Under the pieces are notes generated by a model, which did not search any database, was not told the origin of the DNA, and worked only from the letters and a program-made list of their open reading frames with translations. DNA of 62,904 nt, filler included, from Reclinomonas americana ATCC 50394 (taxonomy: Eukaryota): NCBI GenBank assembly GCA_048213135.1. It is 5 parts of 2 records of this genome, joined end to end, with 100 filler letters (N's around TTAATTAATTAA, not from the genome) between each part and the next. Parts side by side here need not be neighbours in the genome. Positions count along the whole stretch, not along the records: positions 5,838 to 24,575 come from PS015214.1; 4 more parts are not named here. One strand, 5' to 3'. The translations under genes were made by a program, and so were the position numbers. How positions within the stretch are numbered: position 1 is the first letter of the stretch; the number at the start of each line of letters is the position of its first letter. Below are positions 1-62,904 of the stretch, in pieces.

Positions 1-1971
1 CCGTCGGTCGCGCAGAGAACCACTCGACGCTGCATCGACTCATCGTCAGCACGGCGGCAAGCCGTTGAAAACACACAAACAAGCACGAACCGTGCGCGGG
101 CGATGTAAAGGTAAAGACGCGCTCCCGCTCCTGCGTCTGCAGATCGAACTCGGGACTCATCCACAAGTTGTACCACGTGATGGCGCGCGCCGCATGTGGA
201 TCGGTCGAGAAGACCTGCGTCACCCCCAGTAGGGTCAGCACTCTCCACCTTACAAGGAGACAGCGCGCACGCACACACAGACCTCGCGCACGATGGCGCT
301 GCGATAGCGACGATCCGTCATGTTCTCCAACTGGCGGCCGACAAACACACACAGCTCCACGGGTTCGTGGTGGTCGACTTGGACGCGCTGCGATACCCGC
401 GATAAGCTTTCTTTCGCTCGCCAGAACAACGCGCAAGCAGCTTGTATGCAAACCGTGGACAGGCCGCCGCGCGACTCGAGGCAGGCTCCAGAACCGATGA
501 ACGCCACCGAACAGAGACCAGGAATGCCGAATTCCGCACCCGTTGTCTCTGTGTTCCAAACATGAGGCGAGTGCATGCGACAGGGAAGCAGGGCGTGTCG
601 CTCACCGGTCAATCCGACACGCTTCGAGTGGTTGATTAGATTCGACCACCTGCATCCGGAAGGTGAGCAACAAAGAAGACAAACAATCGTCAGACAAGTA
701 AAGTACGCAACACCACCCGCTGGAACGAGGCCGTGGCCTCCTCCGGCTCAACCGGTCGCGCGGGCTCCAAAAATGGCTCAATCTCCTCCTGTCAGACCAG
801 GTGAGACACAGGTTTTCCCTCACCCTCACCCTCCCCTCCTCCTACTCACCGGCAGCACGAGGCACCGCATGACAAACCGCGCCAGCGAGTCCATCATCGT
901 GTACATGGCGGTGGAGGCCTCCAGGGCGTCGGCGGCCAGCGTCTCATCGACACGTTGTCGGGCCTCCGTGTGCCACTGCGGACACACGTTGCCGTCGTGC
1001 TCCCGTCGCGTCTGCGCGCACGTCCACGCATGAGCCACAGACAGCAAAAAGGGGCACAGACAACACCGACGCAACAATCAACCACTCCAGCGTCCCATCA
1101 GCCGCATGACCACACGGCAACTCAGCGCCCTCCACCGACACTCGCATGGCCAGCTCCCGCTTCTCGCCCTCGGTGCACAACGACATGAACTCCATCACCG
1201 CATTCAACGACGCCTCATACGCGCCTCCGCAGTTGGCGACACGCAGCCGAGCACACCTGCATCACGCATGTGTGAGGACACCTTGCTGCGGAACCTCTCT
1301 CTCTCACACACACACATCGCGCATACCCCTTGTCGCGAATCTGCCGGCGGAGCAAGCCACGAGCATCCTCACTCGCCTCCAACTCCTGCAGCGCAAACAC
1401 ACCAAGCGGCAATTCACCGCTCTCCTTGCGCGGCTGTGACTCCAAAACGAAATGAGCGCCGAATCGAACCACAGCAACGAAGCAGAAGAAGGCTAACCTC
1501 CACGCCCCACACTCGACGCTCCACCAGCGGTGATCCACTGACAGCAGAAGAGGAAGGCAGACGCGCATAGGAGGCCGCCGCAGCAGCTGCGCCACCTCCA
1601 GCCGCCGAAGCCGAGGCAACCGACGAGGAGCCTTGCCCAAAGGCACCTGCCAGTGCCAACGAACCACCTCCGCCACCACCAACCGCGTCCAACGACGGCA
1701 CTAATGACCAGTTGCTGCCTCGCACAGACGAAGACAATGCACCGCCGGATGAAGACGACAGTGAAGATGCAGATAATGAGGAGTCGACTGCTGCGGAGTA
1801 GACGTCCTCGTCATCCTTGGCGGATGACCACGAGAATATGGAGGAGGATGAAGAGGAGGAGGAGGTGCCAAATGGGTCACTGATGAAGCGCCACAACCAT
1901 GAGAGCAGCGCGTACAGTGCAATGGCCACCACGCTGGTGGTGATGACCCAGCTCACGTCAATGTCCACCAT
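1..1971 (-). CDS. Multi-exon hypothetical protein with N-terminal transmembrane helix and Ser/Gly-rich linker; 3' end runs off the window
   Basis: ATG at 1971 gives MVDIDVSWVITTSVVAIALYALLSWLWRF (hydrophobic helix), then a Ser-rich tract. Downstream exons are separated by GT-AG introns (e.g. LEWLI|gttgcgt..cag|TRREHDGNVCP). No family recognised. Confidence 0.6.
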
Positions 1972-2056
1972 GTGTGTGCGCACGTGCGAGAGTGAGAGAA
2001 AGAGAGGAGTTGTGCACACAGCTCGCGAGGTGACAAATAGCATTCCTCTGTTCTCC

Positions 2057-4966
2057 ATGGCGAGTTCATTCGCGGCCAACGTGATTGGCAAGAAGGTGCG
2101 TGCCCTTTGCCACTCTCGCCTGCCTGCTTGCTTGCCTGCTTGCCTGCTTACACACACAGTGTGCAGGTGGTGGGCGACACCAAACGCTTTCTTGGTGCCT
2201 CGTTCTCCGACACGGGCTCGGAGGCATCGTCGCCGAGTCGCACGCCGACCACTGGTGAGAGCGATGGTTCCGGAGGCACGTGGATCTCGCGCGGCAATCG
2301 TCGCTTTGTGATTATCAGTGCCGTGGTGATTGGTGTGCTGGTCACGGCGGTGATTGTGCTGCTGGTGTTGCCGCGCAAGAAGAGCGGTGATAACTCGGCG
2401 CCAGTGGGACCCTCTGCCGAGTGCACCATTGCAAGTTGCGTGACGAGGCAATCGACTGACTGCAGCTGGGATGATATGATTCACTTCGCAATGCAGACTC
2501 GGATCTGAGGGCGTTTGTCACGGTGGCGATGACGGCCGACACGACGGCGTTGCCGCAGAGTGAGCGCACGGCGTTGCAGCATTTGGTGCGCGCCGCACAG
2601 CAGATGAATCCAATCTATCTCGAGCAGGTGTGGGTCAACAATGAGGCGACGCAGACGGCGCTGCAAATGGCGGCGGCGCAGAACACCACCGAGTGCCCGG
2701 TGCAGCAGTTGGGCGCGTTTGAGCTGAATGCTGGTCCGTGGTCGCGGCTTGACGATGAGCGTGCGTTTGTCGCGGGCGTGGGGGAGAAGCCGCCAGGCGC
2801 CGGCTTTTATCCGCTCGACATGAGCAAACAGGAGTGAGTATGCGCATCTCTCTCTCGCTGGAATCGCGCGCGTAAAGCTGATTGTGGATGGCCGTGCAGG
2901 TTCGAGACGTGGACGGCGAGCTTGTCGCCGGCGGATCGCGATCAGGCCGAGAGCTTCTTCACTGTCATTCGTCGAGATGCGCAAGGAAGTTGTGTGGTTA
3001 AGGAAATGTCATTCCTTGCCGGGTGCCTCGCTGCTCACGTGTGTGCATACACGCAGAGCTCATGTCGGTGCCTTACTCGACGGCGTACGCCACGCAACTG
3101 CAAGCCGCGGCCACTGAAATGCAGGCCGCTGCGCAGGCGACGACGAACCAGTCGCTGAAAAAGTTCGTGTGAAGCAAGGTCTCCTTTTTCCTTCTCCCCT
3201 CTTACACTCACTTCGTACCACAGCTTCCTGCAGTCTCGCGCCGCCGCCTTCCTCGACCCTGCGCAGGATTACTTTGCCAGCGACGTTTCGTGTTGTTGCT
3301 GCATGTGGGAAAGAGAGAGTGTGTTGCAATCAGATGCTGATGATGATTGCTTTTCGTCGTGCGCAGGTGCTGTGGATGCAGCTGGATTCGCCGATCGAGG
3401 TCACGATTGGACCGTATGAGACCTACGAGGACAATTTGTTGGGTCTGAAGGCCGCCTTCGAGGCATACGTGACCATCAAGGTGCGTGTGTACGCGGCGGC
3501 GTGCTGGCTGAGTGTGATGTCACCGACGATTGTGTGCTCGCAGGATCCCGAGTCGACGCAGCAACTGCAGACATTCACGCAGCACCTGCAGTTTGTGGAG
3601 GATAACCTGCCCATCGACCCCGCCTATCGCAACCCGCAACTCGGCAAGGCCGCCGTGCTTGTCGCCGTGAACGAGGTGTACAATGGAGGGTGCGTTGACG
3701 TGCAGCAAGGCTTTCTCGTATTTCTGTGACTCATCCTGCTCTTCTTGTGCATGCAGAGAGGCAGCGCCTGGTGTGCAGGTGTGTTGGCCCTTGTGTGTGT
3801 AAGAAGAGTGGGAAGAGAGAGACTCACATGTGCGGCGTGTGCAGAGTGCCGCCTTCAACCTGCCGAATGATCCGCGTGTCGTGGAGCAAGGTGCGGCTAT
3901 CTGTTGCTGATTGATATGATGACTGCGTTGCTCACCATCACGCGTGTGTGTGTTGGATACAGAGGGCAGCAAGCGCACACTGCTGAAGAACGTGCAGCGC
4001 GGCAAATACGATCGCATTCTGCTGCGACTCGCCGAGTTGCGCTTGTGATCAACCGCGCAATGGTGTCTCACGGCTGCTCTGTCTCACTGGCTGCGTCCAT
4101 GCAGACTCGGTGTGCGTGATGATCAGCGCTCCATGGTGTCGTTCGATGCCTTTTTCACGCACATTCTGGCTCACGAGCTCATGCACGGACTGGGACCACA
4201 CAACATCACGGTGCGTGACTCCAATTTTTTCGCATGTGTCGCTTCCTCTGCTCATGATTGAGGTGACCTGCAGATTAATGGCATGCATACGACAGTCCGC
4301 TTGGTGTTCCAAGCCCTGTACTCGCCGATTGAGGAGGCCAAGGCTGGTGAGTGCATAGCGTGGCAGTCTGCTGTCGACAGTGAGATCAAAATCCCTCACC
4401 GCTGCTGCTGCTGCAGATGTGTCCGCTCTGTGGATGCTCGTGCTGCTCAACGACAACAACTTTATCACCCTCACCGCCGACCAGGTCAAGTCGCTGTACG
4501 TCACCTTTTTGGCGAGCGCCTTCCGGTCGGTGCGCTTCGGCACCAACGAGGCGCATGCACGAGCCGTGGCGCTGTCATTCAACTCGTTTGTCGAGTGCGG
4601 CGGTTTTGTGTACGACTCATCGGCATCGGTTGCGTGGCGCTGCCTCTCTCTCTCTCTTTGAAAATGACACTGATCCGTCGCTTTGTGTGCAGATGTACTA
4701 TGTCGACTTTACCAAGGTACGTACCATTGCAAGGGAATTGTGCGTGATTGATGAAACTGAGCGGGTTTGGTGCACAGATTGAGGGCTGCGTCGCCGACCT
4801 GACGACCACGCTGTTGACGATGCAAGCACAAGGCAATGCCGCGCTGGCGCGCTCCCTGTTGGACTCGCGCGGCTCTGTGCGGCCTGAGATGCAGGCGGTG
4901 CTCGACAAGGCCACCACGCTCGGCATTCCGGTCGACATTCGGCCGATCTTTTCCACGTCGCCTTGA
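2057..4966 (+). CDS. Peptidase family M49 (dipeptidyl peptidase III, HEXXH type as in plant NUDX3/bacterial DPP III) with N-terminal signal anchor; ~16 exons
   Basis: Spliced product contains PPGAGFYPLDM, IGPYETYEDNLLGLKAAFEAYV, AFNLPNDPRV, GSKRTLLKNV, HELMHGLGP, EEAKAD, RSVRFGTNEAH and GIPVDIRP. TM segment FVIISAVVIGVLVTAVIVLLVL. All joins are in-frame GT-AG. Confidence 0.92.
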
Positions 4967-5311
4967 AGACATTCACCACCACCAATACCACTTCATGTAA
5001 GGCCAAAAATTATGTCGCTCTTATTATTATGTTACTCACGACCCAAAAAAACCTACTTCTGTCACTTATTACTCGCTGACAATCTGCTCTTTTCTGCTTC
5101 TCACAAAATCGCTGTTCTTTCTCTCTCTCATTCTGATTCCGCTCGCACTGCTGATCGTACACGACCAGCAGGCGCCGCACGGCGCAGTCGACGGCACAAT
5201 GTCTCGGTGGACACGACGGACTTGCAGCCGGTAGTACGCGGACGCTTGACGTTTTTCTCGTCAAGGCACCACCAGATTCCAGTTTCCAGTCATCACCTCT
5301 TGTGGCTCAGT

Positions 5312-6889
5312 TCAATCGGCGGCAAAGGAGCACGCCTGCGTCGGCGCCGTGGCCAGCAGCTGGCGCAACACACCGCAGTTCCTGTCGGCAGCCGCCACAA
5401 ACGGGTGGCGCAGCAGCTGCGTGGCCGACAGCCGATCGTCCGGGTTCAACTGCAGGCACTTGTGCAGAAAATCGCAAAACATCGGCGACAGCAGCTGGCT
5501 GCAGCTGCCGAGCACCGACCCGTTGTCGCAGATGCGCGTCATCCACACGAATGGCGTCAGATCTGTGTGCACATACACAGATACTAGATCAGCTTCGTTG
5601 CTGTGCGATGATGCATAAGCGACGACGACACAAACGCACCAGCGCCATTCGGGTTCAGCGGGTGGAATCCGAGCACGCACTCGGCCAGCGTAATGGCCAG
5701 CGACCAAATGTCGGCCGCCGTGCCCCACGACGGCGTGNNNNNNNNNNNNNNNNNNNNNNNNNNNNNNNNNNNNNNNNNNNNTTAATTAATTAANNNNNNN
5801 NNNNNNNNNNNNNNNNNNNNNNNNNNNNNNNNNNNNNCCGTCCAGTCGCTCCGGGGCAATGTACGGCAACGTGCCGGTGGCCCCGTCCGGCATCTCCTCC
5901 TCCTCGGTGCTCGACGCCACCATCTCCGTGTCCATCGCACGCAGGTCATCATCGCCGTCGTCTTCCTCCCCGTGATCGTCATCGTTGCTGTCCGAGTCCA
6001 CAAACGGCACGTCGGACTCGGCGGCCGATGGCGACGAGTCGACATTGTTGTCCGCCGGCGCCACAAACTGCGACGAGCCGAAATCGCACAGCCGCAGCAC
6101 CCCATCGTGGCCAAACAGCATGTTGGCCGGCTTCAGATCGCCGTGGCAAATGCCGAGCGAGACAGCGATTGGAGCGCACGCAGCGATTGCGCCGCGATCT
6201 CCGCCGCCGCCGACTCCGACAATTGCTGCTGCGGCAGCGACGNNNNNNNNNNNNNNNNNNNNNNNNNNNNCTCGCAGCGCATCCAGCGATCCATGCTCCA
6301 TGTAATCCAACACCATGACGGCATCGTAGCCGCTAATGTACGAGTCCCACAGTTGCAGCGTGTGTTTTCGCAACGCCGGTGGCGACTGTCATCAAACAAA
6401 AAAATAATGGGTGATGCAGGTCGACATCGACGACGGAGTGCAGAACAACAAGCCCAAAATATCTACGACACGACAACACGCCAACTCCCCTCGCTCTCTC
6501 TCACCTCTGACAACCGTCCATACACCGCCAGCTCTTGCTCCACCAGTGGCGCATGCTGCAGCGACACGTACTGCACGGGGGCGAATCGTCAGTCATGACA
6601 TGACTCGTAACAATCACTTCACCGATGACCACACCAACCTTCAATGCCACTTGCGACGGTGCCGCCTCTGCACCGCAGTTCTTGCCCAGAAACACGTGCG
6701 AGAACGAGCCCTCGCCCAGCTTGTACATGCACTCGTAGTTGTTTGCACTCTGCACGCATGTGGACATGTGTCAGAAAGCAACTGGACGCGTGGACACGAC
6801 ATGACGATCGACAACGCAACAGACGACATTGACTCGTCCGACCCCGCCCCCGCCGCCGCAGACGGCTCTGTTTGTTGTATTGTGCTCAT
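5312..6889 (-). CDS. Ser/Thr protein kinase, STE7/MAP2K-like, interrupted by two assembly gaps
   Basis: Motifs LGEGSFSHV, VALK, DYMEHGSL, HGDLKPANML, LCDFG, GTLPYIAPERL, ADIWSLAITLAEC and RLSATQLLRHPFV. Includes a 13-nt exon at 6450-6462. Confidence 0.88.
5738..5837. other. Artificial 100-bp gap linker N44-TTAATTAATTAA-N44 (also at 24576, 28994, 53846)
   Basis: The identical 12-mer, with stops in all six frames, is centred in N runs four times, including inside genes. Confidence 0.95.
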
Positions 6890-7073
6890 GGCGTGTGGTA
6901 TGTGTGGATGTTGGCAAGCGTAAAACGTTTCTTGCATTCTCTCGACAATGGTGAAGAAAAAAGTTTGGTGAAATTTGGCTGTCGGAACGAACGAACTGTC
7001 CCGTCCAGTCGAGTCACGCCACTCAAGCTTTGCTGCTCTGTGGCCTGCATGTTCCCTTCGTTGTCAGAGACAG

Positions 7074-9879
7074 ATGCACCGAAAACCTGCCACTGCCACT
7101 GACGTCGACGGCGACGACGATCGCGAGTTGCTGCTGCGTGCGCAGCTGGACAAGCAACTGCGACAGTGGCGCGATGATCCATCACAAAGTGGTGCACTGG
7201 CGCGCGCGGTGCTGGAGACGGCGTATGTGGCGCGGCGAGTGGACGTCGTCGAGGCGGTGTTGGAACGGGTGACGGCGGCGGCGGTGGCGATGCGTGTGCC
7301 GGTGTTGGGCGTCAAATGCATTCGTGCAGCGTGGTCGTCTTCTCCGTCATCGTCTGCGTCGTCGTCGTCGTCACGAAGGGAGAGTGCATTGGAGGACGAG
7401 CGTGTGGTGATTACGCGACTGCTGCTGCGTGCGGGGTTGGTGTCGGTGGACAGCGTGCGTGCGTGCTTGCCGCTCATTGTGCAAAGTGGAACGGCGGCGT
7501 CGCTGGTGCCGCTGGTGATGATATCGATGGCGGAGGGCGAACAGAGTGCGAGGGAGGTGATGCGGGCGGCGCTTGCGTCGGCGCACAATGAGACAGTGGT
7601 GGCGGTGATGGAGGCGCTGCCGGCGGAGCAAGTGGCGTCGGTGCTGGAGGCAACTTGCGCGCTGCATGTGGCGTGCGCGTGCAACTTTCCGCTGGCGACG
7701 GTCACGCGTCTGCTGGCGCTGCATCGTGCACCGGGCGAGCTGGTGGCGGCGCGCGATGCCCTGCAGCGCACGGCGCTGCACGTGGCCTGCGAGTCGTCGT
7801 GCTTGTCGACGGCGGTGGTGGCGGCGGTGGTGCGCGCCAGTCACGATGTGTCGGCAGTCGATCGCAGCGGCAACACGCCGCTACATGTGGCGTGTCGGAC
7901 CGGCCGACTCGGCGTGTGTCGGTTGCTGCTGGAGAGCGGTGCGGATGTGCATGCAGTCAACAGGCAACAGCACCCGCCGCTCTTCATGGCGTGTGAGCAG
8001 GCGCACCGATTGCGACTGCCGCTCGTGCAGCTGCTGTTGCGACATGGAGCGCAGGCGCACAGCAGAGGCAAGCGTGGTGAGAGCGTGCTGGAGATGTGTG
8101 TCGCCGACGACGGTGGCGGCGAGGGCGAGGCGCACGTGCAGCTGGTGTGGACGGTGGAGCTGCTGGTGATGTGTGATGCACAGGTGACGGCGCGAGTCGG
8201 GGCGGCGCCCGACCTTCGACGGGTGTGGGATATGGGGCTGGCGGTGTCGGCGTTGCTGACGCACTGGGTGGTGCAGCCGGCGGTGGAGGGGTCGGCCATG
8301 TGGTTGAAATTGCGGTGAGGAGAGAGAGGGAGAAGGGGAGGGAAGGGGAAGGGGAAGGGGAAGGGGGGAAAAGGGGAAGGCAGGAGATTGGCATGCGTTG
8401 ATGGGGGGCTTTCCGAGAGAGTTGTTCTTGAATTCGACACCGTTCAGCACAGGAGGCATAGGAGTTGTGATGCTTTGAGTGATGTTTGTTGACCTGATTG
8501 CTTTCTGGATTGTCTCGATAGAAGTACACGGGCTTGGTCTCATCTTTTCGTATTCTCTCTGTTTGGTTCGAGGTGGAAGAAGAGCTCAAGAGAGTTTCGG
8601 CGGTCGTTGTCGTGGATCGATGACAGTGCTTTGTTATCGGCATCAACATCTGTCCTCTCGGCACACTGTGTCGTTGTTGTCGTGGAACTGAAGGGCTTTT
8701 CTTTGTGTTTTCATTCTTCACTTTGAGTTGAGAGAGGAACACGGGAAGACTCTTGGTGATCGCTTTGCCTGATCTTCATTCTCGACATCGATAGCTTTCT
8801 CTTCACTTTGAGGTGAATGTAGATGCTGGGCCGTTCCATGGCTGTGCTTTTTGTTTGTCGTTGTTGTCCTGGAACAGCTGGGTGTTTCCTTGCTTGTGCT
8901 TTCACTCTTCAGTGACAGGTGAGAGAAGAACACGGGAAAGACTCTTGGTGATCGCTTTGCCTGATCGATTTTCGTTCTCGGCATCGATAGCCTCTCTTCA
9001 AGTCGAGAGCACGAAGAGTTGTGGCGGTCGCTGTTGGATCGTTCATGGCTGTGCTATGTTGTTGACACCTCTTCTTCTCGGTGCACTGTGTCGCTGGTGT
9101 CGTGTGGAGTTGCTGGTCCATTTCGTGCCTGTAGTGCTTTGTTGATGTCAGCATCTCTCTTCTCAGTGCATTGTTCGTGACTGTTGTTGTCGTGGGCCTG
9201 CTGGGCATTTCCTTGCCTGTGGTTTTTCTTCAGTTCGAGAAGAGAGACGAAACGGAAGAGACTCTTGGTGGTCGATGCTGCCGGATCTGACCTGTGACTT
9301 CCCTCTCAACCTGCTGATCATCGCGCTCACGTGCTGTTGTTCTTCCTCGGCAGCGACCACAAGGACTCACCAGCGCGGCTCATGGCGGTGCTCAGGCGAC
9401 TGCACGCCACGTGCTTGGAGCAGAAAGTGCCCATGTCGCAGATCATGCCACTGGATGTTGCCGAGGCGCTGCTGCAGCACGCCGAGCAGGCGGCTTTTGA
9501 TCTTACGTGGTGCGAGTGTTTTGGGAGTGGTTGTTTTTTCCGGTGACTGACCGTGCGATCGGCAGCGACAACGCAGCCAAGGCGTACTGCTTGCACGTGT
9601 TGTTGCCGTCATTGGAGATGCGCATGCAGCGGGTGGTGCATAGCGAGACTCTGTGCGCGGCCTGTTGCGTCCATGTCTGCGTCTGCCCCCCGTCGGACTC
9701 AGCAGTCTGCTAACTCAGTTTGTTCGTGAAGGCCACGAGCTGCCTGTCGAGCTCTGCGACGTGGTTCGTGAATATCACAGCGCCAGATGCAGTGTCTTTT
9801 TGGTTTATGAATTCACCGTCTGTTGCAGATCGCTGAGTGTGCCGCCGACGATCATCGCGGTGGGCTGGCCACCGATTGA
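7074..9879 (+). CDS. Ankyrin-repeat protein with C-terminal F-box-like motif (exons 7074-8314, 9354-9509, 9566-9663, 9732-9763, 9829-9879)
   Basis: Ankyrin repeats RTALHVACE, GNTPLHVACRTGRLGVCRLLLESGADV and HPPLFMAC. The ORF-track stop at 8316 lies inside a gtgagg donor (8315); phase-matched splicing continues to ...CHELPVELCDVIAECAADDHRGGLATD*. Confidence 0.8.
8598..9290. repeat. Degenerate direct repeat (three copies of a ~130-190 bp module) inside ankyrin intron 1
   Basis: Core gagag(a/g)agaacacggga(a)agactcttggtgatcgctttgcctgatc at ~8730 and ~8921, with a diverged copy at ~9237. Each is preceded by a tgt(c)gttgttgtc...tcttca block. Confidence 0.8.
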
Positions 9880-10448
9880 GACGTCGAAGTTCGACCGTCG
9901 ACCATTGCAGCTATTTTTCGCTGCCCGCCTTGCCGGTGGATGCATCGCTCACTGCTACCCGCATGGATCTTCCCGGCAAGTCTGTATGCAACACTCGCCA
10001 TGTCGTCGACCCCGTCCTTCTTCATGCGCCAGGACAATCGCGGTGCGACACGTGGCAGTTCCACGTTTTCAATCTTCCGCAGGAGAGAAGATCATGCGGT
10101 ACGTAACATCTTCCGTCGGTCAAGGGGGGAAGGAGGCACAGTGGATGCACATAGAACGAGAGACGAGAAGACGATGAGCAGGCGAGAGAGGGAGCAGAGA
10201 AGTGAACGCAAACACCTCCGCGAAAAACGCGTGCGTCATCACTCCTGTTTGGCTGATGCACGCGGACACGTTTCGTCGTGCGCCCCGCTGCGTGAGAGTG
10301 AAAAGAAGAGAAAGAATGCCCGTCAAGAGAACCTGCAGTTGGAGTTGCTGACGAAATCAGAAAGTGAGAGCGAGAGAGTCGCGCATGCTTGTGATCGTGC
10401 CATGGCCTTCCTCTTCCTCTCTCCCGTTTTCCTGACGATCCGCGCAGA

Positions 10449-13400
10449 GTGTCGTCGAACGCGTGGACAGTGGTGGCGCTGCTCGCCCTGCTGTCGGTGC
10501 TGTTGGCGGGTGCAGCCTGTGGCGCGCCCTCGGTCACGGCCAATGCGCCAGTTGGCGACAGCGACACGCTCGTTGTCTCCACTTGTGCGTACGCGTCTCC
10601 TTTGATCGCATCCACGCCATTCACTGACTCTTTTTTGTTCTGCAGCCACCCGCGAGGTGCAGGATGCTCTCGACGTGTCGGACGAGGTGACCATCAATCT
10701 GGCCGGTATGTTAGTGCGCCTCCCGTTGTCCACTCATCCGCTGGTCTGATGTGGCGTGTCACGCAGGCATTCCGGTCGGTGAGGCCAGCATGGAGCTGGT
10801 GGCGGCGGCCTTGTCGCCCAAGCTGCGCTCGCTGAAGATGGCTTGTGAGTTGTCATACGTTTCTCCCGACAATGATCAACCAAAAGCGCTGATCCCCTTG
10901 CTCACGCAGCGTCTCGCTTGACGACGGCCACGTTCCGCAAGCTGCTGGACCACATCCAGAAGGCACCGGAGCTGCGCGAGCTCGACATTTCAGGTGAGTG
11001 GCGACAAAAAGTTGCCGTGTCGTGTGACCACTCTTCTCACTCTTTCCCAACCCGCGAACAACAGACAACTGGCTCACCGACGGTGCCGCCAAGGACCTGG
11101 GCTACGTGTTGCAGTTCATCCCGAAGTTGGAGAAACTCAACATTGGCTGTTGCGTGTCCGCACGACGACGAGCCCGTCATCACCGCCGCTGCCGCTGACA
11201 TTTGTCATTGTCGTGCCTGCAGACAACTTTATCAGCAACGACGGACTGCGGTGGCTGCTCGACAAGGTGGGCGATGCACCCGAGCTGCGCTCCTTTGCCT
11301 GCAAGGGCGGGTGGGACATCAAGCTGGATCAGGACGCTGGCCGTGTGATTGGCGAGCGACTGAAGAACATGCCAAAGCTGGAGGTGCTCGACCTGGAGAG
11401 TTGCGTAATTGACCGGCACGCTCGCTCAAAGAGTGTGGTCGCAAAAAATCTCACCTTAATCGCCGCAGAACAACCACTGAAGACGGTGGGTCTCCAGAAC
11501 ATTTTTGCCAACCTGGAGAGCGTGCCCAACCTGCGCGAGCTGCACATTCCCAGTTGCGTATCGTCGTCGTCGTCCACATCCACGCACCAAGCTGACTGTC
11601 GCGCCGCAGAGACCGACATGACGTTCCCGGCCGCGAAGGCGTTGGGCCCACTGCTCAAGAACGTACCCAACCTCGAGGTGCTGGATTTGGCAGAGAACAA
11701 GAACGCCAAGGACAAGGGCTTCAAGGCTATCTTCTCGCACCTGTCGCACGTGCCGAATCTGCGCGAGATCAACGTGTACGATTGCGAGATCGAGACTGAT
11801 GGCATGCTGACGCTGGTGGAGAACCTGAAGCACCTGCCGAAGCTGGAGGTGTTGAATCTGTCGAGTTGCGTCTCGCCTCGCTATGCCGTTTCGTCTCCGT
11901 CGTCGTCGTCGACTCACGCTTTCCGCTGTTGACAGAGAACTCGATGCGCGAGAAGCTTGCCGAGCCGTTTGCGCAGGCACTCAAGCACATTCCGGAGCTG
12001 CGCATCTTGCGGCTGGGTAGTTGCGTCTCTTGCACCTCCGTCGGTGAGTTGTGAATCATGCACACTCAATTATCAATCACGCATGTGCAGCGCACAAGTT
12101 TGGCGTGGAGGGCGCCGTCGAGGTTGGCAAGCACCTGAGCAAGTTGCCGAAGCTCGAGGAGCTGGCCTTTAGCGGAGATGGATTCTGTGCGTACCCTGTC
12201 GAGCGTGGGAGAGAGTGCATTTCTGAAAGCTGACCTGGGTTCTGGGTCGTGCGACAGACTTCCCGATCTACGGCCAGGGCACTGGACAGGTGCTCAAGTC
12301 CGTCGCCAAGATCAAGTCGCTCCGCATTCTCGACCTTTCGAGTTGCGCCCTGTCATCGAGCAAGGTTAAATATTATCGCCACTCACCTGCTTCTTCGTGC
12401 AGACACCAAGCCCGACGCCTACGGCCTTGGCATCCTCGACGAGGTGCTGCCGAGCATGGTGAACCTGGAGGAGCTGTACATTGGCGGTGCGTGAGCGAGA
12501 GAGACGTGGTGCTGCTGCAGTTTGGCGATCTCACTGAATTTTTTCCGCACAGCCAACTCGTTTGAGGAGGAGCAGGGCAAGCAACTCGCCGGCATTATCA
12601 ACCGCCGCTCGCCGCCCAAGCTCCGCCGTGTGTGGTTCGAGGGTGAGTGCAGAGTTTTCTCCTGGTGGACCCTGCACAGCGACCACCCTCTCACTTGGAC
12701 GATTCGCAGGAAATCCGCTGAAGACCGACACCAACTTGGAGATCATCAACGCCCAGGTCAAGGCCTTTGGTCCTCGCTTCACCAAGATCGACATTGGAGG
12801 TTTGCTTGCGTACAGCCTCTGTGCATGTCACTCCTTGCTCCGTATTCCTGACGACTGGACCAGGCTGGATGCTCGACGACGACAAGCTGAAGGGCTCGCG
12901 CCTGCTGCAGTACCTGCAGGGTGCACCGAACATTGAGTGGTTCTCCGCCGGCACCAACAAGCTGACCGACGACGGCATTCTGGGTTTGGCGGACCTCGTG
13001 GGCGGCTGGAGCAAGCTCAAGGTCCTGGACCTGCGCAGTTGCGTACCAGCTGCCGTGAGAAGATGGATGACTCCAGTTTCCCTCACCGCGCATTGTGCAT
13101 CACCAGGCAACCCGATTGGTGACCGCGGCATGCAGGGCATCATCAAGAAGCTGCCGGCGAGTTTGGAGTCCCTCTCCTTGTCCAACACGCAGATTGGCGA
13201 CGACACGTTGCTCAACCTGGCCAACAAGCTGTCGTCGTTGCCGAAGCTCATTCGCCTCGATCTCGGTGGTGAGTGCGCACTCTGTGTGTGCTCGAGGGAG
13301 GCGCCGCTTGTCTGATTACGTGACGCGCAGAGAACAAGGAGTACACGGAGGATGGCCTGAAGATGTTCATGAAGCACTTGCACCACTGCCACGCGCTCAA

Positions 13401-14052
13401 GGAGCTGATTTTGAATAGTTGCGAATGCATGCAAGGGGATGTTGAGGGAGGACGTGTGCTGACGAATGTGCATGTGTGCCACTCAGACTGCTACATGTCG
13501 CGCAAGAGTGCTCGCATCATCGGCGACTACTTGCACACAATCCCGTCGCTCGGCGCACTGGACCTGTCTCGTTGCGTGCCGCTCTCCTCGTGAATCCGTT
13601 GCTCTCGTCGCTTTTTTCCTGACTGTTCAGGCGATCGCACAGGCAACCTGATTGGCGACAACGCGGCGCTGCATGTGATCAAGCAGGCCACTCGTCTGCC
13701 GTTCTTTGTGCACCTGACGCTGCGCGGCACCGGCCTCACCGACGACGGCGCAAAGGAGATTGCCGACGTGCTGGGCTCGGCGCAACCGTACGGCATGACG
13801 CTGGATCTGGCAGAGAACAGCATTCAAGACACGGGTGCGTGGGCCCTGGCCGACCGCGAGGTGGCGCCCGATGCCAAGCTGCGCAAGCTGACACTCAACT
13901 TGATTCGTTGCGTAACCTCATGACTGCGTGTATGTGCGTTGAGTGGGTGGATGATCTCACGTTTTCTGCTGTGCAACACAGGCAACAATATCAGCGAGGA
14001 GGTGAGGAAACAGATCCATGAGGCGCACCCGCTCATCTACACCGGCGGCTGA
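10449..14052 (+). CDS. Probably secreted RNI-like leucine-rich-repeat protein, at least 20 exons; start codon not resolved
   Basis: Signal-peptide-like WTVVALLALLSVLLAGAACG, followed by ~28-aa repeats PxLxxLDLSxNx(I/L) (e.g. PELRELDISDNWLT, PNLEVLDLAENK, SKLKVLDLRSNPIG). The 19 introns are all phase 1. Ends HPLIYTGG*. Confidence 0.88.
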
Positions 14053-14231
14053 GGTGTCGCCGTCAGGCCGATTTAGTTTTCTTTTTACGAAGAGAGATAG
14101 TGCACAACGAGACACGTTCTTTTTTCAGTGGTATTATTCTTCCATGATTTCACTTATGGGGGGATAAGAGGGAAAGGAGGAGGTGGATGTGGGGGGTCTG
14201 TCAGCGCCACCACCACCACTCTATTGGGTTT

Positions 14232-15569
14232 CTACTCGATCTTGTTGCTGGTCACCACCGTTGTTGTCTCCACTGTCGGCAAGAACAGGGTCTGCCAGCG
14301 CTTCTTGCCCCATCGCGGCGCATGATTCAGCGTCTCCTCTCGCACGTACTGTGGGCACGAGTGGTCAGTCTCGCTTCCACACAGCAAACGAGCAGTGTGT
14401 AATGCACCATCAAGAAGGTGCACGCAAAATAGGAGCCGAGACCAGTGCCCACGTGCCTGTACAACATGGACGGTGAGCAGCAGCGGGAGGGTGAGAGTGA
14501 AAGAAAGAGAGTGGCTTCGCGCACCACCACGAGTGCAGCTGGAAGAGGACGCGCGGAACCATCATCTCCAGTCGAGAGCACAGATGATAGTCGAACAACT
14601 GCATCCATTCAAAGTGAGCCCAAAAGACTCAGCAGCTGGAGCAGGGCTGCGCACGTACCCACAACACGGCGCCCATAAAGTACGTCCACATCGCCAAGTC
14701 GTACATCTCGCGCACGTTCTGCAGCGTCGTCGTCATCGACATGAACACGAAGCAGGAAGAGAGAGCGAGATTCCTCCCACACACTCACCTTCTTCGGATG
14801 GTGCCACGCAATGTACCCCGACTGCACTGTGGTCGCAATGACGCCCAGGATGTAGCTTGCCTGTCACTCACCTCCCCATGAGCATGCATCCAGCAAGGAA
14901 ACGAGGAGAAAAGGAGCAAACAACAGCGCGCACCTGGAACCAGAACGGCTGGTCGGGGAAAAGCAGCAAACACAACGTGCCGCAGATCGTGTACACGACG
15001 AGCATGGGAATAATCGTCTTCGGCGCCTTGCCTCGCATGTTCTGCATGCACACACCCGTGAGCAGCAATGCAGCAGCAGCAGCAACAGTCGAACGCAACA
15101 ATGGCAGCATAGACAAAGAACGATCCACCGATGAGCATCGGAAATTCATCGAGAACCTGACCAAGGCGCGAGAGAGTGGCGTGGAATGCAGTCGATCCCA
15201 GTCCCTAAAGAGAGAGAGAGAGAGACGCGCACGTCAAAACATGCAACGAGAGAAAGAGTGTGTGTGAAAGAAAAAGAGGCGCTCACCACACACACAAGCG
15301 ACGCATACAGTCCCCAGAAGCGCCACTCTGCACGAATGCGCGCACAGTTCAGCAGGCCAATGATGGCCGGCACCCAGATGAATGCATTCGAGAGCGTGTT
15401 CCACGTCTCGGCAATGTACGAAGAGTGCACGCAGTTGGCCTCGCACCAGTCTAGCACATAAGTGTGAGAGAGAGATGACTTGACGAGCGTTTCTTCTTGC
15501 GTGCAAGTGGTGCTCACCAATGTACCCAGTGACGGGCTCCCAGAAACACTCGTTCTTTGGCCCGCGCAT
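14232..15569 (-). CDS. ACER3: Alkaline ceramidase (ACER3/Ypc1 family, CREST superfamily)
   Basis: Spliced motifs FWEPVTGYIDWCEAN, YIAETWNTLSN, GLGSTAFHATL, VLDEFPM and QLHSWWHVGTGLGSY. Confidence 0.92.
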
Positions 15570-15642
15570 CGAAACAGCAAACCACGATATTCACCGTCTG
15601 TCTGATCCGTACAAGGTTCTCAATTATCGGATTGTGAGAGAA

Positions 15643-18350
15643 ATGACAGAGACACAGTGTGCCGCATCCACGTTTCATCGCCACCCGCTGCGTCTGATCG
15701 ACTTGACGACGGAGTCGCAGGCAAAGGCGCATGAGATTGCCGAGTGCGCGTTGCGTTTTCTTCTTGTCGGTGTTGTTTTTGAGTGCGTGTCTCGTGGAGA
15801 GAATCTTCCGACGCGCGTGCTCCAGTGCGTGTCTGGAGCTGTGTGAACCGCCAATTGTGTTGTGCACGGAGGCGCAGCATCCGCTTTGTCGTGCGGTGAG
15901 TGACGCGGTGTGTGTCCAGATGCGAATCTTTTTTCTCACCAATCGTCACTCGTGCAGCATCTGACGCGCGCCGAGCGGCATCTGTGTCCATGCTGCGACA
16001 CATCGCTCGACTCGTGTGTGTCGCCGTCAGACGAGGTGACGGCGGCGTTTGAGGGCTTGCAGGTTCGTTCCTGTGTGTTGGTGGTGGACCTTGCAATTAC
16101 CAAGTTGTCTCTCTCAATCGGCGGATCATCACAGGTGGCGCACTGCCCGAACGCACAGTGTGCGTGGAAGGGAACACTCGGTGACTACGTGCACACGCAT
16201 GAGCATGTGTGTGAGATCCAGTGCTCGCAGTGCCACGAACCGGTGCCGCGGTGCCACATGCGTGAGCATCGAGGTGCGCGTGAGCTGTTTGGTGGCGAGA
16301 GTGTATCCTCCTCCCGCTCAGTCGATCTTCCTTCATGCAGAGCACGTTTGCAACCAGCGGGCGGCACACTGCCACGCTGCGTCGATTGGCTGTGCGTGGG
16401 TCGGCGTGGTCGCCGATCTCGACGCCCATGAGCACCAGTGTGCATTTGCCTCGGCGGGCGAGCCCGTCAAGCGTCGCGTTGCGTCGTGGATGCTGGCAGC
16501 TGCTGACAGCTGTGATAGGCAGAGCTTATTCAAATGTGCAACATGCAGATCACCACCCTGCAAGACGAGAACAAGCACCTTGCTGAGGAACGCGATCAGC
16601 TGCTGGCGACGATCCGGGAGCTGAGTGTCAGTCACACGCCTCATCATTCTCACGCACATGGACATCCCGTCGAGGATCCGGGAATGGTGGTGCGTCATCT
16701 ATCTCCTCGCACTCTCTCCCGTGCCTGCCTACTTATGTGCACGCGTGCTCAGGCCAAGCTGGAGACAAGAAACCGAGAGATGCGGATGCGAGTGCATGAA
16801 CTGGAACGCGAAGTGGTCCGCCTGCGTAAGTCACTCCGCGTGCGATCTCGGGTGCGCATGCGTCGTGCACGCAAGAGAGTACGATGGAGAGACGCTCACT
16901 GTAGTGCTCTTGTGCAGTCGCCACCGTCGCATGCGTCGACGCCGCGATACGCGACATCGGTTTCACAATCGGTGCAAGAGCTGCCGCACTCGCACGCACC
17001 TGCACACGGCCACAGTGTCAGCATGGTCAGTTGCCTTGTGCTGATTGCATCACGGGCTGGTGACTAACAACGTGTGCTCCTCGTCATAGAGTGCCGCTGG
17101 CGCCGCATCGTCGTCGCCGAGCGCGCGACCAGCCAGTGCGGCGAGTACGGTAAGTGTCATGCGCGATGAACATCCCTCCTCGTTGTGTGCATCGGAACAA
17201 CTCACTGAAGAGGGTTGCTGGCGGTGGAGTCGCGTAGGTGGCGCCTTTGAGTGCACGCTCGTCGTCCAGCATGTCGTCGCACTCGTCGCTGGTGCGCTGC
17301 CTGTGAGAAACAACGTTTTTCGACACTGAGTTGTGTGCTGATTGGTTTCAAACGGGCAGTTTTCGCACTCGAGTCACCATCACGGCCACAAGGTTTGTGA
17401 GCGTGTGCTGAGGTGAGACCTGGAGGTTGCTGTTGACAGGGAATCTGTGTGATGTGCAGCGATGCCTGCGCTGCCATGCGTTGGTGGAGAGCGAGCAGGA
17501 GGCGGAGATTCCGTGTGGTTTGTCGGATTTCTCGCCTGCCTGCAGTCGTCCTTTTCTGTAGAGCTCCACTCACTGCGACTGGTGTCACTGTGTGATGTAG
17601 TGTACCATCCAGGGACCTACCGCACCAAGCCATCAGCTCTGCCGTTCGGACACACTGTTGCGTGCGTGTCGAAGAAAAAAGCAGTCACATGTGGCACTCA
17701 CTGCATGCTGTTGTTTGTGTGTGCAGTATGTGCGTGCATCACCACTCTGCTGAAAGTAGTAGTGACTCACCGCCTGCTGTCTCTTGCTGTGGCTCTCTCT
17801 TCCTTCGCCTGGCAGTCGGTACGTGTGCCACACAAAACTCACGATTGTGAATTTCGGCACTTACTTATAACTTGTCTCTCTCTCTGCAGCGAGTTGAGTC
17901 CACTGCAGTCCACCTCGTCTGTTGCATATGTTTGATGACATCTGACATTATCGTGTGTACTTCTGCGTTCTGCCGTCGCTCCTTTGCTTCACGGATGTTA
18001 GGGGGTGAGTGATCGATATGATCGATATCGATATCGAACAACACCGACTGCTTCTCTGTGTTATGCTCGCTAACACTGTTCTGCTTCTCACCATGTCGTT
18101 CCTTTACCATCTCGTGTCGCATGTGGATGGCAGGAGGTACGTGCGCAGTGCGGCATATGAGTTGTCTTCGATTTCCATTCTGATCCTTGGCCTCTTCGGT
18201 GCAGTGGGAGTGCTGCGGAAAGTGGGGCGAGGTGAGTATTGCACTGACATGCCTGCGCTCTCTGTTTGCATGCGAGGCTGACCGCACTGGTGCTTCGACC
18301 AACAACAGGATGCGCCCGGCTGCCACGAAGAGAAATTCCACGAGTTGTGA
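15643..18350 (+). CDS. RING finger + TRAF-type zinc fingers + coiled coil + C-terminal CHORD/Btk-like zinc finger, including five 3-nt microexons
   Basis: RING-like CAAC..C..H.LC..H..CPCC; TRAF-like CPNAQCAWKG..H..C and C..ASIGCAW..H..C; coiled coil ITTLQDENKHLAEERDQLL. Intron 17150-17237 links in frame to RCLRC..PCVYHPGTY..GHT-Y-S-R-G-E-WECCGKWGEDAPGCHEEKFHEL*. Confidence 0.8.
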
Positions 18351-18513
18351 ACACACCCAGAGCCGGAAGGACCGGCGGATTGGTTTTTGCATACACAACC
18401 ACCGACAGACATTTAGAATGCTACAGTGAACACTTGAACACGTAATGCAGCGAGCATGAAGGCGTTGGGTCGGAAAATTGAGCGGACAACTCGAGTCCCA
18501 CTCTTCACAATCC

Positions 18514-19413
18514 ATGTCAGGTGACGCGCGTCACCACACACACACACGCAGCATCAAACACATGTGCACTCATCGCCCTCTACCACCACAGCGGCTTCCT
18601 CGTCCACCACACCCGTGTCGTTGCGTTGCCTCTCTCTCTCTCTCCCTCTCTCTCTCCCACATGCACTCTCGTTGCGCATCGCTCACTCCACAAATGCAGA
18701 TCAGCTGCTGCACCCTCGCGTCGACAAGTCGTCAGGGAAGTGCATGGTGAGGAGCATCCGCACACACACGTGCAGTGCTGCATCCTCCGATGCTGACATC
18801 AATGCACATCGTCAGGTGACTTGTTCACCTCCAAGGACTCGCTTGCACACTGCGTCTCTGTCGACATGCATATGGGCAAGGGCATTGCGACCGAGTTCAA
18901 GCGACGCTTTGGCGGCGTCGATGAGCTCAAGGCGCAAGACCCCTGTGCGTCAACCCCTCTCTCTCTCTTGTTGCGGTCGCCCCTCTCACACTCCTGCACT
19001 ACATTCAGCGATCGGCTCGGTGGTGTTTCTGGATCGCGAGGAGGAGAATCGAGCCATCTTCTACCTCGTCACCAAGGAGAAGGCAAGTGTTCCCGTCTGG
19101 CGACCGCGATGGCAGTCCGATTGACGCGCTCCTGCATGCACAGTACTTCCACAAGCCAACGTACGCCACGCTGCGCCAGGCACTGGAGGGCATGCGACGG
19201 CTGTGCACGACGCTGGCCGTCAAGTGCATCTCCATGCCACGCATCGGCTGGTACTCTCCTCTCCCCTCTCCCTCCCTCTCTCGCTCGCTTTGCACTCATC
19301 CGTGTGACCTTCTTGGTAGTGGTCTGGATCGCCTCGAATGGGGTCGCGTGGAGGAGATGCTGAACGAGGTGTTTGGCGACACGGACGTGGAGATCACAGT
19401 GTACGTGTTGTAG
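18514..19413 (+). CDS. OARD1: Macrodomain ADP-ribose glycohydrolase, OARD1/TARG1 type
   Basis: [62 protein letters not shown] and ITVYVL*. One GC-AG intron (19083-19143). Confidence 0.95.
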
Positions 19414-19527
19414 CCAATCATCATCATCATCATCGTTTAAAATGCAGAATATCCACCACCAGCACGACCCATCATCTAAACTAACAAACAGCCACACACA
19501 CACTCAACAAACAACTCTCCCACAAGC

Positions 19528-21090
19528 CTACTTGCGCTCCTCGTAAACAAACATGTCTCCAAACTCTTGCATGACGGCATCGAGCACCGCTGCATGGTCG
19601 CACACCACCACCCTCTTGCCGGCCTTGGCCAGCTTCTTGGCAATGCGCAGCTTGGGCGAGTTGTCAATCATCGGCACGGCGCAGTTCGGCTTGTATGTCA
19701 CGTCCTCGAATCGGTACTGCGCGCACAAGTACGGTGAGTGACCGGCAATACCCACCACCATAAACCGCAGCACGCAACTTCCTCGCGATCCTCCGCCAGC
19801 AAGTCGTGGAACATGAGATCCGAGTGGAAGTCATTGTACTGATCCGAGGCCTCCGGCAGCAGCGGCTTCACGCCAATCGACGATGCATACACACCCAGCG
19901 CCACATTGTCTCGTGGGTAGCACGGTCCACCGTACGCGTAGCCGGGTCGGATGCACTTGGGTCCGATCGAGTCGTCGCAGCCGAGAGCACGCGAGATTTC
20001 GTCCTTGTCGGCGCCAGGAGTCCGATCGGCAATGTCGCCAATCATGTTTCTGTCGACGCAACGGCGCACGTAAGTATGAAGGAGAGAGAGAGAGAGAGGC
20101 AGCCAAGAAAATACAAGTGACGAGACGCAACGCAAACGAGATCTTGATGGTGCGGAAGCAGTTGGAGGCCAGCTTGGTGATCTCGGCCGATTCCGGTGTC
20201 ATGCGGCAAATGGCGGGCGGTGAGGTCGAGCCACGCGCCAGCGCCGTGTAGATCTCTGTTAGCCGTGCAGCGCTGGCGTCGTTGTCGGCACCCACGAGCA
20301 CCATGGAAAAGTAGCCGCCGGTTTGGTAGCCTTTCAGAATGTCGCCCTGTGCGACGAACGCCGGGTTGTAGTTGACTGTGACGTTGGGGCAGTCGCGCAG
20401 CAAGAAGCGCGCCACGTTGCGAATGTAGCCCGGCATCACCGTGCACGAGATCACAATGTGCTTGTCGGCGGGCTTGCGACGATTGACCTGGCTCAGCACA
20501 CGCGATACCTTCGAGTGATCGTACTGACGCTCGCCACCAGCCGTTGGCGTGTCCACCAGCACAAACACCGTGTCGGCGAACTCCAGTCCCTGCGAGTCGC
20601 AAGGTAGCATGAAGAGGTCAGTTGTTCTGCACTCCAATCCTCGCAGGAGTCGACAAGAACACACCTCGGCAAGCGATGTGGTGGCGCGGAAATTGGTGCA
20701 CGACTGCAGCAACTCGGTGACGCCCGGCTCGTCCGACACATACGTGCGGTTGTTCAGTGCCTCGCAGTACACGGGCGACAGGTCGACACCGAGCACATCG
20801 TAGCCGGCACGCTCGCACGACAAGGAGAAGCACAAACCGATACGACCGATGCCTGCATGCATGCATGCCGGATTGAGTTCTCAACCGACGAGGACAAGGA
20901 GGAGAAGGTGCAGTGCATATGAAGGAGAGACGAGAGTGATGCTCCCGTGTACAGGCAGACAAGAGATGCAGCAGAGTAAGTGAAGGGTGTTGCGTGCGTG
21001 TGATCGTCGTGATCACATGTCCGCGAAGGACACAGAGACGCACTCACCGATCACGGTGAGCTTGTTGCTGGAGGACGACGATGAGGCCAT
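19528..21090 (-). CDS. UDP-glucose/GDP-mannose dehydrogenase family protein
   Basis: Rossmann motif VIGIGRIGL, VDTPT, YNPAFVAQG, AEITKLASNCFRTIKISFANMIGD, catalytic-Cys motif YGGPCYPRD, and TYKPN. Confidence 0.92.
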
Positions 21091-21398
21091 GGGTTCCGTG
21101 AGGATGATGATGATGAGGGATAACTGCACACAGCAGCAGCATCAAGTGAGTTCTCGGAGCTCACAGAGAGCCGCCATGGCCATGTGCAACACACAAAGAA
21201 AGAGAGAGAAAGCGCAACGCGATTGCAGACTAGTCGATCAGGAGGAGGAGCAAGTGCATCAACTCCCCGCTCACTCTTCTCCCCACTCCCCTCTTCTCAC
21301 TCGACAATCGACCCAACACGTGCTCACCAAACAACACAACGAGCTGGAAATACTCCGATTCCGTCCATTCAAGTGAGTGGGTGGAATACCCCTCAATC

Positions 21399-23719
21399 AT
21401 GCGTCGCGCTGTGACTGCATTGCTGCTGCTCCTCGCACTGTGTGCCTCCCTCGCCAGTGCGCATCAGCTGCGCGGTCAGTCCACGAAAGACGCGCTGTCA
21501 CTGGATTTCCTGGGTACGCTCTCTCTCTCTTGCATGTGTGTATCACTGTCTCATCATGCGCAATAGGCGTGGACTGCCCGACCTACGACTTTGCCGGCAA
21601 CTTCAAGACGAGTGACGTGGCCAGCAACACCAATGGCGCACGCGACCGGTACATTGCGTGTGTGCTGGAGTGGGAGGGCCGCTTCTTGCAGGCGGGGGTT
21701 GCCTTTGATGCGCAGACGTACTTGTCGTACGACGGGCACGAAGTGGATGTTGCGTGCTGCTTGCGGTCCGTCTTGTCAAGTGTCGCTCGCTCACTTGCTG
21801 TGCTTGCAGTTGAACACCGGGTGATCATGCATGATCGGTCCTTCTCACGACTGCCCACGACACTAATGTGGTTTTTTGTCTCCGATGCGCAGGGAACTGG
21901 TGGGCGGTCCGCACAACTGGAGCGCCGCGTCCAAGGAGACGGTGCATGTGGGTCTGCTGGCGCTCTCGTTGTCGGGCAATGCGCGTGCGCAGCTGCTGCT
22001 CTCCAGCTCGTGCGGTCACCAGTGCAACGTGACGGAGCTGGCGCTCAACATTCTCTCGCACAAGATGGACTCGTACGAGCAGTTTGACACCTCGTTGCCG
22101 GGCTACGGTGGCTACCTGCCGTGGTACAAGTCGGTGAATGGACAGGTGCTGCCGCAAGACGGGTGGGAGAACCGTGTGCCGGCGCTGGACAATGGCGAGT
22201 GGCTGTGGGCCATTTTCGCCGCCTACAATGTGCTGGGTGACTTGCGACAGCATGCGCTGGCCGCACGCTACGAGGCCAAGTTCCAGCAGCTCATCCGCAA
22301 TGCCCGTCCCATTTTCTACGAGGGCAACGGCAATGTGCGCACCGTCACCAAGATTCGCGACATGAAGGCGCAGCCGACGGCCGCCAACTATTACGCCGAG
22401 TCACCGGGCTCGTGGTTGGATGATTTCTACGAGGGTGCGTGGATATGGGGGAAGGATGAGCTGAGGAGGATTGGGGGGATTGTTGGGGAAGAGTGAGATT
22501 TGCCTGCACACTGTGCTTCGTTTCCTCGTATCTCGTTTTCTGGATGCGCGAAGCGCTCTCACAGAGAAGGGGGAAGATGGAAGAGGGGAGTGAGAGTGGA
22601 ATACCGTCAGTGTTTCAGTTTTTCTGTGTGGTGCTTCGCTTCTTTCTCTCTTGTACATACATGTATTCCCGCCCATGGTGCGTTAAGCACTCTCACAGTC
22701 AGCAAAATTTTCTTGGGAGGAGGAGGACATGATTGCTTGGGGAGGGTGAGAGTAGATTTTCCTCCTTGCACACACTCATACTCGCTGTCTATGATGCCTG
22801 CAGCACTGTTCCCATCAGTAGGAGAATAGTGCACGGCGTTTCTCCCTCACTTTTCTCGCAGGCGACTTGTACACGGTGTTCCTCGATCTCTTTGGCGACT
22901 TCAACGAGACCGACCGCAGTCTGCTGTGGTCCACCAAGCTGTACAAGCTGCAGCAAGTGGACTTTACGACGCCAGCCGGCGTTGTCTCCCTGCCCCGTGG
23001 CTGGTGGTTCTCCAGGTATCACATCAATCGACTCGCCCCCTGCCTCCTCCCCCTCTCCTTCCCGTCTCATCACGATACCACAGCCACGAGCAGTGGAAGT
23101 TGATGGAGTTGCCGTACATGTCGATCCAGCTGGTGCGCGATGTGTTCACCAACGCGGAAAAGGCGCGCACGTGGAATTCGGTGATGAACAAGACGCCGGG
23201 CATGCATGCCTCGGTCAACGTGGGCGCCGATCCCAACATGTACTACGCCAGTGACTCTGGTGTGGCGCCCCTCGCCTTTGAGTCGTGCACCTCCGAAGTG
23301 ATTGTCACTCCAGTTGCGCTTGTCGACAACGAGCGTCTCTTGTCTCCCCTCTCATCCAAAACTCGTGCTCGCAGTACGCCACCTTCCCTACCATCCTCGC
23401 GGACGAGGCCACGGGTCTGGCGTGGCACCTGGCCACCCTGCAGAGCCACCCGCAGACGCAGACCAAGTACGGCTCGGCCGAGTCGGTGCGGCTCACTGCG
23501 CCGCAAGTGGTGTGCCCGCTGGTCACCTGGGACGCCAAGATGACAACAATGCTGGCGCTCACGGGCGGTCTGCAAGACCTCAACGCACGCTACCTCACGC
23601 AGGCGCAGCTGCTGCGCTTCAAGACCGTCATTGGCATGTCCTACGGCGCCAAGTTCACCAACGTGAAGGGCCAGTCGGTGCGCATGGGCTTGCCAGACGA
23701 CATCTCTGTTGACGCATAA
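21399..23719 (+). CDS. Secreted endo-beta-1,2-glucanase, GH162 (SGL-like)
   Basis: Signal peptide MRRAVTALLLLLALCASLASA, then YDGH, WSAASKE, PGYGGYLPW, VPALDNGE, DDFYEG, WWFSSHEQWK, VTPYATFP and VTWDAKMTT. These match the motif pattern of the fungal SGL family as recalled. Confidence 0.85.
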
Positions 23720-23760
23720 AAAAAGAGTGCTACAATGTCATCTGCTGTACTCCTTGCCCT

Positions 23761-24192
23761 CTAGACGCTCTCGGTTCTCCCGCGAACACACGGGCTCGAA
23801 CAGCTGCACTCTGAGGTAGCCTGCAGCTCCGCCCAGCACCGCTCCGACCAGTGCATGCACGCGGACTCGCCGACCAGTCCACCGATCACCTGTGAGAGAG
23901 ATGAGCTCGTACGTGCGCACATACGCATGCAAGCACACACACCGTATCGTGCCGTGGCCATCGTGAGGCCGAGGAGACTGCCGCCCACTGCCCAGATGCC
24001 GGCCGACCACGCGGATGCACGCTCACACGGCAGTGAATCGAGACGTGATCGTGGCTCTGGGCGCATCTCGGCTGTCAGCGGAGTGTCACGCGCCTCCTCC
24101 GGCGGTGTGGTGTCGCTGGCGGCTGTGGCCATTTCGTCGTGAATGGGGGACAGGTCGGTGAGGAGGGACACGACGACGTTGTAGCCCTTCAT
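23761..24192 (-). CDS. Small hypothetical membrane protein (2 exons)
   Basis: ORF with hydrophobic Gly-rich segment SAGIWAVGGSLLGLTMATARYG|VIGGLVG and one GT-AG intron. Its stop lies 41 bp from the GH162 stop. Confidence 0.5.
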   Translation of the reverse strand: MKGYNVVVSLLTDLSPIHDEMATAASDTTPPEEARDTPLTAEMRPEPRSRLDSLPCERASAWSAGIWAVGGSLLGLTMATARYGVCACMRMCARTSSSLSQVIGGLVGESACMHWSERCWAELQATSECSCSSPCVRGRTESV

Positions 24193-24401
24193 CTAGAAGA
24201 CAACTGCACCTTTCTGCAAAGAGATGGAAGGTCTTGGTTTCTTTCCACTTTGTGTTTTTTTACTTTCTGTATCGTGTACTTGATATGATCGAGACTGTCA
24301 GAGTGGCAGCAGGGCGCTGACCACCTGCACTGCGGGTGCAAGTCCGTGATCCCCCTCAGTCAGGCGAAAGCCGGCGGCGTACAAGTAGTGGTAGTGGTGT
24401 G

Positions 24402-25263
24402 ATGGTCATGGTGGTGTGCACTGGCGGCTGCGAGGCCGCAGAGACATGCCGACCGCCCAACGACAAGAAACATAAGTCGTGGGCATGGACGGCATGCAAC
24501 TCTGCGCTTCTCTACACCTCCGCCGTGGCCAGTGCAACACAACACCAGACGCGCACACACATAAACACACAAACGNNNNNNNNNNNNNNNNNNNNNNNNN
24601 NNNNNNNNNNNNNNNNNNNTTAATTAATTAANNNNNNNNNNNNNNNNNNNNNNNNNNNNNNNNNNNNNNNNNNNNTGCTCACCTCTCTTGCCGCTTGCCG
24701 CTGACGTGACCGCCGCAGCCGGTATCCACAAGTGCACGGCGTGTCCGCCACCCGAGCCCGGCACAGTCTACACAGAAACAGGCGTCGTCAGTGAGCAATG
24801 TCCACGAGTGTGCGCGCCCGGGTACGAGTGGATTGTGCAGTCGTCGTCGTGTCAACCGTGTCGATCCGGATTCTTCAAATCGCACAGCGGTAGCCTCCTC
24901 CTCTCGACCCAATCAAAGCAGAAGAACTGTGCGTTTCTCATTCGTGGTTGCTAATCGCAGGCTCCGTCGCCTGCACGGCATGCGCCAACGCACCGCTGAA
25001 TAGCTTCTACACCGGTGTTGGATCGACGACGAGCGAGTGCACGTTTGTTTCGCTGGTGTGTCGCATTGCTTCGCTACATGCGTCGGTGCTCTTTCTGACA
25101 ACGCGCGCCACAGTCGGGAGTTTTGATGTCGCGGGGCACCGGCCATCTGTCCTCGTTCGTGTTTGGCTGTTTAAGCGCACTGGTGCTGTACTACGTGGCC
25201 CGCAAGGCATACGACTGGTGGATTGACGCGACGCCGCGGAAGCCCGACGATCTCATGGTTTAG
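24402..25263 (+). CDS. Small Cys-rich (TNFR/ephrin-receptor-like repeat) single-pass membrane protein, crossing a gap
   Basis: CTACPPPEPG..CPRVCAPGYEW..CQPCRSGFFKSHSGSVACTACANAP..CTF, then TM SSFVFGCLSALVLYYVA and a short tail. Start is uncertain. Confidence 0.7.
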
Positions 25264-27189
25264 ATTCATTCAGTGATTGTAGACGTCTGTTTCTTTTTTG
25301 TTTACGTCATCGAAGTGATTGATTTGGCTGCGTTGGTGCGCTTCCCCTCCCCTCCTTGGTGCTTGTGTGACTCTTTGCTACTCGCCGATCAGCCGCGTTT
25401 TCGCAGTGCGCGAAGAAATGACTGTAGCTTTTGGGCCTTCGTTGTCTTTTTCCTTTTTTGCCAGCCATGCGAGGTGCGTTTACGTATGGGAAGGTGGGTG
25501 AAACTGCGTGCGGCTGTTGTGGTCATTGGTTTATTTTTTTCGTTGTTATCACTGCTTCCGTTCCTGCAGTTGATCGCCGATCGTCATCAGATGTCGCGCG
25601 CGCCTGTCTGTTGGCAAACGAAGCTTGCCGCTGTATCAGCGTCATCACAGTTCACCCGCCCATGGGAATGAGCCGCGTTTTATCGACAGGCGATAGTGGG
25701 TTTGCGATCGGCGGCTACTCCTGATTTTGGCGCAATTCAACTTTGCGTGTATTCGCGGGATGTGTGTAACTCCTCCACCCGCCGATGTGCCACCACCAGT
25801 CATTCGTGAGAGGGCGTGGGCGTCTGAGTGTTTTATCGCGTACCCAGAGGCGACAACAGAAGCCATCAACGAGTGACGTCGATCGCCAACGAGGCTATGG
25901 TGACATCATTCTCCCAGTCGCGCTCTGTGACGATGAGATGGCGAGAAAGCAGCACCACTGCACCTTGCGGAGACCCGGAGTGATAGAAAACGCAAAACCG
26001 CCCTCCCTCTGCGTCATCATCGTCAAATCGTCGTGCTTTCGCACGATCAGCCGGCCTCCGGAGCTCCACTCTCGCAACGGTGCGTGCGACGACACGCTCT
26101 CTGTGTTTGTTCTCCAGACATTGCCTGATGGAGATCGTTGCACTCTGCGCCGCCATCAGGGCGCTGACAGGCGGGTCGTCCTCCACGAAATATGTGGCTC
26201 ACGACACCGCGTTTCGCCGCGTGAAAAACAGGACTTCGACAACATGCAATTCGATTTTGCACAATTGGAGTCCGTTTGGCGCGCGCACCCGCCTGGTGCA
26301 CCCGCTTCCACCGTTGCGCCTTCCGCGAAACGGCGCTGCGTCACCTCGCCATCCTCTGTGTCGACAGCGTTCTTGTGGAGCAGCCGGTCGACGCGCGCGC
26401 ACGGGGCGAGGAAGAGAGGGAGAGGGAGAGAGAGTGAATGAGTGTGTCCGGATCGCCGTGCAATATCGCAAGTGTTCGCTGTCGGACAGCACTGCTTGCC
26501 CAACGCAGGGCGCACAAACACATTCACACACGCACACACACTCACACACGACGGCACTGCCGTATGCCACACGAAGAAGCTGTCGACTAAACCAAACCCG
26601 ATCGCAAAACAAAAGCCACGCACGGAGATACCCTTTTCAAAACACGCGAATGAAACCGCTCACATTCCGCCGCCGACGCGCGACGACGATGACACCACGC
26701 GAGAGCGAGTGATTTTCGAGCATCATCCGTTGGCGAGGCGGGTGCGAGCTGTTTCTCCAAAGAGTGCCTCGGAGTGCATGTCTGAATGGATATGGCAAGT
26801 GGCGATTGGTTCCTCGAGGCGGCGCACACGATTCTCCTCCCCACGATGGCCCATCCAACATGGACCGCCCTCACGCCATCATGCCATCGACAACGCAGTC
26901 GCATGCGCGCGCCATGAATAACGCAGCGTTGAGTGGCACGCCTTCTCACTGACGATTCCCCCAATTCACATACCGGCGCAGCGTGCGTTCAGACCCCCTC
27001 TCCGCACGGAAATGCATTTGCTCTTTCGTGCCCGCACACCCCACCCACACCTCTCACCATCGCTTTGATTCTGTGGTATCCCATGATGCTGCGATGCACC
27101 CCCCCACACCCACCACCCGAGTTAAACACAACACAAGCTTTTTCTACATTTTGTTTCAGGTACAACACACTATCGCTCTCTCGTTTGTT

Positions 27190-27578
27190 TTATGGTTGCC
27201 GTGTGACATCAAAGCGCGGAGAACCGTTGTCATCCAACTCCTGCGCACACAGACAGTGAGGGAACAAGGAACAAAAAAAGTGTGCATCGCAGTGGACGAG
27301 GAGGTCGCACTCACCATTGCACTGCCGCAGTGTTCGAGATCGGCGTCGGCATCGGCGTCGGCTGCGTCAAACAGCAATCTTCGCACACTGCGCACAGGGC
27401 GCACGGGGGCGAGTGCGCGAGCAGCGGCGGCCTTGGAGTGCAGCCAGTGCGGCGTGGCAGCTGGCGGACACGTGGATGTCTCCGCGCGAGGAGGGTGCAT
27501 GTGGTGGTGTGCGGCCATTGTTGGTGCAGAGGGAGCGATGAAGGCGGGGAAGGGGCGAATTGATGAGGCGCTCGACAT
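27190..27578 (-). CDS. Small disordered hypothetical protein (~104 aa, 2 exons)
   Basis: ATG at 27578. A 74-nt gtgagt..cag intron (27241-27314) joins in phase to ELDDNGSPRFDVTRQP*. Confidence 0.5.
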
Positions 27579-28563
27579 GGAAGGAAGTGGGCGGGGAGGG
27601 GAAAGGAAAGGGGAAAAAGGGGGGAGTTGTCTTCTCTCGCACAAGCAGCAAAAAATGAAAATGGACAAATGTTATTGGCCGAAATAGACTTGATCGACCT
27701 CGACCGCAGCACGCGTTGGCTTGTGAACGTGGAAAGCAGCGTGTGGAGGGAGGGAGAAGGGCTGCCAGTGCAGCGCATGCATGCAGTGGTGCTTCAACAA
27801 GTCACAGTATCGATTACGACTTCGCGCAAAAATCGATATCGTCCGAGTGCGATCCTGATATCGATTGCACGCCATCAGCAAGGAAGCCTGCGCTGATAAA
27901 GTGATTGCTCCAACAAATTCGTGCATGCAACGAACTCGAGCCGATGTTTCTCTCGCTGAAGGCATTTCAAAGTCCGGTTCGGATTCTCTCGCGACGTCGA
28001 TGGATTTCTTACCTCAGCTATTCTCCGGTGCCCACTCAAGGCTACAACGTATCATGCAGGTGCGTCGGTGCTAGAATTCGTTGTTCTTGCAACAAATCCT
28101 TGCTCTGCTTGAAATTTCTCATCATGCATGACCAGATCGACGTCGAATTCTTAGATCTATAGAAACTTCAACCTTTCTCCAGCGCCCACTCAAGGCACTG
28201 CGGTTGTAATGCAACTTTGATGCTGGTATAGTTTGCACTCTCTTGCTCCAGCCCTGATTTCTCTTGCAGCATTTCGAATTTCTCTCGATCGCGACGTTGT
28301 ACTCTCTCTCTCTCAAATATCTCAGCTTCCCTAGTGCCTACTCAAAGAAGAAGATGTTCTACGCATTAAAATGCAGCAGCATCGCTGTATGGCCAATGAG
28401 AGTTGTTGCTTTGATATCGTATGTCCTGCAAAAAATGCAACGGCCGGCCACATTTCGCGTGATCGGCACTCGGGAATCGACAGAGAGAGAGAGAGAGAGA
28501 GCCTCAGCGATACGTGTCTGCGCGTGTGTGTGAGAGAGTGACAGAGAGAGAGAAAGAGAGAGA

Positions 28564-31500
28564 ATGCGCGCGGCTCATTGGACAGCTGTTGGGCTTCTTG
28601 CGCTTCTCTTTGCGATCTCGGCGGTGGTGTTGCTCACGCGTGAGAACAACATGTTTACGACGATCTTTGCGCGGCAACCTGCATCGGTGAGTGTGTGGAA
28701 AGAGAGAGAGAGAGACAAGAGAGAGAGGGAGAGAGAGAGAGAGAGAAGAGAGAGAGGACCAGAGTGGGTGAGAGTGAGAGAGTGTGAGAGTGAGTGAGTG
28801 AGTGAGTGAGACGAGAGAATGAGTGAGTGAGTGAGTGAGTGAGTGCGTGAGAGAGTGAGTGAGTGAGTGAGTGAGACGAGAGAATGAGAGAGAGAGACAC
28901 AAGTGAGAGAGACAAGAGAGAGACAAGAGAGAGTGTGAGAGTGAGTGAGTGTGTGTGTGAGAGAGAGAGAGAGAGCATGAGAGGGAGGGAGACNNNNNNN
29001 NNNNNNNNNNNNNNNNNNNNNNNNNNNNNNNNNNNNNTTAATTAATTAANNNNNNNNNNNNNNNNNNNNNNNNNNNNNNNNNNNNNNNNNNNNTGAGAAG
29101 CGACTGCTCGACAAGAGGGCAGTGAAAACAGCGAGCCAATATTCCCGAGAGGTTGACTCGACAGACTACTATGGATGCGAGGGAGGGAACGCACCTCGGG
29201 AGTGGCCACCGTGGCCACCACAAACTGATCATACTGCAACGGAATGGGCATCCATCCGGGACTCGTGACAGGCGGTCGCTGCGAAGGAGGCGGGCGCGGA
29301 ACAGGCGGCGCAGGCGGAGGTTTCGGGGGAGGAGAAGGTGGAGGAGTGGGGGAGGAGGAGGAGGAAGGGAGGGAGAAGGAGGAGGAGAGGGTGGCGGGTC
29401 GGTCATCTTCTTGGTGTCGTCTGGCGATGACGATGATGGAGGCGACAAGGAGGCACCCTCATGTACCTCCTCCTTCTTGGCCTCGCGCTCGGCATCGCTC
29501 TGCTGCGGGTCGTCCTCGGGGGTCAGAGGCGTCGTCGGTTGCCGGGAGCGATCGGTGCCCTGCGCGAGGAGGACAAGGAGGAGGAGGAAAAGAGAGAGAG
29601 AGAGACGAGTGAGAAAACGAACTTGAGATCAACTTCACTGCATATCTTGTCTCTCACACTCTCACTCTCTCNNNNNNNNNNNNNNNNNNNNNNNNNNNNN
29701 NNNNNNNNNNNNNNNNNNNNNNNNNNNNNNNNNNNNNNNNNNNNNNNNNNNNNNNNNNNNNNNNNNNNNNNNNNNNNNNNNNNNNNNNNNNNNNNNNNNN
29801 NNNNNNNNNNNNNNNNNNNNNNNNNNNNNNNNNNNNNNNNNNNNNNNNNNNNNNNNNNNNNNNNNNNNNNNNNNNNNNNNNNNNNNNNNNNNNNNNNNNN
29901 NNNNNNNNNNNNNNNNNNNNNNNNNNNNNNNNNNNNNNNNNNNNNNNNNNNNNNNNNNNNNNNNNNNNNNNNNNNNNNNNNNNNNNNNNNNNNNNNNNNN
30001 NNNNNNNNNNNNNNNNNNNNNNNNNNNNNNNNNNNNNNNNNNNNNNNNNNNNNNNNNNNNNNNNNNNNNNNNNNNNNNNNNNNNNNNNNNNNNNNNNNNN
30101 NNNNNNNNNNNNNNNNNNNNNNNNNNNNNNNNNNNNNNNNNNNNNNNNNNNNNNNNNNNNNNNNNNNNNNNNNNNNNNNNNNNNNNNNNNNNNNNNNNNN
30201 NNNNNNNNNNNNNNNNNNNNNNNNNNNNNNNNNNNNNNNNNNNNNNNNNNNNNNNNNNNNNNNNNNNNNNNNNNNNNNNNNNNNNNNNNNNNNNNNNNNN
30301 NNNNNNNNNNNNNNNNNNNNNNNNNNNNNNNNNNNNNNNNNNNNNNNNNNNNNNNNNNNNNNNNNNNNNNNNNNNNNNNNNNNNNNNNNNNNNNNNNNNN
30401 NNNNNNNNNNNNNNNNNNNNNNNNNNNNNNNNNNNNNNNNNNNNNNNNNNNNNNNNNNNNNNNNNNNNNNNNNNNNNNNNNNNNNNNNNNNNNNNNNNNN
30501 NNNNNNNNNNNNNNNNNNNNNNNNNNNNNNNNNNNNNNNNNNNNNNTACATTTCCTGTCTCCCTCATCCAGACATTTCCTCTCTCTGTCTCTCTCTCTCT
30601 CTCTCATCCAGGCATTTCCTGTCTCTCTCATCCAGACATTTCCTCTCTCTCATCCAGGCATTTCCTGTCTCTCTCATCCAGGCATTTCCTGTCTCTCTCA
30701 TCCAGACATTTCCTCTCCCTGTCTCTCTCTCATCAGACATTTCCTGCTCTCACAACCAGTCATTTTCTGCCTCTCTCTCATCCTCCCTCTCTCTCTCACA
30801 CACATTGATATTCCGTTCTCCATCCCTCTCTTTTTCGTTCCCCCATTCTCCTGACCATTGTTTTCCTGATCACCTCGATGTCGTCAGTGGTGTTCTATCC
30901 ATTCTCCCACTTGCTTTCCCCCTTCCCCCACTCGCCTGCTCACCCTGATCTCGTTCCATTATTTCCTATTCCTGTCCCTCTCTCTCTTCCCCCTTCCCCT
31001 TTCCACTCACATTCAGACATTTTCTTTGCTCTCCCCCTCTTCACTGCCCTCATTCTCGTTCTCGTCCAGTTCTCTCTGTTCCTCATGTAGACATTCCCTC
31101 GCTAGACTCTTTTCATCCTTCCCCCATTCACCCTCTCACTTCGATCTCTTCCCTGATGTTATGCATGTGCATTCTCCCCTCTGTTCCCCTTCCTTCCTCG
31201 CCGTCTCCCTCCGCCCTCTTCCCCCCTTCCCTTTCTGTTCTCATTATCCTGACCATTTCTTTTTCTCCCCTCCCCCATTCACTCTATGCCTTTCCACTCC
31301 GTTCATCCTCTCACCTTTGCCCCTTCCCCCTTCCCTTCCGCCTTCCCTTCTTCCGTCCCTTCCCCCTCATTACTCAGCTGGACTTTGAGCGACTGCGGGC
31401 GTTGGTCGGCTCCATCCAGAACTGCTCCATGAACCTCCGCGTGGTCGTGATTTCGTTTGATGCGACGGGCGGTGAGTGCACGCCTCCCGATCGTGAGTTC

Positions 31501-33675
31501 ATCAGTTCACCGACGTTTTTTCCCTTTATTTGTTTCGCGCCAGGCGCGATACAGGAGAACAAGGCCAGCGAGATGCGCGTGTGGGTCAACACAGATCTCG
31601 TGCACATGACCGGCTCCATCAACAACGACGACGAAGCACTGGCGCTCATCGAAAAGGCCGTCACCAGTGTGGCTGGCGCCTCCATGGACATCATGTTCAT
31701 CCAGCCCAGCGTCGTCTTCGGCAACTGCCCGAAGCGGCCGTCCACGTCGCTGCGCACGGTCACCATCAATGCGGCGAGCGAGCGCACCGTGCCCAAGTTG
31801 CCGCCTGGCCACTGGTGCGTCGATTTCTCTTTATTGTTTTGCGTAGTCTGTCAGATCTGAGTGTCGGAGCGGCGTCGCAGGTTCGAGCGCTCTGGCAAGA
31901 GCATTCTTCCGTGTCCGAGTCCGTGCCCTGGTGGCGCCAATTTGCTGCTGCCCATCCAGTGGCCGGCGCGTTGTCACTTGATGCTGCGCGACAAGGATCC
32001 TGAGCTGGAGATGGCGTACCAGTTGATCAAGGGCGCCGACGGCGTGGTGAGCGAGTCGCCGCTGAATGTGGCCACGCTGACTCCCGAGCGAGTCGCACAA
32101 GATAAGCCGGAGATGTGTGTCGTGATGCCGCTGTATCACCGCGGTCGCGACCCGCTGGAGCAGAGTCATCTGTTCAGCATCTTCATGTGGCAGGTGTGTG
32201 AGAGAGAGGAAGAGGAAGTGAGTGAGAGAGTGAGGGAGAGAGAGAAGGAGAGGGGAAGAGAGAGGTGAGTGAGTGAGTGAGGGAGGCAAGAAGAGGGGAT
32301 GAGAGTGTGAAAAGGATGGAAGGTGAGTGGAAGAGAGTAAGTAAGAGAGGGGAGTGAGTGGGTGTGTGAGTGAAAGTGTGCGAGACAGTCACTGACTGAA
32401 TGAGTAAGTGAGTGGGTTAGTGTGTGTGTGTGTGTGCATGTGTGTGCGATGGATTACACATTCGTGTCATTTGCTCACTTTTCTTTGCAGACCGTGAATC
32501 AGCTGTTTGCGAATCTGGACGGCACCTATCGGCTGGCGTTCTACTGTTGCGTGGTTCCTGTTGCTGTTAGCTTCGCCGTGCTGCATCTACTCACATTCTG
32601 CATCTGTGCAGGGGCCATGCAGCACGACAAGATTAACACAGACACACCGGGCGAGTTGTCCAAGATTGGCTATCGCGAAGTGCGTCTTTTGTTATCGCCC
32701 ATGCACGTGACATGCAGCTGCTGATTGTGGTGCACGCGCAGTTTAAGAAAATCTTCACCGCCGCTGCCAAACCCGGCGAGATCACGCGCTACCAGACGTA
32801 CATGACGGGACTGGGGGTGCGTGCAATGTGCGCTCTTGCTCACCTCTTGTTTTTTTGACACCCGTCGCTCTCGACACACAGCCACCCAGTGACAACGTGT
32901 ACTACCCTCGAAACCAGCTGGCCTCAGTTGCGTTGACTCTTCCGTCGTTTAGTCGTCGTTGGCTCTGACCCAAAAACCGCCCGTTGGTGCAGTTGACGTA
33001 CAACCAAGGATGTACGTACTTCTTTTTGACCGACAACGACGCCATCTTCATCGACACAAATTTCATGAATCGGTGCGTGTGCGATGCTGTTCGCTCTTTG
33101 TGTGATCACTGCTGTCTCACATTTCAGCAGCTGGGTCAATGAGCTGCGCTTGATGGGCGATTTTGGGTGCGTTGTGTCGCGCAGTCGCCGTGGAGTGCAT
33201 CGTCTCACCTGCGGTCATTTTGTGTGACAGAGCTGTCGGGAGCGGATGGCGTGACACTCTCTTCAATGCGTTCATTGTTGGGCGCCCACACTTGGAGATT
33301 TTTGGCTCAGTTGCGTTATTTCTTGCTTTCTTTCTGCCATCCCCCCTTGTGCTCATCTGTTTCACTCCGCAGTACTGGCCTCCGTATTTCCACAACTGGT
33401 GAGTGGTTCCACATGTCGTGATATCTGGTGCATGACAGCACTCGACCCGATCTCCTGCGTTTCCACGTGTTTGTGAATCCCGTAAGAATTCATTCTTGTT
33501 CTTTCCATGATCGCTTCTCTCGGTCTGCTTGTCTGTATATATTCTCTGCCTCTCATGCCTCTCCTATCTCGTTTTCCACATTTCGTCCTCGTTTTCTCAG
33601 TCGCACTCCCTCCCTCCTTGCTTGTGCTCCGACTGCCCGCCCATCTACCCGTTTCTCTATTGTCGCACCCTTTTT

Positions 33676-33763
<88 letters not shown>

Positions 33764-34981
33764 NNNNNNNNNNNNNNNNNNNNNNNNNNNNNNNNNNNNN
33801 NNNNNNNNNNNNNNNNNNNNNNNNNNNNNNNNNNNNNNNNNNNNNNNNNNNNNNNNNNNNNNNNNNNNNNNNNNNNNNNNNNNNNNNNNNNNNNNNNNNN
33901 NNNNNNNNNNNNNNNNNNNNNNNNNNNNNNNNNNNNNNNNNNNNNNNNNNNNNNNNNNNNNNNNNNNNNNNNNNNNNNNNNNNNNNNNNNNNNNNNNNNN
34001 NNNNNNNNNNNNNNNNNNNNNNNNNNNNNNNNNNNNNNNNNNNNNNNNNNNNNNNNNNNNNNNNNNNNNNNNNNNNNNNNNNNNNNNNNNNNNNNNNNNN
34101 NNNNNNNNNNNNNNNNNNNNNNNNNNNNNNNNNNNNNNNNNNNNNNNNNNNNNNNNNNNNNNNNNNNNNNNNNNNNNNNNNNNNNNNNNNNNNNNNNNNN
34201 NNNNNNNNNNNNNNNNNNNNNNNNNNNNNNNNNNNNNNNNNNNNNNNNNNNNNNNNNNNNNNNNNNNNNNNNNNNNNNNNNNNNNNNNNNNNNNNNNNNN
34301 NNNNNNNNNNNNNNNNNNNNNNNNNNNNNNNNNNNNNNNNNNNNNNNNNNNNNNNNNNNNNNNNNNNNNNNNNNNNNNNNNNNNNNNNNNNNNNNNNNNN
34401 NNNNNNNNNNNNNNNNNNNNNNNNNNNNNNNNNNNNNNNNNNNNNNNNNNNNNNNNNNNNNNNNNNNNNNNNNNNNNNNNNNNNNNNNNNNNNNNNNNNN
34501 NNNNNNNNNNNNNNNNNNNNNNNNNNNNNNNNNNNNNNNNNNNNNNNNNNNNNNNNNNNNNNNNNNNNNNNNNNNNNNNNNNNNNNNNNNNNNNNNNNNN
34601 NNNNNNNNNNNNNNNNNNNNNNNNNNNNNNNNNNNNNNNNNNNNNNNNNNNNNNNNNNNNNNNNNNNNNNNNNNNNNNNNNNNNNNNNNNNNNNNNNNNN
34701 NNNNNNNNNNNNNNNNNNNNNNNNNNNNNNNNNNNNNNNNNNNNNNNNNAGCAATTGCGCGGTGGCTGTGCCGTCAGGCCGACCAGTCACACGATCAGGC
34801 CGAGAGCACGAGGTTGCGCGCCAAGTGCAACTTCTACGAGCGGGCCATCGACAATCCCACCGTGCCCGAGCGTGATCTTATCCTGTGCTCTCAGCAGACG
34901 AGGGAGCACCTCGAGGCACTGGCGGCGTACACACGAAATCCTCTCACGCAGGACATTGTGTGGAAGCTCAAGCTGCCATGA
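28564..34981 (+). CDS. Type II membrane glycosyltransferase (GT-A-like), gapped; Pro-rich stem exon lies on an inverted contig (29195-29559)
   Basis: Signal anchor AVGLLALLFAISAVVLL; VVMPLY, YPRNQLA, YFFLTDNDAIF (DxD) and FIVGRPHLEIFGSYWPPYFHNW. Linking the last exon after the 33764-34749 gap is inferred. Confidence 0.7.
28690..28993. repeat. Compound (GA)n/(GAGT)n microsatellite in intron
   Basis: Directly visible. Confidence 0.9.
30548..30746. repeat. ~24-bp minisatellite ctctctcatccag(g/a)catttcctgt, about 7 copies, intronic
   Basis: Tandem recurrences of catccagRcatttcct. Confidence 0.85.
33683..33763. repeat. (CT)n microsatellite abutting a gap
   Basis: Directly visible. Confidence 0.95.
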
Positions 34982-35141
34982 ACCAGAAAAAAAAAGAAGG
35001 CTAATGTATGTATGTGTTACGCGGAGTGGTAAAAGAACACAGCAGAATAACTTCATTCTTTCTGTGCATGGAGAGCCGCTAAACATCATCGTTCTTATTC
35101 ACAGTTGGTGGGAGGAGAGAGTGGAGTGGAGATTGCCAAAC

Positions 35142-38100
35142 TCATGTCGGGGGCGATGAGGAGGAGGGATCACCTAAAGAAGCTCCCTGTGCCCGAGCAT
35201 TTTCCTTGGCGGCTCGCAGCTTGTCGCGCACCATCTTGTCGCGCAGAAGCTTGAATTGCTGCGCGATGGACGAGGATTGTCAGTGGCATGCAGATGGACG
35301 AAAGCACGAGGAGAGGAAGGGAATAGGGAATGGGGATGACGAAGAAGGCAAAAAGAAAGACATGTAAGTTGTGGAAGACGTGGCAGAAGAAGGTATGAGG
35401 ACAAAAAGAAAAGAACAAGAACCTGCTGGCAGAGAATTGGAAGAGAAAGAATACAACAGAATAGAGACAGGCAAAGCGCGAGCTTGTGATCAAAAGAATA
35501 AATGAGATACACGAAAAGAAAGACAGTGCAGAAGGAGAAAGCGCAAACGAGAGCTTGTTTGTCTCCTCCTTTCTATCCTTGCCTCCTTCTCCTATTTCTT
35601 GTCGCAACTTCATCAAATGCTGTGGACGGCCCTGGAGCCGCTGCTGCTGCTGTTGCTGCTGCCTGCGGTGGTGGCGACGCTGAAGCATCACCTGCCGCGA
35701 CCGACGTCACTGTTGCAGTCGTGGTCGTCGTGGTGGTTGTCGTAGTATTGCTGGTCGCTGTCAGCGCGGAGAGCACAGTGGCCGCCGGGTCTCGCGTGGG
35801 TGGTGAGCGAATTGAATTATCGCGCGAATCATGTGCACTTGCTTGCAAGTGTCCTGCATCCACAAATGGTAATGACGACGAGGCCGCCGTCGGCGTCGCC
35901 GCCGCTGATGCCGACAAAGGCGGCGTCTTGTCGCTCATCCAGCTGTCGACGTGGAAACTCGCGTCACTCGGACGACCGAGGCGGCGGAGTGCTTCCACGG
36001 CCAGCGAGCTGAAGAGGGGCGCTGGTGCCGACGGAGGTGACGATTCAGATGGAGGTGGTGCGGGTCCCGACGCTGAGGCGTCGCGTTGGTACAGCTGCGC
36101 CAGCGTGCCGACTCCCAACAGCGGCCGGCTGCCGACAACGTCACTGTCCAGTATCGCGGCGGCAGTCGTGCCACGTGCCACGTCGCGCTCAGGCTCGGCA
36201 CGCATGGCGGCGTTCGAGTCGTCGTCGTCTTGCTCGGGGAGATCGGCTGCGTTGGGGTTGGCATGACTCAGATCGGAAATGTCACTGAGTGCGCTGAGGT
36301 TGAGGTCGTCCTCGCTGGCCGCCACCGACAAAGCGGCCGGCGAGTCTGCCAGCATTCGACCAGGCATACCGACATGCGGCAGTGACGGCGTGCTCGGAGC
36401 GCTGCCTCCGCCACCACTGCCGCTGCTGTTGCCAAACACCATGTCGGTGCTCTGCACAAACGACAGCATGTTGCCCTTCATCTTTTGCAGTGTGCGAGCG
36501 ACGGCAGCCCTGGCACGTTGCTCTGTCTCCGAGTCGATGACTGGCGCTGTGCAGGTGGCAGTTGGTGAGCTGCTAAAATTGAAAAGAGAGAGAGAGATCT
36601 CAAGAAAATAATCCCTTCCTCCTGTTCCCACTACGCACCCGCATATCCCGGAGATGTCTCGCTTCCGTCGCCGTCGGCAAACGATACACGACGCGACGGA
36701 GTGCCGACTTGCGAGGTCGGTGTCGAGGACAGTGGAGTGATGGACGATGACTGCGTGGCCGCCGCGGCAGCTGCGGCAGTAGCTGCAGCAACCACCGCCG
36801 CCATGGTCGCGGCTGCCGATTGGTTGCCTCCGAGCCCAGCATCGCTACCAGAACGCGAGCGCGACGGCGACGGCGTGCGGTGATCCATCGGCTGCAGGAT
36901 GGACTTGGGTTCGCGAGTCGGAGGTGAATCTGCGACAGGTACCGTAAGCAAATGCGTGGTGATTGGCGACAAGCACCGCTTCCGTTAGCGCACCCAGTTC
37001 AGCTGGCGACGACTGGTCGTCGTCGGCATTGTCGGCGCCTGCTTGCCGATTCGCCAGCGGCCGCACTCCGCCAGGTCCACCGCCAATCACCGCGCCAGAT
37101 GGAGTTGTCAGCTGAACAGAAGAGAGCAACCGTGATGAGACACTGGAGGCACATTTGCTGTGCTCACCAACTCGGATACATGCGTGTTTTGAACTCACAC
37201 TCGAACACAGTATCTCTCATGCCTCTCTCTTTCACAACCTGTTTCTCTCTTTCTTGCCCATTCTTCCCTTTCCAATCTTGTTCCTCATTCTTCCCTTCCG
37301 CTCTCCTGCGCCAACCCCAATACCGATTTCCCTGTCTCTTCTCGTTCTGCCACATCCACCTTCTTACGCACGCCCATGCCCTTCTATTACGATCTCTTTA
37401 CTTCACTCTCTCTTCAGTCCATTGCCACACACTGCACCTCTTGTACCACTCTCTCCTGTCACTTTCACCCTTCTGCATCCACTCTCTTGCCTGTTACATG
37501 CACACGTGCCAGTGCCTTGATTTCCAGTCTGACTGATCTTTTTGCTCGTTCCCACTAACACTTTTGCCATTTCACTTACTTTCGCACGTAGTACTTATGT
37601 AAAATTCTTTCTCCTCATCCGCCTACTTGTCTTCTCTCTCGCCCATCCCACTCCATTCCGACGTCTTTCATCACTCCCAGTCCTAGTTGCTTTCTCTTAA
37701 CTCACTATCGCCCGTTCCAGATTTCGCCTCTACCATCCGCCCCTTGCCCGTGCCATTCTATCATTCCACTCACTTCCTCCCTCTGCCTTCCCCTTCTTTC
37801 CTCCCTTCGCCTCTTCTTTCCTCTCTCCTTCCCCTCTCCTTCCCCCTTCCACCTTTCCCCTCTCCTCCTTTCCCCTCTCCTTCCCCCTTCCCCTCTCTCC
37901 TCCTTTCCCCTCTAACCCCTCTCCTTACCCTCTCTTCCCCCTTCCACCTGCCTTCCCCCTTTCCCCCCATGCTCACCGCCAGAGCCGGCACGCGTGGATT
38001 CTCGTTGGGATTGGGTGCCGACGGTCGCAACCGCTGTGGCGCTGCATCATCAACCTGAGCGGCGGCGTCCACAGTGTTGGGGTTGTCGGTCTCCGCTGCG

Positions 38101-41100
38101 GCCGCGGCTCGCATGCTCTCGTGGCGCTGTCGCTCACTCTCCAACTGCGAGAGGAGCTGATCATGCGACTGCCGCAACTCGACTAACCGCGTACGCGCGT
38201 GCGCCACCGGAGCAGCCGCCTCTGTCGCAACAGCAGCAGCGTCGGGTGCTGCGGTCGGCGTTCCGCGTGCAGGCACACTTGCGCCCCCACCCAGAGCAGC
38301 CGCCATGGCAGCCGCAATGCCGGCCTGGCCTACGCGGAGCGAATCAAAGACAGCTGCATCGGAATCGACTGCGTCCTCCTCGCGGTTGACCTGCGGCAGC
38401 GCAGGTGGCAGCTCGGGCGTCGGCGCTCGATGCTGTGCACGCGGCGGGCCGCCAACTGTCGCACCGGGTGGAACAGTCAGCGTCACCGTTGTGGTAGTAG
38501 TCGGCGGGCGCGTGGGCTCCGCAGGCGGCAGCGCAGGCGGTGCAAACGGAATCGCCGTGGTCAATGGCAGCGGCGACGGTCGAGTCTGCTGCTGCGGCTG
38601 CTGTGGAATCGAATAGCGTGAAAGTTGTTGATCCAGACTGGCCAGCGCCGACACAGTCATGTTGATCTTGTTGCCAAGCTCGCGAATTCGCTCATCCTCG
38701 GCGAGCAGTGCCAACGCAGCCTGATCGGCAATCTCAGATTTCCGTGATGCACTCGGCGGCTCCGATGAAGGCGCGTCGGCCGCCGATGCCGATGTCGCGG
38801 TGTCGGCGGCGGTCGTCGACGGTGGCGGCTGCTGTTGCGCCTGTGCCACGGTGGGACTGCCGCTCGCCAGCGTCGACGGTGAGATGCTCATGTCCAACGA
38901 CTCCGCATCCGACACAGCCAGGTGGCTGCTGGCAGCGCGCGGATCGACGGCTGCTGGGTGCGGAGATGACCCAGTGGCTGGACTGGAGCGGCGGTCACGA
39001 TCTCGCTGCGACACGCAAACAATACAACAATCAGGCCCAAGTGCATGACACGAAAGCAAGCTGCATGCTGCCCGACGCACCGATCGCATCTGTCGCAGCT
39101 CACGGGCCCAAGAATTGGCGCGACGTGATTCGTAGTTTTTGAGGATACGCTGCTGGAGGAAGAGGTTACGCTGCAGCAACTCGCTGTGGTGCTCCAGTTT
39201 TTCCACGTACTCCAGTGAGAGGTGATCATCGCGAGCCCTGCGCGTAATGTCAGCCAACGTCACCACCAGGGACGAGGAGGCCGACGAGGGGGCCAGCAGT
39301 GGGCTTGCCGACGGCGACGTCGATGAACCCAAGACGAACGACGGGGTGGCGGAGCTCCCGGTAAAAGTCGGTGTTCCGCGCTGGTACATGATGGAATCGA
39401 GAGGTGTGCTTGGCGTGATGGCCACCAGCGGTGGACTCGGCATGTGATTGCCAACCACGGCTTCTGCGGCTGCACAAGCACACGAGAAGAGAGATGGGTG
39501 ATCGGAGGAAATAGACAATTAAAAGCACACAAGAAACACCTCCATGTTCCACGTGCTCGGCATCGAGTCCTTGACTGACGCGCAGCAAGCGCTGCCTTTC
39601 GAGCTCATCTCGCTGCAATTGTGCCTGTCTCTCCGCCTGGCAGGCGAGCAGAGTGAGTGCCGCACCTAGATCGCAACAGGATTACACACAACGAACCGAC
39701 TCCACATCCCGCAACACACGTTGTATTTCCTCGTTGTGGATCAGCAAATGCGGCAGCGCCACATCCACATGTGGAATGCCTGCCACGTCTGCGATTGCGT
39801 TTGAGCAGATATATCGCGGGTAAGTGAATACCCTCTCTCTCCTTTCTGCCTCTCTTTCTCTCCTCTGTCTCTGTTCTCTCCGTCTCTCGCTCGCGCGCTC
39901 TCTGTCTCCCCTCTCCGTCTCCCTCTCCGTCTCCCACTCTGTCTCCATCTCCCTCTCCGTCTCCCGCTCGCTCTCTTCCTCCCGCTCTTCCTCTCCTTCT
40001 CCCCCTCCCTTTCCCTCATCCCTCTCCATTCCCTTCTCCCTTTCCCTCCCTCTCCCTTCTCCCTCTTCCCCCTCTCTACGCAACCGACAACTGGCGACAG
40101 GGTGGCGCTGGTAAACTTGCGCCGACGGAATTGTGGCTTCGTGTCGGTAGGCGGTCTCGGGTGCATCGCGGTATCATCAGTTACTCGGAAGGGAGAGCGA
40201 TGGCGTGTCGAAGGGTCCGGCGTCTGTGTCCGTACAGGCGTGGAGCGATGGGAGGCTGTGGCGATTTTTTGGGCATGAGAACCGCGCCCGCACAGAAATG
40301 CTGGTGCACGTCACGCAACTGGGTCGACCGACTGCCGCAGCGGCAGCCTCATCCATGGTGACATGCTGGTGTGTCGACATTGCCTCCGGCACAATACCCA
40401 GAGCGTACACCTCCGATGCGACAACAGCGCTTTGCACCCGTTGGTGCACTTTCTGTCGCCTCTCTTCAGCCCGCTGCGCAGCATGGAACGGCACATGCTC
40501 CGTGGAAGTCGCGACAGAGCCCACTGTAGAAGGGGGTGGAGCTGAACCCGGCCGCTGTCGTGGCGGAGCACTGGCCGCACGACGGTGAACAGGCGACACA
40601 CCGGTCTGTGTGGCGATGCTAGTCCTGCTGGAGGACATGGGAGAGGCGGTCGTGGCCGTAGGCCGACCAGACCTGTACCACCAGCGCATGTAAGCCAAAA
40701 AGCGCACTCTTTCTCTCTGCGAGTGACTTTTCGCACCGAGCTCCGCCCGCCGCCGACGCCGGTGGTGGAGGTCGTGAGGCAGCTGGTGAAGATCGCTTGC
40801 GAGGAGGCGTGCTTGCCGTGCGTCCAGTTTTTGGACTCCTGGAAAAAAACGCGATACAGTGAGACACAAACGCACAGAGACACCCTCTCACTCGAATCAC
40901 ACGCCACCTGGCGCGCGGTGCACTTTGCGATCGTTTTTTCGATGGAGTGGCAGAGCTGGAGCGAGGCCTGTCGTGTATCTGTAAGCAACCGCACACACAA
41001 AGCAGTGGTGGCGAGACACAGACGCAACGCAGACGCCGATCGCGTGGGTGTCTTGCGGGCGGTCGCAGGAGACTGTGCCCGACCCGGCGACGGCCGGCTC

Positions 41101-43418
41101 CGACGAGAGGAATCTGCGTCCGTTCTCACAGTTAGCAACAGTTTTTGTCGCTTCTGAGAAAAAAACCACGCGGCGCACCCCGAGTGGTCCCGAACGTGGA
41201 AATCTCCAACGCCCGTCGAATGGACTCGGCTCGAGGATTCGAGTCGGAGCGATGTAGAGCCTGCGACCGCCGCAATGACCAACGATGAGCGACCCTCATA
41301 AACACACATCCGGGAACACCCACTGTGGCAAACCGTTTGCACTTCCTGCCACTTGCTCCTGGTCGACGCCAGCTGACGATCCAGTTTCTGCAATTCGCGA
41401 CGTAGCATTTGCTCGTCTGCATTTGCCGCACATGAGTTACATTGTTATACACGCACGCGCGCAACAAGTCAGCTGCCTCGCTCACCAAACAGCGTGCGCT
41501 CGACGACACCGGTGGTTCCTGCGCGTTTGGAGACAACTTTGGCGGCCGCTGGCGAGGTGCGCGGCGGCGTGGTACTCCGCTTTGCCGATCTCTGTGTCGA
41601 GTGCAGTGTAAGGAAGGCTTGCGCAAGCAAAACAGACGACACGCACAGGCGCACAAACCTCTCGTGCCGGACTCCGGCTTCGTTGTCGCATTGGCGGCGA
41701 CTGGCGGGCTTGAAAGTGCTGCTCGCCGTTGTGTGCGTTGACCGCCTGCACAAGAGCAGTGAGCGGTACGCTTGCATGCAAGACATGCCACCCGCGACTC
41801 ACCTCATACGGGAACGCCTCGTTGTCGGCGCTCACCAGCGCCGGTTGCCGTGGCTTGCCCTTCACATTGTCACGCAGCATGGCCGAATTCAAGCTACGCG
41901 TCATGCGGTTGCTATACGAGCCCTTGTCGACGGAGCGTCGAGAGCGATCTGAACCACGGGAGGCCGCCGTCGCCGCAGCAGATGCTTCAGCTGCTGCAGC
42001 CTCCGCTGCAGCCAACGCACGCGCGGCCTCAATCCGAGCTTCCTCGGCAGCACGTGCACGTGCTACCATTTCATCTGGCGGCTTGTAGAACTGCCGAATC
42101 GAACCGGGCGACCGACGGCCAGGCGATGTGGACGACGATGTGGGCGCCGCAGATGCATGTGCTGGTTGCCTCTTTCCATCACCACCACCTCCTCCGCGAC
42201 CATTGCTACCATTTCCTCTGCTCGGCGATCGACGAGATGCCGACAGAGGTCGTGATCGCGGAGCCGAAATCACTGCCCTCCCGTTCTGCTCATCCGTCAC
42301 ACGTGTGGCGTCGTCCATGTCGCGAGCGCTACTGAAGCGCACTCCTTTTGGTGGCGTAACAATGCGGAACACGGCAGCACTCTCTTGCGGGCTCTGTTTG
42401 TTCGTCACCAAACACACACTCTGGGTGCACAAGGGACACGGAAGTAGCTGGAGGGAAAGAGGGGAGGAGGAAAGGTACCTTCGGCTCGGCGGTCGGTCGC
42501 AGCGGCGACTGCTGATTGTAGCTGGAGAGTGGCCGTCGTTGCGGCGGAGCTGGTTTGGACGAGCCGGCGGTGGCGGACTTGCGGCTAGAGGAAGCTGCAC
42601 GCTGCACGGAACCAGATGACGAGCGACGCGAGGACGCAGCACTGCCATTGCGTCCCTCCCCGGCCATTAGCGCCTCCTGCTCCGCCCGACTCGGCAACGG
42701 CGGCGCCACATGCTCGTTCGGATCGTTGACACTCAGCACCGGTCGCCCAACCGGCAGCACATTCGCACCAGTGACGTGTGATCGCGACGACGGCTGTGCA
42801 CTGCTGGCCATCGCCGACGCATCTGTCGGCCCACCAACCGCATGCACCGACGCGCGCATGTCGATCGAATTACTCAGGCGCAGCTGTCGCGCAGTCTGCG
42901 TAAACAGCGGTTGTGCCTGCGGTGCTTCGCTCGGCACCTGCTCACTGTGCAAACGATGCTTCTCCAACGCCTCAGTGGACCTCACAAAGAGCGGCGAGGT
43001 CGACATGGTCGCCACCGCGGCTGCAGCAGTGGCCGTCGCCTGCTGTCGCTGTGCAGTCTCCCGTGCGCGTCGCACAACCGCAGAGGCAGTCGCACGCGCG
43101 TCTTGTCGCGACTCCTCTGTGAGTGTGTGCACACAACCACGAGATCAGTTGTCCACCTCTTTCCTCTCTCTCGCTGTGTATGTGAGACGCACCAACAAGC
43201 ACAGAGGCGTAAACACCGCGCAAGTGAGCACTGACGGCACCGTTCTCCGGCTGCGAGGAGAACTTGGCGAGACGATCGCGAGCGATCTCACGTAGACGAC
43301 TGAGCGGCACTTGAGGGCGCGGATCGCCTGTGTGTGATCGCGCGTGAGTGTGCATGTGTGTGTGAGATCGGCGATGTGTGCGGTGCGTGACACAGTAACC
43401 TCCTTCCACCGTGAGCAT
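35142..43418 (-). CDS. Large multi-exon low-complexity/coiled-coil hypothetical protein
   Basis: Long Ser/Ala/Pro-rich ORFs flanked by GT-AG sites, with coiled coils LRRELQKLDRQLASTRSKWQEVQT and HHSELLQRNLFLQQRILKNYE. The last join TAFDE|QFKLLRDK...SPPT* is in phase. It could be more than one gene. Confidence 0.6.
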
Positions 43419-44506
43419 GTCGCACTTCCACGCAAAATCCAAAAAGTTCTTANNNNNNNNNNNNNNNNNNNNNNNNNNNNNNNNNNNNNNNNNNNNNNNN
43501 NNNNNNNNNNNNNNNNNNNNNNNNNNNNNNNNNNNNNNNNNNNNNNNNNNNNNNNNNNNNNNNNNNNNNNNNNNNNNNNNNNNNNNNNNNNNNNNNNNNN
43601 NNNNNNNNNNNNNNNNNNNNNNNNNNNNNNNNNNNNNNNNNNNNNNNNNNNNNNNNNNNNNNNNNNNNNNNNNNNNNNNNNNNNNNNNNNNNNNNNNNNN
43701 NNNNNNNNNNNNNNNNNNNNNNNNNNNNNNNNNNNNNNNNNNNNNNNNNNNNNNNNNNNNNNNNNNNNNNNNNNNNNNNNNNNNNNNNNNNNNNNNNNNN
43801 NNNNNNNNNNNNNNNNNNNNNNNNNNNNNNNNNNNNNNNNNNNNNNNNNNNNNNNNNNNNNNNNNNNNNNNNNNNNNNNNNNNNNNNNNNNNNNNNNNNN
43901 NNNNNNNNNNNNNNNNNNNNNNNNNNNNNNNNNNNNNNNNNNNNNNNNNNNNNNNNNNNNNNNNNNNNNNNNNNNNNNNNNNNNNNNNNNNNNNNNNNNN
44001 NNNNNNNNNNNNNNNNNNNNNNNNCACTGCGCGAAGGCCTGAAATTTAGGGGTAACTTATCCCGGGTTTTGGGTCATCTTACACGTAAGTCTGCCAATGT
44101 CCCTTCCAAAGTCACCCAAAGTCAGCATCCATTCTGAGATCTCCTGGATGGTTGCACGCAACTTGTAGAGCACCGAAAATTGCACGGGAGTGCCGCTGGA
44201 ACCTCGAGTTGATGTGTTACCGATGATGAGTTTGGAGCCGGCCAACAGACTGTCACGACCGTCAACTTTGACGGCGCCTATCCAACACAGCAATCTCACC
44301 GTAACCTCCTCAAAGTCGGCAATATTTCGCAAAGTTCGCCAAATGTCCACCGATCCGTTCGAAACCCGGCAGCGACATGTGCGCCAAGGCTGGTGGCGGC
44401 GGCGAGCACCGATGTGTGGTGGNNNNNNNNNNNNNNNNNNNNTTAGCCGTTATCATCATCATTCATGCATGTGACGAGAGAGAAAATCTGCGGGACATCG
44501 GGGAGT

Positions 44507-47500
44507 CTACATTGTGACAGTGGTCCGCGCTGTCGTCACCTTGTCGCCATCGTCCTCTTCCTCGTCGTCCTCCTCTTCATCTTCAAAGTCGCGATCTGTA
44601 TCATTCTCCGCATTGTTGGCGTACTCATCGTCGTCGTCGTCATCGTCGTCAATCGCCACGAGACTCAGCGACGGAGTCCGTGCGCCACCCGCATCCGCCT
44701 CCAAGTCGGGCGGCACAATCACATCCACATCGGTGGCCGAGAACGCCGCCGACGATTCCAGCATGTCGGCTGCGCACACACCCAACGAAGAGGCACACGT
44801 TAGCCTTCTCCTCCTTCGCCATTTTTCTCACTCCCCCTGCTCTCCTCACCAAGTTCCACCGTGTTCGTCGGCGAGAAAGGAGGCACGTTGATCGGTGGCG
44901 GCACAATCGGCTGCTGCTGCGGTGGCGATGCGCCACCGGCGGCAACCGACGTGGGAGTCGTGTAGTCGACATGATCCAGTAGCGCACCCGTGGGTGGGCG
45001 AACTTGCGTGCCCACCACACCGCGACCGTCGTCCAGCGCCAGGTCGTCATCGTCTTCGGCGTACGAATAGTGCTCGGACGACGAGTCGTCGGGTTTGAAG
45101 GCGCCGAGATGCAACACGACGCGTGGTTTCGGTGTCGCTGCGCCATCACGTGTCAGAACAACAAGAAAAACAAAGCAAGTAGAGTGCGTGTGCACAGTGC
45201 AAACCTCGAGGCGCGTCTCGAACCATGTCCTCGTCATCGTCGGCATAGCCGTACATGGCATCCTCGTCGTCGTCATCCGGGAACTTGGTTGGCAAGGCCA
45301 GATGAACACGCGGTTTGTCACCGACCACCATGGATGGGAGCGTGGCTGCAGCAAAGGAAAAAACGAGTAAGCAATGCCGCTTGGTAAGGAGAACACACAA
45401 ACAACGAGTGCACTCACGAGCGGCGGCAGTCTCCAGATTGTGCAGTTTGCGATGGGCGCCGTTTGCTGTGGGCACTGAGCGATGAGTGTAACTCTCAAAC
45501 GTATCGCGTCACCGCGCTGTGCGCGCACCTGGGGGCGACGGAACAAGTAGCGCTCGCCCGGAACCATGCGACGTCGGCGGAGAGCGCATCGGTGACGTAG
45601 AAGTGGTTTCGCCAGAGGACGACGACTGTTGCGCGGAGCGAGTGCGAGTGGGAGGACCGCTGTTTGGCTCACCAATGCTTTCGGTGGGCGTCGAATCACG
45701 AACCGGCTGCAAACACCACGCGTCATAACAAACGCCTCACGCGAACCACATGCAATACGAGATTGACAACTACATGTACGCACCAAAGGTGGTGGCGGGT
45801 TGGCGAACTTCTCCATGTCGTTGAAGCTTGATGATTCTTCGCTGTCGGCCATGGCCTCTGTAAGAAGGTCCGGTTCTTCGGCCTTGTTGCCGCACAAATT
45901 GATACCGTATTCCTGCGAGAGGCACAATGGAGTGATTTAAACAGGGCGTGAACAAGAATGGTCGGTTCGTGAAGCGCGCGACGAAACTCGCAGGGCCTCG
46001 ACAATTGACTTTAGCAGTTCAACTGCAAAGAGAACCCAACCGATTCCAATCACGATCAACGCACCGCCGAGAAGCACAATACCGAACGTGCCACTGTTGC
46101 CGCTGACTTGTCCACTCTGTCGCCGTACAAATACGAAACGTCTTGAATGAGACAGCAGCACAGCACTCCACATGCAGACACGAACATACACACCTTGATC
46201 AGAATGCCGACAAACAACGATGATGACACCGTGCCTGTGTTGAACAAAAAATGAGCACTTCCACCTCATTCTTCGTCCCCGCTGCCTGTCCTTGCCGCGC
46301 TCACCATAGGCTGCCAGCTGCATATTGAGAGCTCCGGGATCGAGAAGCGGTCGCCGATATGCAAAGAAGACCATGGTGAACACGGCAAGCACAAATGCCA
46401 GCGACAGTTGCGTCACATCCGGCGTGCCGAAGACGACAATAACCGAGGCCAGCAACACCTAGTGCCCCACCATTGCTGGTGTCGGCAACAACAACAGTCG
46501 TACTCCACACTTTCATCGTGCGTACCTTGAAGCCCAGATCCATGCAGACCCACCATTCACGACCGGCCTTGTAATCCGAGTACAGCACAGAGAAGCGATC
46601 GCGCATGACAGCCCAGTCACGCAGTCGTCGCCGCATGTCGCCACCCTCCTGCTCACACCATCGGTGTTGAGTAGACCACAGACAACTTCTTGAGCAGTGT
46701 ACACTGGAGAGACTCACCAGCTGATCCGGCTGATAGCAGTCCTCCACCAAATCCTCATCAATACCGATACCATCGTCGCCACGAGTGGGGAGTCGTCTCC
46801 CGTGCTCATTATTGACAGCCTGCACATCTGGCGATATTTGCTGCCACGCAGCACCCTCTCGCATTTCCTGCACGTCAACAATGCCAACGATGAGTGTCAT
46901 TGGTGGAAATGTAGGTGGTAAACGACGGCGACGCAAACCAGCTTCTTGAAAATGGTGTGGCGATGTGGTGCCTTCAGCGACGTAAGACTGGAGACGATGG
47001 TGCGTTGCATATCGCGCACAAAGTCCTTCAACATGTGTTTCAGTTCCGGCGATTGTTGCACCTCACGACTGCGCATACATCGGCAACTCGCGGTGAGTGA
47101 AAGCTCAGTCACGGAAAAAGGTCGGCACAACTCACACGTGCGAGGCGGCCACAATGCGGTCCATGTGCTGTTGGCAGAACTGCGCCAGTCGCTTGCGCAC
47201 CGGGTTGGTGTGGAAGAGCAGCAGCGCTCCCTGCGCAACGCACAGTCAGTGTGTCTGCATCTGAAGTTACAGAGAAAGCAAAGCAACAACGCACCAGAAT
47301 CACTGGGTACCCGAACGGGACGAGCACAATGAAAATGACCACAAACGGCAGAAAACTCTGCACAAAATCGGTTTGAGTGGAGAATGACGAGATACTCAGA
47401 CGAGCGAAAGCGACACCTTCCACAATGTGTCGTAGCAAAAGTTGCGATAGTCGGCTCCCATGTAGATCAAGTTGTCGTTCAGCTTGGTGCAATTGAAGAA

Positions 47501-50500
47501 CTGATNNNNNNNNNNNNNNNNNNNNCCTTACACTCGCACTCACTCACTACATGTGTGCACCACAGAATATGAAGTCGACTGGCCGCCACAGTTCGATCTG
47601 TCCAAGTACTTTGGATGGATCAAGCTGGACGACTTCTCGGCAGCGTCGAGCTACGGGGTGCGCCGTGATGTCTCGCACACACACATTCACTCACCACGAC
47701 TCACTCTTAACCGTTCGCACCCCCAGTGTTTCGTGTCTCCCTTGGAGCACTACTACGTGAAACTAGTGTCCATTGTGGGCGTGCTGGTGATCGGACTGGC
47801 GCTGCTTGTGATTCAGTTCATCTACCAGAAGCGAGTGGCAGACGCCAATGATCGTCGTCGGCGGCCTGACGTTGCGTTCTCTCTCATGTGGTCGGCCTTT
47901 CTTGCTGCGCTCGCGCTCACGCATTTTTTTTTTGAAACAGGCTGCGCTTACGGCGCCAAAGCATCCAGAGGGCGACAAGATTGTCAAGATCTCTGGCCAG
48001 CGTATGATCTTGTGGCTCGTGCGTGAGACTCATGCCGCTCAATTCCTTGTTTCGCCACTGGTACACTCAACCACACTGGGTCTTTGCGCAGTTCCTCTTC
48101 TATCCCTCCGTGTCATCGTTCCTGTTCAAGGTGCAGTCTGCACACGCCGTAGCAGACCTCGTATTGTATGTGCTCACTTTTGTTGCGCTTCNNNNNNNNN
48201 NNNNNNNNNNNGGTCAGATTGGCATCGTCAGCAAGCTGTGTCCGCGTGGTACCTTCCGCAACAAGTTGCGATGCACATGATGACGAGCGATGCTGTGCTA
48301 CTGTACTGCAGTGCTCACTGCGTGGTGGCGCGCACAGTCAACTCGAAATCCCACAGTGCCGTGACTGTGACAGCGGGCAGTACACGTGGGACGAAGACCA
48401 GACCAGTTGCTCCGTTGCGTCGTCGCATGCTTCTTTAAGGTGGGCAGACGGGTGATTCTGACGATACTCTTTCGAACTAGTCATGCCCTACCGGCGGCTA
48501 CTGCAGCAGTGGCATTCTGTTGTACTCGGCGGCCGGTTACTGGCGACCCAACAACAATACGAATGTGTTGTACAGGTTTGGTGCTTTCCATCGGCACCAT
48601 TCCGCATTCTGTCTGCTGACCTCCTGTTGTGTATCTGTGACTGCAATCTCGGCAGTTGTCCGTACGGAAGCTCGGGGTGCCCCGGAGGCAGTAGCAGTGC
48701 GGATGATCCTGTGTGCAGCTCTGGATACTCTGGTACGCGTCTTGGACCGACTATTCTCTGCCTGGTCAACAATGATTGCTCAGTGCTGCTGTTGATTACA
48801 GGCCCCGTGTGCGCCGTCTGTCAGTCCGGATACTACTCGACGTCGTCCGCGTGCAAGTGTTGCGTCCCTTCGCGGTGTCACCGATCTCAGTCGCACTGCG
48901 CTTGCCGCTGTACACAACTGATTTTTTACCGTGCGTGCAGTGTGCCCGTCCACCGGCATCAGCGTTCTTTCTTTCCTCGGCTTTGTGCTGCTGATGGGAC
49001 TGGTCATGCTGATGTTCTACAGCATCACCAACGAGACGGTTGCGTTGTGCTGCTTCCGTTCTCACGCGGTGCTACACACGGCTCATTGTGGTTGTTGCAG
49101 ACGCTGGCTCGTCTCAAGGTCATTGTCGGCGCTGTGCAGGTCGTAGTCGCACTGCCTGGTGAGCTCAACGCGTGCCACGCGTGNNNNNNNNNNNNNNNNN
49201 NNNAGCGGCAGTCGTCGTAGATGACACCGAAAACTGCACCACCGAGGTGGCATTCGGCTGCAACTGCACCGTTAGCGACGACAATGTGTAAACGCCTGCC
49301 ACAGAGAGAGGCAGTGAGCGACGAAAGCTGTCTCATGAAGAAAAAATCAGATCACATACTCCACCATTGACCGATGTGGCCGAAATCGTGCCCGACAGAG
49401 CCGACTTGGACGCGCTTTGAACCGTCACCGTGGACTCATTGTCAATGGTCACTTGTTGGTTGTGCTGCGCAGGCACACACACAACTTGAGACACACAACA
49501 TAGACATCTTACTCAACAGCACATGGTGCACGATCGCACCTGATCCAACAGCACAAGTGAAAAGGATGGCGTCTGCTGGCCACTGGTGATGGACAGAGTG
49601 GCCGCCGCAGGCAGTGCAATCAGATATGGCACTGCGACGTACACGCCACCGTGAGCGCATACTACCACACCATCACTCTCTCTCATCACGCACGCATGCA
49701 CACACACCTGTGGCCCAGTCGCTGCCGTAACCGCCGGTTCCCACACTATTGCTGTCGCAGGAGAGGCTCAGCCGCTGAGGCGCGTATGTTGGCGACGACC
49801 AGTACATTGCACCGCCAGCAGTGCTCGCCTGCGTATTGCGACACTGTGGTGAGACCACCGATGCTTCACACGCAACGAGTACAATTTGCGCACACACAAA
49901 CCCTATTTTCCGAAAACGACGACGTGGAGATGATACCGACTTTGCTCGAGGCCACTGTGGCCTTACTGGTGGGTGGCGTGCCGAGTACTGAAACCGCGTT
50001 CGAGGCCTGACAGCTGGTCAGTGCGCGAAGCCGGCCCGCCAGCAATGCATCGTCGGAGAAGCGCCGACCAGAGGCGTACGGTGACGACGACGGAAAGGTG
50101 GTGGTCGGTGTCGCAGCTGCCATGTCGACAGCTGCTTCAGATCCAGAGTCGGAGGCAGATGAAGATAGGTACGCGAGAGACGACGACACTGCCGGTACAT
50201 CGGCCTTCGAGGTCGTGCGCGGACAGCTACCGACGCTGGAAGGCACAGAGGTGGAAATGAATTCGGCAACATACACCGCGCCGCCATACTCAGCCGTGTT
50301 CTTTGAGAACGCGCAGCCAGAAATCTGGTAGCAGAATATGCCCGTCTCGATGCTAAAGTACACGCCACCGCCTGCGAAACAGCAAATGACGAGTAAGCTC
50401 GGAGGCAGAGTGGCGAAGCAGCATTTCAACGCCGATCAGGTAATCACCTTTGCCACTGGTCACCGTGTTGCTGGTGACTTTGACGCTGGAGAACACTGCA

Positions 50501-50713
50501 TCGACAGATGTCGCAGCCGTGGTTCCACTGCGACTGGTTTGCACCACCTCGATCGCGCCACCCAGACTCGTTGCCGTATTGAGGGAGATCTCTCCACCAG
50601 AGATGAGTAGCCCATCGCAGACTTGACAACTGATGGCTCCGCCAGTGACTGCCGATCCGTTCGACATGCTGCAATAGTACACAACATCGGTTATTCAGAA
50701 GGGCTGCAGGGCG

Positions 50714-50803
<90 letters not shown>

Positions 50804-51192
50804 CTCTCTCTCTCTCACACACACACACGTACNNNNNNNNNNNNNNNNNNNNNNNNNNNNNNNNNNNNNNNNNNNNNNNNNNNNNNNNNNNNNNNNNNNN
50901 NNNNNNNNNNNNNNNNNNNNNNNNNNNNNNNNNNNNNNNNNNNNNNNNNNNNNNNNNNNNNNNNNNNNNNNNNNNNNNNNNNNNNNNNNNNNNNNNNNNN
51001 NNNNNNNNNNNNNNNNNNNNNNNNNNNNNNNNNNNNNNNNNNNNNNNNNNNNNNNNNNNNNNNNNNNNNNNNNNNNNNNNNNNNNNNNNNNNNNNNNNNN
51101 NNNNNNNNNNNNNNNNNNNNNNNNNNNNNNNNNNNNNNNNNNNNNNNNNNNNNNNNNNNNNNNNNNNNACGGGACGGTACGTACGGACGGAC

Positions 51193-51273
<81 letters not shown>

Positions 51274-53845
51274 ACACACTATCTCTCTCTCTCACACACA
51301 CACGAACTTGCAGTTGCTGAATGACACCGACACATAGGTGCCAATGTACACGGCACCACCGCTGCCGAACGTGGACTTGCTCGACGTAAAGGTGGAGCTG
51401 GTGAAAGCCGCCGTCACAGACGCAGCACTGGTCGAGGTGATGTGGACCTGCAACAAGCAGTGAGTAACTCAACAGCGAAGCTGCCGTGGACACCCACTCA
51501 CCGCGCCGCCACTCTGCGTGGCCGTGTTGCTCGAGAATGTGGAGCCAGAGATCGTCGCGACGGCAATCTCAGCATACACAGCGCCACCGCTGCCGGCGGC
51601 CGTGTTTGTTGAAAATGTGCAGTTAGTGATGGTAAAAATACTCGCCGACGCGCTAATTGCTCCGCCGGAAGCCGAGGAGCTGTTGCTCGTCATGGCGGCG
51701 TTGCTGAAGCTGGCAACAGACGATGTCAGAGTGACTGGTGGAAGTGTTCGTGAAATCAGTTAGTGCTTGAAAATATATCAAGAGCAAACACACACAGCAA
51801 GGATCACGCACATGCGCCGCCACCGGAGGACGCAGTGTTGGATGAATACGTTCCACCAGTGACAGTCAAACTTGTGACACCCGACGCAGCCACGCTTCCA
51901 GAATTTGTCGAAGCGTTTCGCGTGACAGTGCATGAGATGAGCTACAAAAAAGAGCGCATTCAGTCGACGACATAAGCACGCGAGATAAGAGACAGCAAGG
52001 CTCTAATATGCGCACCGAATTCGTGCCTCCGACAAAAGTCACAGCTTGCGACGCGTGATCTGCAATGGTGACTGACGTGAACGTAACCGTGCGGTTGTAA
52101 GCACTCGAGAACACAGCGGAGCCGCCAGACGTGGCACTGGTGAAGCGTTCATGAATGAGCAGCGCGGCGCTAGGCAGACATGCAGGGAATACAGAATGCG
52201 CATGACGCAACCTATTCCTGCTGAACGTGGAATTCTTCACCGCCAGCTCCGCGTCGACAGCAAAGACTGCAGTGGAACAGTCAATAGCCGTAGTCAGCAA
52301 GACAGCAGAAATGAAGGATGAACGAAACTGCCGCCCGCAATGGCCGACTGATTGCTGGTGAATGTCGACGTGTTGATGGTGACAGTGGTGGCAGTGACGT
52401 ACACGGCACTGCAAGACAACGTCGGCATCACGACATAGAGAAGCATTGCAACATAGCGCACAACGTACCCTCCGACACGATTTGCGACATTGGTCGAAAA
52501 CGTGCAGTCCGTGATCTGTGCAAGACGGTAATAAGTATCTGAAGCAGGACGACAAGGCACTCGGGGAGCAACACACCGAGTGTGCGGTGCCGGAGACAAC
52601 AAAGACAGCAGCGCCGTTGCCAGCAGTGTTGCCGGTGAACTTGGTCGTCGACACGGTGAGAAGCGTGCCGCCGCCCAGTGCCGCAATAGCGCCACCCAAG
52701 CCCGATGAACTGGCCTTGTTGTTGGCAAACTCACTGCAGGTGGCGCCAACCCGTGAGTCAGCAGTGGAATCACATGCATGGCCACCAAAAATCGCGCAAC
52801 GCACCAGTTGTCCGACACGTTGAGAATGGCGTCGTCCACAAGGACTGCTCCGCCCTGTTAGATGAGACAAACAGCGAATCAGTCAGTGTCACTGGCATTC
52901 AACCAAAGCCGATTGATTTGCGCACATCGGCAGTGCTGGTGTTGAGCTTGAAGGTCGACTGGGATATATTGGATGCAGTCTCCACGGCTGTATTGGATTT
53001 CCACTCATCAGTGAAGCAAGACACGCAACCTACTGCACTCAGCGTACGAACCCCGTAGTGACAGGCCTCCAACACGACCCGTATTGTTGGTCATGGTCAC
53101 CGACACGAGACTGGTCGGCGTACCTGTCGTTGTGTCGACAACGAACACAATCAGTGTGAGTAAACAGCGCGTGAGAGTTAACTACACACGAGTAACGGAG
53201 TCGCAACTGAGGACAGTAATGGCGCCGCCCGTTTGCGCTCCATTCTGATCGAATAAGCTGGACGCAATGTTGAGTGTGTACGGCAACGTCATGGTCGGTA
53301 CATAAGACGAGCCACTCGAGTAAATGGCACTGGCAGATGCGCCCTACGAAAGGAAAAGAAGGCTGCACATCAGCAGAGAATTTCAACGTTTGCAACAATC
53401 GCCACGTCGCCAAACCGTATTCTTGCTGAACGTGCACGACGTGAGCGTACTATAGCTCGGATTCGACAGCGTCAACGCCGTGTCAGGCGCATTCGTGAAT
53501 GAAACAGTGGTCATTGACAGCGACGAGTACGACAGAGACACACGCGGAGTGTCTGCAAACACAATTGAGCGTCGGTGAATTGAACTGCACATCATGCAAC
53601 GTGCCTGTCGAAAGAAAGAGACGCACCTCCGCTACTGCCGACCGTGCCTCCGGTGAACGAGACGCCTGTCATTGTCACCAAAGCCGCTGTGTCGAGACTT
53701 CCGCTCATGGCGAACACCACACCACCACCCGAGAAAACGCTCGTTGCGTTTCCGGTGTTGGTGACCGTCAGCTTGCCGCCACCAGAACCCTGCACAAAGA
53801 GAGCGCGTTGGAGCACTGTTGAATGATGAAGCAATGCCATGAGGG
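44507..53845 (-). CDS. Polymorphic-membrane-protein-like (GGA[IV]/FxxN beta-helix) Cys-rich multi-TM receptor-like protein; 5' end lost in gap; two internal contigs inverted
   Basis: Repeats GGAI/GGAV + FSTNTA/FTGNTA; Cys-rich CPTGGYC..GYWR..GPVCAVCQSGYY; TM region LKVIVGAVQVV, WPPQF, FLFYPSVS, FSVLYSDYKAGREWW and RRPLLD; acidic tail. Confidence 0.85.
50717..51302. repeat. (CA)n microsatellites flanking a gap (intronic)
   Basis: Directly visible at ~50717-50800 and ~51194-51280. Confidence 0.95.
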
Positions 53846-53945
53846 NNNNNNNNNNNNNNNNNNNNNNNNNNNNNNNNNNNNNNNNNNNNTTAATTAATTA
53901 ANNNNNNNNNNNNNNNNNNNNNNNNNNNNNNNNNNNNNNNNNNNN

Positions 53946-56534
53946 CGGGTTCGCGCAAAATGTCGGCCATCAACTCCTTGACTGAACTCTCCCGTGACAA
54001 GACTGCAATAGATTGGCAAGTATGAGCACCCCCACCACAATGCAAACATAAAAAAGGGTTGCCTCGCGTACCTGGCCCTTCTCTGCTGCGGGCGGCAAAC
54101 GGTACACGCACACTTGCAATGACCACATCATCCATCAGCGGAACGCGATGAGCGACTTCGATGCGCCCAAGCCGCGCCGACTCGGCGGCCGCCGACTGGA
54201 AGGAGGACAAGGACAGTGCCGGAGTGTCGACAGGCGACAGGCGGGCGACACCGTCGACGCATCGCACGGCATCAATGTATCGCCCCTCGAGCTCCGAGAC
54301 GTACGGTCCAGTGTAGCGTACGCGAACGCCATCCACGCGGTCACCCGGGCGAGCCAGCGTCACCTGCCGCTGATCCTCGTACACACGCGACACAAGACCG
54401 ACGCGCGACAGTTGCGGCCGCGTGCTGTCCAGGGCCACCATGTTGCCTTCGTACACGCCAACCACGTCGCCAGCACGCAAAGGCCGATATTCGTCGGCCA
54501 TGTAATCAAACAGCAAGGTCACCGGCGGAACGTCGAGCACGGGTGACCATGCCGGCTCACGCGACGATAAAATGCGCAATTCGCGGTCGAGCAGCAAGAC
54601 GGCGGCTGCGCGACGCACAATCAGTGATCCGCTGCGTGCAGTCCAGGTGCGCCCACCACCACCACACTCACCTCTGTCCTTCAAAAATCCGGCTTGCTGC
54701 TGCAACATTTGCGCCTGCTGCTGATGCAGCTGTGCGCGCTGCTCGTACTCGCTGACCAGATGCAGCAAATTGCGCTCCTCGGACGGTGTCGGCTCCAACG
54801 TCCATTCGTTGCTTCCATGTGGTCGATTGGCGGCAGGCACGATCACCCGAAGCGACGGTGGTAGTGGCGGCGACGGTTGTGGCGGCGCCGAAAACAGCAT
54901 CGGCGCAAAATCCACTCCCACCGTGACTGTCGTCGGCGACAGTTTCTGATCCAGGTCCATGTCTGCACAGCGGTTGACGTGCGGAATGACCTGCGTCGCC
55001 GCATGTTGTTGGTCACGCCAGGGGAAGCCGGAGGTGCCGGTGAAGCGAGCACTGGCGGGTGGTGGTGCAGAGGCTGTCGCAAGAACACTGTTGGCGGTGG
55101 CAGTGGTTGCGGTGGTTGTGGTTGTGGTTGTGGTGGTGGTGGTCGTCGTGGCGGCACCCGCTACCGCAGTGGGAGGCGCCAGCAAGCAGGACGTGGGTGA
55201 GTCGGACAGAGGCGACTCGGATTCCGACTCGTCGTCGTCCTTCTCGCTGTGTGCCGGCAGCGACGCCGGCTTCGCGGTCTGCGGCAAGACCCACAGCTGC
55301 GTCAGTGGAGTAATGGTGTCGTCTGTGGGGTGCCAGTCCCACAAGTCGGGGCGTTGCGTACGGCGGTACCGAGTCGAGGAAAGCGGCGGCAATACAGGGG
55401 GCGCGGCGGCCGTGGCCGACACGAATACGGCAGTGGGTTGCGAGGCCACAGTCGCCGGTGGCGCTGACCGAACACCGTCACTCTTTGGTGTCGCCGTCGC
55501 GGTAGTCGTCGTCGTCGTCGGCGAGCCAAGTTTGAAAACGGGGCGCACAGTGGATACAGGCGGCATCATCATGGCCAGCGTGGTCGACGATGGAGGAGGT
55601 TTCAGTGGTCCCACTGGCAAGTGCTGGTGCTGCTGCTGTTGCTGCTGCTGTTGCTTGCCATGCTTGGCCTTGTTGCGCCGACTCGTTTGCGACGGATTGC
55701 GCATCATGACGTGAACCACGTCGCCACGAGCAGTTCGCAAGCGCGCCTCACGGGCGTCCTTGCCGCACTTTTTCCCTTCGCGACAGTACTGGAATGCATT
55801 TGTGGGCGCGCAAGCAGAGACATGATATCCAAATACACACACATACGCGCGCACAACACGTACCTCAGCCTTGCCTTCGCATCGGCGCCACGTGATGAGC
55901 ACGGCACCGTCGTCCCCGACGGAAAACTGAACAACAACCGTGAGTGCGACGAAACCCATCTGTTCGCACACCACACCACAAAACATCCACTCACATTCTC
56001 CAGACTCTGCACGCCTTCCACCTGCGTGACCAACAGCGTCGCGCACGACTCCGCATCACGCACAAAGAAGCGATCGGCGGAGCACGTGCTCGGCCTCTCC
56101 AAATTGACATGATACTCGAGCGTCCACACCGTTCCCGACGACTGCGACTCCGCGCGCTCCTGCTCATCCTCTCCCCCGTCCTCCCCGTCCTCCACCGCGG
56201 CGTCTCCATCGCTCACCAGAGACGTGCAGCCACTCTCTTCCATCGAGATGCGCTTCACCATACGCAGACTGCGTCCCGCGTATCGCAGCTCCACTCGTCT
56301 GCGCGCCGACTCCTGCGTCAACACGCGACGTGTGGCGGGTAGTGACGGAGGCGGGAGTGGTGGTAGTGATGCCAGTCTCTGTGCTGGCCTATCATCGTTC
56401 TCATCGACATCGCCGGAATGCAGTCGATCATTGTCAGAGTCATTCCGGTTCGAGTCATCATCATCATCATCATGTGTGTGTCGAGCATGCATGGTGTCTG
56501 TGACGCGCAACACTCGCAAGTCAGTCTCTTGCAT
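53946..56534 (-). CDS. Hypothetical protein with polyQ/polyT tracts, a peptidase-G2/phage-like beta domain and a terminal Cys/His motif; 3' end in gap
   Basis: Long ORFs joined by GT-AG introns; LFDYMADEYRPLRAGDVVGVY..VGLVS..GDRVDGVRVRYTGP and CLHCGGGAHTC. Confidence 0.65.
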
Positions 56535-56808
56535 CGTGGAAGAGAAAAGAGAGAGAGAGAGAGTGCGAGAGTGTGAGAGTGTGTGCGTGAGCGCGCACCA
56601 CTGACACCAGTCATTGGCACATCAACATCGTCATCGTTGGCGTCTTCTGCTGCACTGGCCGCGCTCACAAGCAAGTCGAGTGCGCGTGTTCCCCACATGC
56701 TGCCCTCACACGGTGTGTGCGCCACTGCTGCACACACTGTCGAGTGGAGAAGAGTAGAGTGTGCATATTGCGCGCGCGAGCGAGGTTGTCCACTGCAAAA
56801 CAAACACC

Positions 56809-59153
56809 ATGTCGGGCGGTGAGTTGGCCCACTTGCATGCACACTGTGTTGCCTACACACGCACGCACGCACAGACACGCGCGCGAATGTCTGCACGTTG
56901 TGTTGTTTTGCTGTGCGTGACATTTCCCCCTCTTGCTGCTCACACCAAACTTGCACGCAGAGTCGACGACACTGCGCATTGTGCACGTGAACGATGTGTA
57001 CGAGCTGCATCAGTTCCCGCGACTGCGCACACTGGTGCAGCAGCAGCAGCAGCAGCGATCGACTGATGCACATGTAAAGACTGTGACAACCATGGCGGGA
57101 GACTTCCTCGCACCCTCACTGCTCTCGGGCATTGATCGCGGTCGTGGCATGGTCGACTGTCTCAATCACGTGCCTGTTGATATTGTCTCGTTTGGAAATC
57201 ACGAGACCGATGTGCCGTATGAGTCGCTGGAGAGACGCATTGAGGAGTACTCGGGAGTGTGGCTCAACAGTAACATGCCGGCGTTTGGAGTGCCGTTGCC
57301 GACATCGCATGTGGTGCAGGTGGGCAAGCGCAAGGTCGCCTTTGTGGGACTCATGTCTGCGGATCCAACGTTGTACCGCCCGAATTCGTTTGGAGGTGCA
57401 TTCACGTCGTTGACGCCGGTGAACAGCACGTTGCGTTGCTGCGCACAGTGGAGGGAGAGTGAGAGTTGTGCAGCGGCCAACGAATGTGCATGCGTGTAGA
57501 TGTGCCGATTTGTGCCATCAGCTGCGTGGCAGTGTCGACTGTGTTATTCCGTTGACGCACCAGGATCAGCCGGATGACGATGCTCTCGGCCACATGGGTC
57601 TCTCGCTCGGTGTGCCGGTGGTTCTTGGCGGGCACGATCATAATGAGGTGAGGAGACGCAGGCGGGGGTGCACACTCGTGTGTGTCGCTTATGCCTCCGA
57701 TGCAGTGCGTCAAGTTTGTCAATGGCTGTCTCGTGGCCAAGAGCGGCATGGATGCCAAGCGTGCCACCATTATTGAGTTGACGTGGAGCAGCGATGAGGA
57801 TGTGCTGCCGACAGTGACGTTCCACATGGAGACGGTGACCGCGTACGACCCCGACCCGGCGCTGGCCGAGATTGTGGAGTCGCACATGGTTTGTTGGGGT
57901 AGTCACCATCTCCCCTCTCCTTCTTGCCTTCTCTCTGTCTTCCCCTCTACTCTGTCTTCTCCCCCACTCTGTCTCCCCACCTTTCCGTCTCTCTCCCCGC
58001 GCCCTTGTAATTGCAGTACGGTTCTCACCATCCTTTTGTTGGGCAGGTGAAACTTGCGGCCCTCGACTGCATGGTGTTGTTTTTGATTCGCGACAAGGAA
58101 GCGCCGGCACGCAGCCCCACCTCCACCGAGATGGCGGAAAAGTATTCGGGGTTGACGGCCCGGCAGCGCTTCCTCGCGCTCACGTTGCACTCGTTGCCGG
58201 CGATCTCGTCGGTGAATTCGCGCTGCCAGGGCACCACACTCGGCACGCTGCTGTGCTCCATTCTCCGCGGCATTCTCAACGTGGATGTGAGTTGGGGAGC
58301 GGGGGTTGCCCATGTATGCGCATTTGCTGACTTTTTTTCCATGCGCAGGCCTGCGTGTTGGAGAGCGGCGGCGCACTGCGTGTTCGCAAGGATTACCCCG
58401 AGCGCTTCACTTACGGTGATTTGCAGGCGGAGATGGTGCGTCGCATGTATCAGACACAGACACGCACACCCCTTTTGTTTGCTAACTTTTAACTGTGGGG
58501 CGAAACAGCCGTTCGAGAACAATCTCGGCGTCATTGCGATGCCGGGAGCTGTGCTGGCCGAGGCCATTCGCGTGTCGCGCGACGTGCAGCCCGGTGAGGA
58601 GAACTCGAGCTTGCTGCAAAACGACGACGGCATCACGATCGAGCCGGCGCCGTCACACCGCGTGACCCGCGTCGGCGGGCGGCCACTGGAACCGGAGCGC
58701 CTGTATCGTGTGGCATTCAACTTGGATCTCGGACTCGGGCACAGCAATCCCGTGCTGCGCGCGTTTGCAGAGCGCAATCCGACCATTGTGCCACACGCCG
58801 ACTCCTGTCTGCCGGCCAAGATCGTGCTGATGGAGTTCTTTAGTCGCCTCTTCTGGGAGCGCCTGCCCTCGTTCGACACGGTCGACGTGAACGGCGACGG
58901 CTTCCTGTCGGTGGACGAGGTGCGCGACCAGTACGTGAAGCTGTTTGCCGACGTGAACGGCGACGGTGTCGTGGACGCCAGCGAACTGGCGGCCGCCAAC
59001 TGCATGGCCGAGTTGCTGATCAAGGCCGTCGATCGCAACCGCGACTTCAAGGTCTCTCGCGAGGAGTACGAGACCATGTTTTGCGATTCCAGCCCGGCCG
59101 CACCAGCCCCCGTGTCGGTGCATGATCCGGATTATGTGCCGGCGTGGGAGTGA
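56809..59153 (+). CDS. 5'-nucleotidase/apyrase family metallophosphoesterase fused to C-terminal EF-hands
   Basis: VHVNDVYEL, GDFLAPSLLS, GNHE, LTHQ and GGHDH; 5'-NT C-domain GGALR..TYGDL..PFEN; EF loops DVNGDGFLSVDE, DVNGDGVVDASE and DRNRDFKVSREE. Confidence 0.92.
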
Positions 59154-59199
59154 GTGAGTGGGAGGAAAGGAAAGGGAAATGTAATGTGACCGTTGCAAA

Positions 59200-59209
59200 T
59201 TTGGCGGGA
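59200..59209 (+). promoter_or_regulatory. Possible E2F-like site TTTGGCGGGA
   Basis: Lies in the 84-bp gap ~30 bp upstream of the CEP43-like ATG. Motif similarity only. Confidence 0.3.
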
Positions 59210-59237
59210 GGCGAGAGACTTTAAACAAGCGTCAAAG

Positions 59238-61505
59238 ATGGCCAGCAAGAAGCCGGCCTCGAAGGAGGATTCTCTGGAGGTTGTGCGCCAGATGGTTCTG
59301 CGCACGTTGGAGTCCAAGGGCATTCTCTCAAAGCTCAAGGTCTGTGCGCGTGTGTGTGTACGTGTGTCTCAGTATCTGTGCGCGTGTGTCTCCTTTCTCT
59401 CTCTCTCTCTCTCTCCAACACCCACACACGTGCACACACAGGCAGAGTTGCGTGCCAGTGTATACACAGCAATCGAGGATCCAGATGAGTTGAGCGAAGA
59501 GCAGCTGCGTGCGGGCGAGAGGATGCACTCGTCGCCTGATCGTTGCGTGCGCCCTCCCTTGTGCACACACACACGCTCACACACAGTCACTCACTCTCTC
59601 TCTCTCTCTCACACACTCAGGGGTGTTGGCATTGCACTTGGTGCGCGAGTTGCTGGATTGTTATGGACTCGTACACACCATGGACGTGTTTGAGCAGGAC
59701 TCACAGCTGGTCAGTGCTCGCCACTCCCTCTCTCTCTCTCACACACACAGTCACTGAGTGTGTGAGAATTGGGGGCAAGCGCAGTACAGAGACGCATCGT
59801 GGCCTTCACGAGAAGCCATGCTGGCCTCACTCGGACTGACCGACAGCACGGAACCGGTGTTGGTGTCACTGGTGCGCAAGAGCTTGGGATCTCCGATCGC
59901 CCCCACTGGAGAGACGACAAACAGCAAGAGCGTGCCTTCTGTCATTCGAGTGCCGACTGTGCCGAAACCGCAGTTGCGATCGATCTGCACGCTCGCTTGT
60001 CGTGTGTGCGCATGTTGTCTCTTGCTGAGAGAGGGAGCGATGCAGAGCGTTGCCATCTCCGCTCTCTGACACTGCCGACGACGACGACGATGATGATGAG
60101 CATGATCGGAACGGTGTGGCTCGCAAGGCGTCGCCGACCAAGACGCCACCTGCGCAGCCTGCGGCCGCAGCCAAGCCCGGTGAGTGTTGTTCATTGAACA
60201 GCGCCTTCTTCGGTTTAAATTGCTGCTCATGTGGTGTGCCGTGAGAAGCCGCGGCAGCAGCTGGTGGTGGTGGTGGTGGTGGACATGCCACGCCACTGGT
60301 GGCGTCGGTGGATCAGCCGCTCTCACGGCTCGGTCAGTTGCCGTCGCTGCAGGGGCGATCGGCGTTGACGGCGTCGGATCCGAATCGGCTGCGCGTCACT
60401 GGTTCGCTTGGCGACAGTCTCGAGAATCCACTCACCATGACGTTCTCCACGTTGCGTGAATGTCATTCAAGCTGGGGTTCTGATGATGCCTGCTGTCGCT
60501 TACTTTTAGCGATACGCAGTGACTCGGGCCATGAGCAAATAGATCAGCCGCTGACGCCAAACAGGGTACGTCTTTACTCTCTCTCTCTCTTTCTCTCCCT
60601 CTGTCTCGCACACACACTCACCTCTTTCGCTTGAGGCCATTCTACTGGTCATCGACTGACGTCTTGCGTGCGTAGGGTTCCTTCCTGGAGACCGCCAATG
60701 AACGCGTCTCTGCGCAGCAGCAGCCCGTATCACGCAAGAGCCCGCTCGATGCCTCGGTGGACAGGTGGGCCTTGTGTGTTGAATCACCCGCCCTTTCAGT
60801 TCATTTGCTCACCTTCACGCTCGCAGCATCGGCTCACCCTCGGCAGTCGGCACGGAGGAGACGGTGGAGTCGATTGCGGAGAGTGTGGACGACGTCATGG
60901 ATGAGGACGACGAGAGACCATTGTCGCGAGGTGGCGTTCAAACACCCCCCGGCGCCGCACTACCGCCGCCGCGATTCGGAGCCGCCAGCCAGTTGCAGCG
61001 ACCACCGGAGCGCGATGGCCGACCTGCACAGCCCAACAGTCCGTCAACAATAACCGCCGCCGTCTCTTCCCCCGCCGGCAGCAATCTCAACAAGTCGACC
61101 GCCAGCACCGCCACGAATCGCTCGTCAGACGAAGACGAGGGCGACGGTCTGGAAGACGACGACGTCGGCGGCCTGAAGCGTCAGTCGCCGGCCGGTAGCG
61201 ACGCTTCCAACTCCAAGCCAGCAGCAGCAGGGCCTGCAAAGGACAAGCCGCCAGCACAACTGGCGCCTTTGGCGGAACCGAAAAAGAGCATGTTGGGTGA
61301 ACTGCCGCCCGTGCGCGGTGGCGCCGGTCGTCTCGATCCCCTCGGTAGCGCAGGTGCCGGTCCACCACGACTCGGTGAGCTGCAGCGACCAGGGTCGGCG
61401 CTGGCCCGTCCGCTGGCCACGGTCGCGGCCGACGAGGCGGTGGATCTCGATTCTGAGGAGGACGTGGAGAGCTCGGATCTGGGCAAGTCGCCAAAGGTGC
61501 GCTCC

Positions 61506-61538
<33 letters not shown>

Positions 61539-62732
61539 CCAGCTTCGCCACCGCCGCGACGAACAGGTCGAATTGTGGTGGGCGACGACAAACCGGCCGC
61601 CAAGCAGGAGCCAGCGGGCGCGGTGCTGACGGGCGGTGGGTTCTCGGTGCCTGCGCACTATTTGAAGCCGTCGCACGATGACGACGACGATGATGATGAT
61701 GACGACGATGCCGGTAGTGGAAAGAAGGGCAAGAAGCAATCAGCCGCTCATGTTGCGTGCGGGTGGCGCCGCTGTGATTGCGATGTGAGATCTGACTTGA
61801 GTTTCCGCAGTCTGATTCTGACGGTGGCGATTCACCGCCGCCCGTACGCAAGCGTGGATTTATCACCGACCTAGCACAATCGGCGGACTCGGATCGACCC
61901 GTGTCGGCCACGCGAACGGGTAGTCGTTTCGGTGCGCAGGCGGGCAAGCCTGCAGCAACGGCGGCAGTGGCTGCGGCAGACACGGACCGCGACGAAGACG
62001 AATACTCTGGTGCACATATGCTCCACTCCCCCCTTTGCCTGTGTTGTTGCTGATCGTTTGCTGTGCCCTGCAGACACCTTTGACAGCTCGCGTGCCAGTG
62101 GTTCGTCGGCACCCGGCGGCTCCAACAGCGATGCGCCGCGAGCCTCTGGTGACATGATGAGCCTGTTTGGCCTGAACCGCGCCAATCCTGGGGCGGCCGG
62201 CGGCGCTCCACCCTCCCGACCGATTGCGGCAGCCGACGAGGCAGAAGATGCGGCAAGGTATGACGACCCTGCATGATAGTGATTTGTTTGTTGCGCCCTC
62301 TCACATCCATCGGGCGGGCAGTGTCGACGAGGAGATCGAGTCGGATGTCGAGGACGACGACGGCGACGAGGAGATCGATGTGGGCGGCGACGCCTCGGAC
62401 GACTCGACCGATCGCCACCCCGTCAATGTGCCCACGAAGCCATTGCAGGGGGCACGACCAGCATCCGCCTCCACTGCGGCCCCGGCAGCTGGCTCCTCGT
62501 CGCTCGGAACGCTGGCCGGTCTCCCCGCACTCAGTCGACCGCGAACTGCGCAACCGCCTCCCGCCAGCAGCAACTGGAGAAAACACGGTACGTTGGCGCA
62601 TTCACACTCGCAACGAGAAAAACACATGACTGACAAGAGTGTGCAGTGGACGACGATGAAGACGACGACGTCATTGACGACGACGACGATGCAGGAGATG
62701 AGGAAGTCAACTTGTCAGACGACGCGTTTTGA
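59238..62732 (+). CDS. CEP43: CEP43/FOP (FGFR1OP)-like centriolar LisH protein with long acidic disordered tail
   Basis: VLRTLESKGILSKLKAELRASVYTAIE, LVRELLDCYGLVHTMDVFEQDS (TOF/LisH) and EPVLVSLV. Ends VNLSDDAF*. Confidence 0.8.
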
Positions 62733-62904
62733 GAGGCGACTGCAGTGAGCGTTTTCCTCTCTTTTTTCCTCTCGCTTGTGTAATGCACCAAAACGCGACA
62801 AAATATGCCGGGTTCATCGTAAGTGACAGGATTTTTAAAGTGCTCAGAGAATGAGCGTTCACCTCGCGCCTCGTGTGCTCGACTTGGAAGTGGCCGTGTT
62901 GTCG

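What the first reader, a model, noticed from the sequence alone, without database searches (positions are those of the whole stretch)
11149..13913. Register-shifted 5' splice sites (GTTGCG) are a major donor class
Seen: beside GTGCGT/GTGAGT donors, many introns start GT-T-GCG(T), the same motif displaced by one base so the usual +5 G sits at +6. In the LRR gene 10 of 19 introns do so (11149, 11400, 11553, 11865, 12020, 12342, 13038, 13418, 13571, 13907), all after a non-G exon base. None of its six donors preceded by G is GTTGCG. Other examples are 2435, 4036, 9664, 17657 and 17893 (GTTGAGT); 4629 is an exception with -1 G. Frame conservation places cleavage before the GT. Established: atypical GUUAAGU-type donors read by +1-shifted U1 pairing are known in mammals but rare. 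Inference: this lineage uses the shifted register routinely, perhaps through variant U1/U6 snRNA or altered U5/U6 dependence.
Basis: partly seen in the sequence, partly recalled or inferred. Interest (0 to 1): 0.8.

Follow-up and report, generated by a model that had tools for sequence, protein, structure and literature searches.

The report
One-base-shifted intron start signal GTTGCGT
In this stretch of an unidentified intron-rich eukaryote, about four in ten introns start with GTTGCGT, the usual start signal pushed one base into the intron, and almost only where the preceding exon does not end in G; such starts are a rarity in humans.

Summary
All 16 listed sites carry the stated motif. The 19-intron LRR model gives one open frame, and 10 of its 19 donors are GTTGCG, all after a non-G base.

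It is not only repeat paralogy. Profiles or alignments of homologues fix the junctions in three unrelated genes: UGDH-like, M49 peptidase-like and 5'-nucleotidase-like. They add 5 more GTTGCG donors and 2 look-alikes (GTTGTGT, GTTTCGT).

Across 41 supported introns:
- 15 are GTTGCG and 17 have G at +6 instead of +5.
- Exon base -1 is G in 1 of these 17, against 18 of the other 24 (p=1.6e-5).
- The extra base is always T, +7 is mostly T, and +5 is C in 16 of 17 and never A.

Without any gene model, GTTGCG is the GT-hexamer most often followed by a branch-plus-CAG signature: 30 of 86 sites against 10.4% overall.

Homology places cleavage before the GT. The shifted U1 register fits most of these features, but it is inferred. 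No RNA run, whole genome or snRNA gene was available, and the lineage is unresolved. Motif searches of the literature found no description.

Verdict: a real, frequent donor class and a new variant of known non-canonical-register 5' splice sites.

The parts
10500..14052 (+). RI-type leucine-rich-repeat gene, analysed part (19 introns; start codon not fixed)
   Evidence: One open frame after removing 19 GT..AG introns. Exons match Pfam LRR_6. The donor-agnostic gene finder gives the same model at 18 of 19 donors.
11149..11222 (+). S-type intron, t|GTTGCGTGT, 74 nt, branch CTGAC
11400..11468 (+). S-type intron, a|GTTGCGTAA, 69 nt
11553..11609 (+). S-type intron, a|GTTGCGTAT, 57 nt
11865..11935 (+). 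S-type intron, a|GTTGCGTCT, 71 nt
12020..12090 (+). S-type intron, a|GTTGCGTCT, 71 nt (no strict CTSAC branch)
12342..12402 (+). S-type intron, a|GTTGCGCCC, 61 nt
13038..13106 (+). S-type intron, a|GTTGCGTAC, 69 nt; splits the codon inside LDLRSNPIGD
13418..13486 (+). S-type intron, a|GTTGCGAAT, 69 nt
13571..13642 (+). S-type intron, c|GTTGCGTGC, 72 nt; splits the codon inside LDLSRNLIGD
13907..13981 (+). S-type intron, c|GTTGCGTAA, 75 nt
19528..21090 (-). UDP-glucose/GDP-mannose dehydrogenase-family gene, 5 coding exons and 4 introns
   Evidence: Pfam UDPG_MGDP_dh_N. Spliced product aligns end to end with 12 homologues.
20050..20131 (-). S-type intron, c|GTTGCGTCT, 82 nt, phase 2
   Evidence: The junction gives KISFA|NMIGDIAD, identical to two homologues and without a gap.
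19717..19778 (-). S-type intron, a|GTTGCGTGC, 62 nt, phase 0
   Evidence: The junction restores a Tyr shared by 9 of 12 homologues. A one-base slide would give Asp.
2497..4966 (+). Peptidase M49-like gene, homologous part: 14 exons, 13 introns, micro-exons 3757-3778 and 4693-4716
   Evidence: Profile of 36 homologues. Best splice model scores 708.2 bits and every tested alternative scores lower.
2989..3056 (+). S-type look-alike intron, a|GTTGTGTGG, 68 nt
   Evidence: 708.2 bits against 684.7 for the gene finder's donor at 2971.
3285..3366 (+). S-type look-alike intron, c|GTTTCGTGT, 82 nt
   Evidence: Best of all GT/GC..AG pairs within 45 nt.
4036..4104 (+). S-type intron, a|GTTGCGCTT, 69 nt
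   Evidence: 708.2 bits against 703.3 for in-frame donor 4045.
4629..4692 (+). S-type intron after G (the one exception), g|GTTGCGTGG, 64 nt
   Evidence: The micro-exon model scores 708.2 bits against 689.6 without it.
56961..59150 (+). Metallophos / 5'-nucleotidase-like gene with EF-hands, analysed part (5 introns)
   Evidence: Pfam. Profile of 31 homologues. Splice model scores 588.0 bits.
57430..57499 (+). S-type intron, c|GTTGCGTTG, 70 nt
   Evidence: 588.0 bits against 581.8 for the next best pair. Homology to the exon runs to its last residues.
2435..2496 (+). Candidate S-type intron, a|GTTGCGTGA, 62 nt (not counted)
   Evidence: Picked by the gene finder. Lies upstream of the homologous part of the M49 gene.
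21124..21218 (-). Candidate S-type intron in the 5' leader of the UGDH-like gene, c|GTTGCGCTT (not counted)
   Evidence: CTCAC...CAG signature 95 nt downstream. Lies upstream of the ATG at 21090.
17657..17726 (+). Candidate S-type intron, t|GTTGCGTGC; a GTGCGT at 17662 is an alternative donor (not counted)
32546..32611 (+). Candidate S-type intron, t|GTTGCGTGG (not counted)
   Evidence: Gene finder plus signature.
59542..59620 (+). Candidate S-type intron, c|GTTGCGTGC (not counted)
   Evidence: Gene finder plus signature.
61752..61810 (+). Candidate S-type intron, t|GTTGCGTGC (not counted)
   Evidence: Gene finder plus signature.

Best explanation
GTTGCGT is a genuine second class of ordinary (major-spliceosome, GT..AG) 5' splice sites. 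I call it the S-type.

What it is: the organism's normal donor, (G)|GTG[A/C]GT, with its GCGT core moved one base into the intron. The near-universal G at +5 therefore sits at +6 and the T at +6 sits at +7. The class is used where the exon does not end in G. Cleavage is still directly before the GT.

Most likely mechanism (inferred): the 5' end of U1 snRNA binds these sites in a register shifted by one base.
- Intron G+1 takes the place normally held by exon G-1.
- U+3 takes the place of U+2.
- U+2 is the single mismatch.
- The later U5/U6 and Prp8 step then fixes cleavage at the only GU in place.

Because the class demands C at +5, the U1 of this organism, or a second U1 species, probably pairs with GCG rather than with the standard RAG.

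Shown: the existence of the class, its cleavage site, its frequency in this window, its link to base -1, and its fixed T at +3 and C at +5.
Inferred: the partner RNA and the register.
For: Existence and cleavage site:
- 41 introns in four unrelated genes are fixed by an open frame with LRR periodicity, by alignment to 12 homologues, or by the best profile score among alternative GT/GC..AG pairs.
- 15 of the 41 start GTTGCG and 17 have G at +6 with a non-G at +5.

Model-free test:
- GTTGCG is followed within 45-115 nt by CT[GC]AC...CAG at 30 of 86 sites, against 804 of 7713 for all GT (p=1.1e-9).
- Outside the LRR gene the figure is 22 of 76 (p=6e-6).
- This is the highest rate among GT-hexamers with at least 15 sites.

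Link to base -1:
- -1 is G in 1 of 17 S-type donors against 18 of 24 others (p=1.6e-5).
- Without the LRR gene it is 1 of 7 against 12 of 15 (p=0.0066).
- 16 of 22 donors after a non-G base are S-type, against 1 of 19 after G.
- Model-free: 2 of 34 against 17 of 36 (p=1e-4).

One-base displacement:
- T at +7 in 14 of 17, against T at +6 in 21 of 24 canonical donors.
- No enrichment for a two-base displacement: 8 of 111 sites.

Register:
- Only T works as the extra base: 24 of 57 sites against 8 of 68 (p=1.6e-4).
- S-type -1 (A10 C5 T1 G1) resembles canonical -2 (A8 C4 T4 G2).

Same machinery: intron lengths (57-82 nt) and the CTSAC branch 12-28 nt before CAG are alike in both classes.

Precedent: shifted and bulged (+2/+3) U1 registers are experimentally established in human cells (PMC4856993, passages read).
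Against: - No RNA evidence: no RNA run was listed.
- No snRNA gene in the window and no whole genome held, so the partner is unseen.
- With a standard U1 5' end, GTTGCG donors give only -0.2 to -4.8 kcal/mol, against -10 to -13 for G|GTGAGT.
- A standard U1 would prefer A at +5. The class has C in 16 of 17 and A in 0 of 17. A plain shift on a standard U1 is therefore not enough.
- In simple pairing terms a shifted GUUGCGU is no better than N|GUGCGU read in the normal register. Pairing alone does not explain why S-type wins 16 to 6 at non-G exon ends.
- 10 of the 17 come from one repeat gene.
- The sample is one window of an unidentified organism.
Confidence: 0.55

Rival explanations
1. Same class, but read by U1 (and U6) in the normal register, with one of the two U's at +2/+3 bulged out. 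G+1 pairs where it always does and exon base -1 plays its usual part.
For: GUU followed by a displaced core is exactly the 'bulge +2/+3' type described for human sites (PMC4856993 Table 3). It needs no change in where cleavage sits relative to U1. U6 would need the same bulge to keep its G:C and U:A pairs.
Against: A bulged register would still profit from G at -1, yet G is nearly absent there (1 of 17). In the wider signature-supported set it is 0 of 32. A pure bulge at +3 should tolerate other bases, but only T is enriched.
Confidence: 0.15
2. A dedicated partner. This would be a second U1 snRNA species, or another changed snRNA or protein such as U1C or LUC7, whose recognition surface matches GUUGCGU exactly. 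The genome would then run two donor grammars side by side.
For: The class is more rigid than the canonical one, with seven nearly fixed positions. It has C and never A at +5 (0 and 16, against 9 and 10 at canonical +4; p=0.0015). Predicted pairing to a standard U1 end is very weak. Variant U1 genes exist in humans (PMC3561869, search listing only).
Against: No snRNA could be inspected. 3' signals and intron lengths do not differ between the classes, so nothing else marks a separate pathway.
Confidence: 0.2
3. Artefact: inheritance of one donor through duplication of LRR repeats, wrong gene models, or chance.
For: 10 of the 15 GTTGCG donors sit at the same phase-1 position of one repeat gene. 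There is no RNA evidence. The motif-free gene finder differed from the homology model at 6 of 12 junctions in the M49 gene.
Against: - 5 GTTGCG donors in three unrelated genes are fixed by homology.
- Enrichment holds outside the LRR gene: 22 of 76 sites, p=6e-6.
- LRR intron interiors are barely more alike than shuffled ones (0.49 against 0.455; other introns 0.51). The motif has therefore been kept while the rest decayed.
Confidence: 0.04
4. A family of recently spread copy-introns (introner-like elements) with a conserved 5' end, or minor (U12-type) introns.
For: A rigid 5' motif is typical of both.
Against: There is no conserved sequence beyond +7/+8 and interiors are near random. The motif is unlike the minor-intron 5' signal (consensus recalled, not from a call). 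The branch is CTSAC as in the other introns.
Confidence: 0.03

Closest known systems
Shifted-register 5' splice sites of mammals (Roca and Krainer 2009, recalled; cited as ref. 10 in PMC4856993, passages read)
   Same: Cleavage is at the GU while all pairs to U1 sit one position further downstream. G+1 pairs where exon G-1 normally does. The exon end is not G.
   Different: In humans this is a handful of sites with an AAGUAU core. Here it is 15-17 of 41 introns with a GCGU core, C obligatory at +5 and U obligatory at +3. The register has not been tested here.
Bulge +2/+3 register 5' splice sites (Roca et al. 2012, recalled; Tan et al. 2016, PMC4856993 Table 3)
   Same: The sequence type is the same: GUU followed by the normal core one base late.
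   Different: Humans have 68 predicted sites among 201,541 (54 after curation). All validated non-canonical registers together are 1.5% of human sites. Here the class is about 40% of a small sample and avoids G at -1, which a bulged register would not predict.
[quoted passage not shown]
   Same: The population of donors is split. Strength on the exon side (G at -1) and strength on the intron side are anti-correlated.
   Different: In the known split both classes keep G at +5. Here the intron-strong class has its whole core displaced by one base and is nearly invariant.
Canonical introns of Mamiellophyceae green algae: AG|GTGCGT donor with an NCTGAC branch (PMC3879977, section 10 read; earlier finding e1-560454)
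   Same: The normal donors of this window (G|GTG[A/C]GT) and its CTGAC/CTCAC branch resemble that grammar.
   Different: The text read describes no displaced class; the donor logos are in a supplement I could not open. The Micromonas branch lies 43-52 nt before the acceptor, against 12-28 nt here. This window is far richer in introns. Its lineage is unresolved, and the green-algal TGTAA signal (recalled) was not seen by eye just after two stop codons.

Membership tests
Major-spliceosome (U2-type) GT..AG introns | GT at the 5' end and AG at the 3' end, with removal restoring the reading frame | tested here: met
   All 17 S-type introns are GT..AG and restore the frame or the homologous protein.
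Major-spliceosome (U2-type) GT..AG introns | Branch-site motif shortly upstream of the acceptor, shared with the other introns of the genome | tested here: met
   CT[GC]AC or a close variant lies 12-28 nt before CAG in both classes.
Major-spliceosome (U2-type) GT..AG introns | Actual excision from RNA | not testable with these tools
   No RNA run was listed.
Shifted-register 5' splice sites | Downstream consensus displaced by exactly one base relative to canonical donors of the same genome | tested here: met
   G at +6 in 17 of 17 and T at +7 in 14 of 17. No enrichment for a two-base displacement, 8 of 111 sites.
Shifted-register 5' splice sites | Exon positions behave as if moved by one (-1 behaves like canonical -2; G at -1 not favoured) | tested here: met
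   S-type -1 is A10 C5 T1 G1. Canonical -2 is A8 C4 T4 G2. The samples are small.
Shifted-register 5' splice sites | Pairing of G+1 to U1 C9, shown by compensatory U1 mutations | not testable with these tools
   This needs an experiment, and the U1 gene was not available.
Bulge +2/+3 register 5' splice sites | GUU start with the core one base late | tested here: met
   T at +3 in 17 of 17.
Bulge +2/+3 register 5' splice sites | The normal exon-side preference (G at -1) is retained | tested here: not met
   G at -1 in 1 of 17, against 18 of 24 canonical donors.
Minor (U12-type) introns | Their own rigid 5' motif and extended branch motif (consensus recalled, not from a call) | tested here: not met
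   The 5' end is GTTGCGT and the branch is CTSAC as in the other introns.
Introner-like repeat introns | Sequence similarity between copies along the intron | tested here: not met
   Interior identity is 0.49 against 0.455 for shuffled sequences, no higher than among the other introns at 0.51. Only the LRR gene's introns were compared.

The most novel reading that the evidence does not exclude
This organism runs two donor grammars in parallel. About 40% of its introns have given up the almost universal G at +5 for G at +6. They are served by a dedicated recognition mode: either a second U1 snRNA whose 5' end is exactly complementary to GUUGCGU, or a spliceosome whose U6/U5 step accepts a 5' splice site displaced by one base. 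That would be the first lineage in which a non-canonical register is a main route of splicing and not an exception.
Probability: 0.3. Interest if true: 0.85.

Novelty: new variant of a known kind. Interest (0 to 1): 0.72.

Why it matters
G at +5 and the fixed spacing between the cleavage site and the pairing core are among the most conserved features of intron recognition.

- A genome where a large share of introns carries the core one base late, chosen according to the last exon base, is a natural experiment. It bears on how U1 binding is uncoupled from the choice of the cleaved bond, and on how exon-side and intron-side contacts trade off.
- The first motif-free gene model differed from the homology model at 6 of 12 junctions of the M49 gene, and three of these involve GTT-type donors. 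Gene predictors trained on standard donors may mis-annotate such genomes in the same way.
- If the class is genome-wide, the snRNAs and U1-associated proteins of this organism become direct targets for study.

Tried and rejected
Data that could not be had:
- RNA evidence: no RNA holder was listed for window:9000-18500, and the cap is one search.
- Whole genome: none is held, so no genome-wide logo and no search for U1/U6/U5, METTL16, SNRNP27K, U1C or LUC7.
- Rfam on the window: nothing at gathering scores. At E<=1 there are 6 weak hits and none is an snRNA. No tRNA.
- Earlier notes of this scan: nothing for this genome or its look-alikes.

Lineage, not resolved:
- The window's own proteins are not in the protein collection.
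- Named relatives are scattered: Cymbomonas, Fabomonas and Phalansterium for the dehydrogenase; Podochytrium, Diaphanoeca, Gymnodinium and Entosiphon for the nucleotidase; Acidobacteria for the M49 peptidase.
- A metagenome scan found no relative. The protein atlas gave no usable hit. A search with the nucleotidase C-terminal exon found only 2 EF-hand proteins.
- Tandem repeats are only microsatellites.

Gene finding:
- The first motif-free gene finder fused genes and invented long introns.
- The second was right for the LRR and dehydrogenase genes. It differed from the homology model at 6 of 12 M49 junctions, so its introns were not counted.

Readings rejected:
- Introner-like family and minor introns.
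- A one-base slide of both splice sites. This would give non-GT..AG ends, and at 19778 it would replace a conserved Tyr by Asp.

Literature:
- Full-text searches for GTTGCG with intron, GTTGCGT with splice site, GUUGCG with splice, and GTTGCG with splice donor, consensus and introns returned only primers and unrelated sites.
- GTGCGT with U1 snRNA gave nothing relevant.
- Donor logos printed only as figures or supplements would escape these searches. Supplements are closed, including supplementary fig. S1 of PMC3879977.
Full report
**What the window is.** It is nuclear DNA of an intron-rich eukaryote. Genes have about 58% G+C, there are gaps of N, and microsatellites flank the gaps. Introns are short, mostly 57-82 nt. 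They end in CAG and carry a strong CTGAC/CTCAC branch motif 12-28 nt upstream of it. No whole genome is held. No Rfam family reaches threshold and no snRNA appears even at E<=1. No RNA run was listed.

**The observation.** In the LRR gene, removing 19 GT..AG introns gives one open frame ending at 14052.
- The protein is a regular RI-type leucine-rich repeat. Exons match Pfam LRR_6.
- The junctions fall inside textbook motifs such as LDLRSNPIGD and LDLSRNLIGD, so the spacing is only right with these splice sites.
- Ten of the 19 donors are GTTGCG, all after a non-G base. None of the six donors after G is GTTGCG.
- A gene finder that knew only GT, AG, a branch/acceptor score and codon usage chose all ten.

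**Is it only repeat paralogy?** All ten sit in phase 1 at the same place of the repeat, so they could share one origin. Three results argue against that as the explanation.
1. The interiors of these introns are hardly more alike than shuffled sequence: 0.49 against 0.455, and 0.51 among the gene's other introns. The motif has been kept while the rest decayed.
2. Three unrelated genes show the same donors, and there the junctions can be checked against homologues.
   - In the UDP-glucose-dehydrogenase-family gene on the minus strand, introns 3 and 4 start GTTGCGT after C and A. The spliced product aligns with 12 homologues with no gap at either junction. It reads KISFA|NMIGDIAD and restores a Tyr found in 9 of the 12. 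Sliding both sites by one base would give non-canonical ends and replace that Tyr by Asp.
   - In an M49-peptidase-like gene, a profile of 36 homologues scores the best splice model at 708.2 bits. It scores lower with every alternative tried: 703.3 with donor 4045 instead of 4036, 684.7 with 2971 instead of 2989, and 689.6 without the micro-exon that makes 4629 a donor.
   - In a metallophos/5'-nucleotidase-like gene, a profile of 31 homologues prefers donor 57430 (GTTGCGT) at 588.0 bits against 581.8 for the next pair.
3. A test without gene models. Among all GT-hexamers with at least 15 sites, GTTGCG is the one most often followed, 45-115 nt on, by CT[GC]AC...CAG.
   - GTTGCG: 30 of 86 sites, against 804 of 7713 for all GT (p=1.1e-9).
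   - Outside the LRR gene: 22 of 76 (p=6e-6).
   - GTGCGT reaches 18 of 87 and GTGAGT 14 of 87.

**Counts.** I counted only introns fixed by frame plus repeat structure or by homology: 19 + 4 + 13 + 5 = 41. Left out were 2435 (outside the homologous part of its gene), a probable leader intron at 21218, and all introns known only from the gene finder. That finder differed from the homology model at 6 of 12 M49 junctions.
- 15 of the 41 start GTTGCG.
- 17 have G at +6 and a non-G at +5. These are the 15 plus GTTGTGT at 2989 and GTTTCGT at 3285. I call these S-type.

**Anatomy of the class.**
- +3 is T in 17 of 17, +4 is G in 16, +5 is C in 16 (T once, A never), +6 is G in 17, and +7 is T in 14.
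It is G in 18 of 24 other donors (p=1.6e-5). Without the LRR gene the figures are 1 of 7 and 12 of 15 (p=0.0066).
- Seen the other way, 16 of 22 donors after a non-G base are S-type, and 1 of 19 after G.
- The model-free sets agree: 2 of 34 against 17 of 36 (p=1e-4).
- The extra base must be T. GTTG[AC]GT has the 3' signature at 24 of 57 sites. With A, C or G at +3 it is 0 of 5, 3 of 29 and 5 of 34, which is background (p=1.6e-4).
- A two-base displacement is not enriched: 8 of 111 sites.
- Lengths, branch motif and acceptor do not differ between the classes, and phases 0, 1 and 2 all occur. Both classes therefore look like substrates of the same major spliceosome.

**How it most likely works.** Written as eight letters, the two types are G-G-TGCGTG, cut after the first G, and G-T-TGCGTG, cut before it. 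The S-type is the normal element with its second letter changed from G to T and the cut moved to the only GT present. This is the logic of the shifted U1 register known from human cells. G+1 pairs where exon G-1 normally does, U+3 pairs where U+2 does, U+2 is a mismatch, and U6/U5 fix the cleaved bond later (PMC4856993, passages).

Three features here fit that register better than a simple bulge:
- the near absence of G at -1;
- the resemblance of S-type -1 (A10 C5 T1 G1) to canonical -2 (A8 C4 T4 G2);
- the strict need for U at +3.

Two features do not follow from a standard U1.
- Predicted duplexes with the standard 5' end are very weak: -0.2 to -4.8 kcal/mol, against -10 to -13 for G|GTGAGT.
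- The class insists on C at +5, whereas canonical donors use A and C alike at +4 (9 and 10; p=0.0015). A standard U1 would favour A.

A U1 end that pairs with GCG would explain this by a one-mismatch budget. The shifted site already spends its mismatch at U+2 and cannot afford A at +5. A second U1 species matched to GUUGCGU would explain it as well. Both are inference, because no snRNA could be seen.

Why S-type beats N|GTGCGT at non-G exon ends (16 to 6) is not explained by pairing arithmetic alone. It may reflect the known see-saw between exon-side (U5 loop 1) and intron-side (U6) contacts (PMC11732430, passages).

In the LRR repeats both types occupy the same codon position. Conversions between them therefore happened in place, by gain or loss of one T, together with changes of the first base of the split codon. 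That is what compensation predicts.

**Comparison with what is known.**
- In humans, all validated non-canonical registers make up 3119 of 201,541 sites (1.5%). The GUU-type 'bulge +2/+3' class has 68 predicted sites (PMC4856993 Table 3).
- The two-class view of 5' splice sites (AG//GUNNN against NN//GURAG) has the same anti-correlation but keeps G at +5.
- The normal donors and the branch of this window resemble the AG|GTGCGT plus CTGAC grammar of Mamiellophyceae (PMC3879977 section 10; earlier finding e1-560454). That text describes no displaced class, the branch distance differs, and the lineage of this window is unresolved.
- Full-text searches for the motif found no description. Logos shown only in figures or closed supplements could hide one.

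**Verdict.** The cleavage site is supported by homology. The class is frequent, about 37-41% of 41 supported introns, and has a sharp grammar: N|GTTGCGT, T at +3, C at +5, not after G. The mechanism is probably a shifted register with an adapted or additional U1, at about even odds.

The limits are one window, no RNA data, no snRNA genes and an unknown organism. I rate it a new variant of a known kind, of high interest if the genome-wide census and the snRNA genes bear it out.

Noticed in passing
window 2497-4966 (+): The M49-peptidase-like gene has at least 13 introns, including two micro-exons of 22 and 24 nt (3757-3778, 4693-4716). Its best database relatives are bacterial (Acidobacteria, about 50% identity on one exon), which suggests an old transfer or patchy retention.
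   Followed up: partly
window 3481-3543 (+): A 63-nt intron (g|GTGCGTGTG...CGCAG) is in frame and free of stop codons, so open-frame reading passes straight through it. Removing it raises the profile score from 683.7 to 708.2 bits.
   Followed up: yes
window 19528-21090 (-): The dehydrogenase-family gene has its nearest named relatives scattered over distant eukaryotes: a prasinophyte alga, an ancyromonad and an amoebozoan, at 49-58% identity. The rest are unnamed environmental sequences.
   Followed up: partly
window 56961-59150 (+): A metallophos / 5'-nucleotidase-like enzyme is fused to C-terminal EF-hands. The gene finder ran on into an acidic, low-complexity protein downstream (59246-62732). 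This may be a separate gene.
   Followed up: no
window 5738-5837, 24576-24675, 28994-29093, 53846-53945: Four identical gap patterns occur: 44 N, 12 bases, 44 N. There are also four gaps of exactly 20 N at 44423-49203. These look like an assembly or masking convention, not biology.
   Followed up: no
window 28000-36000: A G+C-poor stretch (34-47%) has strong strand skews, long (AG)n, (TC)n and 24-nt CT-rich tandem arrays, and large gaps. It may be a repeat-rich or poorly assembled region between gene clusters.
   Followed up: no
window 51472-51759 (-): An open frame matches the Chlamydia polymorphic-membrane-protein repeat and a right-handed beta-helix. Candidate GTTGCG donors lie nearby on the same strand (53207, 52800).
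   Followed up: no
window 12800, 57889, 3163 (+): Other GTT-starting donors (GTTTGC, GTTTGT, GTTCGT) keep G at +5, so they are canonical-register sites with T at +3. Two of the three follow G. GTT at the start is therefore not by itself the mark of the displaced class.
   Followed up: partly

Follow-up and report, generated by a model that had tools for sequence, protein, structure and literature searches.

A stretch of 548 nt near the 3′ end of a zinc-finger gene of Reclinomonas americana ATCC 50394 (positions 17657–18204, + strand) raises the question whether a coding sequence runs through five consecutive exons of one codon each, or whether the stretch is a single intron or holds exons with other borders. 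The window, that is, the whole 62,904-nt stretch of DNA analysed here (62.9 kb), was searched on both strands. We consider it fairly probable that 17657–18204 comprises six functional short U2-type GT-AG introns separated by five single-codon exons (Tyr, Ser, Arg, Gly, and Glu).

Layout of the array and its host gene

The stretch reads as six intron-like units, all in phase 0, split by five 3-nt pieces (Table 1). Every coordinate, trinucleotide and flanking hexamer of the preliminary description is present, its six intron lengths and their phase proved correct on re-reading, and the observation of five microexons is confirmed at the level of the sequence. Each candidate 3-nt exon has two flanking introns, keeps the frame and contains no stop. 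Conceptual splicing gives ...C V YHPG ... GHT-Y-S-R-G-E-WECC ... PGC ... FH ... stop, and with all five codons included the product would yield the tryptic peptides ...PSALPFGHTYSR and GEWECCGK.

Table 1. Coordinates of the array, its host gene and the reference introns of the neighbouring gene (positions along the window)
Feature	Position	Strand	Remarks
Upstream host-gene part	15643–17392	+	By-eye reading; start codon and 5′ exon borders approximate
RING-like Cys/His stretch	within 15643–17392	+	By-eye reading
Two TRAF-type zinc-finger exons	~16134–16276, ~16341–16466	+	By-eye reading and weak Pfam matches
Coiled coil	16522–16626, 16753–16825	+	By-eye reading; coiled-coil family matches weak
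Small exons	16918–17025, 17090–17149, 17238–17302, 17360–17392	+	By-eye reading; open, in phase
Exon	17460–17517	+	R-C-L-R-C-H ... E-I-P-C and first base of a Val codon; acceptor CAG, donor GTTTGT
Intron	17518–17600	+	83 nt, phase 1, GTTTGT...TAG; CTCAC branch motif 28 nt from AG
Exon	17601–17656	+	56 nt; encodes (V)YHPGTYRTKPSALPFGHT, ends ...GHT at 17656
Array intron 1	17657–17726	+	70 nt, GTTGCGT...CAG; CTCAC 26 nt from AG; AG-free tail 42 nt
3-nt exon TAT (Tyr)	17727–17729	+	Doubly flanked by intron-like units in rule-based scan
Array intron 2	17730–17815	+	86 nt, GTGCGT...CAG; CTCAC 46 nt from AG; AG-free tail 53 nt
3-nt exon TCG (Ser)	17816–17818	+	Doubly flanked by intron-like units in rule-based scan
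Array intron 3	17819–17889	+	71 nt, GTACGT...CAG; CTTAC/CTTAT 26/22 nt from AG; acceptor is sole AG; AG-free tail 70 nt
3-nt exon CGA (Arg)	17890–17892	+	Doubly flanked by intron-like units in rule-based scan
Array intron 4	17893–18001	+	109 nt, GTTGAGT...TAG; AG-free tail 93 nt; least supported donor of the six
3-nt exon GGG (Gly)	18002–18004	+	Doubly flanked by intron-like units in rule-based scan
Array intron 5	18005–18133	+	129 nt, GTGAGT...CAG; AG-free tail 124 nt
3-nt exon GAG (Glu)	18134–18136	+	Doubly flanked by intron-like units in rule-based scan
Array intron 6	18137–18204	+	68 nt, GTACGT...CAG; CTGAT 21 nt from AG; AG-free tail 43 nt
Exon	18205–18231	+	27 nt; starts TGG GAG TGC TGC; encodes WECCGKWGE, including Cys-Cys zinc ligands
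Last intron	18232–18308	+	77 nt, GTGAGT...CAG
Last exon	18309–18350	+	Encodes DAPGCHEEKFHEL, then stop TGA
UDP-glucose dehydrogenase introns with GTTGCGT donor	20131–20050, 19778–19717	−	Protein homology

The host gene is highly fragmented, with 14 introns in 1.83 kb, and its exon chain 16522–18350 has 15 exons, which keep an open frame and a consistent phase up to the final stop. The exons outside the array measure 27–108 nt and are of mixed phase, and the array exons make up only 15 nt of coding sequence. The zinc module's first three Cys lie in the exon at 17460–17517, and the Val codon that this exon begins is split G/TG across the following intron. Upstream, Pfam gave weak matches to TRAF2_zf (E 0.0012) and TRAF6_Z2 (E 0.044), both below the curated cut-offs. 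The protein is probably a ubiquitin-ligase-type adaptor that joins a RING, TRAF zinc fingers and a coiled coil to a C-terminal CHORD/Btk-like zinc module. A word-indexed search among longer proteins for relatives of the RING/TRAF stretch returned 55 candidates, none at E ≤ 0.01, and an exhaustive HMMER search with a 175-aa frame translation returned two marginal matches (E 2e-4 and 8e-4), which we take to be spurious. The window contains no paralogue of the host gene; YHPG and W-x-CC co-occur in it only at this locus.

The C-terminal module has the eight-ligand pattern C-C-C-H-C-C-C-H, which is the CHORD order, and the stop follows directly. This Cys/His pattern is complete only when the exons flanking the array are joined. 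Btk-type zinc motifs have nine residues between the Cys-Cys pair and the next Cys, and the host module has nine as well. A C-x2-H around YHPG followed by W-x-CC is common to the module and to CHORD and Btk domains. In Rar1 CHORD-II the zinc ligands are Cys159, Cys164, Cys178, and His218 for one ion and His181, Cys196, Cys197, and Cys213 for the other (PMC2935968). Set against CHORD, the host module has the same ligand order (C, C, C, H, CC, C, H), whereas its C1–C2 spacing is x2 instead of x4, its His–CC spacing 18 or 23 residues instead of 14 (Rar1 His181 to Cys196), its CC–Cys spacing 9 instead of 15, and its last pair C-x5-H instead of the canonical C-x4-H. The CHORD/Btk-type finger of the preliminary description thus stands as to ligand order, which is that of CHORD (PF04968), but not as to the canonical spacings (C-x4-C, H-x14-CC, CC-x15-C, and C-x4-H), from which the module departs, for instance with C-x2-C and CC-x9-C. 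Including all five codons makes the His-to-CysCys spacing 23, and leaving them out makes it 18; since 18 is closer than 23 to the 14 of CHORD, the shorter form is nearer the known domain. A Pfam scan of unspliced single-exon pieces (22 aa and 81 aa) gave no match at E ≤ 1, and for the YHPG exon alone a PDB sequence search gave no match at E ≤ 10 and the ESM Atlas gave nothing. BTK motifs joined to TIR domains have been described in protists (PMC5094078).

Intron anatomy, donor usage and chance

All six units have a donor, a CTNAY branch-like motif 10–66 nt before the AG, a pyrimidine-rich tail (share 0.52–0.76 in the last 25 nt) and a YAG acceptor, as have the eight frame-supported introns of the host gene; an AG-free zone precedes each of the six acceptors. 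The array units (68–129 nt) are also of the size of the 14 reference introns, six fixed by homology and eight by frame, which span 57–126 nt. In anatomy the six units lack nothing that an intron of this genome has, and the exons that naturally fall between them are the five 3-nt pieces.

Window-wide, the median gap from one AG to the next is 10 nt, and a gap of at least 42 nt, the shortest of the six tails, has a probability of 0.09. When the region's 13 other AGs were placed at random, the summed tail of 425 nt was reached in none of 20,000 trials and the minimum tail in seven of 20,000. The non-acceptor AGs all lie in the 5′ part of their unit, which together with the long AG-free tails fits six selected 3′ splice sites and not one long intron. 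Use of the acceptor at 17726 would lead to a stop eight codons on unless a donor at 17730 or 17734 is used, and this applies in turn to each later acceptor. Reading through array intron 5 meets an in-frame stop.

The preliminary description held that the donors match a consensus used elsewhere in the window, and for three types we found this to be so. Gapless protein alignment fixes GTTGCGT as the donor of two of the three introns in the UDP-glucose dehydrogenase gene next door; in intron C of that gene the homology-fixed donor continues with GC, just as the one at 17657 does. An intron-like unit follows 32 of the 47 GTTGCGT sites in the window, against 26–30% for non-donor hexamers; this motif, an unusual one, seems to be the commonest donor of the genome. 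GTGCGT is fixed by homology at 18945 in the neighbouring OARD1-like gene, and GTGAGT is used at 18232 in the host gene itself. What backs GTACGT, found in two array units, is its resemblance to a homology-fixed GTACTC donor and its fit to the GTNNGT pattern. The claim found no support for GTTGAGT (intron 4), which is followed by an intron-like unit at 4 of 11 window sites, near background, and is without independent support. The two homology-fixed neighbours, the dehydrogenase and the OARD1-like gene, contain no microexons, which counts against the array. In the protein collection nothing related to the dehydrogenase exceeds 50% identity, so that a close genome or transcriptome is seemingly not represented there.

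The array is not chance. The pattern YAG-NNN-GTRNGT occurs seven times on the + strand of the whole window, four of them inside the 548-nt array (the fifth array site has GTTGAGT), and eight times on the − strand, where none are clustered. A stricter scan for 3-nt exons required on both sides a donor of the form GTNNGT or GTTRNGT, a unit of 50–200 nt, and CTNAY 15–65 nt before the YAG. It found six doubly flanked exons on the + strand, namely the five of the array and one in a GT microsatellite at 32421, and none on the − strand; in the remaining 62 kb this rule-based scan turned up neither a second array nor another convincing 3-nt exon, a point against the array. The N-free block 6271–24575, dinucleotide-shuffled 300 times, gave 0.25 such exons on average and 3 at most, where five are observed. 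Shuffling the array region by itself 3000 times gave no doubly flanked exon in 2934 cases, one in 63 and two in three, and at least three in none. The bare pattern YAG-N3-GT reached at least five in 10 of 3000 shuffles, and window-wide the spacing from YAG to a strong donor has no 3-nt excess beyond the array.

Several other identities for the region were considered and rejected. As tandem duplicates or members of an introner family, the array introns gave only chance or low-complexity words of 10–17 nt in BLAST and no tandem repeat, with a mean local-alignment z of 0.98 among themselves and 0.78 against other introns; these similarity tests leave room for an ancient duplication. As hosts of small RNAs (snoRNA or mirtron) they had no Rfam match at the gathering score and only three at E 3.3–4, and the fold z-scores of the six units ranged from −0.58 to +1.19. 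A minus-strand gene opposite the array (221-aa ORF, 17865–18530) had no Pfam match. The window holds 179 ORFs of at least 90 aa on the + strand and 164 on the − strand; a Pfam scan of 132 further + strand ORFs of this size gave one weak LRR match only, and there are no tRNA genes in the window.

Weighing the readings of the stretch

If the six introns are functional, all six site pairs would be used and all five codons would enter the mRNA. Splicing would presumably proceed by intron definition, in which the spliceosome pairs each donor, across a short intron, with the closest branch point and the first AG, so that no exon needs to be recognized as a unit. The two introns that flank a 3-nt exon would be removed successively, because their sites are too close for joint occupation. 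The five residues would lengthen the loop between the His and Cys-Cys ligands (...YHPG-x14-Y-S-R-G-E-W-E-C-C...). As to origin, our guess is that a unit of "intron plus 3 nt" was duplicated repeatedly, or that a longer intron was split stepwise, in a loop tolerant of insertions.

The five sites may be real and yet be used in part, some of the 3-nt exons being skipped in some or most transcripts to give a mixture of loop lengths, whether regulated or noise. All five exons being 3 nt long and in phase 0, any subset stays in frame, and skipping one exon would create introns of 159–241 nt, which are not absurd sizes, although the introns fixed in the window are all at most 126 nt. Exons of 3 nt are often alternative elsewhere (PMC7392893; abstracts on RPS24), and since intron 4 has a weak type of donor, the CGA exon is one that may be skipped. 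On the other hand, every acceptor has a long AG-free zone and a strong pyrimidine tract, which argues for efficient use, and we hold partial inclusion to be unlikely.

Were 17657–18204 instead a single long intron, the mRNA would join GHT to WECC, and the internal sites would either slow or regulate splicing as decoys or be leftovers. Both outer sites, the first donor and the last acceptor, are good, and skipping everything leaves the His-CysCys spacing of 18 that is nearer to CHORD. However, an intron of 548 nt would be four times as long as the longest of the 14 reference introns, the nearest-acceptor rule would be overridden five times, and selection would not maintain five site pairs, six sets of branch motif and pyrimidine tract, and stretches of as much as 124 nt free of AG. 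We regard this reading as quite improbable.

It is distinctly unlikely, in our judgement, that the five exons are real and each skippable alone, so that up to 32 forms with 0–5 extra residues would make the loop a splice-encoded "ruler". The up to 32 loop variants of the preliminary description were pure inference and found no support here. If such a ruler existed, a metal- or partner-binding loop would be tuned at single-residue resolution, and intron definition would set no lower limit on exon size or intron spacing.

Tiny exons with other borders can also be drawn. Under loose splice rules, 17601 and 18205 can be linked in frame by 861 other paths, among them one with the overlapping GTGCGT donor at 17662 and a 7-nt exon, and others that have larger exons with strong donors only. 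Codon usage cannot choose among these paths, because real exons (−0.2 to +0.19 per codon) score the same as introns. The paths in question, either 17601–17661 followed by a 7-nt exon at 17727–17733 (donor GTGCAT) or larger exons such as 17727–17818 and 17909–17952, are in frame and free of stops, and GTGCGT at 17662 is a strong donor type. The 7-nt version nevertheless requires the poor donor GTGCAT and bypasses GTGCGT at 17730, and a shift to 17662 gives up the donor at 17657 that is identical to that of dehydrogenase intron C. The larger exons, which would insert about 45 residues, would enclose complete intron-like units with pyrimidine tracts and need a second AG (17908 after 17889) and an intron of 49 nt, shorter than any seen. 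Such borders are very unlikely. Least credible, indeed highly improbable, is that the gene has a decaying or mis-assigned 3′ end (a pseudogene, or WECC and PGC exons foreign to the transcript) and an array without coding meaning: protein searches found no homologue of the host gene and its fragmentation is unusual, but the 15 exons remain open and in phase up to the stop, only joining them completes the Cys/His pattern, and the splice signals are intact throughout.

Returning to six introns and five single-codon exons, the interpretation given in the preliminary description is partly supported overall. Its expectation that gene predictors would miss the array is probably right, and there is a practical warning in this, as gene-finding programs and read aligners would cut the host gene short or join it wrongly. 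If transcripts confirm the array, it would be the longest run of minimal exons that our literature search found, with six introns within 15 coding bases. It would then offer a test case for how the spliceosome handles an acceptor and a donor 3 nt apart and for the order of intron removal, and also for how such structures originate, be it from duplicated units, from a long intron that was split or from introns gained repeatedly.

Comparison with known systems

Recursive splicing in long animal introns passes through zero-length exons at AG/GT ratchet points, where ligation regenerates a donor and nothing stays behind. The array would share with it the stepwise removal through internal acceptor-donor pairs. 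At a ratchet point, however, the AG abuts the GT, whereas at all five array sites AG and GT are 3 nt apart and no donor is regenerated; junctions such as ACT/TAT contain no new GT, so use of the sites would leave the three bases in the mRNA. The recursive-style route that the preliminary description had offered as a second possibility is thereby contradicted.

Isolated ultra-short exons are closer relatives. Exons of 1 nt are described for plant APC11 and VPS55 (PMC8831610) and a 3-bp exon for Drosophila homothorax (PMC7392893). The features shared with the array are a coding exon of 1–3 nt between GT-AG introns, a strong conserved donor right after the exon, and the failure of annotation to include it. 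Those exons are single and confirmed by RNA and by conservation, whereas the array has five in a row that are predicted from sequence.

Runs of tiny exons are also on record. Adjacent microexons of 5 nt and 12 nt occur in Peptidase M1 genes of plants and Zygnema (PMC8831610, PMC11096116), and human RPS24 has three microexons of 3, 18, and 22 bp (PMC12207440). That two or three tiny exons separated only by introns exist elsewhere indicates that successive splicing around tiny exons is feasible. Compared with the array, these runs are shorter (two or three) and their exons mostly exceed 3 nt; those of RPS24 are alternative C-terminal exons. Our literature search on microexons found precedents of one to three adjacent exons and no run of five single-codon exons.

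The micro-exon genes (MEGs) of schistosomes, with symmetric exons of 3–81 bp and long introns, are the known model of protein variation by microexon skipping (bioRxiv 10.1101/2023.06.21.545858). Common to these genes and the array are tandem symmetric exons, multiples of 3, any of which can be skipped in frame. With 15 nt only in such exons, the host gene falls outside the schistosome type of micro-exon gene. MEG coding sequence consists mostly of microexons, mostly of at least 6 nt, with introns of up to 5 kb, and the products are secreted parasite proteins; the array, in contrast, is a local 15-nt patch with introns of 68–129 nt, set in the zinc-binding domain of a protein of intracellular type.

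Layout and anatomy of the array

The array (17657–18204, + strand) comprises six short units of 70, 86, 71, 109, 129 and 68 nt, in phase 0 throughout, that separate five 3-nt pieces, each directly preceded by CAG or TAG and directly followed by GT. The preceding exon ends at 17656 (...GGA CAC ACT), and the next begins at 18205 with TGG GAG TGC TGC. The preliminary description read the pieces as tandem single-codon microexons in a zinc-finger loop; on re-reading of the sequence its coordinates were all correct, confirming the observation, and its interpretation is supported in part. The window is GC-rich (about 0.58 around the site) and has assembly gaps as well as short GT-AG introns, which marks it as eukaryotic. 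Across 28000–36000, GC falls to 0.34–0.47 (vs about 0.58 elsewhere); this stretch, which has two large assembly gaps of 875 and 986 N and extended CT/GT microsatellites, may be repeat or transposon territory.

Positions of the five 3-nt pieces and of introns in two neighbouring genes
Feature	Position	Strand	Description	Basis
3-nt piece TAT	starts 17727	+		sequence
3-nt piece TCG	starts 17816	+		sequence
3-nt piece CGA	starts 17890	+		sequence
3-nt piece GGG	starts 18002	+		sequence
3-nt piece GAG	starts 18134	+		sequence
OARD1-like intron 1	18945–19008	+	donor GTGCGT, 64 nt	gapless alignment
OARD1-like intron 2	19083–19143	+	GC-AG intron, GCAAGT...CAG, 61 nt	gapless alignment
OARD1-like intron 3	19251–19319	+	donor GTACTC, 69 nt	gapless alignment
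UDP-glucose dehydrogenase intron 1	20664–20590	-	donor GTGTGT, 75 nt	gapless alignment
UDP-glucose dehydrogenase intron	20131–20050	-	donor GTTGCGT, 82 nt	gapless alignment
UDP-glucose dehydrogenase intron	19778–19717	-	donor GTTGCGT, 62 nt	gapless alignment

The array of 3-nt pieces is not a product of chance. YAG-NNN-GTRNGT occurs at seven sites on the + strand of the window, four of them in the array. We searched the window for 3-nt exons with an intron-like unit on either side (donor GTNNGT or GTTRNGT, 50–200 nt, CTNAY 15–65 nt before YAG) and found six on the + strand, namely the five of the array and one in a GT microsatellite; the - strand had none. When an 18.3-kb block was dinucleotide-shuffled 300 times, such exons averaged 0.25 per trial and never exceeded 3, and 0 of 3000 shuffles of the array region alone gave at least three. 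The phenomenon is not general in the window: the rest of it holds no further arrays, and the neighbouring homology-fixed genes are without microexons.

All six units combine a donor, a YAG acceptor with CTNAY 10–66 nt ahead of it, and a tail rich in pyrimidines, and the eight frame-supported introns around the array share this anatomy. The AG distribution is the strongest internal sign that the units are introns. The six acceptors are preceded by AG-free stretches of 42, 53, 70, 93, 124 and 43 nt, and the region's other 13 AGs are all confined to the 5' part of the unit that holds them. Window-wide, successive AGs are separated by a median of 10 nt, and gaps of at least 42 nt make up just 9%; random placement of the same number of AGs matched the observed summed AG-free tail in 0 of 20000 trials. 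Such AG-exclusion zones are the outcome of selection that holds a 3' splice site to one exact position; a single long intron would require just one, at its end. Introns here seem in general to avoid AG strongly. The 14 fixed or frame-supported introns all measure 57–126 nt.

Donor motifs in the array and neighbouring genes

Among the six array donors, GTTGCGT and GTTGAGT seemed weak at first sight, having no G at +5; the neighbouring genes resolve the case of GTTGCGT. Gapless alignment to fetched homologues fixed three introns in a UDP-glucose dehydrogenase gene (- strand), and alignment to homologues likewise fixed three in an OARD1-like macro-domain gene (18815–19413) downstream of the host gene. 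One of the two GTTGCGT donors of the former continues GTTGCGTGC, the same as at 17657. Four of these six introns, namely the two with GTTGCGT donors and OARD1-like introns 1 and 3, contain no AG except the acceptor. Intron 1 of UDP-glucose dehydrogenase is in frame and stop-free, so the unspliced ORF reads through it as a 25-residue insertion.

The window holds 47 GTTGCGT sites (32 on the + strand, 15 on the - strand). An intron-like unit, with a median length of 70 nt, comes after 32 of the 47, the highest share among the motifs tested (non-donor hexamers, 26–30%). In this genome GTTGCGT acts like a major 5' splice-site motif. Eight + strand sites run through a leucine-rich-repeat gene region (11149–13907), and the host gene holds two more, at 15750 and 16478 (+). 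With the latter as donor, the intron ahead of the coiled-coil exon would be just 41 nt long (16478–16518); GTCAAG at 16467 (+) may be the donor instead and keeps the same phase. The claim that every array donor matches a type used elsewhere holds for GTTGCGT and GTGCGT, proven here because homology fixes them in neighbouring genes, and for GTGAGT, used at 18232; GTACGT is plausible, and GTTGAGT falls short, with an intron-like unit at 4 of 11 sites.

The host gene and its zinc module

Fifteen exons can be chained across 16522–18350 in one open frame ending at TGA. Further upstream come a Cys/His stretch resembling a RING and two exons for TRAF-type zinc fingers, followed by a coiled coil; the Pfam matches, TRAF2_zf (E 0.0012) and TRAF6_Z2 (E 0.044), both fall below curated cut-offs. 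The 3' half of the gene is strongly fragmented, with 14 introns packed into 1.83 kb; outside the array its exons measure 27–108 nt. Intron density in the window is very uneven: 16522–18350 (+) has exons of 3–108 nt, whereas uninterrupted frames of 500–580 codons, putatively coding and with no Pfam match, occur elsewhere, e.g. at 37770–39518 (-) and 61087–62601 (-). No orthologue of the host gene was found in protein searches, and no paralogue in the window.

Translated, the final exons read C-x2-C-H-x12-C-x-YHPG ... W-x-CC-x9-C-x5-H. The 9 residues between CC and the next Cys are the spacing of the Btk motif. The zinc ligands follow one another (C, C, C, H, CC, C, H) as in the CHORD domain, described for Rar1 CHORD-II (PMC2935968). 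The proposed CHORD/Btk-type finger agrees in ligand order, but its spacings are not canonical: His to CC is 14 residues in CHORD and 18 here without the five codons or 23 with them. The product of skipping all five (17656 joined to 18205) is closer to CHORD, which counts against their inclusion. A weak point on the other side is that the Gly two residues before Trp in Y-S-R-G-E-W-E-C-C matches the G-x-W-x-CC of the Btk motif. Searches of profiles and databases with unspliced single-exon pieces of the module gave no match.

Proposed splicing and comparison with known tiny exons

Six real introns with five included single-codon exons are the best explanation that the sequence offers, and we consider it reasonably probable. 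Loose splice rules allow 861 other in-frame paths through the region, one of which combines the overlapping GTGCGT donor at 17662 with a 7-nt exon; codon usage does not discriminate among in-frame paths. Recursive splicing, also suggested in the preliminary description, is rejected: AG and GT lie 3 nt apart and ligated junctions restore no donor, so use of the sites would necessarily leave the five codons in the mRNA. The introns showed no similarity to each other or to other window sequence, Rfam and folding tests did not bear out structured RNAs or Rfam families, and a minus-strand ORF across the array has no Pfam match.

For six introns with included codons, we propose that, the introns being short, each donor is paired with its branch site and acceptor across the intron. 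Each unit would be cut out singly, and no exon would need recognition as such. Sites 3 nt apart could hardly be occupied simultaneously, so neighbouring introns would be removed one after another. Once acceptor 17726 is used, the donor at 17730 (or 17734) would be the sole way around a stop eight codons on, and likewise down the chain; because stop avoidance needs the next donor each time, inclusion would be the default outcome. The product would gain the residues Y-S-R-G-E, placed immediately ahead of W-E-C-C in the loop that joins the His ligand to the Cys-Cys ligands.

Our full-text literature searches found no runs of at least four exons of at most 3 nt each. Published work reports single 1–3-nt exons proven in plants (PMC8831610) and flies (PMC7392893), adjacent microexons proven in Peptidase M1 genes (5 + 12 nt; PMC8831610, PMC11096116) and RPS24 (3/18/22 bp; PMC12207440), and arrays of symmetric exons of 3–81 bp in schistosome MEGs (bioRxiv 10.1101/2023.06.21.545858). 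The five-exon array, read here from sequence anatomy, would be striking if confirmed: single tiny exons and adjacent pairs or triples are already known, and a run of five single-codon exons would be new.
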